57,012 bases of DNA from an uncultured Planctomycetales bacterium (GTDB taxonomy: Bacteria > Omnitrophota > Gorgyraeia > Zapsychrales > JAHFFX01): assembly GCA_964464475.1 (NCBI GenBank), contig CAYXGG010000012.1:2611-59622 (forward strand), read 5' to 3'. The notes beneath the pieces were generated by a model. It was given only the letters and a program-made list of their open reading frames with translations, had not been told where the DNA came from and searched no databases. Positions 1 through 57,012 of this stretch are shown here, piece after piece (within the stretch, counting starts at the first letter, position 1; each line of letters begins with the position of its first letter). The position numbers and the translations under genes are program-made.

Positions 1-567
1 AATATGCTGACTCGATTGGTCAAGCTCGCTATTATTAATCTCGCCGGAGTCCCGTCCGTGGTTTATGGATTGTTTGGGTTAGGTGTGTTTGTCATGTTTT
101 TGCAGTTTGGTTCATCCATTTTGGCTGGGTCATTGACATTGGCCATTATGGTGTTGCCCATTATCATCACGACCACTAAAGAAGCGCTCGATAGCGTCCC
201 TCAGTCCTTTCGTGAAGTCAGTCTTTCCCTCGGAGTCTCCAAATGGGATACCATTCGTTATTCAGTGTTACCCCACGCGCTTCCGGGTATTTTGACGGGA
301 GTGATTCTGGCGATTAGTCGAGCCGCCGGAGAAACGGCTCCGATCCTTTTTACAGTGGCAGCGTTTTATTTACCTAAACTGCCGGATTCTATTTACGATC
401 AAGTGATGGCTTTGCCATATCATTTGTATGTTATTTCTACACAGGTACCTAATGTTGATATTAAGGTTCGCTACGGAACAGCTTTAGTTTTGTTATTGAT
501 GGTGTTATCGCTTAATCTGGTAGCTATCTTAGTGCGGTCCAAATTTCGACGGATGAAAAAATGGTAG
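1..567 (+). CDS. pstA: Phosphate ABC transporter permease (5'-truncated by window edge)
   Basis: LAGVPSVVYGLFG and EAA-like loop, RAAGETAPI motif; frame is open to position 1; followed by pstB, pstB, phoU. Confidence 0.92.
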   Translation, partial: NMLTRLVKLAIINLAGVPSVVYGLFGLGVFVMFLQFGSSILAGSLTLAIMVLPIIITTTKEALDSVPQSFREVSLSLGVSKWDTIRYSVLPHALPGILTGVILAISRAAGETAPILFTVAAFYLPKLPDSIYDQVMALPYHLYVISTQVPNVDIKVRYGTALVLLLMVLSLNLVAILVRSKFRRMKKW

Positions 568-1325
568 AAACTTCCAAAGTTAAGTTGCATGTCAAGAATT
601 TGAATATTTGGTTTGATAGGATATTCGCACTGAAGAATATTAACCTGGAAGTCCGAGAACGGGAAATCTTAGGTGCGATTGGGCCAGCCAATAGTGGCAA
701 AAGCACGTTTTTAAGAATTCTTAATCGCCTCAATGATTTAAATGTGCATTACCGTTTTGAAGGAAAAGTTGAGTTAGATGGAAAAGATATTTACCGGGAC
801 ATTGAAATTGGGCAATTAAGAAAACGTGTGGGGATGGTGTTTGCCCTACCAATACCATTACCTTTAAGTATTTTTGAAAACGTGGTTTATGGTGTTCGCC
901 GGCAAGGGATGAATGACCCCAAGAAGCTTGCGGAAATTGTGGAAAGAACTTTGCGCGAATCTTACTTGTGGGAAGAAGTCAAAGACCGGCTTAATTCCTC
1001 TGGTATGAAGCTTTCGGGAGGTCAGCAGCAACGGTTATGTTTGGCGAGGACGCTGGCGGTTAATCCGGAAGTGATCTTGTATGATGAACCCTGCTCGGGG
1101 CTTGATCCGATCTCGACAGCAAAAATTGAAGAAGCTATGTTTCGCTTTAAAGACCGTTATACTCAAATTTTAGTCACCAATAACACTAAGCAGGCTGCAA
1201 GGGTCAGTGACCGCACGGCATTCTTTCTGATGGGTGAACTGGTTGAACTAGATGATACGGGAGTTATTTTTACCCGTCCACGGGATAAACGCACCAATGA
1301 TTATATTTCAGGAAGGTTTGGGTAA
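561..1325 (+). CDS. pstB: Phosphate ABC transporter ATP-binding protein (paralogue 1)
   Basis: Walker A GPANSGKS, LSGGQQQRLC signature, DEPCSGLDP, C-terminal YISGRFG typical of PstB. Confidence 0.9.
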   Translation: MVETSKVKLHVKNLNIWFDRIFALKNINLEVREREILGAIGPANSGKSTFLRILNRLNDLNVHYRFEGKVELDGKDIYRDIEIGQLRKRVGMVFALPIPLPLSIFENVVYGVRRQGMNDPKKLAEIVERTLRESYLWEEVKDRLNSSGMKLSGGQQQRLCLARTLAVNPEVILYDEPCSGLDPISTAKIEEAMFRFKDRYTQILVTNNTKQAARVSDRTAFFLMGELVELDDTGVIFTRPRDKRTNDYISGRFG

Positions 1326-2077
1326 TGATCGTTCTGGAAGCCATTGATTTGAATTTGTTTTATACTGAATTTCACGCTTTGAAGGGCGTGAATATGAAGT
1401 TGCGCAAGAATATGATCACGGCGTTAATCGGTCCTTCTGGATGTGGTAAATCAACGTTATTGAGAACCTTTAATCGCATGAATGATTTGATTGAGGGCGT
1501 GCGTATCACCGGGCAAATTAAGATTGAAGGTAAGGATGTCTTGGGTATCGGAACGGATTTGGTGACCTTGCGCAAGAAAGTGGGCATGGTGTTCCAGCGT
1601 CCCAATCCATTTCCGCTAAGTGTGAGAGAGAATATTTTATTTGGCCCGCGAATTCACAAAACGGCCAAGCCAGACGAATTAGATGAAATTGTGGAAAGCA
1701 GTCTCAAGGCGGTATTGCTCTGGGACATGCTGAAGGACAAGCTAAATCGTAACGCGCTAAACCTTTCTTTAGAGCAGCAGCAGCGTTTGTGCATTGCACG
1801 CTTACTGCCGGTTAAGCCGGAAGTGTTATTAATGGATGAGCCCTGTTCAGCGCTTGACCCCATCGCCACGGAAAGGGTCGAGGAATTAATGCGGATTTTG
1901 AAAGAAAATTATAGTATTCTTATTGTGACTCATAACATGCAGCAGGCTGCGCGGGTGTCGGATGATACGGGTTTTATGTTGCTGGGTGAACTGGTTGAGT
2001 TTAATTCAACACAAGCCATCTTTACTAATCCTAAAGACCAAAAGACAAATGATTACATCACCGGACGCTACGGATAA
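1325..2077 (+). CDS. pstB: Phosphate ABC transporter ATP-binding protein (paralogue 2)
   Basis: GPSGCGKS, VGMVFQRPNPFP, MDEPCSALDP, VTHNMQQAARVSD, YITGRYG. Confidence 0.93.
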   Translation: MIVLEAIDLNLFYTEFHALKGVNMKLRKNMITALIGPSGCGKSTLLRTFNRMNDLIEGVRITGQIKIEGKDVLGIGTDLVTLRKKVGMVFQRPNPFPLSVRENILFGPRIHKTAKPDELDEIVESSLKAVLLWDMLKDKLNRNALNLSLEQQQRLCIARLLPVKPEVLLMDEPCSALDPIATERVEELMRILKENYSILIVTHNMQQAARVSDDTGFMLLGELVEFNSTQAIFTNPKDQKTNDYITGRYG

Positions 2078-2097
2078 TTCAATAGAGGAGAGGAATC

Positions 2098-2757
2098 ATG
2101 CATCGACATTTTGACGAGGAGTTGACTAATCTTAAAGAGAAAATTTTCCGAATGAGCGGTCAAGTGGAAGAAATCGTAGGGACTGCGATTAAAGCCGTCA
2201 CCGAGCGTAATTCGGATTTGGCTTATAAAGTCATCAAATCTGATGACGCAGTTAATAAACTGGAAGTTGAAATTGATGATTTGTGTTTGAAGCTACTGGC
2301 TCTATATCAACCAACTGCCGGTGATTTGCGTTTTATCGCCTCGACCATGAAAATAAATAATGATTTAGAAAGGATTGCAGATCTGGGGGTAAACATTGGT
2401 CAGCGAACACTTGATTTACTTAAAGTTCCACCGCTTAAATTAAAAATTGATATTCCCAAGATGGCCATGGCTGCTCAAGCCATGCTTAAGGATAGTTTAA
2501 CGGCGTTTGTCAACCGGGATTCTCGCCTAGCGTATGAGGTTTGCAAAAGAGATGATGAGGTAGATAAATTAAATCACGAGATTTTTATGGCGGTTTTCCA
2601 TTGTAATCCGGAAGAGCAAAAGCCGGTAGAGCGGGTTATTGATTTGATTTTAGTCGCTAAAAATCTGGAGCGGATTGCTGACCATTCTACCAATATCTGC
2701 GAAGATGTTATTTATATGGTCGATGGTAAAGTAATTAAACACCATATTACCGATTAA
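2098..2757 (+). CDS. phoU: Phosphate signalling complex protein PhoU
   Basis: Two PhoU repeats with LERIAD motifs, QPTAGDLR; RBS GAGGAG; follows pstB. Confidence 0.95.
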   Translation: MHRHFDEELTNLKEKIFRMSGQVEEIVGTAIKAVTERNSDLAYKVIKSDDAVNKLEVEIDDLCLKLLALYQPTAGDLRFIASTMKINNDLERIADLGVNIGQRTLDLLKVPPLKLKIDIPKMAMAAQAMLKDSLTAFVNRDSRLAYEVCKRDDEVDKLNHEIFMAVFHCNPEEQKPVERVIDLILVAKNLERIADHSTNICEDVIYMVDGKVIKHHITD

Positions 2758-2767
2758 GCGTTGAGCC

Positions 2768-3079
2768 GTGGGATCTTATAAACAGATATCCGTTGAAGAA
2801 GCACAGAAGTTGTGCGAGGCGGGAGCTACGATTGTCGATATTCGTGACCCTGGCTCTTTCGCGCTAGGGCACTTACCCGGGGCCCAAATGGTCAATGACC
2901 AAAACTTACAGGTGTTTCTAAAAGCCGCAGATCTTAAGAAACCTTTAGTTTGTTACTGTTATCACGGGCATAGCAGCCAGTCGGCGTCACAATTCTTTCT
3001 TCAACAGGGGTTTCAAGAAGTTTACAGCATGCTGGGTGGCTTTGAAGAGTACCGCAAACAATTCCCATCTGTCATTTGA
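2768..3079 (+). CDS. glpE: Single-domain rhodanese / thiosulfate sulfurtransferase (GlpE-like)
   Basis: VDIRD..GHLPGA, active-site CYHGHSS, GGFEEY; GTG start. Confidence 0.85.
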   Translation: MGSYKQISVEEAQKLCEAGATIVDIRDPGSFALGHLPGAQMVNDQNLQVFLKAADLKKPLVCYCYHGHSSQSASQFFLQQGFQEVYSMLGGFEEYRKQFPSVI

Positions 3080-3122
3080 TTTTTCGCTATCTTTTCCTCT
3101 GTACTTCTCTATAATTCTCTCC

Positions 3123-3788
3123 ATGCCGACGATTCTTTTAAAAACGAAAGCTGTTATTTTTGACATGGACGGAGTTATTACCAACACCATGCCGGATCAT
3201 TTTCGTGCTTGGAAAGAGATTTTCGCTGCCGAAGGTGTTGAGGTATCTCATCACGATATTTATAGCCGAGAAGGGCAGCGCGGGTTGCATAGCGTTTTTG
3301 AAATATTTGACCATCATCAACGGTCTATTTCTATGGAAAAAGCCAGAAATTTGCTTTTCAAAAAAGAACAGCTATTTAAGAAAATGGCCAGGCAAAGATT
3401 TATTCCTGGCGCGAGAAAGTTTTTGGCGGATTTGTGGCGTGCGGGATTCGACTTGGGGTTGGTGACGGGGACTTCGCGTCATGAGGTCCAGCGAATTTTG
3501 CCGGAAAAACTCTTTAATTTATTTAAAGTTACGATCACGGGTTCGGATGTCAAAAAGGGAAAACCTCACCCGGAGCCATTCAAAAAAGCCTTGCAAGCGT
3601 TAAAAATAAAACCACAAGATGGCGTTGTGTTGGAAAACGCGCCGTTTGGCATATTGTCGGCTAAGGGAGCAGGGGTTCGCTGTTTAGCTTTAGAAACATC
3701 TCTGCCTAGGCAATATTTGACTAAGGCTGATTATGTGTTTCATTCCATTAATGATCTGCGTTCGCAGGTTCGTTTTGTCACTAATTAA
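3123..3788 (+). CDS. HAD-superfamily phosphatase (beta-PGM/CbbY-like)
   Basis: FDMDGV motif I, VTGT motif II, KGKPHPEPF, VLENAPFG; start moved to ATG 3123. Confidence 0.85.
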   Translation: MPTILLKTKAVIFDMDGVITNTMPDHFRAWKEIFAAEGVEVSHHDIYSREGQRGLHSVFEIFDHHQRSISMEKARNLLFKKEQLFKKMARQRFIPGARKFLADLWRAGFDLGLVTGTSRHEVQRILPEKLFNLFKVTITGSDVKKGKPHPEPFKKALQALKIKPQDGVVLENAPFGILSAKGAGVRCLALETSLPRQYLTKADYVFHSINDLRSQVRFVTN

Positions 3789-3845
3789 ACTGTGAATCGC
3801 GCTTGTTGAAGAACTAAGTTAAGTTTTTTCTGAGTGGAGAACTGC

Positions 3846-4721
3846 ATGAACATCAAAAAAGTACTGCTTATTCATAAGAAAAGCGCGTACAAAGTTTATT
3901 TTCTAGAACGGAATAGTTCTTTCTATAAAAAAGAGCATCTTTTCTCTAAAACCGAATTGGAGAGTTTTAAGATAGCTCACGCCAAACATTATGCTTCCTT
4001 GGCTCAAGTTGAGAAAATTCTGAAAAATTGTGGAATTGTCTGTCATAAGCGATGCCGAGGACAGGAATGTCATGCGCAAGGATGTGATTTAATCATTACG
4101 GTAGGAGGCGATGGAACTTTCTTAGAGGCGGCTCGGGCGGCCAAACAACAATATCTTCTCGGAGTCAATTCGGATCCGGAAAGAAGTTTTGGTCGGTTTT
4201 GCGCAAGCAACGCTTTACGGTTTGAAGAAGATCTGCATAAGATATTGTCAGGCCGATTTCGCGTTCAGCAGTTTCAACGTATTGCGTGCCATTTGGAGTT
4301 AGCTAAAGAGTCGCGAGTCATTCAGGTTTTAAATGATATTTTAGTTTGCCATCAGAACCCGGCAGCGATGAGTCGTTATAAGTTAATTATTGGTCGTCGA
4401 CAGGAAGAACAACGTTCTTCCGGATTATGGGTTTCAACCGCCGCGGGGTCCTCAGGAGCTATTAAATCCGCCGGAGGAAAAGTGTTGCCTAAGGGATCAA
4501 AAGAGATTGAATACCGCCCTCGAGAAATGTTTACCGGGTTTAAGCCACGCTATAACTTCTCAGGAGGGATATTAAACCTAGAGAAGCCGGTCAAAATAGA
4601 ATCTCAGATGCGTTCGGGGATGATTTACATTGATGGAGCCCACTTTAAGTTTCCTTTTTGTTTTGGTGAAAAGGTTGTCTTAAGAAAATCAAAATTACCA
4701 TTGCGAATGATTGAGGTATAA
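3846..4721 (+). CDS. nadK: NAD(+)/NADH kinase
   Basis: GGDGT motif, LND, SSGLWVSTAAGS; ATG 3846 after GGAG. Confidence 0.85.
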   Translation: MNIKKVLLIHKKSAYKVYFLERNSSFYKKEHLFSKTELESFKIAHAKHYASLAQVEKILKNCGIVCHKRCRGQECHAQGCDLIITVGGDGTFLEAARAAKQQYLLGVNSDPERSFGRFCASNALRFEEDLHKILSGRFRVQQFQRIACHLELAKESRVIQVLNDILVCHQNPAAMSRYKLIIGRRQEEQRSSGLWVSTAAGSSGAIKSAGGKVLPKGSKEIEYRPREMFTGFKPRYNFSGGILNLEKPVKIESQMRSGMIYIDGAHFKFPFCFGEKVVLRKSKLPLRMIEV

Positions 4722-5081
4722 ATGGAAGCCGTTTTGCTTATTTCTCATGGTAGTCGATTGGCTAAAACCAAAGAGGAGGTTTTGGTCCTGTTGGCGCGTT
4801 TACGCCAACGCGTACCAGAACGAATTTATGAATGCGCATTTCTTGAGTTAGAAACGCCTAGCATTCCGCAAGGTATAGATAATTGTGTCACTCAAGGTGC
4901 ATCAAGAATTATTGTCTTGTTGAATTTCTTAAATTCCGGGAGACATGTTGATCATGATATCCCCGCCATCATTGAGCAGGCACGTCATAAGCATTTGGGC
5001 GTTCAAATTCAAATTTCCACGCCGATTGGTCAACATTCTGGCATTGTCGATCTGTTTCTTGATTTAATCAAACAACATTAG
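4722..5081 (+). CDS. Single-domain CbiX/SirB sirohydrochlorin chelatase
   Basis: HGSR, AFLELETPSIPQGI, GRHVDHDIP His motifs; sulfate assimilation genes nearby. Confidence 0.8.
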   Translation: MEAVLLISHGSRLAKTKEEVLVLLARLRQRVPERIYECAFLELETPSIPQGIDNCVTQGASRIIVLLNFLNSGRHVDHDIPAIIEQARHKHLGVQIQISTPIGQHSGIVDLFLDLIKQH

Positions 5082-5085
5082 ATTG

Positions 5086-6141
5086 ATGGCAACGGCAACT
5101 TTTAGTCAAGATTTGCTTAGTTGGTATAAGAAAAATGCGAGAGATTTGCCTTGGCGGCGCACGCGAGATCCTTATTTAATTTGGGTTTCAGAGGTAATGC
5201 TGCAACAAACCACGGTGGCCACCGTGATCCCCTATTTTGAAAGATGGAAGCAAGATTATCCTACTTTGCAGTCCGTCGCGAAGGCACCAACCGACCAAAT
5301 TCTTAAATCTTGGCAAGGGCTGGGTTATTATAATCGAGCTAGGAATTTACAAAAGGCAGCCCAAGTCATCTGTGAAAAGTGGCGAGGGCAAATGCCCACC
5401 GATAGGGATGTTTTGCGTGCCTTGCCGGGGTTTGGCCCCTACACCACGGGAGCGGTTCTTAGTATCGCTTTTAATCAGCGCGAACCGATCATTGACGCTA
5501 ACGTGCGTCGTGTCATGATGCGCCAATTGGCTATGAATGGATTTGCGGAGACCTCTCAAGATAAGGCGATAGGCAGCCACTTAGATCAGATTCTTCCCCA
5601 AAAAGAGATGCGGCATTTTAACCAGGCTTTAATGGAATTGGGGGCATTGGTTTGTCGAAGTCAGGAACCTTTATGCATCGTATGTCCGGTTCGTCGACAT
5701 TGCCAGGCGTATTCCCGAGGTCAACAAGAAATCATTCCACAAGTTAAGAAAAAACAGATTTCAGAGGTTAAGGTAGTTATTGCTATTCTCAAAAAAGGAG
5801 AAAAGTACTTTATTCAAAAGCGTCCTCCCAAAGGGCTGTTTGCGGATCTGTGGGAATTTCCGGGAGGAAAAATTGAACCAGGAGAAAAGCCTCGTGAAGC
5901 TTTAACTCGCGAGTTAAAAGAAGAATTGCAAGTAACCATGATTTCTGCCGAACCGTTATTTAACGTTAAACAATTTTACACGCAGTTTAAAGCGCAGTTG
6001 CAGGTTTTTAGCTGTAGCGTGACGCCTTCTCCGCCGGTTAATTTGACCCATAAGTGGGTCACGCGTAAGGACTTTTCTCGATATCCTATGCCCTCTGGGA
6101 GCGCTCGGATCGTAGATCGTCTCTTGGGCGGGGTTTACTGA
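5086..6141 (+). CDS. mutY: A/G-specific adenine glycosylase with C-terminal NUDIX domain
   Basis: RDLPWR, VSEVMLQQT, WQGLGYY, HhH LPGFGPYT, C-x6-C-x2-C-x5-C FeS motif, WEFPGGK. Confidence 0.95.
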   Translation: MATATFSQDLLSWYKKNARDLPWRRTRDPYLIWVSEVMLQQTTVATVIPYFERWKQDYPTLQSVAKAPTDQILKSWQGLGYYNRARNLQKAAQVICEKWRGQMPTDRDVLRALPGFGPYTTGAVLSIAFNQREPIIDANVRRVMMRQLAMNGFAETSQDKAIGSHLDQILPQKEMRHFNQALMELGALVCRSQEPLCIVCPVRRHCQAYSRGQQEIIPQVKKKQISEVKVVIAILKKGEKYFIQKRPPKGLFADLWEFPGGKIEPGEKPREALTRELKEELQVTMISAEPLFNVKQFYTQFKAQLQVFSCSVTPSPPVNLTHKWVTRKDFSRYPMPSGSARIVDRLLGGVY

Positions 6142-6149
6142 GGAAAACC

Positions 6150-6177
6150 TTGCAAAAATCAGAAACCGGGGTAATAT
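6150..6177 (+). promoter_or_regulatory. Putative sigma70 promoter of cysH-cysD-cysN
   Basis: TTGCAA (6150-6155), 16 nt spacer, TAATAT (6172-6177). Confidence 0.45.
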
Positions 6178-6237
6178 TTAGTCTTCAGTTAAGCTAAGTT
6201 TTGTCGAGGATAAAACTGAGATAGAAATTAAATAAAT

Positions 6238-6966
6238 ATGAGCCATCAATCTCGAATCACACAATTAAATGATCAAGCGAAGAACCTTAAGCCGGAAGCG
6301 GTGTTGCAATTGGCTTTTGCCGAATTTGGCCAACGAGTGACTTTTGCGTCCAGCTTGGGTGAAGAGGATCAGGTCATTACTGATATGATCGCGAAGCATG
6401 CTCCGGGAATCAGCGTTTTTACACTGGACACGGGTCGCCTAAACCAGGAGACCTACACGTTGTTCGCCAAAAATCAAAAGAAATATCAGATTGAATTTAA
6501 GGTTTTCTTCCCTGACTCGGTAGTCGTAGAAGCTTTGGTTAAAAAAAAGGGCATCAATTTATTCTATGAGAGTGTTGAAAATCGCAAGCAGTGTTGCCAT
6601 GTTCGTAAAGTGGAGCCTTTACGACGAGCTCTTTCGCAGGTGGATGCTTGGATAACGGGTTTGCGTCGGGCGCAATCAGTGACCAGAGGGAACATTGAAA
6701 TTTTTGAATGGGACGCAGATAATCAAAAAGTTAAGATTAACCCGCTTGCTTTTTGGACGCTGGATGATGTTCAAGGATATATCATGGACCATGGTGTGGA
6801 TGTTAATGAACTGCACGCGCAAGGTTTTGTGAGTATCGGCTGTGCGCCCTGCACTCGAGCCATTAAACCAGGTGAAGATATACGCGCCGGTCGGTGGTGG
6901 TGGGAATCTCCGGAGCAAAAAGAATGCGGATTGCATAATAATCCCAATCGACCGAAGATAAATTAA
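6238..6966 (+). CDS. cysH: Adenylyl-sulfate (APS) reductase, 4Fe-4S type CysH
   Basis: [42 protein letters not shown]. Confidence 0.93.
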
Positions 6967-6967
6967 T

Positions 6968-7861
6968 ATGAATAGAAGCTTAGATAAATTAGACAGTCTT
7001 GAAGCCCAAAGCGTTTTTATCCTACGAGAAGCTTATCGGGAATTCAAAAGCTTAGTCATGCTGTGGTCGATCGGCAAAGACAGCACGGTACTCTTGTGGC
7101 TAGCACGGAAAGCTTTCTTTGGGCATGTGCCTTTTCCTTTGGTACATATAGACACCAGCTACAAGATTCCCGAAATGATCCAGTATCGGGATGAGCTGGC
7201 CATGAAGTTTAAATTGAACATGATTGTGGGCCAAAATAAACAAGCATTGGCAGAAAAGCGAACTTATCCTGATGGTCAGTTGGATCGGATAAGCTGTTGT
7301 AAAGCGCTTAAGACTGACGCGTTAAAGAATACGTTGTCAGGTGCTTGGCCTCGCTGGAAACTTAATCATAAAACCGGTACCTATGAGGAAGATCTTAATA
7401 AAGAGCCTTATACGGGTGTGATTGTTGGGGCGAGGGCCGATGAAGAAGGGAGCCGTTCTAAGGAACGTTATTTTTCGCCGCGAGATCGGAATAGCGATTG
7501 GGACGTTGGGGATCAGCCGCCTGAGTTATGGAATCAATTTAAGACAGATTTTGCGCCAGGGACGCATTTAAGAATCCATCCGCTATTGGATTGGACGGAA
7601 TTGAATATTTGGGAGTACATTCAGCGCGAAAACATTCCTATTACAAATTTATATTTTGACCAAGGTAGCGGCAAACGGTATCGGTCGCTGGGGTGTTATC
7701 CGTGTACGGCATCGGTTGATTCTACGGCTAAAAATGTTGCCGAGATTGTGGAAGAATTGCGTTCCGGAAAGTTTAAGAATATTGCCGAACGTTCCGGTCG
7801 CGCCCAAGATAAAGAAGATGGCGGTGGCTTAGAGACGCTGCGTAAAGAAGGATATATGTAG
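6968..7861 (+). CDS. cysD: Sulfate adenylyltransferase subunit 2
   Basis: SIGKDS PP-loop, [36 protein letters not shown] end. Confidence 0.95.
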
Positions 7862-7915
7862 TGTTAAGTTTCAAGGGTCAAGTGTTAAGTGGGAAGTGAA
7901 AAGTGGATAGTTTAA
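7860..7915 (+). repeat. Degenerate heptamer tandem array (8 x AGTnnnA)
   Basis: AGTGTTA AGTTTCA AGGGTCA AGTGTTA AGTGGGA AGTGAAA AGTGGAT AGTTTAA in the cysD-cysN spacer. Confidence 0.7.
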
Positions 7916-7953
7916 GTAATTAACAATATAGATTTTTACAATTGAATTGAGTT

Positions 7954-9759
7954 ATGTCTAGCATTGAACGCGAGCAAATGAATGTGGTGATTGTCGGTCA
8001 CGTTGATCACGGGAAAAGTACCGTGATTGGTCGGCTGTTGGCAGATACGGGTTCTTTGCCGCAGGGAAAGTTAGAGGAAGTGAAGGCGCGCTGCGAACGC
8101 AGCGCACGTCCTTTTGAATACGCTTTCTTGTTAGACGCTCTGAAGGATGAACAAGCTCAGGGAATTACTATTGATACTGCCCGCAGTTTCTTTAAATCGG
8201 CTAATCGCGATTACATCATTATTGATGCTCCCGGCCATATTGAATTTTTGAAGAATATGATTACTGGCGCGGCGCGAGCGGAGGCCGCGTTGTTGGTTAT
8301 TGACGCCAAGGAGGGAATCCGCGAGAACTCCAAACGTCATGGGTACATGCTGTCTTTTTTGGGCATCAAGAACGTAACGGTGCTTATCAATAAAATGGAT
8401 CTGGTCGAATACAGCGAGAAAGTTTTTAATCAAATCAAGACTGATTACCTTAAATTCTTAAAAGAAGTAAATATTGAACCCACTAATGTTATTCCGATTG
8501 CTGCTTTTCACGGGGACAATATGGTGTCCGCTTCAACAAAAACCACTTGGTATAAGGGGGGGCATGTTCTTGAGGCTTTGGATGGATTTAAGAAGGCCGC
8601 GGCTAAAGATCAACAGCCATTTAGAATGCCTGTACAGGATGTGTATAAATTCACGGCCCAAGGCGACGATCGAAGAATTTTTGCCGGTCGCGTGGAAACC
8701 GGAGCGTTGCAGGTTGGCCAAGACGTTATCTTTCTTCCTTCCGGTAAGAAATCTAAAGTTGTGAGTATGGAAAGCTTTAATACGTCCCCCAAAACAGAGA
8801 TTTTTGTCGGGCAAAGTTCCGGAGTTTGCTTGGAGACTCAAATTTATATTCGTCCTGGAGAAATTATGTGTCGGGTGGGGGACAAGCTACCCCAGGTAAG
8901 CACTAAATTCAAAGCCAATATTTTTTGGATGGGCAAACAGCCGTTAATAAAAAATAAAACCTATAAATTAAAAATAACCACTCAACATGTGCCCGTCACT
9001 GTTGCGGAAGTTGTTAGTGTGTTGAATGCGTCTGAACTATCAGCTGTTGAGAAACCGCACGTTGACCGGCATGAAGTCGCAGAGTGTATTCTCGAAACCA
9101 TGAAGCCCGTGGCGTTTGATCGTATCTCGGATTTAGCGGAGACGGGAAGATTTGTGATCGTGGATAATTACGAAATTGCAGGTGGCGGTATTATTTTGGC
9201 GCCGGTTTTTGATGAACAGACCTCGCTAAATCAACATATTAAGAAACGGGAATTTGAATGGGAGCGCAGCGCGATTACACCCGATGTTCGAGCGAGAAAA
9301 TATGAACATAAATCAGCATTGATTGTTATTACCGGCCAGATTGATACCGGTAAACAGCGAATTGCCAAAGCCTTGGAAGAGGAACTTTTTAATCTGGGAA
9401 AGTTTACATATTTCTTGGGTGTTTCCAACCACTTGTCAATTGGTGGAAATCATCAGCAGGATCGAACCATTGGTAAGTTTGAGCATATCCAACAGCTGGG
9501 CGAGCTGGCGCATATTATTACGGACTCAGGTTTAATTCTTATCACGAGTATTACTGATATTGATGAGTATGAATTGGCCACCCTTAAGTCGCTTAATCAT
9601 CCCAACAAAACCCTGGTTGTCAACGTGGGGGAGAATCATTTTTCCACGGGCCAGGTGGATTTAGACCTCGTGGATAACGAAGATAGCAAGTCTGCGGTTA
9701 CGAAGATCGTTGATTTGCTGATTCGTTCGGTGGTTCTTGATCCGGAGTATTATATTTAA
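7954..9759 (+). CDS. cysN: Sulfate adenylyltransferase subunit 1 (GTPase) with degenerate C-terminal APS-kinase-like domain
   Basis: [27 protein letters not shown]; C-terminal [13 protein letters not shown] resembles the CysC P-loop. Confidence 0.92.
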
Positions 9760-9779
9760 TTCAACAATTGAGAATTAAT

Positions 9780-9807
9780 TTGACAAGAATCAAAGTGGTG
9801 TTAGTAT
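9780..9807 (+). promoter_or_regulatory. Putative sigma70 promoter of the Fur-like gene
   Basis: Consensus TTGACA (9780-9785), 16 nt spacer, extended -10 TGnTAGTAT (9799-9807). Confidence 0.6.
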
Positions 9808-9853
9808 CGACCTCAAATAAGTATAAATTTAGCTTACTTAAAAGATTTTAGCC

Positions 9854-10171
9854 ATGCCAATCCCGAAGACAATTGTTGTACCAAATTCAACCCGCTGTTT
9901 GCCAACCTCAGGAAAAATTACCAAAGTGGTTAAAATGGTGAATGATACTGGGCAGGGAGCGGAAATTAGTTTTGGCTATCAAATTCGGCAGTTTAAGTGC
10001 AAGAATGGGTGTGAGCATCACAATCATTTAGTATGTGTTGTCTGCGGTAAGGAACGTTATTTAGATTCGTTGCCTCTCGAGAATCTGCAAGATAAGCTTT
10101 CTAAAGCTAAACGTTTTTCCCCTAGCAAACATAGTTTTCAACTATTTGGCGTCTGTCGCGATTGCCAATAA
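9854..10171 (+). CDS. Fur-family C-terminal (metal-binding/dimerisation) domain protein lacking a recognisable winged helix
   Basis: HHNHLVCVVCGK and HSFQLFGVCRDCQ Fur motifs; only about 55 aa precede them. Confidence 0.7.
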   Translation: MPIPKTIVVPNSTRCLPTSGKITKVVKMVNDTGQGAEISFGYQIRQFKCKNGCEHHNHLVCVVCGKERYLDSLPLENLQDKLSKAKRFSPSKHSFQLFGVCRDCQ

Positions 10172-10240
10172 CCTTCCCGTCGGGTAGCAAATTTCCATTA
10201 AGTGTTTGAAGTCGTCTGCAAAATGTGTTAGCGTTACGCC

Positions 10241-10993
10241 ATGCATATTTTATTGACGAACGACGATGGTATTTATGCGGAGGGTATTTATGCCGTTTAC
10301 CGCGAGCTTAAGAAAATTGCGAAAGTGACCGTGGTCGCCCCGGATTCGGAACGCAGTTCGGTGGGGCACGGGATTACCTTGGCGCATCCTATTTACTACA
10401 AAAAAGTTAAAAGAAAAGACCGGTTTTTTGGTTATGGTATCAGTGGAACTCCTGCGGACTGTGTTAAATTTGGTTTAAGCGTCATCTTAAATAAGAAACC
10501 GGATTGGGTGGTCTCAGGAATTAATTTGGGAGCCAATGACGGGTGCAGTGTGTTTTATTCCGGGACGGTTGCGGGCGCGCGTGAGGGAGCGTTGCTAGGG
10601 GTTCCCGCCATGGCGGTTTCTTTGGCAACCTTTGTTGATCCCAATTTTAGTTTCGCGGCGCAAGTGACGGCTAAACTGGTTCAAACGCTGAAGGCGAAAC
10701 AGGTTAAACCCGGTACTTTTTTTAACGTGAATGTCCCGGCGTTGACCAAAAGCAAGACAAAAGGAATTCGATTGACCAGGCAAGGAAAGGTCCCGATTCA
10801 TGGCGCATTTCAGCGCCGATTTGACCCTAATTTGCGTGAATATTTTTGGATGACAGGAAAATTACCCGCGCCAAAAGCGAATACGGATTTTGATACCTAT
10901 GCCCTCAATCATGGTTATGTTGCGGTAACACCGGTTCACTGTGATTTAACCGACTATGGCGCTTTAGCAAACTTGTCTGATCTAAAATTTTAA
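10241..10993 (+). CDS. surE: 5'/3'-nucleotidase SurE
   Basis: ILLTNDDG, VAPDSERS, GTPADCV, VSGINLGAN, YSGTVAGAREG. Confidence 0.96.
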   Translation: MHILLTNDDGIYAEGIYAVYRELKKIAKVTVVAPDSERSSVGHGITLAHPIYYKKVKRKDRFFGYGISGTPADCVKFGLSVILNKKPDWVVSGINLGANDGCSVFYSGTVAGAREGALLGVPAMAVSLATFVDPNFSFAAQVTAKLVQTLKAKQVKPGTFFNVNVPALTKSKTKGIRLTRQGKVPIHGAFQRRFDPNLREYFWMTGKLPAPKANTDFDTYALNHGYVAVTPVHCDLTDYGALANLSDLKF

Positions 10994-11010
10994 TCTGCAG
11001 GATATCTTCG

Positions 11011-12813
11011 TTGAGTTTACCTCATTCAGCTAGTACTCGAACTTCTGACCAAAGCAAAAATTTTGCCCAAAGCGTCTTCTTGGTTTTGTTTTTTATCGGC
11101 CTCTTGGTCTATTTGCCCACCTTCAACGCACCGTTTCACTTTGACGATAAATTGACCATTGCTCGAAATCCCGGAATTAGGGAGCCGTGGCGTTTAGATT
11201 TAATTTGGCAAACGTTTAACACGCGTTTTGTTCCCGGAGTAACTTTTGCTCTCAATTTCTTTTTGAGCGGATTTAATCCTTTCAGTTACCACGTTTTTAA
11301 TTTTATTATCCATTTAACGAACGCTTGGCTGGTGTTTTGTTTGGTCCAAGGTATTGGTCAAACGCCTTATGCTCTTAAACGGTGGGCGGATTTTGATTGG
11401 CCGCGGCTGGGATTTTTGGCGGCGTTAATTTTTATAACCCACCCGGTGCAAACGGAAGCGATTTCATTCTTGACGCAACGCTACACGGCTCTCGCTGCTA
11501 CTTTTTCGTTGTTGACGGCGGTTCTCTTTTTTAAAGCCCGATTACAAAATCATTTTGGTTCTTTTTTAGCGGCCCTGTTGACGTGCTTGTTGGCGATGTT
11601 TTGTAAGGAACATACCGTGACGCTTCCGCTGCTTTTGTTGCTGCTTGATTTTGCATTATTAAAAGAATCTACCCAGAAAGCAGAGGCGAAACAATTACCG
11701 GTTTGGGTGTTCTTACTGCTACTGCCGGTGATCCCATTGACTTTAACTAATACCGGACAAGGCACAATTCATACCGCTCGAATAGCCAATATACAAATGG
11801 ACAAGCACTCTAGAGAAGGAAACGTGGATATCACTCGGGCCACCTGGGGGGAACTTAGTCGCCACGAATATTTTCTTACGCAGCTGAACGTCATAGTTAC
11901 TTATTTAAGGCTTTATTTTTTGCCTATCAATCAGAATTTGGATTACGACTATCCCATTGTTAAAAATTGGCGGGATCCTAAAACTATAGGCTGTGGTTTG
12001 CTGATAGTCGGGCTAGGTGTCTTAGCGGTAAAATTTTGGTCGAGCGCAAGGCTGATAGCCGTGGGAATTCTATGGTTTTTTATTTCTTTGAGTGTTGAGT
12101 CGAGTGTTATCCCCATTGGTCACGTCATTGCGGAATATCGCCTGTATTTCCCCATACTGGGACTCATCTTGGCGACTATATTTATTTTGGCAATCCTGAT
12201 TCGTTTTTCCCGAGTGTATTTATTAGTTGCTTTTGCGTTGGTCGGAGTGTTGGCGATAATAGCGAATCAAAGAAATGTGGTCTGGAGTTCTGAAATTAGA
12301 CTTTGGGAGGATGTTGTGGTTAAATCTCCACGCAAATCCCGTCCCCATATTAATTTGGCGTTGGCGTATTCTCATAAGGGCAAATGGGACCAAGCGATTG
12401 AACATCTGAAGTGGGTAGAAAAATACGATCCTAGCAACAGTTTTGTAACGGTGAATTTGGGATTCATCTATTCTGCGAAAGGCGAAACTGAATTAGCTAT
12501 TGATTACCTGGAGCGTACCATCAAACTTAATCCTCAAGCGGTTGAGGCTTACGTTAATTTGGGTGCGATTTATGGAGATCGTAAAGAATTTGTTAAGGAG
12601 ATAACGCTTTATGAACAAGCGCTCAAGGTTGATCCCCGACAGGAAGAAATCTATGTAAATTTAGGGATCACTTACGTTGAAATGAAAAATTTTCCGGCCG
12701 CCCAACAACAAGTTTTGAAACTCTTGGAATTAAAGAGATCGGATTTGGCTCATCGATTGGAGCAATTCATTTTGCAGGCCGAAAAAGAAACAGTTTTCCC
12801 GGAACGATTCTAG
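11011..12813 (+). CDS. TMTC-like polytopic membrane protein (GT-C fold) with C-terminal TPRs
   Basis: FHFDD acidic motif after TM1, HPVQTEAI, CKEH, AEYRLYFP, RNVVW..LWED, then several TPR repeats. Confidence 0.75.
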   Translation: MSLPHSASTRTSDQSKNFAQSVFLVLFFIGLLVYLPTFNAPFHFDDKLTIARNPGIREPWRLDLIWQTFNTRFVPGVTFALNFFLSGFNPFSYHVFNFIIHLTNAWLVFCLVQGIGQTPYALKRWADFDWPRLGFLAALIFITHPVQTEAISFLTQRYTALAATFSLLTAVLFFKARLQNHFGSFLAALLTCLLAMFCKEHTVTLPLLLLLLDFALLKESTQKAEAKQLPVWVFLLLLPVIPLTLTNTGQGTIHTARIANIQMDKHSREGNVDITRATWGELSRHEYFLTQLNVIVTYLRLYFLPINQNLDYDYPIVKNWRDPKTIGCGLLIVGLGVLAVKFWSSARLIAVGILWFFISLSVESSVIPIGHVIAEYRLYFPILGLILATIFILAILIRFSRVYLLVAFALVGVLAIIANQRNVVWSSEIRLWEDVVVKSPRKSRPHINLALAYSHKGKWDQAIEHLKWVEKYDPSNSFVTVNLGFIYSAKGETELAIDYLERTIKLNPQAVEAYVNLGAIYGDRKEFVKEITLYEQALKVDPRQEEIYVNLGITYVEMKNFPAAQQQVLKLLELKRSDLAHRLEQFILQAEKETVFPERF

Positions 12814-12822
12814 GTGAATGTC

Positions 12823-12851
12823 TTGAAAACCTCTTAACCCCATAATATAAT
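12823..12851 (+). promoter_or_regulatory. Putative sigma70 promoter of the gltA operon
   Basis: TTGAAA (12823-12828), 17 nt spacer, TATAAT (12846-12851); RBS GGAG before ATG 12884. Confidence 0.65.
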
Positions 12852-12883
12852 ACCCCATTCTTTAACGCCTCGGAGATAACCTC

Positions 12884-14173
12884 ATGGATGACAAAGTAAT
12901 TATTCACATTGGTGATAAGACCATTGATTTTTCGACCACAATAGGATCAATGGGTGAAAAAGCTTTTGATATTTCTAAACTGAGAGACCAAACGGGTTTC
13001 ATTACACTTGATCCCGGGTTTGGTAATACGGGATCTTGCAAAAGCGCTATAACTTTTGTAGATGGAGACAGCGGGGTTTTATTGTACCGAGGCATTCCGG
13101 TTCAACAGTTAGCCGAACGCTCGACATTTGTTGAAACAGCGTATCTGTTGATTTATGGGGCATTGCCAACTCAGAAGCAATTAGATCAGTTTTCCGATAG
13201 TTTTACCCAGCATGCGATGATTCACGAGGATATGAAGAATTTTTTTTATGGGTATCCTTCCACGGGGCATCCGATGGCCATTTTGTCCGCCATGGTCTGT
13301 TCTATGTCAGCCTATTACCCTGAGTTGATGAAATCAGAATCAACTAAAGAAGATTTTGACAAAATCGCAGTCATGCTTCTGTCTAAGGTCCGTACCATTT
13401 GCGCATTTTCGTATAAGAAATCTATTGGAGAACCTTTCATAAATCCAAAGGCGGATTTAAAATACATTCCTAATTTTTTGAACATGATGTTTGCTTCACC
13501 GAGTCGAGATTATCGTATTGATGAGGAAGAAGTAGCCGCGTTGCGGGTATTGCTTATTTTACACGCAGATCATGAGCAGAATTGCAGTACGTCAACAGTT
13601 AGGTTGGTTGGGAGCTCGCGTGCTAATTTGTTTGCTTCGGTGGCAGCGGGGATTTGTGCGTTGTGGGGGCCTTTGCACGGAGGAGCAAATCAAGAAGTTG
13701 TTGAGATGCTACAGCAAATTCATGATGATGGGGGAGATGTCATGAAATACGTGAACATGGCAAAGGATAAATCGAGCAATTTTAGACTCATGGGTTTTGG
13801 TCACCGCGTTTATAAGAATTTTGATCCTAGGGCAAAAATTATTAAAGAAAGAGCGCACGCGTTGGTTCAGAAAAAAGGTATACACGATCCTTTGTTAGAT
13901 ATCGCCGTCAAACTTGAGGAAGTAGCTCTTAAGGATCCTTATTTCGTGGAGCGAAAACTGTATCCAAACGTTGATTTTTACAGCGGGATTATTTATCGCA
14001 CCATTGGTATTCCTCTCAATATGTTTCCTGTTATGTTCGCCATTGGTCGTTTGCCAGGATGGATCGCCCATTGGAAGGAAATGACCGAAGATGCAGCAAC
14101 TAAAATTGGGCGTCCTCGGCAAATATATACGGGTCCAACTAAACGAGATTATGTTCCTATTGAACAACGTTAA
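12884..14173 (+). CDS. gltA: Citrate synthase (type II)
   Basis: DPGFGNTGSC, HADHEQNCSTS, GPLHGGAN, GFGHRVYK, YPNVDFYSG. Confidence 0.97.
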   Translation: MDDKVIIHIGDKTIDFSTTIGSMGEKAFDISKLRDQTGFITLDPGFGNTGSCKSAITFVDGDSGVLLYRGIPVQQLAERSTFVETAYLLIYGALPTQKQLDQFSDSFTQHAMIHEDMKNFFYGYPSTGHPMAILSAMVCSMSAYYPELMKSESTKEDFDKIAVMLLSKVRTICAFSYKKSIGEPFINPKADLKYIPNFLNMMFASPSRDYRIDEEEVAALRVLLILHADHEQNCSTSTVRLVGSSRANLFASVAAGICALWGPLHGGANQEVVEMLQQIHDDGGDVMKYVNMAKDKSSNFRLMGFGHRVYKNFDPRAKIIKERAHALVQKKGIHDPLLDIAVKLEEVALKDPYFVERKLYPNVDFYSGIIYRTIGIPLNMFPVMFAIGRLPGWIAHWKEMTEDAATKIGRPRQIYTGPTKRDYVPIEQR

Positions 14174-14211
14174 TTTTTGTTAAAGAATACATGTAAGAAG
14201 GGAGTCTCACA

Positions 14212-15663
14212 TTGATTAAATTACAGTCTTCGGCTAAATGGAATCGAAAAGCCACGGTGGTCTTCTTAACCGTTGAGCAACTTAAGACTAAGAATTTTCA
14301 GTTTGCTAACAAGGAAGTGGTTGAGCAATTGCTGCAATTGCGTGATGCAGGGCAATTTTTAGCTGATAAAGATCAGCTCTTCCCAATGCTCAATAATAAA
14401 AGAATTGTTCTGTTTGTGGGGTTGGGGGCAGCTAAAGATTTGACGGGCACCGCGTTGCGTATTTCTGTTCGTCGGGCACTTGTGTCGTCGTATGTCACCA
14501 AAGTTAAGGATATTGAAATTGTGCCGCATTCCCAGGATAAAGTAGAATTGGTGGCGGTGGTTGAAGGTATCATGTTGGGATTGTACTCATGGAAAAAATA
14601 CCTTTCTGTTGATCCTAAAGATTCAGCCCCGCAGGAAAAGGATATCTATCTAGTAGCTTCGCAAACTGCAATTTGTGATCAGGCCATCAAAATTTGTGAG
14701 GGTGTTAATTTTGCCCGAGATTTAGTTAACGAAAACGCAGATACAGCGACGTCGACATTTATTGAAAAAAAAATTAAAGAAATAGTCAAAGGACAGAAAA
14801 GAATAACGATTAAGGTTCTTAATCAGAAGGAGATGGAACAAATTGGTCTAGGTCTGCATTTGGCGGTCAATCGAGGCAGTCCAAAGGAACCGAAGTTGAT
14901 TATAGTCAAATATGCCGGAGGCGCGGCACAGGATCCTTATACGGCTGTAGTGGGCAAAGGTATCACCTTTGATACGGGAGGATTAAATTTAAAACCCACT
15001 GGGTACATGGAAACCATGCGTACGGATATGAGTGGATCTGCGGCTGTGGCTGGTTCTTTAAAAAATATTGTTTCGTTGCAGCCCAAAAAAAATCTACTTT
15101 TTGTTTTGGCGATTGCGGAGAACGCTATTGGCTCAAACAGTTATAAACCTGGGGATGTGTTTCGTAGTTATTCAGGAAAGACGGTTGAAATTGGTAACAC
15201 GGACGCAGAAGGGCGTTTGGTTTTGGCCGACGCGCTTGCTTATGTCATTAAGAATTACCAGCCAGCCCGGGTGATTGATTTGGCCACACTGACAGGGGCT
15301 TGCGTGGTGGCACTAGGCCCCGATTACGCAGGATTGATGACTAATAATGATGATTTTGCCAAACAGCTGGTGCGATCGTCTAAGGCTACTGATGATCGGG
15401 TGTGGCGCTTGCCGGTTTATCCTGAAATAAAGGATTCCATCAAATCCCCGATTGCGGATATCAAAAATACGGGTTTTCCCAAGGGCGCGGCAGGAGCACT
15501 GACGGCCGCGGAATTCTTGCGTCGCTTTGTCGGAGACACCCCGTGGGCGCATTTAGATATCGCGGGAACAGCGTATGTTGACGGCCCTGGTCGTTGGTAT
15601 TATGGTCAAGGAGCAACGGGATTTGGCGTGCGTTTAGTAACGAATTATTTACTTACTAATTAA
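14212..15663 (+). CDS. pepA: Leucyl aminopeptidase (M17)
   Basis: VGKGITFDTGG, DMSGSA, NTDAEGRL, ATLTGA, HLDIAGT; TTG start after GGGAG. Confidence 0.94.
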   Translation: MIKLQSSAKWNRKATVVFLTVEQLKTKNFQFANKEVVEQLLQLRDAGQFLADKDQLFPMLNNKRIVLFVGLGAAKDLTGTALRISVRRALVSSYVTKVKDIEIVPHSQDKVELVAVVEGIMLGLYSWKKYLSVDPKDSAPQEKDIYLVASQTAICDQAIKICEGVNFARDLVNENADTATSTFIEKKIKEIVKGQKRITIKVLNQKEMEQIGLGLHLAVNRGSPKEPKLIIVKYAGGAAQDPYTAVVGKGITFDTGGLNLKPTGYMETMRTDMSGSAAVAGSLKNIVSLQPKKNLLFVLAIAENAIGSNSYKPGDVFRSYSGKTVEIGNTDAEGRLVLADALAYVIKNYQPARVIDLATLTGACVVALGPDYAGLMTNNDDFAKQLVRSSKATDDRVWRLPVYPEIKDSIKSPIADIKNTGFPKGAAGALTAAEFLRRFVGDTPWAHLDIAGTAYVDGPGRWYYGQGATGFGVRLVTNYLLTN

Positions 15664-15683
15664 TTCTTTTGCAGGAATTTTTT

Positions 15684-17183
15684 ATGTGCAGCACCAAACA
15701 AATAACGCGTTGCTTAATTCTTTTTCTTGTTTTTGCTGCTATATTAACTTTTCGCCAAGTTAATTCATCTCAATCGCAATGGTTGGTTTTGCCTCTCGAT
15801 GATGCGACTATTAATCCGATAACTGCGGAATATATTTCACAGGGCATTGATAAAGCCAGCGAGGCAGATCTTGCGGGGGTTATTGTTAAGCTCGACACCC
15901 CAGGAGGTTTGCTTAGTTCTACGCGTACTATTTGCAAGAAAATCCTTTCCTCACCAGTTCCAGTTATTGTCTATATTGCGCCAAGCGGTTCGCGGGCTGG
16001 CTCTGCCGGAGTTTTTATCACCTATGCCAGTCATATTGCGGCGATGGCTCCATCGTCCAATATTGGCGCGGCACATCCTGTTGAAATGGGCGGAGGTAAT
16101 GGACGCCGTTCTTCGGATCGAGGATTAGAAGAGGTTCGGGATTCTCTGCAGAAATTGTTGAAACAGCGGACCGCAAATGACGCCGATAAAGATCCTGTTA
16201 CCAATAGCGAAAATAATGCAATCTCAGAAGATGATCAAATAGTAAAGAAAGAAAAAGTTGATTCATCTGATGAGAATAATGTTACTTCTGAGGCCAAAGA
16301 TCCGTTGGCGGATAAGATTCTCAATGATACCGTGGCATTTATAAAATCAATGGCCCAAATGCGGCAACGAAATGAAGCTTGGGCTATTCAAAGTGTTACC
16401 GAAAGCGATTCAATCACAGAGACGGAAGCGCTTGAAAAGAAAGTTGTGGAAATTATTGCTCGCGATGAGAATGATTTGCTCAAACAGCTGAATGGACGCG
16501 TTATTACGGTGCAGGATAAAGAAGTAACCCTGGTTACGGATGACGCTACTTGGGTACAATATCCCATGAGTTTTCGTCAGGATTTTTTTAATGTCCTGGC
16601 GAATCCGAATATTGCCTACATATTAATGATTTTAGGTTTCTATGGTCTTTTATTTGAGATCACTCATCCGGGCTCTGGGGTTCCGGGTGTTTTGGGCGCA
16701 ATCTTTATGATTTTGGCTTTCTTTAGTTTTCAGGCTTTGCCGACCAATTATGCGGCCTTGGCGTTGGTTTTGATGGGATTGGTATTAATGATTGTTGAAG
16801 CCAAAGCGCCTGGAGTAGGATTATGGGCGGTTTCAGGCGTTGCTTGTTTGCTGTTGGGTTCATTTTTGTTATTTGATTCCCATTTACCGATGTTTCAAGT
16901 ATCGATAGGGATTATTCTAGGTTTTAGTGTTTCCACCTTGGTCATTGTTTTTGTTTTGGTTCAGGCCGTTATTCGCGCTAGTCAGAATAAAGTTCAAGTT
17001 GGGAAGGAAGGGATGATCGGTGAACAAGGTTTTGCTTTATCTGATTTGGTTCCTGGTCAAGAAGGCAAAGTGTTTGTTCATGGAACGATCTGGAATGGTA
17101 TCAGTGATGAACCGATCTCTAAGGATGGCAAGTTGCAAGTTCTAAAAACGGAAGGCATGTTGCTTAAGGTAAAAAAAATTTAA
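15684..17183 (+). CDS. nfeD: NfeD long-form membrane-bound serine protease
   Basis: LDTPGG, RAGSAG, IGAAHPV, multiple TMs, C-terminal OB domain GKVFVHGTIW; adjacent slipin gene. Confidence 0.9.
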   Translation: MCSTKQITRCLILFLVFAAILTFRQVNSSQSQWLVLPLDDATINPITAEYISQGIDKASEADLAGVIVKLDTPGGLLSSTRTICKKILSSPVPVIVYIAPSGSRAGSAGVFITYASHIAAMAPSSNIGAAHPVEMGGGNGRRSSDRGLEEVRDSLQKLLKQRTANDADKDPVTNSENNAISEDDQIVKKEKVDSSDENNVTSEAKDPLADKILNDTVAFIKSMAQMRQRNEAWAIQSVTESDSITETEALEKKVVEIIARDENDLLKQLNGRVITVQDKEVTLVTDDATWVQYPMSFRQDFFNVLANPNIAYILMILGFYGLLFEITHPGSGVPGVLGAIFMILAFFSFQALPTNYAALALVLMGLVLMIVEAKAPGVGLWAVSGVACLLLGSFLLFDSHLPMFQVSIGIILGFSVSTLVIVFVLVQAVIRASQNKVQVGKEGMIGEQGFALSDLVPGQEGKVFVHGTIWNGISDEPISKDGKLQVLKTEGMLLKVKKI

Positions 17184-17198
17184 TTTAAGGAGGGTTCC

Positions 17199-17942
17199 AT
17201 GTTTCCGGTCATTGTGATTGTTGTGTTGTTGGTCTGGGTATTAAACTGTATTAAAGTTGTCAACGAGTACGAGCGAGTGGTTGTTTTTCGACTCGGAAGG
17301 GTGTTGGCGCAACCAAAGGGGCCCGGATTAGTTTTTATCCTTTGGCCTATTGATCGTGCGGTCACGATGAGTTTACGTTTGATTACGTTAGATGTTCCAC
17401 CTCAGGATGTCATTACCAAGGATAATGTCTCGGCCAAGGTCAACGCAGTTGCTTACTTTAGGGTTTTGGATCCGACCAAAGCCTTAATTGATGTAGAAGA
17501 TTTTCACTATGCGACGTCGCAGCGCGCTCAAACAACGTTACGTAGCGTTTTGGGTGAATGCGAGCTGGACGAACTTTTAAGCCAACGAGAGAAAATTAAC
17601 TCACAGTTACAGGCAATTTTGGATCGAGAGACCGATCCCTGGGGAATTAAAGTTACATCGGTTGAAATGAAGCATGTGGACCTTTCCGATGATCTCCGTA
17701 AAGCCATGGCCAGACAAGCGGAAGCTGAAAGAGAGCGTCGGGCCAAGGTTATCGCGGCTGATGGTGAATTTCAAGCTGCTGCCAAAATTTGTCAAGCTGC
17801 CGAGATGATGGAAAAACATCCCTCATCCATTCAGTTAAGATATTTACAGACGTTAGTCGAAATTGGCAAAACCAATAATACGACGACGGTTTTTCCTATA
17901 CCGATGGATTTGATGAAGTCTTGGTTAGACAAGAAATCTTAA
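17199..17942 (+). CDS. SPFH/band-7 (slipin/stomatin) protein
   Basis: [48 protein letters not shown]. Confidence 0.93.
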
Positions 17943-17967
17943 TTAAGTTGGGTGAAAGGATTGTTTT

Positions 17968-19356
17968 ATGAAGCAACGAATTGAAACTGATAGTATGGGT
18001 GAGATCAAGGTTCTCGGTGACCGCTATTATGGCGCGCAAACAGCGCGGTCTTTAGAGAATTTCAAAATTGGTGGCGAACGGTTTCCCCGCGAGTTTATCC
18101 GTGCGTTTGGGATCCTCAAGAAAGCTGCGGCGTTAACCAATTTAGAATTAAAGCTGTTGTCGAAAGACAAAGCGGATTTGATCGTGAAAGCGGCGGATGA
18201 GGTGATCACTGGAAAGCTAGACGAGCATTTTCCGTTAGTTGTTTGGCAAACAGGCAGCGGCACTCAGACCAACATGAACGTTAACGAAGTTATTTCTAAT
18301 CGTGCGATTGAACTAACCGGAGGGGTCATGGGAAGTAAGAATCCGATCCATCCCAATGACGATGTCAATAAATCACAATCCTCCAACGATACGTTCCCGA
18401 CAGCTATGCATATCGCTACGGTAGAGGAAACACATCGTCGGCTGATCCCGGAACTGAAACGTCTGCGTGATGCGCTTAGTAGAAAATCTAAAGAATTCGC
18501 TAAGGTCATTAAGATTGGTCGAACCCATTTAATGGACGCCACACCTTTGACCCTTGGTCAGGAGTTTTCAGGTTATGTGCAAATGTTGGATAATGGGTTG
18601 GATCGAATTAATGCAGCGTTGGAACATGTTTATGAATTGGCTTTGGGAGGCACAGCGGTCGGAACGGGACTTAACACGCATCCGGAATTTGCTCAAAAGT
18701 CAGCGCAAAAGATTGCTAAACTTACTGGTTTAAAGTTTGTTTCGGCCCGTAACAAGTTTGAGGCGTTGGCTACGCATGACGCTTTGGTAGAATTTCATGG
18801 TGCTCTTAAAACGATAGCTGTTTCTCTTATGAAGATAGCCAACGATGTTCGTTGGTTGGGGTCAGGGCCTCGTTGTGGGATAGCCGAGCTTTTGCTCCCT
18901 GAAAATGAGCCTGGAAGTTCCATCATGCCTGGAAAAGTCAACCCAACTCAATCTGAGGCCATGACCATGGTGTGTGTTCAAATTTTGGGCAATGATGTTA
19001 CCGTCAATTTTGGAGGAGCCAGCGGTAACTTTGAGCTCAACGTCTTTAAGCCTGTCATTATTTTCAATGTTTTGCAGTCCATTCGCTTGCTGTCGGATGC
19101 CTGCGAAAGTTTTGCCCTGAACTGTGTCGTAGGGATAGAAGCTAACCTTACGATGATCCAGAAACATTTGGATAATTCACTGATGTTAGTGACGGCATTA
19201 AATACCAAAATTGGGTACGATAATGCCGCCAAAGTGGCTAAAAAGGCCCACAAAGAGAATAAAACGTTAAAGCAGGCTGCTTTGGAACTTAAATTGCTTA
19301 CCGGTGATGAATTTGATGCGGTGGTTCGACCTGAGAAAATGATTGGACCAAGTTAA
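17968..19356 (+). CDS. fumC: Class II fumarate hydratase
   Basis: [40 protein letters not shown]. Confidence 0.97.
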
Positions 19357-19365
19357 TAAGGCCTT

Positions 19366-20487
19366 ATGATTATTGGTATACCAAAAGAAGTAAAAAATAA
19401 TGAATTTCGGGTAGGAATTTTACCGGTAGGGGTTGAATTATTAACTCAAAATGGCCACCAGGTATTGATTCAGCAGGATGCTGGAAAAGGCAGCGGTATT
19501 GCTGATGAAGATTATCGGGCTGCCGGTGCTCAAATTGTGTCTTCAGCTGGAGAGGTCTATAAAACCAGCGAAATGGTAGTAAAGATTAAAGAGCCCTTGC
19601 CGGAAGAATGGCCGTTACTAAAAGAGGGGCAAATTGTTTTTACTTACTTTCATTTTGCCGCGAGTCGTGATTTGGCCTTGGCGATGCTGGATCGAAGGAT
19701 TATCGCTTTGGCTTATGAGACACTACAAACCGAGAAAGGACAATTACCTTGTTTGACCCCCATGAGTGAAGTGGCCGGACGAATGGCTGTTCATGAAGGA
19801 GCCAAGTTTTTAGAAGAACCTATGAAGGGAAGGGGTATTCTTCTTGGTGGCGTTCCTGGGGTCGCGCCAGCGGAAGTCGTTATCCTTGGGGCTGGTGTCG
19901 TTGGAACGAATGCCTGTAAGATGGCTGCAGGTTTAGGTGCTAGGGTAACAGTCCTTGATGTGAATTTGGATCGATTGCGGTACTTGGAAGAAATTATGCC
20001 TCCTAATGTGAAAACGCTAATGAGTAATCCTCATACTGTTAAAGAATCTGTTATTAGAGCGGATCTTGTTATTTCATCGGTACTTAAGCGCGGGGCCAAA
20101 GCTCCTTGCCTGGTTGACAGAGACACGGTGAGTAAGATGAAGCCAGGAGCCGTGGTTGTGGATGTGGCCATTGATCAAGGGGGTTCTTTTGCCACCAGTC
20201 GACCTACAACCCATGAAAACCCTTCTTATGTAGTAGACGGGGTGGTTCATTATTGCGTGACAAACATGCCGGGAGCTGTGGCAAGAACTTCAACTTATGC
20301 CTTGACGAACGCTACCTTACCGTATATCCTAGTCCTGGCCAAAAAAGGCTGGAAAAGGGCCGTTGCCGAGGATTATTCTCTCCGTACTGCCCTCAATATG
20401 GTTCAGGGTGATTTGGTCATCAGAGAGGTTGCTGAAGCACTTAATCTACCCTATCAACAATATAACCCAGGGGTAAGCAATGGTTAA
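19366..20487 (+). CDS. ald: Alanine dehydrogenase
   Basis: IGIPKEVKNNEFRV, MSEVAGRMA, GAGVVG, DVAIDQGG, YCVTNMPGAV. Confidence 0.95.
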   Translation: MIIGIPKEVKNNEFRVGILPVGVELLTQNGHQVLIQQDAGKGSGIADEDYRAAGAQIVSSAGEVYKTSEMVVKIKEPLPEEWPLLKEGQIVFTYFHFAASRDLALAMLDRRIIALAYETLQTEKGQLPCLTPMSEVAGRMAVHEGAKFLEEPMKGRGILLGGVPGVAPAEVVILGAGVVGTNACKMAAGLGARVTVLDVNLDRLRYLEEIMPPNVKTLMSNPHTVKESVIRADLVISSVLKRGAKAPCLVDRDTVSKMKPGAVVVDVAIDQGGSFATSRPTTHENPSYVVDGVVHYCVTNMPGAVARTSTYALTNATLPYILVLAKKGWKRAVAEDYSLRTALNMVQGDLVIREVAEALNLPYQQYNPGVSNG

Positions 20488-20872
20488 GCAAGTATTAGAA
20501 GAGCGAAGGCAGTTTGTCCGAGCAAAGCGCATTTTAAGCGTTCGTCATCGCTTACATTTGCGTAAAGGTCGACAAATGCATGAGTTCTGGTATTTGTCCA
20601 CCACGGAAGACATGAGCGTCAATGGTTTACTTTTTACTTCCGCTATGCCTTATCAAAAATCCGATGTAATTGAATTAGAAATTGTCATGTCCGGAGTATT
20701 GGACATTTTTCGTGGATTTGGGAAGGTGGTCAGAGTTTTGAAAAAGGAATCTGGGGCCTTTTACAATGTTGCCGTTCAGTATGTCGATCTAAAGGGGAGG
20801 CCGGCTTTTAATGAACACGGCTCCCGTAGAAAGAATTTGGTATCGGCTAGGAAAGCGGTAAAACGTAAGTAA
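20480..20872 (+). CDS. Stand-alone PilZ domain protein
   Basis: RRQFVR (RxxxR) and DMSVNG (DxSxxG) c-di-GMP motifs; basic C-terminal tail. Confidence 0.75.
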   Translation: MVKQVLEERRQFVRAKRILSVRHRLHLRKGRQMHEFWYLSTTEDMSVNGLLFTSAMPYQKSDVIELEIVMSGVLDIFRGFGKVVRVLKKESGAFYNVAVQYVDLKGRPAFNEHGSRRKNLVSARKAVKRK

Positions 20873-20890
20873 TGTTGCTATGTTGGCTAT

Positions 20891-20931
20891 AAAAAGCCCC
20901 TGAAACTGAAAAGTTTCAGGGGCTTTTTTTT
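20891..20931. terminator. Bidirectional rho-independent terminator
   Basis: AAAAAGCCCCTGAAACT-GAAA-AGTTTCAGGGGCTTTTTTTT. Confidence 0.9.
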
Positions 20932-20958
20932 ATGTTTAAAAAACAATAAGAAATGCTC

Positions 20959-20996
20959 TTGTTTGCTTAAGCAGGATCGTTTACAATTTAATTGTA
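20959..20996 (+). promoter_or_regulatory. Putative promoter with overlapping 7-1-7 palindrome
   Basis: TTGTTT-17-TACAAT; TACAATT-T-AATTGTA at 20982-20996 overlaps the -10. Confidence 0.5.
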
Positions 20997-21018
20997 GTCT
21001 CAATTACAGGAGGTAGAC

Positions 21019-21309
21019 ATGGCCACATTTTTTCTTTTTGGTAAGTATTCTCACGAGGCTTTAAAGAAAATTAGTCCCGATCGAACACGTAAAGCTATCA
21101 CACTGATTCAGAAAAGTGGAGGTAGAGTTAAGTCTGTTTATGCTATGTTGGGTGGTAACGATCTAGTTTTTATCGTTACTTTACCTGGGGCGGCCCAAGC
21201 AACGATGGTGTCCATTGCGTTAACACGTTTGACCGGTATTTCGTTTACTACTTCGGAAGCGATTCCGGTCGATCAATTTGATAAATTAGCAAAAGAAATG
21301 GGAGCTTAA
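21019..21309 (+). CDS. GYD-domain protein
   Basis: GGRVKSVYAMLGGNDLVFIV pattern of GYD family; strong RBS AGGAGG. Confidence 0.75.
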   Translation: MATFFLFGKYSHEALKKISPDRTRKAITLIQKSGGRVKSVYAMLGGNDLVFIVTLPGAAQATMVSIALTRLTGISFTTSEAIPVDQFDKLAKEMGA

Positions 21310-21332
21310 GTAGAATTTTCAGTTTATAATGG

Positions 21333-21366
21333 GGGCGGTTGGCAAGACTTTGCCAACCGCCCTTTT
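21333..21366 (+). terminator. Rho-independent terminator
   Basis: GGGCGGTTGGCAA-GACT-TTGCCAACCGCCC-TTTT. Confidence 0.85.
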
Positions 21367-21426
21367 GCGTCTAACCTGCTTTATTAATGCGCTGCGGCTG
21401 TTTCTTTGATTATCTCTGGAGGCATC

Positions 21427-21879
21427 ATGGATTCTGGCATCATCAGAAATTATCGAGATCAAAACAATAGTCCAATTATTTTTGATTTTGGAAAAGGTCG
21501 AGTGAAGATTTACGCCCGGGCCGTTGATCCTTATCCTACCCATGATTTGGAGTTTTCGCATATATTTCTGGAAGTAATCCCGGCTCAAGGGCCATTCCCT
21601 AATAATAAGGCTGGCTGGGGGCTCACCTTACATTTTGTGGCTTCCAAAAGCGGTGGCGCAGAGCAAACAGGTTTTCGGCAATTTTTTTGGTCGGCTAATA
21701 AAAATGAAACAATGCATTTAGCCAACGATTTGTCTAAACGCTGTGGATGTAAATTAGAAATTCATGAACAGACATTGGTGCCAACAGCTCCCATCAAAAC
21801 TATAAAATGGCGATTCTGGTTTACCTTAATGGCGCTGAGCCTAATTATGATTATCGCTGCTTGTTTTCTGCTCAAATAA
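21427..21879 (+). CDS. Hypothetical protein with C-terminal TM anchor
   Basis: ORF with GGAGG RBS before ATG 21427; hydrophobic C-terminus. Confidence 0.55.
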   Translation: MDSGIIRNYRDQNNSPIIFDFGKGRVKIYARAVDPYPTHDLEFSHIFLEVIPAQGPFPNNKAGWGLTLHFVASKSGGAEQTGFRQFFWSANKNETMHLANDLSKRCGCKLEIHEQTLVPTAPIKTIKWRFWFTLMALSLIMIIAACFLLK

Positions 21880-21886
21880 GTCAGAC

Positions 21887-22540
21887 ATGATTCCTTACCG
21901 AGACGATAATCCCATCCACGGAGTGCCTTTTATTACCGTATTGTTAATTTTTCTTAATCTGGGAATTTATTTCTTTTTGACTGCAGGATTTAATTATGAG
22001 GGTATAGTCAATCATTATGGATTCGTTCCATCAGAAAAACGGCTTATTACTTACGGAACAAGTATGTTTTTACATGGTGGAATGGCACATTTGATTTTCA
22101 ATATGTGGTATTTATGGCTTTTTGGTGATAATTTGGAAGATGAATTGGGGCATTTGGGATTTCTCGTATTCTATTTAATGGGAGGAATCATTTCGATGTT
22201 TTTACATGATCTCATGACTTTTGAGCCAGCTTTGAGAAATGTTCCTGCCATAGGAGCCAGTGGTGCTATTAGTGCGGTAATGGGCGGTTACGTAACGCTT
22301 TTTCCGCACGCGCAGATTCGTATGTTTTGGTTTCTGCTTTACACTGTCCAAACTTTTAAAATTAGTGCTGTTTTCTTCCTGGGTTTTTGGTTTTTGCAGC
22401 AGCTTATTTCTGGGGGAGCGGGTGCTTTGGCGGGTGTTTCCACCGGTGTAGCTTATTGGGCCCATATTGGAGGCTTTATTTTTGGAATTCTTGTTGGATG
22501 GGGGGTAAGAGGAATTAAAACTAGGTATTATCTTAGTTAG
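21887..22540 (+). CDS. Rhomboid family intramembrane serine protease
   Basis: MIPYRDDNP, MFLHGG..H..NM, FGDNLED, GASGA catalytic Ser, AYWAHIGG catalytic His. Confidence 0.93.
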   Translation: MIPYRDDNPIHGVPFITVLLIFLNLGIYFFLTAGFNYEGIVNHYGFVPSEKRLITYGTSMFLHGGMAHLIFNMWYLWLFGDNLEDELGHLGFLVFYLMGGIISMFLHDLMTFEPALRNVPAIGASGAISAVMGGYVTLFPHAQIRMFWFLLYTVQTFKISAVFFLGFWFLQQLISGGAGALAGVSTGVAYWAHIGGFIFGILVGWGVRGIKTRYYLS

Positions 22541-22596
22541 TCATTTGGATGAATGATGCTAAAATGATTTAGGTTTATTAAGAAAAGGAGGGTGAT

Positions 22597-22779
22597 ATGG
22601 AAGAAAAAAAAGATAATTCAAGCTGTTGCTCGTCAGGTAATGCAAAGTGCTGTTGTGCCAAAAAGTTGTATTGTTTATTGTTTGTTGTTGCTATCTTTTT
22701 GTTGGGTTTCTTGTTGGGAAAATGTGGTATTTGTCCCATGAGCGGCGCTAAAGTATGTCCCGTGGCGCACTCGAATTAG
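22597..22779 (+). CDS. Small Cys-rich single-pass membrane protein
   Basis: RBS AAGGAGG; CC/CCC cluster, one TM, CGICP..CP. Confidence 0.65.
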   Translation: MEEKKDNSSCCSSGNAKCCCAKKLYCLLFVVAIFLLGFLLGKCGICPMSGAKVCPVAHSN

Positions 22780-22785
22780 TTCCTA

Positions 22786-22829
22786 TCGGCCCGCGTTGCA
22801 GTATTTTAGTCGCGGGCCGAGTAGTTTTT
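22786..22829 (+). terminator. Probable terminator hairpin
   Basis: Perfect 10-bp stem TCGGCCCGCG/CGCGGGCCGA, 15-nt loop, short T-tract after. Confidence 0.55.
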
Positions 22830-22878
22830 GTAGTCGTTAATCTATAATTCAAAGAATTTTCAAGCATGAGGAGAATAC

Positions 22879-24255
22879 ATGGGTTTTTTAGGGTCAGTGG
22901 GGCGTCCACTGAGTGTCGCTGTGGTTGGAGCCGGGCCAAGCGGTTTTTATGCCGCTGAAACATTACTGAACGGGCAAGTCGTTTGCTCTGTAGATGTCTT
23001 TGATCGATTACCAGCACCCTTTGGATTGGTGCGTTATGGAGTGGCCCCGGATCATCCTAAAATTAAAAGTGTTACCAAGGTTTTTGAGAAGGTAGCCGCG
23101 CATCCGCATTTTAACTTTTGGGGTAATGTGCATATTGGAAAAGATGTAACGGTTGAAGAATTAAGAGATTGTTACGACATTATTGTCTTTACCTGTGGGG
23201 CACAAACAGACAAACGTTTAGGCATTCCTGGCGAGGATTTACGCGGTAGCTATACCGCTACCGAGTTTGTGGCTTGGTACAATGGTCATCCAGATTATCG
23301 TGACCGGCAATTTGATTTATCTCAGGAAGTTGCCGTTGTGATTGGCCAAGGGAATGTTTCTATGGACGTTAGTCGCATTTTATGCAAATCAGCTGATGAA
23401 TTAAAGAATACCGATATTGCTCAGCATGCTTTAGAGAGCCTTTCTCAAAGTAAGCTTAAAGAAGTTCATTTGATCGGTCGACGTGGTCCCGCACAAGCGG
23501 CCTTCACTCCTCCCGAAATTAAAGAAATGGGTGAGTTGCATGATTGTGATGTGTTATGCTCTGCAGACGAATTGCTGTTAAACTCTGAGAGTGAACAGGA
23601 ATTAGCGGATGGTGCTTTTCCTAATCGGCGTCGGAATTATGATATTTTGACACAGTACGCGCAGCGTTTGCCTAGTGGAAAGAAAAGAAAGTTAGTTATT
23701 CATTTTTTGAGAAGTCCTAAAGAATTACAAGGCAATGCGCGGGTTGAACGCGTTATTTTGGAAAGAAATGCATTGTCAGGCGAAACCGGTAACCAGCAAG
23801 CTATTGGTACTGGCAAATTAGAATCGCTCGATTGCGGAATTGTATTTCGGAGTGTGGGTTATCGAGGTGTTCCCATCAAAGGGGTTCCTTTTGATGACCG
23901 AAGAGGTGTTTTTGCAAACCTTGATGGAAGGATTGCTGAGAATGGGAAAGTGATTCCCGGGTTATATTGTTCCGGTTGGATTAAACGGGGTCCTTCGGGA
24001 GTTATAGGAACCAATAAAGCAGATTCAGATGCAACGGTAAGAAATATTTGGGCTGATCTGGCTCATTTACCTGCTTGCGCTAATCCTGATTCTGAGCGAA
24101 TTAGAAATCTTTTGGAGAAAAGGAATGTCCAGATCGTTAGTTTTCAGGATTGGAAGAAGATTGATGCTGCTGAAGCGAGTCGCGGACTGATCGTTGGTAA
24201 ACCGCGGGAAAAATTTACTCGGGTGAGTGAGATGTTAAATAGCGTGACTACTTGA
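22879..24255 (+). CDS. Ferredoxin--NADP+ reductase (FprA/adrenodoxin-reductase type)
   Basis: GAGPSG, PFGLVRYGVAPDH, WYNGHPD, GQGNVSMD, GRRGPAQAAFT, GWIKRGPSGVIGTN, GKPREK. Confidence 0.9.
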   Translation: MGFLGSVGRPLSVAVVGAGPSGFYAAETLLNGQVVCSVDVFDRLPAPFGLVRYGVAPDHPKIKSVTKVFEKVAAHPHFNFWGNVHIGKDVTVEELRDCYDIIVFTCGAQTDKRLGIPGEDLRGSYTATEFVAWYNGHPDYRDRQFDLSQEVAVVIGQGNVSMDVSRILCKSADELKNTDIAQHALESLSQSKLKEVHLIGRRGPAQAAFTPPEIKEMGELHDCDVLCSADELLLNSESEQELADGAFPNRRRNYDILTQYAQRLPSGKKRKLVIHFLRSPKELQGNARVERVILERNALSGETGNQQAIGTGKLESLDCGIVFRSVGYRGVPIKGVPFDDRRGVFANLDGRIAENGKVIPGLYCSGWIKRGPSGVIGTNKADSDATVRNIWADLAHLPACANPDSERIRNLLEKRNVQIVSFQDWKKIDAAEASRGLIVGKPREKFTRVSEMLNSVTT

Positions 24256-24281
24256 ATCAATATTGAGATGTAATTTACTTG

Positions 24282-24317
24282 AAGGGGGTGGGGAAGCCCA
24301 GGCTTCCCCACCCCCTT
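24282..24317. terminator. Terminator hairpin between convergent FNR and sulfite reductase genes
   Basis: AAGGGGGTGGGGAAGCC-CA-GGCTTCCCCACCCCCTT perfect inverted repeat. Confidence 0.8.
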
Positions 24318-24325
24318 ATAGTTAA

Positions 24326-26149
24326 TTAATCAATCACGCAGTCCGCGGAGAAGGGTTTATTCATCAGTTCGCTGGTTGCCGGATTATTTTTGAGATGTTG
24401 GATAATGGCCTCATGACCAATACGGCGATGAAAGGCACCCAAGTCTTCACCTGATTGTGCCGAAGCTTTATAAAATTTGAATAAGCTGTCGATCACGACA
24501 GGCACCTTTTCTCTAGGAATAGAGCGAAGATAAATGTCGTTACCATCTGACGAGGTGAGAGGTTTTCCCTGATAGCGGCCATCCTCAGAACCACCCAATT
24601 TGAACATATATCGATCTGAACCCGAACCAACCAGCCCGATCGTTTTGGTCGCGGGGCGAAAACATTGCCGTTCGCAACCCGTAATCCCGATGGATTCATT
24701 TAAGTGCCCCCAGCCTAGCGCTTCCAGTTCATCTAATAAAATCGGTTCATATTTTTCTGATTCCGTATAGGAAAGTCGGCAGGTGTCGAGTCCAACGCAC
24801 GCGCCAGAATTTAGGCGCAAGCGAGAAAAGGGTTTACCCTCGAAAGTTCCATAGTTGAATTTTGCGATTTCAGCTTCGAATTCGCTTTTTTGATTTTCCG
24901 GGATATTGGTAAAGAGCGCGTCTTGGTTTGGTGTGATGTACAACTCGACCGGAAATTTATCCATGAGCGAGCGCACCATGGTTTTTAGCTTGCCATTGCG
25001 ATGATCATTCGCTACGCGCCCATTTTCCAGATAAAGGCCATAGGCCCACTGGCGGTTGCTTGCTTGATAGTTCCAACCATGATGAAGGTGGCGTGGGCCA
25101 GAATCATAATTAGGCTCTGCTCGGTCAATTTTAAAGCTTAATTTTTTACTAACTTGTTCAAAATACCAATCAATGCCTAGCTTTTTGACACCGTATTTCA
25201 ATCTGGCCCAAAATCGATTTTGCCGATCGCCCCATTCTTGATGCACGGAGACAATGGCATCCATTACTTTTAGGATTTGGGATTCATCACATTGGCATAA
25301 GGGCAACCCGAGGGACGCTAGCGACGGCTTTCCATTGCGTTCTCCTTGGCCGCCCCCAATGTAGACTTGAAATTTAACGATTTTACCATCTTTGACCACG
25401 GGTGCTACGGACATGTCATTCGTGCGGTGCTCAACGCAATTATCAAGAGTTACTTTGCCAGTTGTACTGTCTTTATGAGCGCAAGCTATAGCAATTTTAA
25501 ACTTACGGTTTAGTAAGTTGGGTCCATACTGAAAGGATTCTTGTGGTTTGCGAACGCTTTTGGGATCAATTTCAAAAATTTGGATAAAAGGATCCATGGG
25601 TAAACGAAAGAATTCACCGACTTTCTGAGCGAACGCGTGAGCGTTAAAAAGTCCTGAATATTGTGATAAAGGGCAGGCCATCACGTTGCGGGTATTGTCT
25701 CCGCAACCATTCAGCGAATAATAACCTGATTCCGCGATGCTTTTGATTAGTTTGACGACGTTTTCTTTTTTGACCCAATGAAACTGAATGTTTTGGCGGT
25801 TGGTGAAGCGAATCGAGGGGTACCCATCAGAACTGATGGTGTATTTTTCCGTCAAATCATCAATAATCTGCCATTGCTGGCGAGTTAAGGGCCCTCCTCC
25901 GGGTACGCTAATTCGGATCATGTACATCCAGTCTTTGGGATCTCCGGATTTGGCCCGATCATATTCGAGGTAGATCCCTTGGGATTTGGCTAACTGTTCG
26001 GACTCCCAGGTTAGATCAGGAATGGCATTGCGAAATTCTTCATAAAGCTGACCTCGTCCACCGTTGGAGGCGAGTTTATTGAGTTCTTCTTTGGACAGTT
26101 GATCGGCAGGTGTTTTAAAATTAGGCGCGAATTCTTTCTTGACGGCCAT
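24326..26149 (-). CDS. Siroheme/4Fe-4S sulfite (or nitrite) reductase hemoprotein
   Basis: RQNIQFH, CGDNTRNV, RKFKIA, ARLKY, CVGLDTC and GCERQC ligands; ATG 26149 follows AAGGAG. Confidence 0.88.
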   Translation of the reverse strand: MAVKKEFAPNFKTPADQLSKEELNKLASNGGRGQLYEEFRNAIPDLTWESEQLAKSQGIYLEYDRAKSGDPKDWMYMIRISVPGGGPLTRQQWQIIDDLTEKYTISSDGYPSIRFTNRQNIQFHWVKKENVVKLIKSIAESGYYSLNGCGDNTRNVMACPLSQYSGLFNAHAFAQKVGEFFRLPMDPFIQIFEIDPKSVRKPQESFQYGPNLLNRKFKIAIACAHKDSTTGKVTLDNCVEHRTNDMSVAPVVKDGKIVKFQVYIGGGQGERNGKPSLASLGLPLCQCDESQILKVMDAIVSVHQEWGDRQNRFWARLKYGVKKLGIDWYFEQVSKKLSFKIDRAEPNYDSGPRHLHHGWNYQASNRQWAYGLYLENGRVANDHRNGKLKTMVRSLMDKFPVELYITPNQDALFTNIPENQKSEFEAEIAKFNYGTFEGKPFSRLRLNSGACVGLDTCRLSYTESEKYEPILLDELEALGWGHLNESIGITGCERQCFRPATKTIGLVGSGSDRYMFKLGGSEDGRYQGKPLTSSDGNDIYLRSIPREKVPVVIDSLFKFYKASAQSGEDLGAFHRRIGHEAIIQHLKNNPATSELMNKPFSADCVID

Positions 26150-26268
26150 AAGGACTCCTTTAAATAATGAATTAAATTGAGGTATTAATATAATACTAAC
26201 CCTCTCTAAAAGCAACGTTTTCTCTGGAGCCTTGCTTGTTGATTATTAGAGCGATAGACTAATCATCA

Positions 26269-27348
26269 ATGAACGGCGAACAGATAATCCCCCATACAGC
26301 AAAGTTCTGGCACTCGATGGACAATGGCCGTTTGCGGTGCGATTTATGCCCGCGGCATTGTCATTTGAGTGAAGGCCAACGCGGATTTTGTTTTGTTCGT
26401 CAGAATATTGATGGGGTTATGAATTTAACGACCTATGGCCGAAGCAGTGGTTTTTGTCTTGATCCCATAGAGAAAAAGCCTTTAAATCATTTCCTTCCTG
26501 GAACCAGCATTTTATCTTTTGGAACGGCAGGTTGTAATTTAGGTTGTAAATTCTGTCAAAATTGGAGTATTAGTAAGTCACGCGAATTTGATCGGTTGCA
26601 GGAAAAAGCGTCGCCAAAAAGAATAGCCCAGGCCGCTCAAGAGTTGGGCGCGAAGAGTGTCGCTTTTACGTACAATGATCCGGTTATTTTTGCGGAGTAT
26701 GCTATTGACTGTGCAGATGCGTGTCGAGCTGCGGGAATTTATTCAGTGGCCAAAACCGCCGGATACATTACCGAAAAAGCTAGGCCGGAATTTTTTTCTC
26801 ATATGGATGCCGCTAATGTCGATTTAAAGGCTTTTTCCGATCGTTTTTACCGAAATTTGACCTTGGCTGAACTTAAGCCCGTTTTGGATACCCTTATCTA
26901 CATCAAATCGCATACTTCAATGTGGTTAGAAATAACGACTTTGCTTATTCCTGATGAAAATGATTCCCCCAAAGAAGTTGAGGCGATGGCACGATGGATT
27001 AAAGGTAATTTGGGACCTGATGTCCCGTTACATTTTACCGCTTTTCACCCGGATTATCGTTTGATGAATAAATCTCCGACATCTTTAGCTATTTTGGCGC
27101 GTTCTCGAGGCATTGCGTTAGCTGAGGGCTTAAAATATGTTTATACAGGAAATGTTCATGATCCCTTAGGGGCAAGCACGTATTGTTATTCCTGTCAGCT
27201 TCTCCTTATTGAGCGAGATTGGTATGAATTAGGGGAATATCACTTAGTGGAGCGAAATCATTGCCAGTATTGTGATGCCATTTTACCGGGAGTTTTTGAT
27301 TTGACCCCAGGGAATTGGGGAAGACGCCGTGTCCCGGTATCTTTATGA
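26269..27348 (+). CDS. amrS: AmmeMemoRadiSam system radical SAM enzyme
   Basis: CDLCPRHC, DPIEKKPLNHFLPG, CNLGCKFCQNW, NVDLKAF, FTAFHPDY, YVYTGNVHD. Confidence 0.9.
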   Translation: MNGEQIIPHTAKFWHSMDNGRLRCDLCPRHCHLSEGQRGFCFVRQNIDGVMNLTTYGRSSGFCLDPIEKKPLNHFLPGTSILSFGTAGCNLGCKFCQNWSISKSREFDRLQEKASPKRIAQAAQELGAKSVAFTYNDPVIFAEYAIDCADACRAAGIYSVAKTAGYITEKARPEFFSHMDAANVDLKAFSDRFYRNLTLAELKPVLDTLIYIKSHTSMWLEITTLLIPDENDSPKEVEAMARWIKGNLGPDVPLHFTAFHPDYRLMNKSPTSLAILARSRGIALAEGLKYVYTGNVHDPLGASTYCYSCQLLLIERDWYELGEYHLVERNHCQYCDAILPGVFDLTPGNWGRRRVPVSL

Positions 27349-27407
27349 GAACGTAAAATTCATATTTTTTGCTTGGGGATTAATTTGTAGCGGTTAAAAT
27401 AACTGCA

Positions 27408-27426
27408 GTTAATGATAATCATTATG
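27408..27426. promoter_or_regulatory. Fur-box-like operator
   Basis: GTTAATGATAATCATTATG matches GATAATGATAATCATTATC at 17/19; just downstream of TAAAAT (27395-27400). Confidence 0.6.
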
Positions 27427-27990
27427 GCAAATTCGCGTTTACAAAAACTGGCTGAAATTCTCAAAAGAGTTGTTCTTGAGCTGTTTGCTAGAGATAATCG
27501 GGTTCAATTTTCCGATGAGCCTTTGTTAGTCGAAAAGGATATTTTGGAATATGATAGTCGGATGCGAGCGACGGCCATTGATAAATTTAATGCCTCGGCT
27601 TATCTCGCCGCGGTTAATTTTTATCGTTCTGAACAGGATTCAAAAGTTCACCAAGCCTTAGGGGTTTTGATTCTAAATTTGAAAGAAACGGCCACCGAAA
27701 GTATTTTAAAAGCAGTGGGCATTAAGGATTTTGAGGAGGATGAACCGGAAGTGGCGGCCCCTAAGTGTGGTGAATTTTGTCAGTGGTTGGCTCAAGAATA
27801 TCAAAAGGCTTTAATTGCCGAAGGCTACCCAGCGTTGCATCTTTCACAGGCGGTATTTGGTCGTAACAGTTTGGCTAGTGGTGTGGAGTTTTGCTACGAG
27901 GAGTATCAAAAAATAGATATTGAGTTTTCTTTGAAAAAAAACAAAGTGATGGTCTTGGAGTTGTCCTTAGGGCCTATTCACAAAAATTAG
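27424..27990 (+). CDS. Hypothetical protein, weak CheX-like pattern
   Basis: ORF; segment GVLILNL...CGEFCQWLA...LIAEGYPALHLS resembles the CheX layout; start could be 27412 or 27424. Confidence 0.5.
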   Translation: MANSRLQKLAEILKRVVLELFARDNRVQFSDEPLLVEKDILEYDSRMRATAIDKFNASAYLAAVNFYRSEQDSKVHQALGVLILNLKETATESILKAVGIKDFEEDEPEVAAPKCGEFCQWLAQEYQKALIAEGYPALHLSQAVFGRNSLASGVEFCYEEYQKIDIEFSLKKNKVMVLELSLGPIHKN

Positions 27991-27999
27991 GATAAATCT

Positions 28000-28227
28000 A
28001 TGCCTAGGATAGCCAGAGAATTAGTGACCAAGGTGCTTGAAAATATTCTACTTCGGCCAGAAGACCAGTTTTTGAAGGCGGATATTGCGGCGGCCTTGCA
28101 GGCTATTCCCGAACAGAACCTCAGCCCAGAAGTCAAAATTGATGTTGAGAAAGGTGTCACAGGGGTAGGGGCTGTTGAACAGCTAGACGCAATCCTGAAA
28201 CAATTTAGAAATGATAACGGAGCTTGA
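28000..28227 (+). CDS. Small hypothetical protein
   Basis: 75-aa ORF tightly packed in the + strand run. Confidence 0.55.
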   Translation: MPRIARELVTKVLENILLRPEDQFLKADIAAALQAIPEQNLSPEVKIDVEKGVTGVGAVEQLDAILKQFRNDNGA

Positions 28228-28230
28228 AGA

Positions 28231-28392
28231 ATGGCATTTTTATATAATCCCAAAACAAAGCAGGCGGTTCCGTGGGTTATCGTAATTATTTTTATGATTC
28301 CGGTGAGTATCTTTCTTTTAGTTTGGTTCTATTCACAAACAGTTGCGGCTAAGTCTACCCATTCAGCCCCAAGTTCAGCGACTAATCGTTAA
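28231..28392 (+). CDS. Small membrane protein (53 aa; not in ORF track)
   Basis: MAFLYNPKTKQAVPWVIVIIFMIPVSIFLLVWFYSQTVAAKSTHSAPSSATNR; exactly fills the gap, 3 nt after one gene and 2 nt before the sodC ORF. Confidence 0.55.
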   Translation: MAFLYNPKTKQAVPWVIVIIFMIPVSIFLLVWFYSQTVAAKSTHSAPSSATNR

Positions 28393-28394
28393 AA

Positions 28395-28943
28395 ATGAGG
28401 AGTTTTGAAATGGGAAAAATATTGAGAATGACTTTTTTCTTGGGTGGTGTGTTATTGCTAAATCAAAATTTGTGGGCCGAAGACGGTTACGCTGTACTTA
28501 GAGGCACCGAATCAGAAAGCATATCCGGTGAGGTCAAATTTATTGAAACAGAGGGTGGTCTTAAGGTCGTAGCTCAAGTAAATGGCCTAACTCCAGGGCA
28601 ACATGGCTTTCATATTCATGAATTTGGTAGCTGTGATAATAAAGGGGCTGGGGCGGGTGGGCATTACAATCCGTTAGGAGTTATGCACGGGCACCTGGAG
28701 CAAGATGGCCCTGAAAAAGCACATGCGGGTGACTTAGGCAATATAACGGCCCTTGAAAATGGGTCGGCAACTCTGGAAGGCTTTCTCCCTGAAGTGACTT
28801 TGAGCGCTGGAGAATGGAACATTGCCGGCCGGAGCGTTATTGTACACGAAAAGGCTGATGATTTTGGGCAACCGACTGGCAATGCGGGTGGTCGCGTTGC
28901 TTGCGGTACAATCATGATAAAGAAACTAGCAGACCAAGATTGA
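28395..28943 (+). CDS. sodC: Periplasmic Cu/Zn superoxide dismutase
   Basis: Signal peptide, HGFHIHE, AGGHYNP, HAGDLGNI, GRSVIVHE, GNAGGRVACG. Confidence 0.94.
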   Translation: MRSFEMGKILRMTFFLGGVLLLNQNLWAEDGYAVLRGTESESISGEVKFIETEGGLKVVAQVNGLTPGQHGFHIHEFGSCDNKGAGAGGHYNPLGVMHGHLEQDGPEKAHAGDLGNITALENGSATLEGFLPEVTLSAGEWNIAGRSVIVHEKADDFGQPTGNAGGRVACGTIMIKKLADQD

Positions 28944-28975
28944 ATATTTTAAGAATAACCGTCTATTAATTTTTT

Positions 28976-29518
28976 ATGCTTTGGCAAAGAGAACAAACCG
29001 TTTTATTAGTGGTTGATATTCAAGGCAAGCTGGCTCGATTAGTTGCAGATTCAGAGATAATGATTCAGCAAACACGAAAACTTATTGCCGTTGCCCAAAT
29101 TTTGCAGATTCCAACTATCTTTACAGAACAGGTTCCTGACAAAATCGGTTCGACAATTGATGAAATCAAATCTATCTGTAAGGATTTTAGGCCGGTGATA
29201 AAAACAAGTTTTAGTTGTTGGATAGAGCCCGTATTTCAGAAATCACTTAAGGCTTTAGGCCGTAAACAAGTCGTGATCTGTGGTATTGAGGCGCATGTCT
29301 GTGTTTTTCAGACAGTTGCAGATTTGTTGAATCAGCAGTATTCTGTTCAGGTGGTTGCGGATGCCGTGGCCTCACGGCAAGCTTTTCATAAAGAAATCGC
29401 TTTATCGCGGATGCGTCAACTAGGCGCGCAGATTAGTTGCACTGAAATGACCGCTACTGAACTGTTGCGCATTGCGCAAGGGGATCAGTTTAAGAAAATT
29501 TTGCAATTAATTAAATAG
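28976..29518 (+). CDS. Isochorismatase-family cysteine hydrolase
   Basis: LVVDIQ, TEQ, KTSFSC, GIEAHVCVFQT, DAVASR. Confidence 0.9.
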   Translation: MLWQREQTVLLVVDIQGKLARLVADSEIMIQQTRKLIAVAQILQIPTIFTEQVPDKIGSTIDEIKSICKDFRPVIKTSFSCWIEPVFQKSLKALGRKQVVICGIEAHVCVFQTVADLLNQQYSVQVVADAVASRQAFHKEIALSRMRQLGAQISCTEMTATELLRIAQGDQFKKILQLIK

Positions 29519-29534
29519 GTGTTGATGAAAAATT

Positions 29535-31505
29535 ATGAATAAAAAAAAGATCTCTCCTAAAGTTCTCAAAGTGACCGTTGATGCTTTATTAAATGAGAAT
29601 CGACTTTTCAAGCCAGGAAAAGAATTTAAGGCTCAAGCCAATCTGAAAGATTTGCAGTTCTATAAGTCGGCTCAGAAGGATTACCTGCGTTTTTGGGAGC
29701 AGCAAGCCCGGTCGCTCACTTGGTTTAAACCTTGGAAAAAGACGCTCGAATGGAAATCGCCTTTTGCCAAATGGTTTATCGGTGGCAAATTGAACGCTTG
29801 TTATAACTGCGTGGATAGACATATTGCCACCTCATTAAGAAATAAAGCCGCTTTGATTTGGGAAGGCGAACCTGGAGACCAGCGCACGCTCACCTACTAT
29901 GATCTGTATCGGGAAATTAATAAGTTTGCCAATGCTTTAAAATCGTTAGGAGTTAGAAAGGGCGACCGGGTAGCGATTTATCTGCCGCTCATTCCGGAAG
30001 CCGTAATTAGTATGCTCGCCTGTGCCAAAATTGGAGCGGTGCATTCAGTAGTTTTTGGGGGTTTTAGCGCTGACGCTTTAAAAGAACGTATTAATGATGC
30101 CCAAGCTAAAGTTCTCATCACAGCCGATGGCGGATTTCGGCGCGGTGCAGTTGTTCAACTTAAGAATGCTGCGGATGTGGCGGTGTCTAGCTGTCCCACA
30201 ATCAAGAATGTCGTGGTTGTTAAACGGACTAACACCGAAGTTAAGATGCAAGCTGCGAGAGATTGTTGGTACCATGAAATTGTTAAAGAGCAATCGTTCC
30301 ATTGTCCTGCGGAAGAAATGGACGCCGAAGACATGCTTTTTATTTTGTACACGTCGGGTTCCACCGGAAAACCTAAGGGGATCATGCATACTACGGGTGG
30401 CTATTTGACAGGCGTCAGTTACACAACCAAATTTGTTTTTGATTTAAAACCTGAAGATGTGTTTTGGTGTACGGCTGACGTGGGTTGGGTCACAGGACAT
30501 AGTTATATTGTTTATGGTCCCTTGCTGAATGGAGCGACGCAGGTTATTTATGAAGGGTCTCCAGACTGGCCGCAGCGTGACCGTTTTTGGAAAATTATTG
30601 AAAAGTTTGGTGTTAGTATTTTTTATACTGCACCGACGGCTATCCGTGCTTTTATGAAGTGGGGCACCAAATGGCCGGAAGGATGCAACTTGGGTAGTTT
30701 GCGTTTGCTGGGAAGCGTCGGCGAACCGATTAATCCCGAAGCTTGGGTTTGGTATCACAAATTTATTGGTCGCGACCGTTGCCCTGTGGTGGACACCTGG
30801 TGGCAGACCGAAACAGGCAGTATCCTGATCGCACCCTTGCCAGGTATTACCGATTTAAAGCCGGGTTCTGCCACTAAACCTTTACCTGGTATTGAAGCTA
30901 AAGTTCTTAATGAAGCCGGGGAGGAAATTAAGGTGGGGGGTGGTTATCTGGCGTTGACTCGACCTTGGCCTTCGATGTTGCGAGGCATTTGGGGGGACCC
31001 CGAACGATATAAAACGACGTATTGGAACCGATGGGGTGGTAAATATTATTTTACCGGTGACGGCTGCAAAAAAGATGAAGATGGTTATCATTGGTTGTTG
31101 GGTCGGGTGGACGATATCATGCTGGTTGCCGGTCATAATATTTCAACGATGGAAGTCGAAAGTGCTTTAGTCGATCATCCCCAAGTGGCTGAATCAGCGG
31201 TGGTGGGTATTACGGATGACATTAAAGGACAGGCCATCGCGGCTTTTGTTATTTTAAAGGAGGGCAACAAACCTAGCGACGCGGTGGATGAAGTCCTCAA
31301 ACAGCACGTCGTTGAAAAAATTGGCGCTATTGCTCGCCCTAAGAAAATTATTTTTACTAATGATTTACCTAAAACTCGTAGTGGCAAAATCATGCGCCGC
31401 CTTTTGCGGGACATTGCCGAGGGCAGAGCTTTGGGCGATGTGACTACTTTAGCAGACGCAAGCGTGGTAGAATCGTTAAAAAGTAAATATGAAGAAGAAA
31501 GTTAA
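29535..31505 (+). CDS. acs: Acetyl-CoA synthetase (acetate--CoA ligase)
   Basis: [56 protein letters not shown]. Confidence 0.97.
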
Positions 31506-31523
31506 TAAGGAAAGGAGCTAACT

Positions 31524-31886
31524 ACGTCTAAGAATATTTTAGTGGTTGATGATGAACCGGATATCCGGGATGCTGTTAAAAGTGTTTTAGAGCGACATGG
31601 CTACAAGGTGGCGACAGCCGGAGACGGTTTGCAGGCCATGCGCATTATTCAAGAAGAACAAAATCCGGATCTTATTTTGTTGGATGTTCAAATGCCGGAC
31701 ATGAACGGATATACCTTTATGTTTGAATTACATAAAGATGAGTCGCACCGGGGTATTCCAGTGATTGTCATTTCGGCTTATTCAGAAATGCAGCCTATTT
31801 TCTCGCATCGTGGCGTTAAGGACTATTTGGTGAAACCTGTTCGACCGGAAGATTTATTAAAAAAAATTAGCAATATTCTGCCTTAG
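31524..31886 (+). CDS. Single-domain response regulator (CheY-like)
   Basis: (M)SKNILVVDDE, DLILLDVQMPDMNG, IPVIVISA, YLVKP; the first beta strand lies upstream of the track's GTG 31542, so the start appears to be ACG 31524. Confidence 0.85.
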   Translation, partial: TSKNILVVDDEPDIRDAVKSVLERHGYKVATAGDGLQAMRIIQEEQNPDLILLDVQMPDMNGYTFMFELHKDESHRGIPVIVISAYSEMQPIFSHRGVKDYLVKPVRPEDLLKKISNILP

Positions 31887-31899
31887 CTATATAGCAAAG

Positions 31900-31928
31900 T
31901 TGCATTATAGGGTTTCTTCAACTAAACT
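31900..31928 (+). promoter_or_regulatory. Putative sigma70 promoter
   Basis: TTGCAT-17-TAAACT; RBS GAGGAG before ATG 31966. Confidence 0.55.
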
Positions 31929-31965
31929 TACTACCAATTTGGGACAATCATCTTGAGGAGGACTT

Positions 31966-32826
31966 ATGAAAAATACTGTTTCAAGGTTGGTGTTGTTGTT
32001 TTGCTGTGCATTAAGTGTTTTGGTGCCAGTTCGTTCCGTTTGGGCTTATGATTATGGGGATCACCGTTCGGTTACGCTGATCACCAAAGCCTGGGGTGCA
32101 TTAGGGCAAGGGGATCTGGAAGCGGCGCTTGCCTATACCAATAAATGTATTGAACTTTACGCGGACAAAGCCAAGGAAATGCAAGCTAGTCTTAAAGAAT
32201 TCCCTAAAGGCACCGATAGTGAAATTCATTCTTATTGGGCTCTCAATGATGTTGGGACTGGTTTGTTTATTCAAGGTGAAGGTTATCGTAAGGCTGGTAT
32301 GAAAGAGGAAGCCAAAGCCGCCTTTCAAAAATTAGCCGATAATTATGGTTTCGCGCAATGCTGGGATCCTAAGGGATGGTTTTGGAAACCCGCAGAAGCG
32401 GCTAAAGAACGTATTAAAATGATAGAACTTGGATTGGAAGTCGACCTTTCTGATGTTTCCTCCAGCGCGTTAACGAGCAAAGCTTGGGAAGCGTTAGGCG
32501 CACAGGATTTGAAGGCCGTGGATACCTATGTCGCTAAAATTTTGGAGCTTTATGAAAAGCAAGCCTTGGAAATGCAAGCCTCATTAAAAATGTACGCTTG
32601 GGAATCTAAAGATAAAGTTTTTTCTTATTGGGCTTTGAATGATGTTGGCACAGCTTTGTATATTCAAGGAAAGGCTTATCAAGAAGCAGGTCAGAAAGAA
32701 GAGGCCATTAAAGCGTATGAGCGTTTGGTTAAAGATTTCAAGTTCGCGCAGTGTTGGGACCCGGGTGGCTGGTTTTGGAAACCGGCGGAAGATGCAGAAA
32801 AGAAATTAGAAGAACTAAAGAAATAA
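31966..32826 (+). CDS. Exported protein with two TPR-like helical repeats
   Basis: Signal peptide; duplicated KAW.ALG, EMQASLK, SYWALNDVGT, FAQCWDP.GWFWKPAE. Confidence 0.75.
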   Translation: MKNTVSRLVLLFCCALSVLVPVRSVWAYDYGDHRSVTLITKAWGALGQGDLEAALAYTNKCIELYADKAKEMQASLKEFPKGTDSEIHSYWALNDVGTGLFIQGEGYRKAGMKEEAKAAFQKLADNYGFAQCWDPKGWFWKPAEAAKERIKMIELGLEVDLSDVSSSALTSKAWEALGAQDLKAVDTYVAKILELYEKQALEMQASLKMYAWESKDKVFSYWALNDVGTALYIQGKAYQEAGQKEEAIKAYERLVKDFKFAQCWDPGGWFWKPAEDAEKKLEELKK

Positions 32827-32842
32827 GTTGATGCTAAATGAT

Positions 32843-32891
32843 AAGCAGGCCCCTGCCCCGATGATTTCGGCGCAGGGGCCTGCTTCTTTTT
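32843..32891 (+). terminator. Rho-independent terminator
   Basis: AAGCAGGCCCCTGC...GCAGGGGCCTGCTT then CTTTTT. Confidence 0.85.
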
Positions 32892-32898
32892 AGTAATA

Positions 32899-33663
32899 AT
32901 GAATATCCCTTCCTTGCAAGATCAAGCTCAGCAAGTAGCTGAATTAATTAAGCGTTCGAGGTCTATTGCGGTATTAACGGGTGCTGGAATATCGACTCAC
33001 GCCGGTATACCGGATTTTCGGGGGCCACAGGGGTTGTATGTGACTCGAAAATATGACGCTGATAAGGTTTTTAATTTAGACTATTTTCTACAGGATCCGC
33101 TTCCTTTTTTTGATTTTGCCAGAGATTTTGTCACTTTGCAGTCGGGTCTTAAACCCACCATGGCGCATCGTTTTTGGGCTCGCCTCGAGCAGGAGGGGCT
33201 GCTTGCGGGGCTGGTGACGCAGAACATTGATTCCTTGCATCAGCTTGCTGGATCTAAGAGGGTATTTGAAATTCATGGCAGCTTTGCCAGAACTTTCTGT
33301 TGGGAATGTGGTCACGCTGTTTCTGAAAAAGAATTAATAGTTTTGCTGACGCAGTATGCGATCCCCAAATGTTCATGCGGCGGCCTCTTGAAGCCTGATG
33401 TGGTGTTTTTTGGAGAAAATGTTAAGTGTCTTGCTGAAGCTGTTAGTTTGGCGGCCAGTGCGGATTTGTTGTTTGTTGTCGGAACCTCTTGCGCTGTTTT
33501 TCCGGCTGGAGCCATCCCCACCTATTGCGCAGGTCGCATCGTCGTCGTGAATTTTAGTCCGCTCGAGATTCCCTTAGCCAATGACGTGCTTTGGGTTAAA
33601 GAGGACATTGATGCGTTCTTTTATGAATTAAGCCGCACCTTGTGGAGAGAGTCAATGCTTTGA
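32899..33663 (+). CDS. cobB: Sir2-family NAD-dependent protein deacylase
   Basis: TGAGIST..GIPDFRG, TQNIDSLHQ.AGS, EIHGS, CxxC/CxC Zn site, KPDVVFFGE, VGTS. Confidence 0.9.
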   Translation: MNIPSLQDQAQQVAELIKRSRSIAVLTGAGISTHAGIPDFRGPQGLYVTRKYDADKVFNLDYFLQDPLPFFDFARDFVTLQSGLKPTMAHRFWARLEQEGLLAGLVTQNIDSLHQLAGSKRVFEIHGSFARTFCWECGHAVSEKELIVLLTQYAIPKCSCGGLLKPDVVFFGENVKCLAEAVSLAASADLLFVVGTSCAVFPAGAIPTYCAGRIVVVNFSPLEIPLANDVLWVKEDIDAFFYELSRTLWRESML

Positions 33664-35226
33664 ATTAAGCATTTGATTTTTGAACGCGGGAGATTGAGGG
33701 AAAATTTTGGCAGCCTGCTCAGAGATTGCTTTAGCTGCTGCTAATTTTTGTTGTTTAAGCAGCGATCCAATAAGACCGTGGTAATACGTTTCTACTTGAT
33801 GAATACGTATGGCTTTTTCAAATTGTTGTTGGGCTTCTTGCCATTGCCCCAGCGAATTATAAATCAGTCCTAAGCGATAATGATAGTGGGAAGGATTTTT
33901 AGTTAATTTAAGTCCTTTGGTGAAATATTGAATGGCTTCGCGTGGGTTTTTCTGCTTTAATTTGTAATCTCCCCAGAAATAGTACACCACCGGGTTTTGT
34001 ACCTTTGATGTCCAATAACGATAATACTGCTCCGTTGTAAAACACTGCTGATGGAAGGCAAAAGTAGACGATTGAAAAAAAGCAATCAATAAAGCAGTTA
34101 GCCCCAGTGCTAGGAAGGATTGCTTAAGGTCAGTCTTCAGAATGCTTAGGGCGGAAGCCAGCATAATAAAGAATCCTGTGGAAAAGAAATAAAGCCAATG
34201 CGGCTCAATAACCATGCCAATATCATAATGAGTTAGGCTGGCTGGAATAACGAGAATAAAGCCAGTTAAAAGCCAAACGAAAGACCAACCAGCGATTTTT
34301 GACTTGCCTTTATTTAAAGCAATGACCAAAAATAGAACCACTAGCATAAAAGGTAACAATTTTCCAAAGTCTTGGAGTTGGGTGGGGGGTTGATTCCACA
34401 TAAAGACAATATCTTGAGGATTGATCAAATTGGCCAGTTGCCAATTCATCAAGGACCACTGGGAGAGAAAGAATGAAGGAACATTTAAACCCAGCATTCT
34501 AAAGCGGTCATCCATCCCCAAATGTTGTCCAGTGATGGCATGCCAGAAAACTATAAAGCAGATATTGAAGATCAAGAAAGGCGATACCCATAAGAAAGCT
34601 TCCTTAAAGGTATTTTTCTTGATGAGCCTGGCGGTTGCGAATAGCACTAATGGGAAAAGACACGCGCCTTCAAAAGATAATAATCCTAAGGAGAACGCGA
34701 TTAAACTAATGAGCATCCAAAGTCGATAAGCTTTGGTTTGATTAAGCGCGAGCCAAAAGGCGATGAAGCTAAACAGCAAAGTGCTCAGATGAAAATTCAT
34801 AAAGATTGAGTGTAAATGGAAATTCACTTGCGCGGTCATCGGATGAATGATGAATAAATAGCTGGCAAGGAATGACGTTTCCCGGTTACGGCTGATCAAT
34901 GCCACCAGTCCATAAATTAAGAGTGCGTTTAGAAATAGAAAACTTAGTTGCACTAAACGTAGTGGAATAAATTGGTTTTGGCAAATTTTAAAGAAAAAGG
35001 CGTTAATCACGTAATAAAGCGGGCTGTAATGCATCTGATGCGGCTTGAAAAAGAAATCAGCCCAGTTTGCATAAGTGTTAGCATAAGCTTTGTCAATAAA
35101 ATGGTGATCATCTAAAACAAATTGCGAGAAGAAGGTAGGGTGATAAAGGAGGGCAATGGTTAGCAATAGGCAGCCGGCAACCGAAATTAAATTGGGAATT
35201 TTATGCTGAAAATGAGGAATGGTCAT
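33652..35226 (-). CDS. Second TMTC-like GT-C membrane protein with C-terminal TPRs
   Basis: FVLDD after TM1, HYSPL, IHPM, many TMs, EPHWLYF, TPR-like C-terminus. Confidence 0.7.
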   Translation of the reverse strand: MTIPHFQHKIPNLISVAGCLLLTIALLYHPTFFSQFVLDDHHFIDKAYANTYANWADFFFKPHQMHYSPLYYVINAFFFKICQNQFIPLRLVQLSFLFLNALLIYGLVALISRNRETSFLASYLFIIHPMTAQVNFHLHSIFMNFHLSTLLFSFIAFWLALNQTKAYRLWMLISLIAFSLGLLSFEGACLFPLVLFATARLIKKNTFKEAFLWVSPFLIFNICFIVFWHAITGQHLGMDDRFRMLGLNVPSFFLSQWSLMNWQLANLINPQDIVFMWNQPPTQLQDFGKLLPFMLVVLFLVIALNKGKSKIAGWSFVWLLTGFILVIPASLTHYDIGMVIEPHWLYFFSTGFFIMLASALSILKTDLKQSFLALGLTALLIAFFQSSTFAFHQQCFTTEQYYRYWTSKVQNPVVYYFWGDYKLKQKNPREAIQYFTKGLKLTKNPSHYHYRLGLIYNSLGQWQEAQQQFEKAIRIHQVETYYHGLIGSLLKQQKLAAAKAISEQAAKIFPQSPAFKNQMLNSKH

Positions 35227-35249
35227 TTTTGGATTTTTGAATTGGTTAC

Positions 35250-35277
35250 ATTATAAAAGTTTGTGAGATGGGGGCAA
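35250..35277 (-). promoter_or_regulatory. Putative sigma70 promoter for the minus-strand TPR gene
   Basis: Minus strand TTGCCC-16-TATAAT. Confidence 0.55.
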
Positions 35278-35319
35278 GATTTATTGACCTTTTCTCTCTT
35301 TTCCCAAGATAAAAAAGGG

Positions 35320-35336
35320 CCTGCCCAAAGGGCAGG
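35320..35336. repeat. Short CCTGCC/GGCAGG palindrome (REP-like)
   Basis: CCTGCCC-AAA-GGGCAGG; same arms as the palindrome at 52955-52975. Confidence 0.5.
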
Positions 35337-35477
35337 TACGACAACCATATTGACTTTAGAAAGAAAAAGGCCAGTAACTCGTTTTTCACCTAGTCTTCAG
35401 TGAGGCTATTTAAGTTGTTCAGGAAATATGACGAAGTCATTGAATTCAGGTGGCGACGTTGATATAATCCAACAATT

Positions 35478-36131
35478 ATGATTCAATTAACTTCTATCGT
35501 AAAAAAACAAATTGTGGCCGTCACGGGCTTGGCGTTAATTTTGTTTATTTTGGGCCATCTAGCTGGAAATTTATTGATTTTTTTGGGGCCCGACGCGTAT
35601 AACGCTTACGCCAAAAAGTTGGCTGGCTTACGACCGGGATTGCTGATTGTCGAATTCGGATTGTTGTTTGTTTTTTTAGTGCATATTTGGCTGACCGCTC
35701 TCTTAGTTATTGAAAATATTCGAGCCCGAGGGAGCGTTCGGTATTCGGTTAACCAAGCAGTTGGGAAGCGCTCACTAGCTACAAGGTTGATGCCTTATAC
35801 AGGAACCTATATTTTGCTTTTTATTGTTGCTCATTTGCTAGATTTCACCTTTATAGACCATCATGGGCCGCGTAGCGTTTTGATGGGAAAAGAATTAGGT
35901 GTATACGGGGTGGTTTATAACGCCTTTTCTGATCCATTACATAGCCTTTTTTATATTATTGCGATGGGGTGCTTGGGGCTTCATCTATCACATGGCATTC
36001 AAAGCGTTGCTCAGTCATTTGGCTTAGCTGATTCAATTAAGAATTCACGTTTAATCGTAGCTGGTAAGTGGTTAGGTTTTTTAATCGCCTTAGCGTATAG
36101 TTCTATTCCGGTTTACATTTTGTTGTCATAA
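35478..36131 (+). CDS. sdhC: Succinate dehydrogenase cytochrome b558 subunit
   Basis: [10 protein letters not shown], His ligands (GHLAGNL, VHI, AHL, LHLSHG), five TMs; precedes sdhA. Confidence 0.9.
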
Positions 36132-36157
36132 GATTCAGTCATTCATTAAATCTACGC

Positions 36158-38071
36158 ATGACACTAAATTCTAAAATACCTACTGGTCCGCTTGCGGATA
36201 AATGGAATCAACATAAACTTCATTTAAAGTTGGTTAATCCCGCAAATAAGCGGAAATATTCCGTTCTTGTTGTAGGCACTGGCTTGGCCGGAGCTTCTGC
36301 TGCCGCTTCTTTGGCGGAGTTGGGATATAGAGTTAAGGTTTTTTGTATTCAGGACAGCCCTCGTCGTGCCCATAGTATTGCCGCCCAAGGTGGCATCAAC
36401 GCTGCCAAAAATTATCCTAACGATGGCGATAGTGTTGAGCGATTGTTTTACGATACTATTAAGGGTGGTGATTTTCGAGCACGTGAAGCTAATGTTTACC
36501 GCTTAGCTCAAGTCAGTAATGCCATCATTGATCAGTGCGTGGCCCAGGGAGTTCCTTTTGCCAGAGAGTATAGCGGCTATTTGGATAATCGTTCTTTTGG
36601 AGGCGCGCAAGTTTCACGAACTTTTTACGCTCGAGGCCAAACGGGTCAGCAATTATTACTAGGAGCTTACGGTGCTTTAATGAAGGAAGTAGGTAAGAAA
36701 ACAGTTGAGTTATTTCCTAGGCGGGAAATGTTGGAATTGGTGGTCAAGAATGGCGTGGCTTGCGGGATTGTCGTCAGGAATTTAATAAATGGAACTATTG
36801 AATCGTATGCTGGAGATGCCGTGGTTTTGGCAACGGGTGGGTACGGCAACGTGTTTTACCTTTCGACAAATGCCAAAGCCTGTAACGTTACGGCTATTTG
36901 GCGAGCCCATAAAAAGGGCGCGTATTTCGCTAATCCTTGTTATACCCAAATTCATCCTACCTGTATTCCCGTTCATGGTGAGTATCAGTCTAAATTAACC
37001 TTAATGAGTGAAAGCTTGCGTAACGATGGACGGGTTTGGGTTCCCAAAACCAAGTCCAAGAATGATAATCCATCCTCGATTGTCGAAGAGGATCGCGATT
37101 ATTTCCTGGAAAGAAAGTACCCCAGTTTCGGGAATCTGGTTCCCCGTGATATTGCTTCACGCAATGCCAAAGAACAATGTGATGCCGGCAAAGGAGTGGG
37201 CCAAACCGGTTTAGCTGTTTATTTGGATTTTGCCGATGCTATTAAGCGTTTAGGGAAGCCGGCCATCAAGGAAAAGTACGGTAATCTTTTTGATATGTAC
37301 GATAAGATTACCGGTGTAGACCCTTATGCGCAACCGATGATGATTTATCCTGCGGTTCATTACACCATGGGTGGTTTATGGGTTGATTACAACTTAATGA
37401 GTAACCTGCCGGGACTGTATGTTTTAGGAGAAGCTAACTTTTCTGATCATGGGGCTAACCGTTTGGGGGCCAGTGCTCTCATGCAAGGATTGGCAGATGG
37501 GTATTTTGTGCTGCCTTATACGATCGGTGATTACTTGTCCTCGATTAAACCGGGGACTGTTTCACCGGAAGCGGCTGAGTTTAAAACGGCGTGTCAAGAG
37601 GCTGAGCAAAAAACCAAACAGCTATTGTCAATTCAAGGAAAAAAGACTGTTGATGAATTCCATCGAGAACTGGGGCTTTTGATGTGGGATAAATGCGGCA
37701 TGGCCCGTAATGAAAAAGGTTTAAAGGAAGCATTAGTTAAAATTCCTAAATTGCGTGAGGAATTTTGGAGAAATGTTAAGGTTCTTGGGAATGGCCAGGA
37801 ATTCAATCAAAGCTTGGAAAAAGCGGGTCGGGTGGCCGATTTTCTGGAGTTTGGAGAATTGCTGGTCAGAGACGCCTTGCATCGCCAAGAATCTTGTGGT
37901 GGACATTTTAGAGAAGAATACCAGACGCCCGAGGGAGAAGCCCGTCGTGATGACCAGAATTTTTCGTATGTCGGCGCCTGGGAATTTAAGGGCCTGGACC
38001 GCGAACCTGTTTTGCATAAAGAACCTCTTAATTTTGAAGCTGTGCAATTAACCCAACGGAGCTATAAATGA
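36158..38071 (+). CDS. sdhA: Succinate dehydrogenase/fumarate reductase flavoprotein
   Basis: [60 protein letters not shown]. Confidence 0.96.
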
Positions 38072-38400
38072 ATTTAAAGAAATGGGTTTTCGGCAGTCGT
38101 CTTTTCTTTTGTGGAGCCGCTTTGCTGATGTGGTTGTATTTAGTATTATCCGGATTTTCAAATGTAAAATTTTTGCCTACTCTTTCGGGCTTAAGTATGA
38201 TTTTTATGTTGTTGGGCGCGGTTATTACGTTGAAAAACGTTCGGGAATGGGAGTTTTCTAAAGGCAGAGTTCTTGATTATCAAGAGCGTATCATTGATGA
38301 TTTGGACGAGATGCGGATTCGTTTTGCCTGGGAGGGGAACCAATCTTTGGATGAATCTACCCGGGCTATAAAAACAACTCTACGACGCATGAGAAAGTAA
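38068..38400 (+). CDS. Hypothetical two-TM membrane protein between sdhA and sdhB
   Basis: ATGA overlap with the sdhA stop, ends 5 nt before sdhB; two hydrophobic helices. Confidence 0.65.
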
Positions 38401-38405
38401 AAATT

Positions 38406-39158
38406 ATGTCCCAAAAAATTAGTTTAACTCTCAAAGTTTGGCGACAAAAGGATGCCTCAGCTGCAGGGCGGTTTGAAGTTTATTCCGCGCCAGAAATTGA
38501 TACAGATATGTCATTTTTGGAAATGCTGGATGTGGTCAATGAAAGATTGGTGAAAGATAATCAAGAGCCTATCGCTTTTGACCATGATTGCCGAGAGGGA
38601 ATTTGTGGGATGTGTGGCGCCGTCATTAATGGTAAAGCTCATGGTCCGTTAAGGGGAACTACGGTTTGCCAGCTACATATGCGTCATTTTAAAGATGGAG
38701 AAACGTTAGTGATTGAGCCGTGGCGTTCCCGTGCTTTTCCGGTGATTAAGGACTTGGCGGTGGATCGTTCCTCTTTTGACCGGATCATCCAAGCTGGTGG
38801 ATTTGTTTCCATTAAGACCGGTTCGGGCCCCGAAGCTCATGCCCTGCCTGTTCCTAAAGATAATGCGGAAAAAGCTATGGATGCGGCGGCCTGCATTGGG
38901 TGCGGCGCCTGTGTCGCCGCTTGCCCTAACGCTTCAGCCATGTTGTTTGTCGCGGCCAAAGTAAGCCAATTTAGTCTCTTACCCCAGGGGCAGATTGAGA
39001 AAGAGCAGCGGGTATTAAACATGGTCTCCGCTATGGACACGCAAGGATTCGGCAATTGCTCTAACGAATACGAATGTGAAGCGGCCTGCCCCAAAGATAT
39101 TAGTGTGGCCAACATCTCCCGCATGAATCGAGATTACCGAGGCGCGAGTCTTCACTAA
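38406..39158 (+). CDS. sdhB: Succinate dehydrogenase iron-sulfur subunit
   Basis: [39 protein letters not shown]. Confidence 0.96.
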
Positions 39159-39179
39159 ATTTTGCTTCAGCCTTTCTTC

Positions 39180-39208
39180 TGGACATTCCCATCTCAGCTG
39201 CCTAAAAT
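39180..39208 (+). promoter_or_regulatory. Putative sigma70 promoter of hemN-hemE-hemY
   Basis: TGGACA-17-TAAAAT. Confidence 0.55.
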
Positions 39209-39226
39209 AAGCTACTTTTAACGTCT

Positions 39227-40603
39227 ATGCTTCCAGTCATTGATAAGAATACAATTTTAAAATATGATTCTCCCGGACCGCGATATACAAGTTATCCAAC
39301 GGCTCCGGAATGGCAGGATCATTTTTCGCAGGCCGATTATCGAGCAAAGCTTAAGGCTTTTGGGCTGTCTACCAAGACTCTTTCCGTGTACGTGCACTTG
39401 CCGTTTTGCGTGTCGATGTGCACGTTTTGCGCTTGTAACGTGGTTATTCGCCCAAATGATCAGAAGTACGCTGAAGAATACTTGCAGCATTTATTCGCTG
39501 AAATCGATTTGGTCCGAGAAGCCATAGGTAAAAAGGCATTGGTTAAGCAGTTGCATTGGGGTGGAGGCACCCCTAATTTCCTTTCGGTAGATCAACTCCA
39601 ACGGCTTTTTTATAAAATTAAATCTTCATTTGAGGTGGATTTAAATCAGGAAGTTGCTGTTGAAATTGATCCGCGCACGGTGACTGTTGAGAAAATAAAA
39701 GTCCTTAGGGAGGCAGGTTTTAATCGGGTTTCTATGGGCGTGCAGGATTTTGAACCGCAAGTTCAGGGCGCCATTAATCGCATTCAACCATTTGTCAAAG
39801 TAAAAGCCGTTTATGATTTGTGCCGTCAGCTTGGGTTTCAGTCGGTAAATTTTGATTTAATTTATGGTTTACCATACCAAACATTGCAAAGTTTCAGAAA
39901 AACCGTGGAGCAGGTGGCTGAACTTAAACCCGATCGCATCGCTTTGTATAGTTTTGCTTATGTTCCCTGGCTCAAGAAGCATCAAAAGAAAATCGTTGTA
40001 GATACCTTGCCGGAGAACGATTTAAAATTAGATATTTTCTTATTGGCGCGAAATAAATTCTTGAGTTGGGGGTATCAGGCAATCGCCATGGATCATTTTG
40101 CTTTAACTGAAGACGAATTGGCGGTGGCGTATCGATCCGGAAAATTATATCGTAATTTTATGGGGTATACGGTTAAGCCCGCTGACGAGTATATTGGATT
40201 GGGAATGACCGCCATCGGGTTTTTAGAGAATGCTTTTATTCAAAATCAAAAAACGTTACCAGACTATTATGCCGCCCTTAAGGAAAGAAAATTGCCTGTG
40301 GAGCGTGGAAAAGATTTGTCACCCGATGATTTACGAAGGCAATGGGTCATTAACTCTTTAATGTGTCAATTTAAAGTTGACAGCTTGCGGTTTCAAGAAT
40401 TGTTTAACGAACGTTTTGAGGATTACTTTGCCGCCGAAGAGGGGCATTTGGCTAAGTGTCTGGCGGAAGGTTTGTTGGAGCGAGAGGGTCAAGATTTTCG
40501 TGTGACCGAATTAGGCAAAATATTTATTCGTAACGTATGTATGGGGTTTGATTGGTATTTACGTCAGAGCCAAGGGCATAAAAAATTTTCAAAAACTATA
40601 TAA
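39227..40603 (+). CDS. hemN: Oxygen-independent coproporphyrinogen III dehydrogenase
   Basis: GPRYTSYPTA, HLPFCVSMCTFCAC, HWGGGTP, YRNFMGYT. Confidence 0.95.
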   Translation: MLPVIDKNTILKYDSPGPRYTSYPTAPEWQDHFSQADYRAKLKAFGLSTKTLSVYVHLPFCVSMCTFCACNVVIRPNDQKYAEEYLQHLFAEIDLVREAIGKKALVKQLHWGGGTPNFLSVDQLQRLFYKIKSSFEVDLNQEVAVEIDPRTVTVEKIKVLREAGFNRVSMGVQDFEPQVQGAINRIQPFVKVKAVYDLCRQLGFQSVNFDLIYGLPYQTLQSFRKTVEQVAELKPDRIALYSFAYVPWLKKHQKKIVVDTLPENDLKLDIFLLARNKFLSWGYQAIAMDHFALTEDELAVAYRSGKLYRNFMGYTVKPADEYIGLGMTAIGFLENAFIQNQKTLPDYYAALKERKLPVERGKDLSPDDLRRQWVINSLMCQFKVDSLRFQELFNERFEDYFAAEEGHLAKCLAEGLLEREGQDFRVTELGKIFIRNVCMGFDWYLRQSQGHKKFSKTI

Positions 40604-41610
40604 TGCTTAACTCCCTATTCTTACAAGCTTTTCAGGGAACTAATCAGACCGTTCCGGTTTGGTTTATGCGTCAGGCCGGACGCTACTCTCCCGGATATCA
40701 GCAGCTCAAGAAGAGTTACGCCTTAGAGGAGATGTTTTCAAATCCGGAAATTGCTTCTGACGTCACGGTTTTGCCCATTGACGAATTGGGTGTTGACGCC
40801 GCTATTTTGTTTGCCGATATTCTGACTCTTCCGCAAATGTTGGGTTTTGACGTTAAATTCGTTGAACGCGTTGGTCCGGTGATTGCTGATCCAGTGGCGT
40901 CAATTCGAGATTTGGACCGCTTTACTAAGCTGCAGTTGCCGGGACATATTCCGGAAACAATAAAATTGGTAAAGCAAAAGCTCCGAGGACGGGTGCCGCT
41001 TATTGGGTTTGCCGGCGCTCCTTTTACGGTGCTGTGTTATTTAATTGAAGGATCGGGGGCCGGCAATTTTTCTAAAGTGTTTTGGTTTGCCCAACAGGAA
41101 CCCGAGGCATTTTGTAAAATATTAAACGAATTAACGAAAAGAACGATTGAGTACTTGGCTTTACAAAAGGCGGCGGGCATCGATGCTTTTCAATTATTTG
41201 ATACGTGGGCCGGGTCTTTGCGGACAGCTGATTATCAAAGTTGGGCGTTGCCTTTTGCTACAGAAGTGTTTAAATGCGTTGATTTACCATCCATCTATTA
41301 TTTGAAAAATTCATTGCCCTTGCTCAAACCCATGTTGACTTCCGGAGCTGATTTTGTGTCTGTGTGTCATACGGTAGCTTTGGGGGAAGAGCCTTTACTC
41401 GAACATGCTCAACAGGGTGTGCAGGGAAATCTTTTTAACGGTTTACTTTTTGCTGATCCAACTAAAGTCATCCGAGAAACGAAGAAGATTTTAAACAGCG
41501 CCTTAAAATACAAACGGTACATTTTTAATTTAAATCATGGGGTCCTGCCGCAAACATCGGTGCAGATCCTTAAGGAAATAGTGGATACGGTCCATGAATT
41601 TAAACGCTAA
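40603..41610 (+). CDS. hemE: Uroporphyrinogen decarboxylase
   Basis: PVWFMRQAGRY, DAAILFADI, LIGFAGAPFT, QGNL, FNLNHGV. Confidence 0.95.
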   Translation: MLNSLFLQAFQGTNQTVPVWFMRQAGRYSPGYQQLKKSYALEEMFSNPEIASDVTVLPIDELGVDAAILFADILTLPQMLGFDVKFVERVGPVIADPVASIRDLDRFTKLQLPGHIPETIKLVKQKLRGRVPLIGFAGAPFTVLCYLIEGSGAGNFSKVFWFAQQEPEAFCKILNELTKRTIEYLALQKAAGIDAFQLFDTWAGSLRTADYQSWALPFATEVFKCVDLPSIYYLKNSLPLLKPMLTSGADFVSVCHTVALGEEPLLEHAQQGVQGNLFNGLLFADPTKVIRETKKILNSALKYKRYIFNLNHGVLPQTSVQILKEIVDTVHEFKR

Positions 41611-42976
41611 CGATCAGGACATTGTTATTGTCGGTGGGGGCATTAGCGGTCTGACGCTGTTGCATTATTTAAACCAAAAGTTTGCCGGTAAGGCGAAGCC
41701 AAGAATTTTGTTGATTGAGAAGAAATCCATTTTGGGGGGAACGGCCAGTACTGAAACAAAGAATGCGTGTTTGTTTGAGCGCGGCCCTAACGGTTTTCTT
41801 AATAATAAAAAAGAAACTTTGGAGTTTTGCGCTGAACTGGGGTTGAGCGAGCAATTGATTCAGGCGCAGGATACCGCCCATGACCGGTACATCGTATTTA
41901 ATAATAGCTTGCAACGTTTACCCGGAGGCCCTAAGGATTTTTTTGCTAATAAATTGCTTTCCTTTTCGCAAAAATTAAATGTATTGAGAGGGCTTTTTGA
42001 CTCGGCCCGGTCTCATGATCACGAGTCCATTCATGATTTTGTTTCCAGAAAAATGGGAAGTAGATTTGCAGATGTTTTTGTGGATGCCATGGTCGCGGGA
42101 ATCTACGGTGGTGATGTGCGTAAATTGAATTTTGCCCAAGCATTTCCGAAGGTTTATTCATTGGTTCAACAGCATGGATCCTTGTTTAATATACTGCGGG
42201 AGATGAAAAAGACTGCTCCCCTAAAGGACAAAACTGTTAAAAAACGACGGCAATCAACGATGACAGCCTTTCCTTTAGGAATGAGCCAGTTATTTGATAA
42301 TTTACAAAATAAATATTCGTCCCAAATTAAGACAGATTGCGCAGTTGAAGAATTGAGAAAAGTTTCTGACGGATATCAACTGGTTAGTGAAAAAGGAAAT
42401 TCTTATGCTAAAAAGATTTTTTTAGCTGTCCCCGCACCTACCGCCTCAAGAATTTTGCAAAAGTTTGATTCTGATCTAAGTGGGCTGCTGGCCAGCATCC
42501 CGTATGCTCCGGTAGCGGTGGTGGGGTTACTTTATAAACAAGATCAAGTCAAAGATTCTAAGTCAGGATACGGATATTTGTTTCCTTCCTATGAACAGAA
42601 GGGCGTGCTAGGCGTTTTGTTTGAACACAATATTTTTTCCGGACGTTGCCCAGAGGGATATTGTTTCTTTCGAGTGATTCTGGGAGGTGTTTTTAATCCT
42701 GAATTGGTTAACAAAGATGATGCTCAACTCATTGAGCTGGCACGACAGGAATTGCACGTTCGTTTGGCTGTGCATGGTGAGCCCCAGGACATTTTTGTGG
42801 CTCGGTGGCGGCAGGGCATTCCGCAGTACAATGACCAGTATGCTCAAATTAAACCAAAAATAATTGCTGCGTTAGAGAAATTTCCAAATCTTAAATTAGC
42901 CGCCAATTATTGGGGAGGCGTGGCCTTTAATGATTGCATCGCTAACGCCAAACAATTGGCTTTAGAAACCACCTAA
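41594..42976 (+). CDS. hemY: FAD-dependent proto-/coproporphyrinogen oxidase (HemY-type)
   Basis: GGGISGL, FERGPNGF, GIYGGD, GYGYL, IPQY, GVAFNDCI. Confidence 0.9.
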   Translation: MNLNANDQDIVIVGGGISGLTLLHYLNQKFAGKAKPRILLIEKKSILGGTASTETKNACLFERGPNGFLNNKKETLEFCAELGLSEQLIQAQDTAHDRYIVFNNSLQRLPGGPKDFFANKLLSFSQKLNVLRGLFDSARSHDHESIHDFVSRKMGSRFADVFVDAMVAGIYGGDVRKLNFAQAFPKVYSLVQQHGSLFNILREMKKTAPLKDKTVKKRRQSTMTAFPLGMSQLFDNLQNKYSSQIKTDCAVEELRKVSDGYQLVSEKGNSYAKKIFLAVPAPTASRILQKFDSDLSGLLASIPYAPVAVVGLLYKQDQVKDSKSGYGYLFPSYEQKGVLGVLFEHNIFSGRCPEGYCFFRVILGGVFNPELVNKDDAQLIELARQELHVRLAVHGEPQDIFVARWRQGIPQYNDQYAQIKPKIIAALEKFPNLKLAANYWGGVAFNDCIANAKQLALETT

Positions 42977-42987
42977 TCAAGGAGGAA

Positions 42988-43317
42988 ATGATGACGCGTT
43001 GGTTCTCTTTAGGGTTTCTAGTTGCAATAATCCTGTGCGCGTCAAGTCCGCGCGTTATGGCCGGAGATATATCGGCCGTAGGGCTTTCTGCTTCAGACTC
43101 GTACGATATCTATTATTATGCGGGGGATGCGGTGGCGATTATTCGCGACGTTGAGGTCGTTGGCATCCAACAGATTAATAACATTGACTTTTTGGTGGTG
43201 CGCGCAGGAGAGTTCAAATTGAAGAATTTGCCTGGATTTATTCGTTTTGATTCAGTTCAGTCAATTTTGCCTTCTCGGGCGTATCGGGTTGAGGGCAACG
43301 TCATTTTTCAACAATAA
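42988..43317 (+). CDS. Hypothetical exported protein
   Basis: RBS AAGGAGG; signal-peptide-like N-terminus. Confidence 0.65.
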   Translation: MMTRWFSLGFLVAIILCASSPRVMAGDISAVGLSASDSYDIYYYAGDAVAIIRDVEVVGIQQINNIDFLVVRAGEFKLKNLPGFIRFDSVQSILPSRAYRVEGNVIFQQ

Positions 43318-43386
43318 AATTTATTTAAGTCGACGTTTGCTGGGGGGAATAAAATAACTTATACTGCTAATTAGAGGGGAGAAATT

Positions 43387-43812
43387 ATGAGTCCAACTTC
43401 GCAAGCCAATTTTAAGCGCAGTTTATTTTTAAACGTCAACAAGTATCAGCGTCCCATCCTTTATTTAATTCTTCTCCCGTCACTTTTTTCCTGTACGATC
43501 TTGTTCTCCTACATTCTTTATTTTCAATTTGAAGTCATCTCGACGTTGTATTCACCGGAAGTCAAGGATACTGAGCAGTTGATGATTAAGTCGTTGTTTG
43601 TTTTTGGGTTTTTACTCATTTCTTTTCTGGGGGTTGTTCTGTGGGCCTTCCGCACTTCCAGTAATTTGGTAGGAGCGTTTGAACGTATTATCACTGAATT
43701 GGACGCGATATTGGCTGGAAAAGGGAAAAAGCATGTTTATGCCCGCAAGGACGATCAACTCGCAAATGATTTGCTTAAACGGGTTAACGCCTTAATTGAT
43801 AAACTTCCATAA
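43387..43812 (+). CDS. Hypothetical membrane protein, two TMs plus HAMP-like tail
   Basis: Two TMs then LVGAFERI...RKDDQLANDLLKRVNALIDKL (HAMP-like pattern). Confidence 0.6.
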   Translation: MSPTSQANFKRSLFLNVNKYQRPILYLILLPSLFSCTILFSYILYFQFEVISTLYSPEVKDTEQLMIKSLFVFGFLLISFLGVVLWAFRTSSNLVGAFERIITELDAILAGKGKKHVYARKDDQLANDLLKRVNALIDKLP

Positions 43813-43819
43813 AAATACT

Positions 43820-44446
43820 ATGCGCATTTTTAAAATAATCTTAACTATTTTATTTGTTGGTTTTCTAGGGGGCATTCCGGCAAGCGCGGATGTGGTTGTC
43901 TTAAAAAATGGCAGAAGTTTTGAGGGAACCATCGCCAACCAAAATGAGAAGTCCTTAAAATTAGATTCTGGGGTAGGCGTTAACATAACTATTTTTAAAG
44001 ACGAGATAGAGCGAATAGATCCAAAACCATTTGTTTCGTCGCGAATGACTAAACGACCCAAGCTGGTCATTACTGATGATGACGCACGCAAAATTGTGAA
44101 AAGTTTGCAATCAGCCTTGGATAGCTCTGATGCTAAACGCTTGTCGCAAATGGTGCTGCCGGAAGCGGTCATTTTAGTTAAGACGGCCAACGTAACGTAT
44201 GATATTGGTTTAGATGAACTCACAAAATTTTTTAATCGAAAAGGTGATAAAACGTTTGTTTCAAGGGATTCAGAAATTCAGAAAATAATTTTGCAGGAGG
44301 GGCAAGTTCAGATTAATCAGTTTTTTTCTGAGATTAACTGGGTGGGAAATCAAAAAGTTGAAACTAATTATTACCGGGTCAACGTTTTGGTCAAAGATGC
44401 AGCGGGTAAACTGAAATTAGCTTACTGTCTTTTGGATTTAATTTAA
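43820..44446 (+). CDS. Hypothetical exported protein (possible C-terminal NTF2-like domain)
   Basis: Signal peptide ending ASA, then DVVVLKNGRSFEGTI beta module. Confidence 0.6.
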   Translation: MRIFKIILTILFVGFLGGIPASADVVVLKNGRSFEGTIANQNEKSLKLDSGVGVNITIFKDEIERIDPKPFVSSRMTKRPKLVITDDDARKIVKSLQSALDSSDAKRLSQMVLPEAVILVKTANVTYDIGLDELTKFFNRKGDKTFVSRDSEIQKIILQEGQVQINQFFSEINWVGNQKVETNYYRVNVLVKDAAGKLKLAYCLLDLI

Positions 44447-44449
44447 CAT

Positions 44450-45040
44450 ATGACTCAAGAACCTGTTTCCTTTTCCGATAACATCAAATTGCACTGGTTA
44501 ATTTTAGGGATAGTTTTTGCTATCCCTTTTTTAATTTATTACGCCGTTGAAAATCCTAACTCAGTCGTGGCTAAAGTCTTTTTTATCGAACCATCCTATA
44601 TCAAAATGCGGAAAGGGTTTCAGCTGATGGAGGGGTTTGAAAGTTATTCGTCCTTAGAGGATGTAACCTATGATTTAAAGCAACGGGGTGTATCGTCCCG
44701 GGTTTCCTCCAGACTGCTGACGACCACCCCCCAAAAGCCCTATGTCCTTCAGACCATGGAAGTGTCCGGGTATGTTTATCAAGGAAACGTGGGCCACTTA
44801 AAGGCTATCTTCTTTAACGATCGATTAAGTGGGGTGCAGTTTTTCCCTAATGATCCCGATGATATGCGCACTATTCTGATGCAGCAATATAAGAAACGAA
44901 TTGATCTTAATAAAAAACTTAAAATTAGCACTTATATCAACTTGCGCTATTTTAAGGAAAAAGATGATCGTTATGTCTTTAGCTGGGAAGATAGGCGTTT
45001 GGTGGCAGAAGAATTGGCCTGGCTGATGCGTAATACGTGA
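44450..45040 (+). CDS. Hypothetical N-anchored membrane protein
   Basis: 196-aa ORF with a single N-terminal TM. Confidence 0.6.
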   Translation: MTQEPVSFSDNIKLHWLILGIVFAIPFLIYYAVENPNSVVAKVFFIEPSYIKMRKGFQLMEGFESYSSLEDVTYDLKQRGVSSRVSSRLLTTTPQKPYVLQTMEVSGYVYQGNVGHLKAIFFNDRLSGVQFFPNDPDDMRTILMQQYKKRIDLNKKLKISTYINLRYFKEKDDRYVFSWEDRRLVAEELAWLMRNT

Positions 45041-45091
45041 TGCAACCTTATTATTTAGGCTGCTTTCCCTCGTAAATTTCTGAAAACTTCC

Positions 45092-45119
45092 TTGCATTCC
45101 CTTCACTCTTCTCTAAAAT
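45092..45119 (+). promoter_or_regulatory. Putative sigma70 promoter of the type IV filament operon
   Basis: TTGCAT-16-TAAAAT followed by an AT-rich leader. Confidence 0.5.
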
Positions 45120-45142
45120 TAAATTAATTAATATATAAATAT

Positions 45143-46042
45143 ATGTTCCAAGAACTCAAAAAATGGGTGGAGCATTTCGTCGAAAAGGATTCGAGGCTAA
45201 GCACTTCTGAACCTGCCTCAGCTCTTTTTTTGGATGAATCGGTCTCCCCTAGAATACTGGTAGTCTGCAATCAGAAGGGAGGGTGTGGAAAAACGACCAC
45301 AGTCATCAACATCGGTGCCTTTTTGGCTAGTCAGGGCAAGAAAGTGCTTGTTATTGACTTAGACACCCAAGGACACGCTTCATTAGGGTTAGGTGTGGAC
45401 GTGGAGAAAATGAATTGGTCTATTCATGATGTCCTGATCAACAATGTTGATTTAAATCGAGTTATTGTTCCGACCTATGTTAAAAATTTATTTGTTTGTC
45501 CGGCCAATCATATGCTTTCCGGAGCTCAGCTCCAATTAGCAAACCTTATGGCTCGCGAAAGTATTTTAAAGAACGCATTGCAAAAGTTATACCAAAGTCA
45601 GCCTTATGACTATTGCTTGATTGATACCTCCCCAACGTTGAATTTGATAACGCTGAACGGGTTAGTGGCCGCTTCGCATGTTCTGATCCCCATTCAAACG
45701 CATTATTACGCGTTAGAGGGGATGAAAGAGCTTTTTTATACGATTGATGTGGTTCGGGAGCGATTAAACCCTTCGTTAGAAATTGCCGGAATATTGCCAA
45801 CCATCTTTGATTCGCGCATTAAATCCAACCGTGACATTTTGGCCCAGCTGAATGAGTATTTTAAAGGATTGATGTTTAAGTCAGTGATTCATTATTCAAG
45901 CAAACTTGTGGAAGCGCCGCTGTATCGTAATCCGATTGCTATCTATGCTCCGGATTCCAAAAGTGCTAAAGAATACGGCGATGTCACTCAGGAAGTCGTG
46001 GAAAATCTTGCCAAGGGACGAGCGCATGGAATCAGATCCTAA
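45143..46042 (+). CDS. ParA/Soj-family ATPase
   Basis: NQKGGCGKTT deviant Walker A, IDLDTQG, IDTSP, IPIQTHYYALEG, LVEAP. Confidence 0.9.
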   Translation: MFQELKKWVEHFVEKDSRLSTSEPASALFLDESVSPRILVVCNQKGGCGKTTTVINIGAFLASQGKKVLVIDLDTQGHASLGLGVDVEKMNWSIHDVLINNVDLNRVIVPTYVKNLFVCPANHMLSGAQLQLANLMARESILKNALQKLYQSQPYDYCLIDTSPTLNLITLNGLVAASHVLIPIQTHYYALEGMKELFYTIDVVRERLNPSLEIAGILPTIFDSRIKSNRDILAQLNEYFKGLMFKSVIHYSSKLVEAPLYRNPIAIYAPDSKSAKEYGDVTQEVVENLAKGRAHGIRS

Positions 46043-47204
46043 AAACTTGGTGCGCGAGGTTTTTGATAAAAAGGGGTCTCCTCGGGAAAAAGTTTCCTCC
46101 ATTTTTGCTGAGCCTATGGCGAATGAAGAGTCTGTTCTGGTTCAGGAATTTCAAGCTCATAAAAAAGGCGCTCTTACGCCCTGGGCGATTGAATGGGGAA
46201 AGTGCAGTTGCAAGTTTATCCAGCTGAGTAAATCAACAACTAACGTTGAATTGGCTAAAATCGCTTATTTTCATTCCCAAGTCAACGGCAAAACTTTAAC
46301 TGACTTAAAGGTTGAACTAAATGCTTTTATTAAAAAGAATTCTATTAAAGGATCAGCTGTCTTAACGATCCCTTTAAGTGAAACGCAGTTTTTTTGTTTT
46401 ACTTTGCCGGATATGCCGGAAGCGGAAATTTCTCAAGCAGCTTATTGGAAAGTAAAGCAGCTTTTGGGAAATAAGTTTCAAATCACACAATTGAATTTTG
46501 ATTTTGTTACTTCTCAAGTGGCGGTCAATAAAGTTAAGGAGTGGAAGGTGGTAGCTTTTGGTGTTGCCAAAGATTATCTGACGCAGGTTCTTGCTAGCTT
46601 AGAGGGGTTAAAAATTACCGCGGTGGATGTGGAACCGTATGCTCAGTTTTGCGCTTTATTTTGGGCGCAGCAACTGTTGGCGAAAGAAACGGTAGGAATT
46701 CTCCATTTGGGGGCCTCAGAAAGCTCTTTGAGTCTGGTGAACAATTTTAATTTTGTTCATACACAGTTGTTAAACTATTCGGGACGCCACCTTACGGAAG
46801 CGATTGCCAGTAGTCAAAAAATTGATTGGCAAAAGGCAGAATTGATCAAGAAACAGGAAGGGGTCCGTCTCATGCCAGTGACTTCGGGAGCTGATGGCAA
46901 TCGCGCTGTTGTCAGTCAGCTGGAAAGTCTCGCTCTTGACGTAGAGCACGCTGTAAGAGTTTTTACCGGTAACGCCAAACCGGCCGTTAAGGGACTCAGT
47001 AAATTGGTGCTCGTGGGTGGCGGAGCGCTGATGAAAAATGTCGAACGTTTTTTGTCGGATAGGCTCGATTTGCCGGTTGTTATCTTTGATTCATTCCATG
47101 TGTCACGTTTAATTCTTAAAGAAGAACTGCATCCGGTTTTTCGGCAGAATCCCGCTCGTTGGAGCGCGGTTTTGGGAACGTCATCTCGATTTCTGGAATG
47201 GTAA
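46026..47204 (+). CDS. PilM-like actin-fold pilus assembly protein
   Basis: LPDMPEAEI, VDVEPYA, HLGASES, GRHLTEAIA..AELIK, LVGGGALM, RLDLPV; precedes pilN/O-like genes. Confidence 0.75.
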   Translation: MESDPKNLVREVFDKKGSPREKVSSIFAEPMANEESVLVQEFQAHKKGALTPWAIEWGKCSCKFIQLSKSTTNVELAKIAYFHSQVNGKTLTDLKVELNAFIKKNSIKGSAVLTIPLSETQFFCFTLPDMPEAEISQAAYWKVKQLLGNKFQITQLNFDFVTSQVAVNKVKEWKVVAFGVAKDYLTQVLASLEGLKITAVDVEPYAQFCALFWAQQLLAKETVGILHLGASESSLSLVNNFNFVHTQLLNYSGRHLTEAIASSQKIDWQKAELIKKQEGVRLMPVTSGADGNRAVVSQLESLALDVEHAVRVFTGNAKPAVKGLSKLVLVGGGALMKNVERFLSDRLDLPVVIFDSFHVSRLILKEELHPVFRQNPARWSAVLGTSSRFLEW

Positions 47205-47785
47205 AACCAAAATTTCTTAATTTATTACCGGCGTCGTCCGGAGCAAAAAAGTCAACCTCTGGCTTTCCGGGACAAGGATTGCTTTTAATCCTCTTGATGT
47301 TGATCCTTTTGCCAGCGGCATACTACGGTGTACAGCAAATAGTTTTAGTTGGTAAACTGCGTTGGGAAGTGGCTGAATCCAAGCGTAAAACGCATGACGC
47401 CAAACTCAAACTGAGTCAAGCTCAATCGCAGCTGTTGCAACTGGAAAAGGACAAAGTCGCCTTGTTGACTGAAGAAGAAAATCTCAAGAAAAAGCAAAGC
47501 TTGCTGGTGTCCACGATGTCCGAAGGTAAGAGTTTTTCGGGAGCCTTAGCCGCTTTTGCTGCGCAGGTTCCAGAAAATGTGTGGTTAACTCAGTTGGCGC
47601 TTAGCAAAGAGGAAGTGGTTTTAAGTGGAACTACCTATGAAGCACAAATGATCACTCAATTTATGAATGATTTGAATTCTTCCGGAAAATTTAGTAACAG
47701 TCGATTTACTTCGAGTGAAAAGCAATTGTTAGAGGCTCAGTCCGTGCAAACTTTCTCCATGACAACTCAACCGGTCTGGGAATAA
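47198..47785 (+). CDS. PilN-like protein
   Basis: LNLLP motif, TM, coiled coil, VPENVWLTQL..LSG..FMNDL..F. Confidence 0.8.
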   Translation: MVKPKFLNLLPASSGAKKSTSGFPGQGLLLILLMLILLPAAYYGVQQIVLVGKLRWEVAESKRKTHDAKLKLSQAQSQLLQLEKDKVALLTEEENLKKKQSLLVSTMSEGKSFSGALAAFAAQVPENVWLTQLALSKEEVVLSGTTYEAQMITQFMNDLNSSGKFSNSRFTSSEKQLLEAQSVQTFSMTTQPVWE

Positions 47786-47788
47786 ACC

Positions 47789-48682
47789 ATGGCGACGCCT
47801 ACTTCACACCAGCCTTTAACAAGTCCGAATAAACGTACGTTAAGCCGGCAGCAATGGTTGCTGCTTTTTTTAGGGTTGGTGGCAGGAGGAAGTCTTTATT
47901 TGAATGTTTTTGTCAAATCGTTGTGGAAAGAGTCAGGGTCGCTTAGAAAACAGAAAGCGGAGGCGGGACGGCAGCTCGATGAAGTCAAGGCCCAAATGCC
48001 TAATTTGAGTACCACTCAAGTAGAGCTTGAATTATTAAAGGAACGTATTGAGGCGGCGCAACAAGCTAATCGGGGGACAGAAGCTAAACTGTTAAGCGAA
48101 AAACAACTCCCGGATTTCTTAACGCAATTAATAAAATGTGGGCAGGGTTTAAATATTGATTTTCAGTCGGTTAAACAGGAGATTCAGGCGGATAAAGCGT
48201 CTTTTTCACGGTTGTGGGTAGACATGAAGTTTGTGGCTAATCATGAGGATATCGTGAATTATTTGAACCGAATTGAACACATTTCACCCTTTATTCGTTT
48301 GGAAACTTTGTTGCTGACACCTCAGAAAGAAGCCCCGGATGAGAAAATTCTTACCGGATTAAAGATTAGTGCGTTACTGGCTTCTCAGGAAGCTTCGGGT
48401 GCTTCGTTGTTAGGAGCTTGCGAGAACGTACCTGCGGTTCAGTCGTTAGTCGCAAAAAATCCGTTTGCCCCTGATATCAAAAAAGTGGTGATCAAAAAAA
48501 GAGATTTAAAATTGCTGGGAATTACTTTTCGCGGACGGGGAAAAGTTTCTAGCGCACTCATTAACGATACCATGGTTAAAGAAGGGGATGAGATTCAAGG
48601 ACAGCGGGTAGAAAAAATCCAGTCGGATTATGTGCTTTTAAACGATGGAACTGAAAAATACCGTCTAAACGTGGAGCGATAA
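47789..48682 (+). CDS. PilO-like protein fused to a PilP/GspB-like C-terminal domain
   Basis: TM, coiled coil, LPDFL..YLNRIE; then KNPF and LLGITF..ALINDTMVKEGDEIQG.RVEKI. Confidence 0.7.
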   Translation: MATPTSHQPLTSPNKRTLSRQQWLLLFLGLVAGGSLYLNVFVKSLWKESGSLRKQKAEAGRQLDEVKAQMPNLSTTQVELELLKERIEAAQQANRGTEAKLLSEKQLPDFLTQLIKCGQGLNIDFQSVKQEIQADKASFSRLWVDMKFVANHEDIVNYLNRIEHISPFIRLETLLLTPQKEAPDEKILTGLKISALLASQEASGASLLGACENVPAVQSLVAKNPFAPDIKKVVIKKRDLKLLGITFRGRGKVSSALINDTMVKEGDEIQGQRVEKIQSDYVLLNDGTEKYRLNVER

Positions 48683-48687
48683 TACTT

Positions 48688-50520
48688 ATGAGTTTATTGA
48701 CCTTCCCATCATTAAATGAAAAAAGGCCATTTAAAATACTATTCCCGCTGGTAATCTTCGCCTGGCTAATGCTTGGTAACGCTCAGTTAGCTCACAGCCA
48801 GGATAGCCGTGACCTGAGTGCGGATATGCCCAACGTTGATGCTCCTGCAGTTGTAGATCCTATCGAATTAAATAGCGAAACCCAGCTCAAAGATACGTTG
48901 CAAGAGATAGTCACTTTGGATTACAAGGATGTGGAAATTGCGACCATTTTACGCTCTTTGAGTCAAACCTATGATTTGAATTTAGTGACATCTCCGGAAC
49001 TAAAAGGTAAGGTCACCGTCTCCCTAAAAGACGTCACCGTGCAAGAAGCGCTGGAAGTCATCCTTTCTTCGGGTGGCTATAACTATTCTAAAAAGGGCAA
49101 CATTATTTATGTTGTGTCCAGCTCCGAAGATGTTCAGCTAGCCAGCGAACCACTCATTCTTAAATATATGAAAGCGGGCGAGGCCGCTAATTTATTGAAA
49201 AAAGTGCTTTCGCCCAAAGGGGATATCAAGGTTGATGAAATGTCTAATATTATCTTAATTACTGATTACCCCTCATCGATTGATAAAGTTAAAGAACTCC
49301 TTAAAACCGTTGACGCGCCTCCTTTGCAGGTTCTCATCGAAGTTAAGATTGTGGATATTACTTCGCAGGATTTGCGTAATCTTGGTGTCACCTGGGAAAT
49401 GGACTATAATCCCGGATCAGGTTTATTTGGGCGGCGTACTGAAACGGATGAACGTATCACCAGTACCGGTTCATACGCGGGACCTTCGTCATCGCTTTCC
49501 ACAGGGCAAATTCGTCTCGACACCTTTTCAATTAAAGATTTCTCTGCATCGGCAACGATCGATGCCTTAGTGCAGGATCGGAAAGCAAATTTGCTCGCGT
49601 CGCCGTCCATCGCGGTTATGAATAATCGTGAAGCACGGATTATTATCGGTGAAAAAGTTCCATATAAAGAGCGCACTCAGTCAACCACCGGGACCACCGA
49701 AACTACCAAATTTATTGATGTCGGAACAACGCTGCGGGTGACGCCCTCTATTAATCCGGACGGGTATATTACGATGATGATCCATCCGGAAGTTTCTTCA
49801 GTCACGACACTCTTGGACGCTGGCCCGCGTATTACCACCCGTGAGGCGGATACCATGGTGCGTGTTAAAGAAGGAGAAACGTTGGTGATTGGAGGGTTAA
49901 TCAAGCAGGAGGACAGTCAAACGCATTCCGAAACACCCGTGCTTGGGAAAATTCCGATCTTGGGATTTTTGTTTGGCAATAAAAGCAAAGACCAATTGCA
50001 AACCGAATTGGCGGTTTTTATTACACCAAAAATCTTAAGATCACATGAAGAAATGGCCATTGAAAAACGTACACGCTATGATGAAGAAGCGGCGGTCAGT
50101 GTTATGTCGTCGGGTTCCTTGAACGCACAGTCTTTAATGATGGCCAAAGCCGTAAATTTAGAAAATTCCACCGGTCTGGAATCGCGTCGCAAGGAAGATT
50201 GGCAACGCTTAAATCAATCGTTAAGCATTTTCTCGACAATCTACACACAGTTTCCTGACGGTCCATTGGCTCCGGAGGCGGCGTATCGGGCAGCCGTCAT
50301 TTATTTTAGGGATTTTGATGAGCTTTTTGAAGCCAAGGAACTATGTGGCAAAATTATTTCTGATTACCCTAAGTCGCCGTATGCGGCTAAGGCAAAAAGT
50401 CTTTTTAAGCGCATCAATCTTATTCTGGAAGCTCAGGCCCAACGAAAAGTTCAGAAGGCCAAGGACCAAGAAGATCAGCAGGACGTATTAACCGAACCGG
50501 CCACCAATGCGCTGCCTTAG
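48688..50520 (+). CDS. Secretin (GspD/PilQ family) with C-terminal TPR-like extension
   Basis: TLDYKDVEI, GKVTVSL, N3 domain, QVLIEVKIV, LASPSI, VGTTLRVTP, GETLVIGGL, PVLGKIPILGFLF, VFITPKI. Confidence 0.9.
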   Translation: MSLLTFPSLNEKRPFKILFPLVIFAWLMLGNAQLAHSQDSRDLSADMPNVDAPAVVDPIELNSETQLKDTLQEIVTLDYKDVEIATILRSLSQTYDLNLVTSPELKGKVTVSLKDVTVQEALEVILSSGGYNYSKKGNIIYVVSSSEDVQLASEPLILKYMKAGEAANLLKKVLSPKGDIKVDEMSNIILITDYPSSIDKVKELLKTVDAPPLQVLIEVKIVDITSQDLRNLGVTWEMDYNPGSGLFGRRTETDERITSTGSYAGPSSSLSTGQIRLDTFSIKDFSASATIDALVQDRKANLLASPSIAVMNNREARIIIGEKVPYKERTQSTTGTTETTKFIDVGTTLRVTPSINPDGYITMMIHPEVSSVTTLLDAGPRITTREADTMVRVKEGETLVIGGLIKQEDSQTHSETPVLGKIPILGFLFGNKSKDQLQTELAVFITPKILRSHEEMAIEKRTRYDEEAAVSVMSSGSLNAQSLMMAKAVNLENSTGLESRRKEDWQRLNQSLSIFSTIYTQFPDGPLAPEAAYRAAVIYFRDFDELFEAKELCGKIISDYPKSPYAAKAKSLFKRINLILEAQAQRKVQKAKDQEDQQDVLTEPATNALP

Positions 50521-50531
50521 GAGTTATTTTC

Positions 50532-51746
50532 ATGGCCACTTTTCTCTACAAGGCTCGCGATCCAAAGGGCAATCTGGTCAATGGAGTTCTCGAAGCACCC
50601 GATGAAGGGCAAGTCGTTGAGTCGCTGCAAAAGCTAGATTTAAGTCCTGTCGCTATCACTGTTCAATCCGCGTTTCAGAAATTCTTTGAAAAGGACGCCA
50701 CCTGGCGCCCGGTACCGCATCAGGAAATTCTTGTTTTTACCCGACAGCTTTCTACTCTCGTCAGTAGTGGTGTCCCCCTCATTCAATGTTTGGAGAATAT
50801 CAGTCGTCAGATTGCTCATCCGCGATTTAAATTTGTCGTCCTTGGGTTGGTAGAAAAATTAAAAAGCGGTAACAGCCTTTCTCAGGCGATGGCGAACTAT
50901 CCGGACATTTTTTCTGAATTTTATATCAGCATGCTAAAAGTCGGGGAAGCCGGCGGTCTGATGGACAAAGTTTTAAAGAGACTCGCCGATTTAAGCGCTC
51001 AAGATTTGGATTTACGTAGTCGTCTCAAAAGCGCGCTTATTTATCCGGCGCTTTTGGCAGGTGTTGCCTTTGTGATTGTGAATTTTGTCATGATTGCAGT
51101 CCTGCCTAAGTTTGTGTCTATCTTTGAGGCTTCTGACGCTAAGTTACCCTTGCCAACGGTTCTTTTGCTGACGATTAGTGATTTACTGAGACATTATTGG
51201 TGGGTGGGGGTCGGGGGTCTGTTCTTGTTGGCTTGGTGGCTTAAGGTTTATTACAAGTCTTCGCCGGGACGCTACAAGATTGACGCTCTCGCGTTGCGTT
51301 TGCCTATGGCAGGCCCGCTGATATTAAAAATTTTGGTTTGTCGATTTTGTCGTTCCATCGCCGCCTTGACCAAATCCGGTGTTCCCATTTTGGAGTCATT
51401 GAAAGTCGTGCAAGGAACGGTTGGTAACGCGGTGCTGGAGGTTTTTTTGCAAAATATTCAGGAATCCATTTCTCGAGGGAATAGTCTCACGGAACCATTT
51501 GAGAATTCCGGATTGTTTCCTCCAATGGTCATTCAGATGATCAGTACCGGTGAACGGAGCGGGCAACTGGGGGAGATGTTTGACCAGATCGCCGATTTTT
51601 ATGAACCAGAGGTTGAATATACGATTCGAAACCTGACGAGTATTCTTGAACCGGTCATGTTGTTGGTCATGGGGGCGATTGTCACCTTTATCGCCTTGTC
51701 GGTGTTATTGCCCATATTTAATCTAATCAAAATCATCCGCAGGTAG
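50532..51746 (+). CDS. GspF/PilC inner-membrane platform protein
   Basis: FLYKARD, FTRQLSTLVSSGVP, GEAGG, SALIYP, GERSGQL, ILEP. Confidence 0.93.
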   Translation: MATFLYKARDPKGNLVNGVLEAPDEGQVVESLQKLDLSPVAITVQSAFQKFFEKDATWRPVPHQEILVFTRQLSTLVSSGVPLIQCLENISRQIAHPRFKFVVLGLVEKLKSGNSLSQAMANYPDIFSEFYISMLKVGEAGGLMDKVLKRLADLSAQDLDLRSRLKSALIYPALLAGVAFVIVNFVMIAVLPKFVSIFEASDAKLPLPTVLLLTISDLLRHYWWVGVGGLFLLAWWLKVYYKSSPGRYKIDALALRLPMAGPLILKILVCRFCRSIAALTKSGVPILESLKVVQGTVGNAVLEVFLQNIQESISRGNSLTEPFENSGLFPPMVIQMISTGERSGQLGEMFDQIADFYEPEVEYTIRNLTSILEPVMLLVMGAIVTFIALSVLLPIFNLIKIIRR

Positions 51747-51754
51747 GAGGGACT

Positions 51755-52222
51755 ATGATCCAACAAGTTCAAAAAGTAAAAAGAAGAGGTTTTACCCTCT
51801 TTGAATTGCTCATTGTGATTTCCATTATCGCTATTTTGGCTGCGACGATTGTTCCTAATTTTATTGGGTTTGATACGGAGGCACGCTTGTCCTCAACGCT
51901 TTCCAATCTCAATACCCTGCGTACGCGGATCGCTTTATACCGCGCCAAAGAGGGTGAATACCCTCAATCCCTCAATGATTTGTTGACCAAAACCTATGAT
52001 GATATGGGCGTTGAGCAACCTTACCTTGAAAAAGTACCCCCCGAAATGGTTTCCTCCAAATCAGGTAATAATTCATTTGTTGATTTAGAAAGTAAAGATG
52101 AATTTCCTGGCGATGGAGGTTGGGTTTATGTTCGCGACAAAGCCAAATTATTAATTGATCTTGCTGAACCTTTGGATGGAAAATGGGGCGCGCGATCCGG
52201 TGAAAAACCTAATGAATGGTAA
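51755..52222 (+). CDS. Major pilin/pseudopilin (GspG-like)
   Basis: RRG|FTLFELLIVISIIAILAA class III signal; GEYPQSLNDL. Confidence 0.88.
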   Translation: MIQQVQKVKRRGFTLFELLIVISIIAILAATIVPNFIGFDTEARLSSTLSNLNTLRTRIALYRAKEGEYPQSLNDLLTKTYDDMGVEQPYLEKVPPEMVSSKSGNNSFVDLESKDEFPGDGGWVYVRDKAKLLIDLAEPLDGKWGARSGEKPNEW

Positions 52223-52880
52223 ACTGTTTTCGAGTACGTCTTCTTCTTGTTTGTCTAGAACCTATCCGAAAATTACTGGTGAGAAGATTTTGGTTGAGCC
52301 TTGCGCCGGAACGTTGGTCCAGCCCCAGCGAGGCTGGCCTGCACTCGACCGAAACCCTTCTCTCGTCCCAGTTTTTGAAAAAGTTCCAAAACTGGGACTC
52401 CGTGCCCGCTTCGGGTTTCGGACGTCCGGCTTCAGACTCACCCAAAATCTCAGGGACAATTTTCAGACAACTTCTACTCATTTCTCACATTATCACTCGC
52501 TAAATTCTATCCCCAAGGTGCGCCGCGGATCAGATCGTGGCGCCGTTTTATTAATTGTTATTATTGTTATGTTAACCGTGTCTATTTTGGGCGCGACACT
52601 CGTGACATTGTTTTTTAATGTCCTAACGGTAGGACAAAATGAACTGCATCGCGCGCAAGCTTTATACCTTTCTGAAGCGGGTATCGCGGTCGCCATGAAA
52701 AATTTAAAAGGACAGAAAGGGCAGAAGGTTGTTTTGCCCGAAAACAGAATTGTCCCGGTTACTCAGTTGGGGGAGGGGACCTTTGAGGTGTTCTTAGATC
52801 AAGCCGAATCTACCTTGGTTTCGGTGGGGGTTAGTCATGGCGTTTCCAGAACAATCCAATTGAAATACAATGCATATTAA
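52212..52880 (+). CDS. PilX/GspK-like minor pilin with expanded leader
   Basis: DRG|AVLLIVIIV (no Glu+5), QALYLSEAGI motif; start ATG 52212 overlapping the upstream stop, or GTG 52518. Confidence 0.75.
   Translation: MNGKLFSSTSSSCLSRTYPKITGEKILVEPCAGTLVQPQRGWPALDRNPSLVPVFEKVPKLGLRARFGFRTSGFRLTQNLRDNFQTTSTHFSHYHSLNSIPKVRRGSDRGAVLLIVIIVMLTVSILGATLVTLFFNVLTVGQNELHRAQALYLSEAGIAVAMKNLKGQKGQKVVLPENRIVPVTQLGEGTFEVFLDQAESTLVSVGVSHGVSRTIQLKYNAY
52256..52476. mobile_element. MITE-like palindromic element, 221 bp, TA at both ends
   Basis: Terminal IRs TAGAACCTATCCGAAAATT / AATTTTCAGACAACTTCTA (15/19) enclosing four nested stems; no transposase. Confidence 0.75.
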
Positions 52881-53433
52881 TCTTCCTTATCCCACAAAGA
52901 AAAGAACTGAGAAAGTCCCTACGGTTTCTCGCCACAAAGAAGAAAGAGTTAATGCCTGCCTGCCGGTCAGGCAGGGCTGTCTGACCGCTAGGCCTTTTGA
53001 GTTTACGAAAATTATTAGAAAAAAAAAGATCACTAAAACCGCTTTTACTTACATCGAGATTTTAATCACGTTAGCGATTTTAGCGGTTCTATTTGTGCCT
53101 ATGATGCGACTTTTTTCCAGTGCACTATTTTCAGCTACGGTTTCCGGAGATCTGTTGACCGCGGTCAATTTGGGTCGCGCACAAATGGAGCGCGTTAAAA
53201 ATCTTAATTTATCCAAAGAACAATTACGCCAGCTAGGTATCCTTTGGACTCCGCCATTAGAAGAAAATCCCTTAATGCTTAATAAAGGCGAATGGCGAGT
53301 GCGAACCACTTTCAAGAATGAGTCTGATCCGTTGCAAGTGGAGGTGGATGTGTTTTTGGTGGCGGATGAAAAGAAACCGGTTGTTTCCTTGGTTACTTTA
53401 ATCGAAGATCCCATTTGGTCATTGACACAATGA
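52870..53433 (+). CDS. PilV/GspI-like minor pilin with long leader
   Basis: KTA|FTYIEILITLAILAV; AVNLGRAQMERVK. Confidence 0.78.
   Translation: MHINLPYPTKKRTEKVPTVSRHKEERVNACLPVRQGCLTARPFEFTKIIRKKKITKTAFTYIEILITLAILAVLFVPMMRLFSSALFSATVSGDLLTAVNLGRAQMERVKNLNLSKEQLRQLGILWTPPLEENPLMLNKGEWRVRTTFKNESDPLQVEVDVFLVADEKKPVVSLVTLIEDPIWSLTQ
52955..52975. repeat. REP-like palindrome inside a prepilin leader
   Basis: CCTGCCTG-CCGGT-CAGGCAGG, 21 nt, read as ACLPVRQG. Confidence 0.65.
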
Positions 53434-54641
53434 TGAAAACTACCAATCACGGGTTGACTTTAATTGAGTTGGTGGTCGCGCTGGTGGTTTCCATTCTCAT
53501 TGCCGCGGCATTATATTTTACCTTGCAGAGTTCTTTGGAGAGTTGGGATGTGACCCAAGAACAATTAGTCCTGCAACATGTGCTCGCGCAAACAGCCCAA
53601 GAATTGATTGATGGTTGGGACAATTTCGGTATTCGCGATGGGTTGGAAATTAAAGCCGCTGATGCAACTTCAGTCAGTTTGATTATGCCATGGAGTGATG
53701 ATTCGTATCAGGTGTTGGCGGGTGTGAATACTTATGAACTTATAAAGAAAATCAAACCGGGAACGGGAATTCCTATTGCCGAAGCGCTATTGCCGGGAAA
53801 AGAATCTTATGAAGTTATTCCCATTAAGTTGCTGGATCCAGGTCGTCAGGGGGGCTTGCCGCAAGTCTATTTATCAATTAAACTTCCTGTAGGGACATTG
53901 TTAAGGTTTACCTATCATCCTGATTCGGCTCAAGATCCTCAGGTTATGACGACCTTCCGATTTGACGCTGAAGCAGGTGTTCTCTTAAGAGAAGATGAAG
54001 GGGGCGTGGTCAACATTTCCAAGAATCCTTTTGGCGTGAAAGTCAAAGGAGTTAGGTTTCGCTACTTCGATAACCTGAATAGGGAAATAGATGCTTCAGG
54101 GGACATTTCCGCGCGTCAGGTTAATTTGATTAGCGGGATTGAAATCAATATAAGCGTCATCAGTAAGTACGCAAATATAAGAGAATCAATGACTTTTGTC
54201 GCTCTCAGAAACGCTCCTACCCGCACCGGTAACATCCTACTTAAGGAAGGCGATCGCTTTCCGATTCCCAACTCCGAAAATATTCGGGCCCTAACTATAA
54301 ACAATTTTTTTGGTGTCGATAATGATTCCCAATTAGTATTAAAAGCCACCCCTAGCTCGGGAAAAGAGTGGCAATTGAAAATCAAATTTGCTAAAACCTC
54401 CTCCTTAAGTCCTGCCCTCATTGATTCTTATTCCATTGAATACCCGGAAGGCAATGTGGTTTATTCCGAGCAGCCGCGCGTTTCAGCAGAGCAAGGAATA
54501 AATTTATTGTCACTTGGAACTAACGGTCGTTTTGATTATGATGATGATGGGTTAGAGGATCAGGTTTTTTTGGAGGGTGACGTGGAACTATCAGTTGAGA
54601 AAATGGAATTAACAGGCGCATCTTTATTTGTTAAACCTTAG
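53430..54641 (+). CDS. Large PilW/GspJ-like minor pilin
   Basis: HG|LTLIELVVALVVS; FRYFD and VALRN motifs followed by an extra C-terminal domain of about 140 aa; ATGA overlap. Confidence 0.78.
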   Translation: MMKTTNHGLTLIELVVALVVSILIAAALYFTLQSSLESWDVTQEQLVLQHVLAQTAQELIDGWDNFGIRDGLEIKAADATSVSLIMPWSDDSYQVLAGVNTYELIKKIKPGTGIPIAEALLPGKESYEVIPIKLLDPGRQGGLPQVYLSIKLPVGTLLRFTYHPDSAQDPQVMTTFRFDAEAGVLLREDEGGVVNISKNPFGVKVKGVRFRYFDNLNREIDASGDISARQVNLISGIEINISVISKYANIRESMTFVALRNAPTRTGNILLKEGDRFPIPNSENIRALTINNFFGVDNDSQLVLKATPSSGKEWQLKIKFAKTSSLSPALIDSYSIEYPEGNVVYSEQPRVSAEQGINLLSLGTNGRFDYDDDGLEDQVFLEGDVELSVEKMELTGASLFVKP

Positions 54642-54651
54642 GCGAGCGAAG

Positions 54652-55092
54652 ATGAAAAAAAATACAACACTCGTTTACATTTTAACAATTCTAACTATGC
54701 TGATAAGTGTGAATTCATTCGCTGAAGATAAAGATTGGGTTGGAGATGGTGATGGCGTCAGCTGGGAAGATAGCGATAATTGGAGTCCTTCCGGTAAACC
54801 TGGTGTTGCCGATGCGGTCACGGTTAATGATCAAAATGCCGAAGTTTCCATTGCTCAAACATTCTCGTTTCAATCATTAAATGTGGGTGGCGGAGAAACT
54901 TCACAAGTGCGGGTTGAAGATTTTATTTCCGGGTCCGCAGATCCCATTGATGCCACTAATGATGCGATCCATGTTCGTAAAGATGGTGTATTGGTTTTAA
55001 CTGGTGAAGGTGTCATCACACTCAAAGGAATATTTCGCAACACGGAAACTCAACTGGAGACTGAACCCGCTTTTATGTTTACACTTGAATAA
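54652..55092 (+). CDS. Small acidic exported beta-rich protein
   Basis: Signal peptide ending SFA; WVGDGDGVSWEDSDNWSPSGKP motif of the kind seen in adhesin/autotransporter passenger regions. Confidence 0.65.
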   Translation: MKKNTTLVYILTILTMLISVNSFAEDKDWVGDGDGVSWEDSDNWSPSGKPGVADAVTVNDQNAEVSIAQTFSFQSLNVGGGETSQVRVEDFISGSADPIDATNDAIHVRKDGVLVLTGEGVITLKGIFRNTETQLETEPAFMFTLE

Positions 55093-55093
55093 A

Positions 55094-57012
55094 ATGACTA
55101 GATTTTTAAAAAACGAAGATGGTAATTATTCGCTTGTTCAAGCGAGCTTCGTTTTTGTTTTAATGAGCGTTCTTTTATTAGGGACGCTTTTTTCTTTTTC
55201 TGAAGCCGGCCAATTATTATTTGATGGTGTGCCGGTGGATATCACCACTACGGACAACGAAGATTTAGTTATTACACCGGGTGATGGTGGTAACACGCAA
55301 ATCGGTGATTCTTTAAACAACAATGACTACGCCACTACTAATGATGATTTATACATCACTGGAATTTTAGAAGTCGATGGACGCGTGTACGCACCAACCG
55401 GTATCACGAGCGCTACCATCCTGCCCATAGCAAATTCATTACATGATTTAGGCAATTCCAGTACCTGCTGGGCTAACGTGTATTTAAACGAAATTCTCAG
55501 TTGCGGGGCCGCGCTCACCTTGACTCCGGCCAGTGGGTATAGCTTGCTGGGATCAGTCACTAAAAGTTCTACGGGTGACGAATATGGTTATTTACTTTCT
55601 TCAATCATTAACAAAACTTCCGGAAATTATACCGCGCTCAAAGTGGCTGTCACCGAAACAGCGGCCCCTGGAACCGCGGATAAGCTTTTGGATATGTTGG
55701 TGGGAACCACGAGCTATCTTCAAGTTTATAATGGCGCTAATTCCGCCAATTATGGCTTAGTGTCGATCGGCCCGGGGCCATGGAATGGGTCATCGTTAGG
55801 ATTTTTTAATGGTTCAACGAACGGTACGCAATTGGCCATCAATTCCGCCAGTTCGTTTACCGGGAACCTCGTTGATTTTCAAGTGGGGGGTGTCAGCAAA
55901 TTCAGCATTGATAAGGACGGTAATGTTTTCGCGGCCGGCTCTCTGGGGGGAGGTGGCGCTGTTACGGGAACAGGTACTGCGAACCGAGTCGCTAAATGGA
56001 GCAACGCCTCGACCTTAACCAGTTCGGGGATCGCTGATTCTTCTGACGCGGTCGCGGTCACTATTGACAGTAGTGAAAATATCGGCGTTGGAACCACTAG
56101 CCCCACCGGACGATTGGATGTTCAGGGAGATGAAGTTCGTATTTGGACGGGAGCGGGCACGAATACGAATGCAGTGTCTTCCGGTGAATTGTACGTAGAA
56201 GGTGATTTGGAAGTGGATGGCGTGCTTTATGGGGACGCGTCAGGATTAACTAATATTCCTTCTGCCGGCTGGACGGATGGGGGGACGACGATTCGGCTGA
56301 CAACCGCTTCCGATTTAGTGGGCGTGGGAACGACAACCGCGCAAACCAAATTACATATTTATGGCGCTAGTGGGTTACGTATCCAGGATGATGGTACTAA
56401 TAATTACTTAACTTTAGCTGAATTAAGTTCAGGTATTTATGGGTATTCTGATTCGGGGGTTTCGAGTTTTGTTTTTAATGGACAGAACGTTGGTATTGGC
56501 AGTACTTCGCCCGCTTCTCTATTAGATATAGCGGCTGGAGGATCCGGCTTACGTTTTGGGGCTGGAACGATGCAAGCTTATGGGGGCAGTCCGCTGATTT
56601 TTCAATTTGATGGAACGGCGCACGCGAATATGACCTCCAGTGGTTTTAATTTTCTAACCACGACCGCCTTCGGCAACAATTCGTCATCGTTAACGTCATC
56701 CGGGCGGATCGCTATCGGTACCTTGAACCCAACCGGAGCTTTGGATGTCAGGACCGATGAAGCGCGTATCTGGACGGGTGCCGGAACGAATACCAATGCC
56801 AATGCCGCTGGTGAATTATATGTGGAAGGTGATTTGGAAGTTGATGGAGTGATTTATGGCGATGGATCAGGCCTGACTAATATTACTACGGGTGGGTGGT
56901 CGGACAGCGGAACCAACGTCGCCTTGCAAACGCAGTCGGATAATGTGGGGATTGGGACAACGAGCCCGGTCAATAAATTAGATGTAGAGGGCGCGACCGT
57001 CATTGGGGCCGC
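55094..57012 (+). CDS. Large repetitive tail-fibre-like adhesin (3'-truncated; absent from ORF track)
   Basis: Manual translation from ATG 55094 is stop-free to the window end (>639 aa); hydrophobic N-terminus; repeated (N)VGIGTTSP-like motifs; Gly/Thr/Ser-rich. Confidence 0.85.
   Translation, partial: MTRFLKNEDGNYSLVQASFVFVLMSVLLLGTLFSFSEAGQLLFDGVPVDITTTDNEDLVITPGDGGNTQIGDSLNNNDYATTNDDLYITGILEVDGRVYAPTGITSATILPIANSLHDLGNSSTCWANVYLNEILSCGAALTLTPASGYSLLGSVTKSSTGDEYGYLLSSIINKTSGNYTALKVAVTETAAPGTADKLLDMLVGTTSYLQVYNGANSANYGLVSIGPGPWNGSSLGFFNGSTNGTQLAINSASSFTGNLVDFQVGGVSKFSIDKDGNVFAAGSLGGGGAVTGTGTANRVAKWSNASTLTSSGIADSSDAVAVTIDSSENIGVGTTSPTGRLDVQGDEVRIWTGAGTNTNAVSSGELYVEGDLEVDGVLYGDASGLTNIPSAGWTDGGTTIRLTTASDLVGVGTTTAQTKLHIYGASGLRIQDDGTNNYLTLAELSSGIYGYSDSGVSSFVFNGQNVGIGSTSPASLLDIAAGGSGLRFGAGTMQAYGGSPLIFQFDGTAHANMTSSGFNFLTTTAFGNNSSSLTSSGRIAIGTLNPTGALDVRTDEARIWTGAGTNTNANAAGELYVEGDLEVDGVIYGDGSGLTNITTGGWSDSGTNVALQTQSDNVGIGTTSPVNKLDVEGATVIGA
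56081..56970 (+). repeat. Intragenic duplicated module (about 85 aa, 627-bp offset)
   Basis: RIWTGAGTNTNA..GELYVEGDLEVDGV.YGD.SGLTNI...GW.D.GT occurs in copies starting near 56081 and 56708. Confidence 0.85.

Follow-up and report, generated by a model that had tools for sequence, protein, structure and literature searches.

Why should a type IV filament gene cluster run directly into the gene for a giant fibre that resembles the tail fibres of phages? This question is raised by a stretch of 57,012 nucleotides (the window, meaning the whole stretch analysed) from an uncultured Omnitrophota bacterium. A type IV filament cluster that is conserved in Omnitrophota and mixes T2SS with MSH/T4aP types has its front part in the window, and the dedicated partner of this cluster appears, on balance, to be a Sec-exported, trimeric, phage-tail-fibre-like (MAT-like) fibre, whose export we infer.

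Organization of the Gene Cluster

Between positions 45143 and 57012 lie twelve genes in one orientation. All were named in a first-pass annotation of the sequence, and all are present, as judged from Pfam and NCBIfam profile searches together with sequence motifs; signal peptides were read by eye. The features are as follows.

45143..46042, + strand: ParA/MinD-type ATPase, first gene of the cluster (Pfam AAA_31, E 5.7e-56; CbiA, E 9.6e-24)
46026..47204, + strand: PilM-like actin-fold assembly protein (PF11104 PilM_2, E 7e-18, 65.1 bits against a cut-off of 27)
47198..47785, + strand: PilN-like protein (PF05137 PilN, E 3.4e-13)
47789..48682, + strand: PilO/GspM-like protein with a C-terminal PilP/GspC-like extension (PF04350 PilO, E 2.2e-8)
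48688..50520, + strand: secretin of the outer membrane, with N0/STN and N domains plus a C-terminal tail resembling TPR/BamD (PF00263, E 1.9e-50; Secretin_N; STN)
50532..51746, + strand: GspF/PilC inner-membrane platform protein (PF00482, E 3.8e-63, two domains)
51755..52222, + strand: pilG, GspG-like major (pseudo)pilin, prepilin motif RRG|FTLFE (N_methyl, E 6.3e-8)
52254..52476, no strand assigned: MITE-like hairpin repeat in the pilG-pil2 spacer (blastn copies on other contigs, and its fold)
52518..52880, + strand: pil2, minor pseudopilin of 120 aa with a GTG start (NF037980 GspK, E 4.6e-5, 23.1 bits against a cut-off of 130)
52870..53433, + strand: pil3, minor pseudopilin, motif ..TA|FTYIEIL (read by eye from the sequence)
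53430..54641, + strand: pil4, large minor pilin of 403 aa, motif NHG|LTLIE (N_methyl, E 7.2e-5)
54652..55092, + strand: 'small', exported beta-rich protein of 146 aa (signal peptide read by eye)
55094..57012, + strand: giant fibre gene, first 639 codons, with a Sec-type signal peptide (..SEA|GQLLFDG), the N-domain and the first shaft repeats; it continues beyond the window

From parA to the fibre gene, the intergenic distances are -17, -7, 3, 5, 11, 8, 295, -11, -4, 10 and 1 nt. The earlier statement that no spacing exceeds about 11 nt thus holds for ten gaps and fails at the pilG-pil2 junction, where 295 nt house the MITE-like repeat. This element forms a long, imperfect hairpin (-89.6 kcal/mol on one strand, -114.1 on the other), recurs on contigs C16 (90% over 207 nt), C5, C28 and C27 by blastn, and finds no match in an Rfam search. 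The related genome G003 differs by lacking the repeat spacer: on locus L013 the match to pilG runs to 11967 and that to pil2 starts from 11987. A long open reading frame from 52155, which the first-pass annotation took as the gene, was ruled out as pil2; its N-terminal part is the repeat read in frame, and pil2 orthologues align only from residue ~115-135 of that frame onward. Terminator-like sites (18 in the scan vs 16.0 +/- 4.1 in shuffles) are not commoner than in shuffled sequence, and promoter-like sites number 22 vs 23.3 +/- 5.2. The start of PilM is uncertain; the ATG at 46026 shares 17 nt with parA.

The Fibre and Its Continuation

How large is the fibre, and what follows it? The reading frame is cut by the end of the window, which is a 100-N scaffold gap with the same 55-bp overlap, in frame, on both sides. 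A single read-derived contig (run X2) bridges the gap, skipping 155 nt; this run may derive from the source sample, and the bridging is therefore not independent. Fibre homology is confined to the end of contig C12 and the start of contig C3, on which the end of the fibre is followed by a DUF6701 (MshQ-like) Ig protein and then by GspE. Although the two contigs share no sequence overlap and their join is drawn from synteny, the same order (fibre, Ig protein, GspE) occurs on single contigs in G003 and G279, and in the genome of the window (G000) the Ig protein and GspE very probably follow the fibre. The first-pass annotation stopped at the end of the window, and so missed the MshQ-like protein and the ATPase. 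No GspE/PilB ATPase is encoded within the window itself; the one on C3, downstream of the fibre, carries an MshEN domain.

The fibre is at least 5,252 aa long. A trimer with over 5,000 residues in each chain would, to our knowledge, far exceed any known T2SS or T4P cargo in size, which counts against its export by such a machine. The conserved N-terminal domain (N-domain) spans mature residues 1 to about 245 and is followed by the shaft repeats. The repeats of VGIGTTSP type noted earlier are real, with 57 [VIL][GA][IVL]G[TS] motifs in the visible part, and a Pfam/NCBIfam scan of the fibre detected no other sorting domain. By sequence, the shaft is homologous to the solved MAT fibres of Bdellovibrio (8OND, Bd2133, E 8.8e-9; 8OJN, E 1.2e-4), which confirms the likeness to Bdellovibrio fibres named in the first-pass annotation. 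The tip, encoded on C3, adopts a phage tail-fibre fold in its predicted model (pLDDT 77.8): Foldseek returned 209 matches in BFVD at E <= 0.001, the best being a 'Tail fiber protein' (E 2.6e-13, TM 0.75, 51% identity), which bears out the phage likeness first proposed.

Could a phage-derived or transposon-borne gene simply have landed in the cluster, with no role there? Besides the phage-like tip, IS200-like Y1 transposase genes adjoin fibre genes in G000, G006 and G034, and the MITE-like repeat sits within the operon. However, the cluster proteins scanned included none for phage structure or replication, the conserved N-terminal domain is particular to these fibres, and linkage conserved in several classes and gene orders, as set out below, brings this explanation close to refutation by synteny; we regard it as highly improbable.

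Linkage across Omnitrophota

The first-pass annotation had staked its reading on the fibre gene being linked to the cluster in relatives, and this linkage is there. The N-domain gene lies inside the pilus/secretion cluster in 34 of the 35 Omnitrophota genomes that carry it, a count made up of strong matches to the N-domain profile A4 (E <= 1e-30) in 28 of the 401 genomes of a class sample, five more from a phylum sample (three of them from other classes) and the family relatives G001 and G002. The locus is arranged in at least four ways: pil4-small-FIBRE, GspE-FIBRE-Ig-pil4-small, GspE-pilG-FIBRE and GspE-pil3-FIBRE. Because the N-domain gene keeps to the cluster in so many genomes and through these several orders, a functional link between the T2SS/T4P-like machine and the MAT-like fibre is, from comparative sequence evidence, well supported. 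Of the idea of a dedicated machine that exports or displays fibres, it is this tie that stands firm; dependence of export or display on the machine is the somewhat likelier case.

The linkage has its limits. In the exception, G318, GroEL/DnaK genes surround the N-domain fibre, which lies 718 kb away from that genome's Ig-pil4-small module, on a scaffold that contains N runs. In G024, pilins, Ig protein and GspE are present and tblastn detects neither 'small' nor fibre; the cluster can thus exist without a fibre. The N-domain is absent from most genomes of the order to which the window belongs, and G006, G004 and G034 carry MAT-like fibre genes without this domain, away from any cluster genes; therefore, MAT-like fibres need not generally have the cluster as their neighbourhood.

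Are pilus and fibre, then, no more than co-regulated neighbours, both serving attachment to host or prey from one operon, with the fibre never touching the filament? The fibre would in that case cross the outer membrane and be anchored by a different route; for the MAT fibres of Bdellovibrio, too, the surface anchor is stated to be unknown in the available text of PMC10769870. The unlinked fibres of G006, G004 and G034 and the displaced one of G318 fit such an arrangement. Against it, the linkage persists across classes and through at least four rearrangements, more than is usual for co-regulation, and no fibre outside the cluster was found, within the window's order, to carry the N-domain proper (query residues 1 to about 250). 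Shaft repeats and tip domains are less restricted, being present in fibre genes without the linkage as well. This N-terminus is, moreover, the anchoring end of phage fibres and, by the inference of the authors of PMC10769870 in that same text, of MAT fibres too. We consider mere co-regulation rather unlikely.

A Hybrid Machine

Another question concerns the kind of machine. A classical piston-type T2SS would use a short periplasmic pseudopilus to expel free cargo, namely the fibre and perhaps secreted proteins encoded nearby; the fibre would be released or re-bind the surface by itself, and would never sit on a filament tip. The top NCBIfam models for three components are indeed of T2SS type, namely GspF (TIGR02120, 381.1 bits against a cut-off of 424; PilC models, 329 and 315), GspE (588.3 bits) and the major pilin (TIGR01710, 47.6 against 88.85), but all of these scores are below the curated cut-offs. 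T2SSG is borderline for pilG (20.6 bits vs a cut-off of 21). The N-terminus of pil2 is GspK-like, being hydrophobic and without Glu5, the cluster has no retraction ATPase, and the fibre, like T2SS substrates, bears a Sec-type signal peptide. On the other side, the inner-membrane parts are PilM, PilN and PilO rather than GspL and GspM, the ATPase has its MshEN domain, and the minor pilins are accompanied by the DUF6701 MshQ-like protein, whose C-terminal strand is conserved; MshQ is the predicted tip protein of a surface pilus (available text of PMC13533445). A piston-type T2SS is distinctly improbable.

The secretin scores about equally with PilQ and GspD (261.4 vs 259.0 bits, both below cut-off; MshL 161.6), and its residues 508-588 have weak YfiO/TPR_6 matches. 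PilM scores 61 bits with TIGR01175, below cut-off, and residues 231-294 of the PilO-like protein match T2SSB (E 0.002), GspC_delta (E 3.1e-4) and GspM (E 4.9e-5) weakly, all below cut-offs. ParA has no NCBIfam model at or above its own cut-off. It is plausible that ParA localises the machine in the cell, because its gene lies immediately 5' of PilM in 11 of 11 assessable loci of relatives; the genes 5' of ParA are not conserved together with the cluster. By analogy, the ParA-like TadZ/CpaE positions Tad pili.

Among the minor pilins, pil3 has no match in Pfam or NCBIfam, and its orthologues are present in the clusters of relatives. Its sole canonical start is the ATG at 52870, beyond which no ATG, GTG or TTG occurs within the first 200 nt; if used, it would give an unusually long leader of 59 aa. 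In the AF2 model of pil4 (mean pLDDT 85.5), a long helix at the N-terminus (residues 11-60) leads into beta domains, and a Foldseek search with this model against the PDB gave nothing meaningful, so that a GspK/PilK fold is not assignable. The C-terminus of pil4 (..KMDI.GAGLFVRP) is conserved.

How Might the Fibre Be Docked?

The protein 'small' has no match in Pfam, NCBIfam or PHROG. Its profile gathers 641 representative proteins, and the full-length ones among the matches listed are standalone proteins of ~140-230 aa. It has a conserved C-terminus (EP[SA]F[ML]F..E), and at the extreme C-terminus both it and the Ig protein are conserved throughout the class. In the class survey its gene adjoins pil4 at 28 of 28 loci, in 27 of them downstream. 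Among the 401 genomes of the class sample, in which related genomes are not independent, 26 have both 'small' and the N-domain, five 'small' alone, two the N-domain alone and 368 neither.

Does 'small' bind the fibre? A complex prediction with three N-domain copies and 'small' scored 0.59, against 0.02 for the best of three controls; runs agreed in at least 51% of contacts, and partner pLDDT was at least 82. In calibration 58 of 80 solved complexes passed, as did 2 of 110 mismatched pairs, yet passing scores of 0.60 or less comprised just 7 of the 80 solved complexes and both passing mismatches, and the present job used self-made alignments in a setup unlike the calibration. Such a pass, which by the tool's own account is more often wrong than right unless the pairing was likely beforehand, lends weak support to the predicted binding, and this weakness counts in favour of mere co-regulation. 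There are precedents for such docking: in the available texts, TcpF has an export signal in its N-terminal segment, which binds the tip minor pilin (PMC10120004), and PilY1/PilC attach to PilK-type minor pilins via a C-terminal strand, as MshQ does by prediction (PMC13533445).

A fibre handled by the filament machine could work as follows. Sec would carry the fibre over the inner membrane, and trimerisation would take place in the periplasm. The N-domain would then dock on a filament tip module of the minor pilins pil2, pil3 and pil4, probably via 'small', the constant neighbour of pil4; this specific route through 'small' and pil4 is possible but doubtful. GspE on the GspF platform would drive filament growth and push the fibre through the secretin, with the phage-like receptor-binding tip pointing outward. 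The fibre would either remain attached as an adhesin or be released.

Implications

To call this an undescribed system, as was done at first, overstates the case: two preprints already report, in the text available, T2SS-like loci beside giant genes in Omnitrophota (10.1101/2023.11.21.568195 and 10.64898/2026.06.07.730766). The terms 'fibre' and 'tail fiber' are absent from the main texts of both. At the end of the route sketched above, the fibre would bind the surface of a host or prey cell, and if this is true, a fibre displayed by the machine would serve these bacteria for gripping other cells.

Gene organization and borders of the cluster

The source genome, an Omnitrophota assembly of 2,183,532 bases in 40 contigs (completeness 92%, contamination 1%) from an organism of freshwater or biofilter settings, carries twelve co-oriented genes from position 45143 to the end of the window, and this series, proposed in the first-pass annotation, is confirmed by an ORF listing and by Pfam/NCBIfam scans. 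The genes are parA, pilM, pilN, pilO, secretin, gspF, pilG (for a GspG-like major pilin), the minor pilin genes pil2, pil3 and pil4, a gene called small here (for an exported protein of 146 aa), and the gene for a giant fibre. The same scans give the PilO gene product a C-terminal part with a weak PilP/GspC-like match, and the secretin a TPR-like tail.

These genes had been described as overlapping or at most about 11 nt apart. Computed with the most likely start codons, the gaps from parA to the fibre gene are -17, -7, 3, 5, 11, 8, 295, -11, -4, 10 and 1 nt; the description holds for ten of them and fails for the 295 nt between pilG and pil2. That spacer (window 52223-52517) contains a hairpin-folding, MITE-like repeat of ~220 nt (core 52254-52476), copies of which lie on four other contigs (C16, C5, C28 and C27) at 72-90% identity, while in G003, a relative of the same family, pilG and pil2 stand without such a spacer. 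Placed after the major pilin gene, the repeat could serve as a transcriptional attenuator. The long pil2 ORF read earlier was discarded, as its N-terminal part is the spacer repeat translated as protein. As for pil3 (window 52870-53433), the nearest canonical start lies 59 codons upstream of the prepilin motif, and the gene has either a very long leader or a non-canonical start.

Do the twelve genes form one transcription unit? The earlier statement that no terminator was found settles nothing, because terminator-like and promoter-like sites are as frequent here as in shuffled sequence and are therefore uninformative; a terminator-like site at 55165-55189 was rejected as a boundary on the same ground. 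Rfam returned no match at E <= 0.1 over 43000-57012. At the other end, four small ORFs upstream of parA were considered as members and rejected, since they are not conserved alongside the cluster, and 45143 is for this reason a good left border. The genes found at 38406-42976, directly upstream, encode a succinate-dehydrogenase-type Fe-S protein and enzymes of haem synthesis (a HemN-like radical SAM protein, uroporphyrinogen decarboxylase and a protoporphyrinogen-oxidase-like flavoprotein); they are ordinary metabolism, unrelated to the cluster.

Continuation of the fibre gene

The window ends, at 57012, on a 100-N scaffold gap (G000:C12:59623-59722, G000 being the source genome and C12 the contig), whose two flanks repeat an identical 55 bases in the same reading frame. 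One contig from the public read run X2 joins the flanks and omits exactly 155 bases, so that the true join is the overlap merged; this bridge is not independent support, because the run may stem from the sample behind the assembly. The in-frame overlap and the bridge thus carry the fibre ORF on for 3,237 further codons, as far as C12 reaches. The only other fibre similarity in the genome is at the start of contig C3, where a fibre frame stays open for 1,394 codons, with an N run inside, and ends at C3:4185. We infer the join of C12 to C3, as the two contigs share no overlapping sequence. The visible fibre amounts to 5,252 aa, with 57 VGIGT-type motifs and 17 GDLEVDG-type modules. Contig C3 also contributes the following features.

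Features of contig C3 beside the fibre frame
After the fibre end: secreted protein of ~452-455 aa, without a family in Pfam or NCBIfam
Locus L021, 5592-6284, opposite strand: IS200-like Y1 transposase (PF01797)
Ig-rich protein of ~720 aa (the Ig protein): DUF6701 domain, E 9.6e-15
GspE-type ATPase: T2SSE, E 1.6e-134, with an MshEN domain

In two other genomes, G003 and G279, the fibre gene, the Ig protein gene and the GspE gene succeed one another on a single contig each, a succession that supports the C12-C3 join and supplies the ATPase missing from the window.

Transposase genes of the IS200-like Y1 type adjoin fibre genes in three genomes (PF01797, E 4e-6 to 5e-11): in L021 (G000:C3), in L053 (G006:C8) at 16892-17623 and in L055 (G034:C39) at 2813-3508. 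A connection with fibre gene turnover, or with the repeat elements, is possible.

A fibre of three parts

The likeness of the VGIGTTSP-type repeats to Bdellovibrio fibres, put forward in the first-pass annotation, is now a sequence match. With phmmer against the PDB, the middle part of the fibre (3,237 aa) finds 8OND_A (Bd2133) at E 8.8e-9 and 8OJN_C at E 1.2e-4; the first 639 aa, which lie in the window, have no match among PDB sequences at E <= 1. Pfam and NCBIfam assign no family to the parts of the fibre, to the small protein or to three orthologous fibres, and neither Peptidase_S74 nor another sorting domain was found in the fibre with them. The tail fibre families of PHROG match weakly (E 2.4e-4 for this fibre, 7.6e-10 for the G003 orthologue).

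The last 117 residues, the tip, were modelled as a beta sandwich (mean pLDDT 77.8, from an alignment of five sequences), for which Foldseek gives weak matches to phage spikes in the PDB (best 9ny6_C, E 2.3e-3) and 209 matches at E <= 0.001 among the predicted viral structures of BFVD. The best of the latter is a 'Tail fiber protein [uncultured marine virus]' (E 2.6e-13, TM 0.75, 51% identity, rmsd 1.0 over 92 columns). Orthologous fibres range from 358 to over 5,000 aa and differ in their C-terminal ends, which fits the tip swapping reported for the mosaic adhesive trimer (MAT) fibres of Bdellovibrio.

What the orthologues share is the beginning: a plain signal peptide, read by eye, and then the near-invariant mature N-terminus G[QT]L.F[DE]GVPVDITT, which opens a conserved N-terminal domain (N-domain). 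A prepilin leader at this place was considered and rejected, because the orthologues have a plain Sec-type signal peptide ending in ..A before G[QT]L.F[DE]G. Against PDB sequences, the N-domain profile touches a tail spike (E 0.0035) and a cyanophage fibre (E 0.051) through the motif ..TYDLGSS..W..Y. Its trimer model has a mean pLDDT of 90-92, from a job that scores the partner chain only, and the fibre as a whole would, judged from the homology of its middle part to the MAT structures, be a homotrimer.

These sequence and fold matches make the fibre a three-part mosaic, in which a lineage-specific N-domain is followed by a MAT-like shaft and a phage tail-fibre tip. Is it then part of a prophage? 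Among the cluster proteins scanned, no virion genes of a phage or prophage were found around it, the PHROG matches being confined to the weak ones of the fibre itself; the genes that flank it belong to a type IV filament and are conserved throughout the phylum.

Fibre genes also occur in another setting. In G006, the locus L053 (G006:C8, 1-16855) holds three in tandem (1,454, 2,085 and 2,054 aa); these have the tip in common with the G000 fibre (48% identity) and stand without the N-domain and without adjoining cluster genes.

Linkage of the fibre gene to the cluster

A giant gene within such a cluster might simply have been inserted there by chance, and the place of the fibre gene in relatives bears directly on this explanation. 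In the family relatives G001, G002 and G003, pil4, small and the fibre gene follow in the same order; in G007, the contig ends just after small. Among the 168 genomes of the order sample, the N-domain proper is confined to G000-G003, and the matches in seven other genomes cover shaft repeats only; in three of these seven (G006, G004 and G034), the fibre genes inspected lie beside other giant genes, away from cluster genes. A search of genome contigs with a single N-domain sequence matched the G003 contig alone.

The class sample (401 genomes) allows a count. The profile of the small protein matched 31 genomes, and in all 28 loci returned the gene adjoins a pil4 orthologue, downstream of it in 27. 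The N-domain profile, which covers residues 1-120 of the mature fibre, matched 28 genomes strongly (E <= 1e-30). Both were found in 26 genomes, small alone in 5, the N-domain alone in 2 (each cut by contig ends) and neither in 368. The surroundings of every strong match were fetched, and in 27 of the 28 genomes the fibre gene sits inside the cluster, in one of four arrangements.

Arrangements of the fibre gene within the cluster, class sample
..pil3-pil4-small-FIBRE-..-Ig-GspE: 13 genomes
..pil3-GspE-FIBRE(-Ig-pil4-small): G176, G232, G259, G268, G288, G320 and G340; G221 and G297 in part
GspF-GspE-pilG-FIBRE: G245, G533, G354 and G296
GspE-pil3-FIBRE: G209

The exception is G318, whose fibre gene lies among those for GroEL, GrpE and DnaK; Ig-pil4-small is 718 kb away, and the scaffold contains N runs. 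The phylum sample, again of 401 genomes, added five further genomes, three of them from other classes, and in all five the gene is in the cluster; for G699, this placement is given by an N-domain profile match 774 nt after GspE, where tblastn had no match.

The first-pass annotation had held that its reading would fall if the fibre gene were unlinked to orthologous operons in relatives. The gene is found in the cluster in 34 of 35 genomes, G001 and G002 included, although genomes that share ancestry do not count as independent cases. G318 and the clusters that lack a fibre gene (G024 and the five genomes with small only) show that the tie has exceptions. The association nevertheless persists through several rearrangements and across classes, which is strong evidence for a functional tie between fibre and cluster and leaves chance insertion a remote rival.

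The kind of machine

Which known machine does the cluster resemble most? None of the proteins scanned reached an NCBIfam equivalog cut-off.

Scores of cluster proteins against family models (bits)
GspF: T2SS GspF TIGR02120, 381.1 (cut-off 424); PilC models, 329 and 315
GspE (on C3): T2SS GspE TIGR02533, 588.3 (cut-off 630.25); PilB, 570.8
Major pilin: T2SS GspG, 47.6 (cut-off 88.85)
Secretin: PilQ TIGR02515, 261.4 (cut-off 284.35); GspD TIGR02517, 259.0 (cut-off 351.35); MshL, 161.6 (cut-off 250.2)

For GspF and for the ATPase encoded on C3, the best-scoring models are those of T2SS, both below their cut-offs. The secretin, secure by its Pfam domain (171.2 bits, cut-off 27.5), scores about equally as PilQ and as GspD, below the cut-off in each case. 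PilM_2, PilN and PilO domains exceed their Pfam cut-offs (PilM TIGR01175 reaches 61.1 against 133) and take the place of GspL, GspM and GspC, of which the traces are weak (GspM 23.1 bits against 60, GspC_delta 20.6 against 150). The ATPase has an MshEN domain (65.4 bits, cut-off 23.1), and the Ig protein a DUF6701 domain (55.2 bits, cut-off 27), which we take to be a mark of MshQ. A second T2SSE gene, as a retraction ATPase PilT would require, was not found in the cluster; shorter T2SSE-type ORFs exist elsewhere in G000, on C23, C6 and C27. Given the sub-cut-off scores, the PilM/N/O set, MshEN and DUF6701, the cluster is filed only as a type IV filament machine, apparently intermediate between T2SS and MSH/T4aP.

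It does not stand alone. Besides a single prepilin peptidase, G000 has genes for eight secretins and seven GspF proteins, and 14 T2SSE matches that pass the cut-off; its small genome (2.18 Mb) thus holds many systems of this kind, of which the cluster is one. Secretion-type loci or giant ORFs are spread over contigs C1, C6, C7, C10, C17, C18, C21, C25 and C2. On C1, a 6,930-aa ORF lies between secretin and GspE/GspF genes, and ORFs of 2,402 aa (C10) and 1,998 aa (C18) are each near secretin/GspE/GspF-type genes. Each machine may have its own giant cargo.

Candidate partners of the fibre

If fibre and filament belong together, do they touch? A rival explanation is that the two serve a parallel function without contact. 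Both the Ig protein and the small protein are encoded beside pil4, and in both the extreme C-terminus is conserved across the class (..FGRI.K.GIGTLMWREIK and ..EP[SA]F[ML]F..E, respectively).

On contact itself, a complex prediction of three N-domain copies with the small protein scored 0.59, the best of three controls being 0.02. No fewer than 51% of the contacts are shared between runs, with a partner pLDDT of 82 or more. In the calibration, 58 of 80 solved complexes passed the mark, as against 2 of 110 mismatched pairs; only 7 of the 80 passed with scores up to 0.60, the range that also holds both passing mismatches. The prediction used alignments built for this analysis and was a job unlike the calibration set. 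It lends weak support to a contact between the N-domain and the small protein.

The pil4 model (pLDDT 85.5) has no meaningful Foldseek match in the PDB, the best being seed storage proteins at TM ~0.14, and its profile finds pilin N-terminal helices only among PDB sequences (E 0.055 and weaker); a GspK/PilK-like fold was not recovered among solved minor pilins by these structure and profile searches. The profile of the small protein meets RemA over 46 residues (E 0.0045), and in the ESM Atlas the protein has no family, its nearest clusters being hypothetical proteins with few taxon labels, Verrucomicrobiota.

The N-terminal half of the small protein (..W.G.GD..SWED..NW.P..) repeats up to ten times in giant proteins that are unrelated to one another and range from 800 to more than 7,000 aa (P0029-P0150 of the matches to its profile). 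By sequence, the protein thus resembles one copy, standing free, of a module that very long surface proteins use. In two relatives, unrelated small ORFs lie between pil4 and small: 131 aa in L018 (G002, 2441-2836) and 128 aa in L019 (G007, 1013-1399).

Comparison with known systems

Each constituent is of a kind already known, be it the filament machine of type IV, the MAT fibre or the phage fibre tip.

With the MAT fibres of Bdellovibrio, as far as the available text of PMC10769870 (Caulton et al. 2024) describes them, the fibre has in common a signal peptide ahead of a conserved N-terminal domain (a likeness of layout, the domain of the 21 MAT proteins being described as ~130 aa and beta-rich, and their PDB entries being C-terminal constructs), a long shaft of ..G.VGIGTT.P.. 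repeats homologous to the solved trimeric beta-prism/beta-helix structures 8OND and 8OJN, variable and swappable C-terminal tips, and a presumed role in recognizing other cells. Lacking S74 and having a separate beta-sandwich tip, it fits the NS74 subgroup described there. It differs in size, 5,252 visible aa against ~1,000-1,150 residues, and in its setting, as the gene is embedded in a filament cluster, whereas that text does not mention the neighbours of MAT genes. The same text states that the surface anchor is unknown and names type IV pili only as of possible interest; its authors infer that the N-terminal end is anchored and that the C-terminal tip binds.

With the MSHA and T4aP pili, the cluster shares PilM/N/O-type alignment proteins, a secretin, an MshEN ATPase and a large DUF6701 protein that is not a pilin; it is encoded next to the minor pilins, and its extreme C-terminus is conserved here. 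In these pili, according to the accessible part of PMC13533445 (Ellison et al. 2026), the large tip adhesins PilY1/PilC, and by prediction MshQ, are held in place by their last strand, which is added to the PilK-type minor pilin. Unlike them, the cluster has MshL, PilQ and PilB scores below the equivalog cut-offs, a GspG-like major pilin and a ParA heading the operon, and its module also takes in a further exported protein, the small one, along with a fibre of phage-like type.

A further parallel is the export of TcpF by TCP and of CofJ by CFA/III, both type IVb pili. Each of the two proteins crosses by Sec and has its gene among those of the pilus; the mature N-terminus is the recognition element, and the cargo leaves via the secretin by filament growth. 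For TcpF, the export signal is the N-terminal segment, which attaches to the minor pilin at the tip (Nguyen et al. 2023, PMC10120004, in the portion consulted). Here the mature fibre N-terminus, GQL.FDGVPVD, is nearly invariant, and its binding to a pilin is putative. The cargo, however, is a huge trimeric fibre instead of a small globular protein, and its N-terminal element a folded domain of ~110-245 residues, not a disordered peptide.

The classical Gsp T2SS shares the secretin, the GspE-, GspF- and GspG-like proteins, the minor pseudopilins and a Sec-dependent putative substrate. By this likeness, the machine could also secrete a free fibre in the manner of a piston. On the other side stand the differences: the cluster has PilM/PilN/PilO instead of GspL or GspC as such, an MshQ-like partner, an ATPase gene after the cargo gene, and equivalog scores below the cut-offs.

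Finally, T2SS-like loci beside giant genes have been described in Omnitrophota by two preprints (10.1101/2023.11.21.568195, West-Roberts et al. 2023, and 10.64898/2026.06.07.730766, of 2026), and the likeness, from their main texts, lies in the same phylum and in genes of gspD/E/F type, together with small genes for class III signals, beside genes for very long surface proteins. The locus of the former preprint, as presented there, contains rcpC and a Rotamase_2 isomerase, with pilZ genes after the giant gene, families for which Pfam gave no match in 24 proteins of the window and C3 (to ~6 kb past the fibre end). What sets the cargo here apart is its N-domain, defined, conserved and of a docking type, together with the tip of a phage tail fibre; the terms 'fibre' and 'tail fiber' are absent from both main texts, to which the supplements may add. 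Among the papers that a literature search listed, none describes the export of a fibre by a type IV filament, and their titles and abstract openings show no link of fibre and filament cluster in Omnitrophota, supplements again perhaps holding more.

The first-pass annotation had taken the locus for its best candidate for an undescribed system. This claim is too strong, as the neighbourhood of T2SS-like and giant genes is already in the two preprints. G000 has it at other loci as well. Four things appear to be new: the identity of the cargo as a MAT-like, phage-tipped fibre; a private N-domain that marks the cluster-linked fibres; a conserved pair of pil4 and small, with the DUF6701 protein; and a linkage of fibre and cluster quantified across the phylum.

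How the fibre might leave the cell

How could such a fibre be exported and held? In the mechanism proposed here, the N-domain would load the fibre onto a tip module of the filament, perhaps through the small protein; growth of the filament would then push the fibre through the secretin; and the N-terminal end would remain anchored with the C-terminal tip free to bind, by analogy with phage fibres and with what the MAT authors infer. That export or display of the fibre is coupled in some general way to the machine is reasonably probable. The particular docking route, from N-domain to tip module and small protein, is a tentative proposal. Doubtful, too, is the most complete picture, that of a type IV filament bearing a phage-tail-fibre-like trimer at its tip, with pil4 and the small protein as an adaptor that holds the N-domain, and with the fibre shot out via the secretin to harpoon cells of a host or prey. 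Machines of this type are not known to carry any cargo like a trimer whose chains each exceed 5,000 residues. The harpoon would measure up to ~0.2 micrometres, a length extrapolated from the 142 A per 370 residues of Bd2133 in the available text of PMC10769870.

Significance

Omnitrophota are ultra-small bacteria, thought to be predators or parasites (PMC10066038, in the part consulted). For the model predator Bdellovibrio, how MAT-type fibres are exported and held at the surface is stated to be unknown in the available text of PMC10769870. A related fibre with a private N-domain, locked into one filament cluster across a phylum, names a candidate export machine, and with it the candidate adaptors pil4, the small protein and the MshQ-like protein. 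The locus further lends molecular detail to the association of secretion genes with giant genes that has been reported in Omnitrophota, and the question can be tested with a cluster whose fibre is short, such as that of G003 (1,169 aa) or G245 (984 aa). If the picture of a fibre-tipped filament is true, this would be the first known route of export and anchoring for MAT-type fibres, and it would bring a new class of cargo, and a wider cargo range, to type IV filaments.
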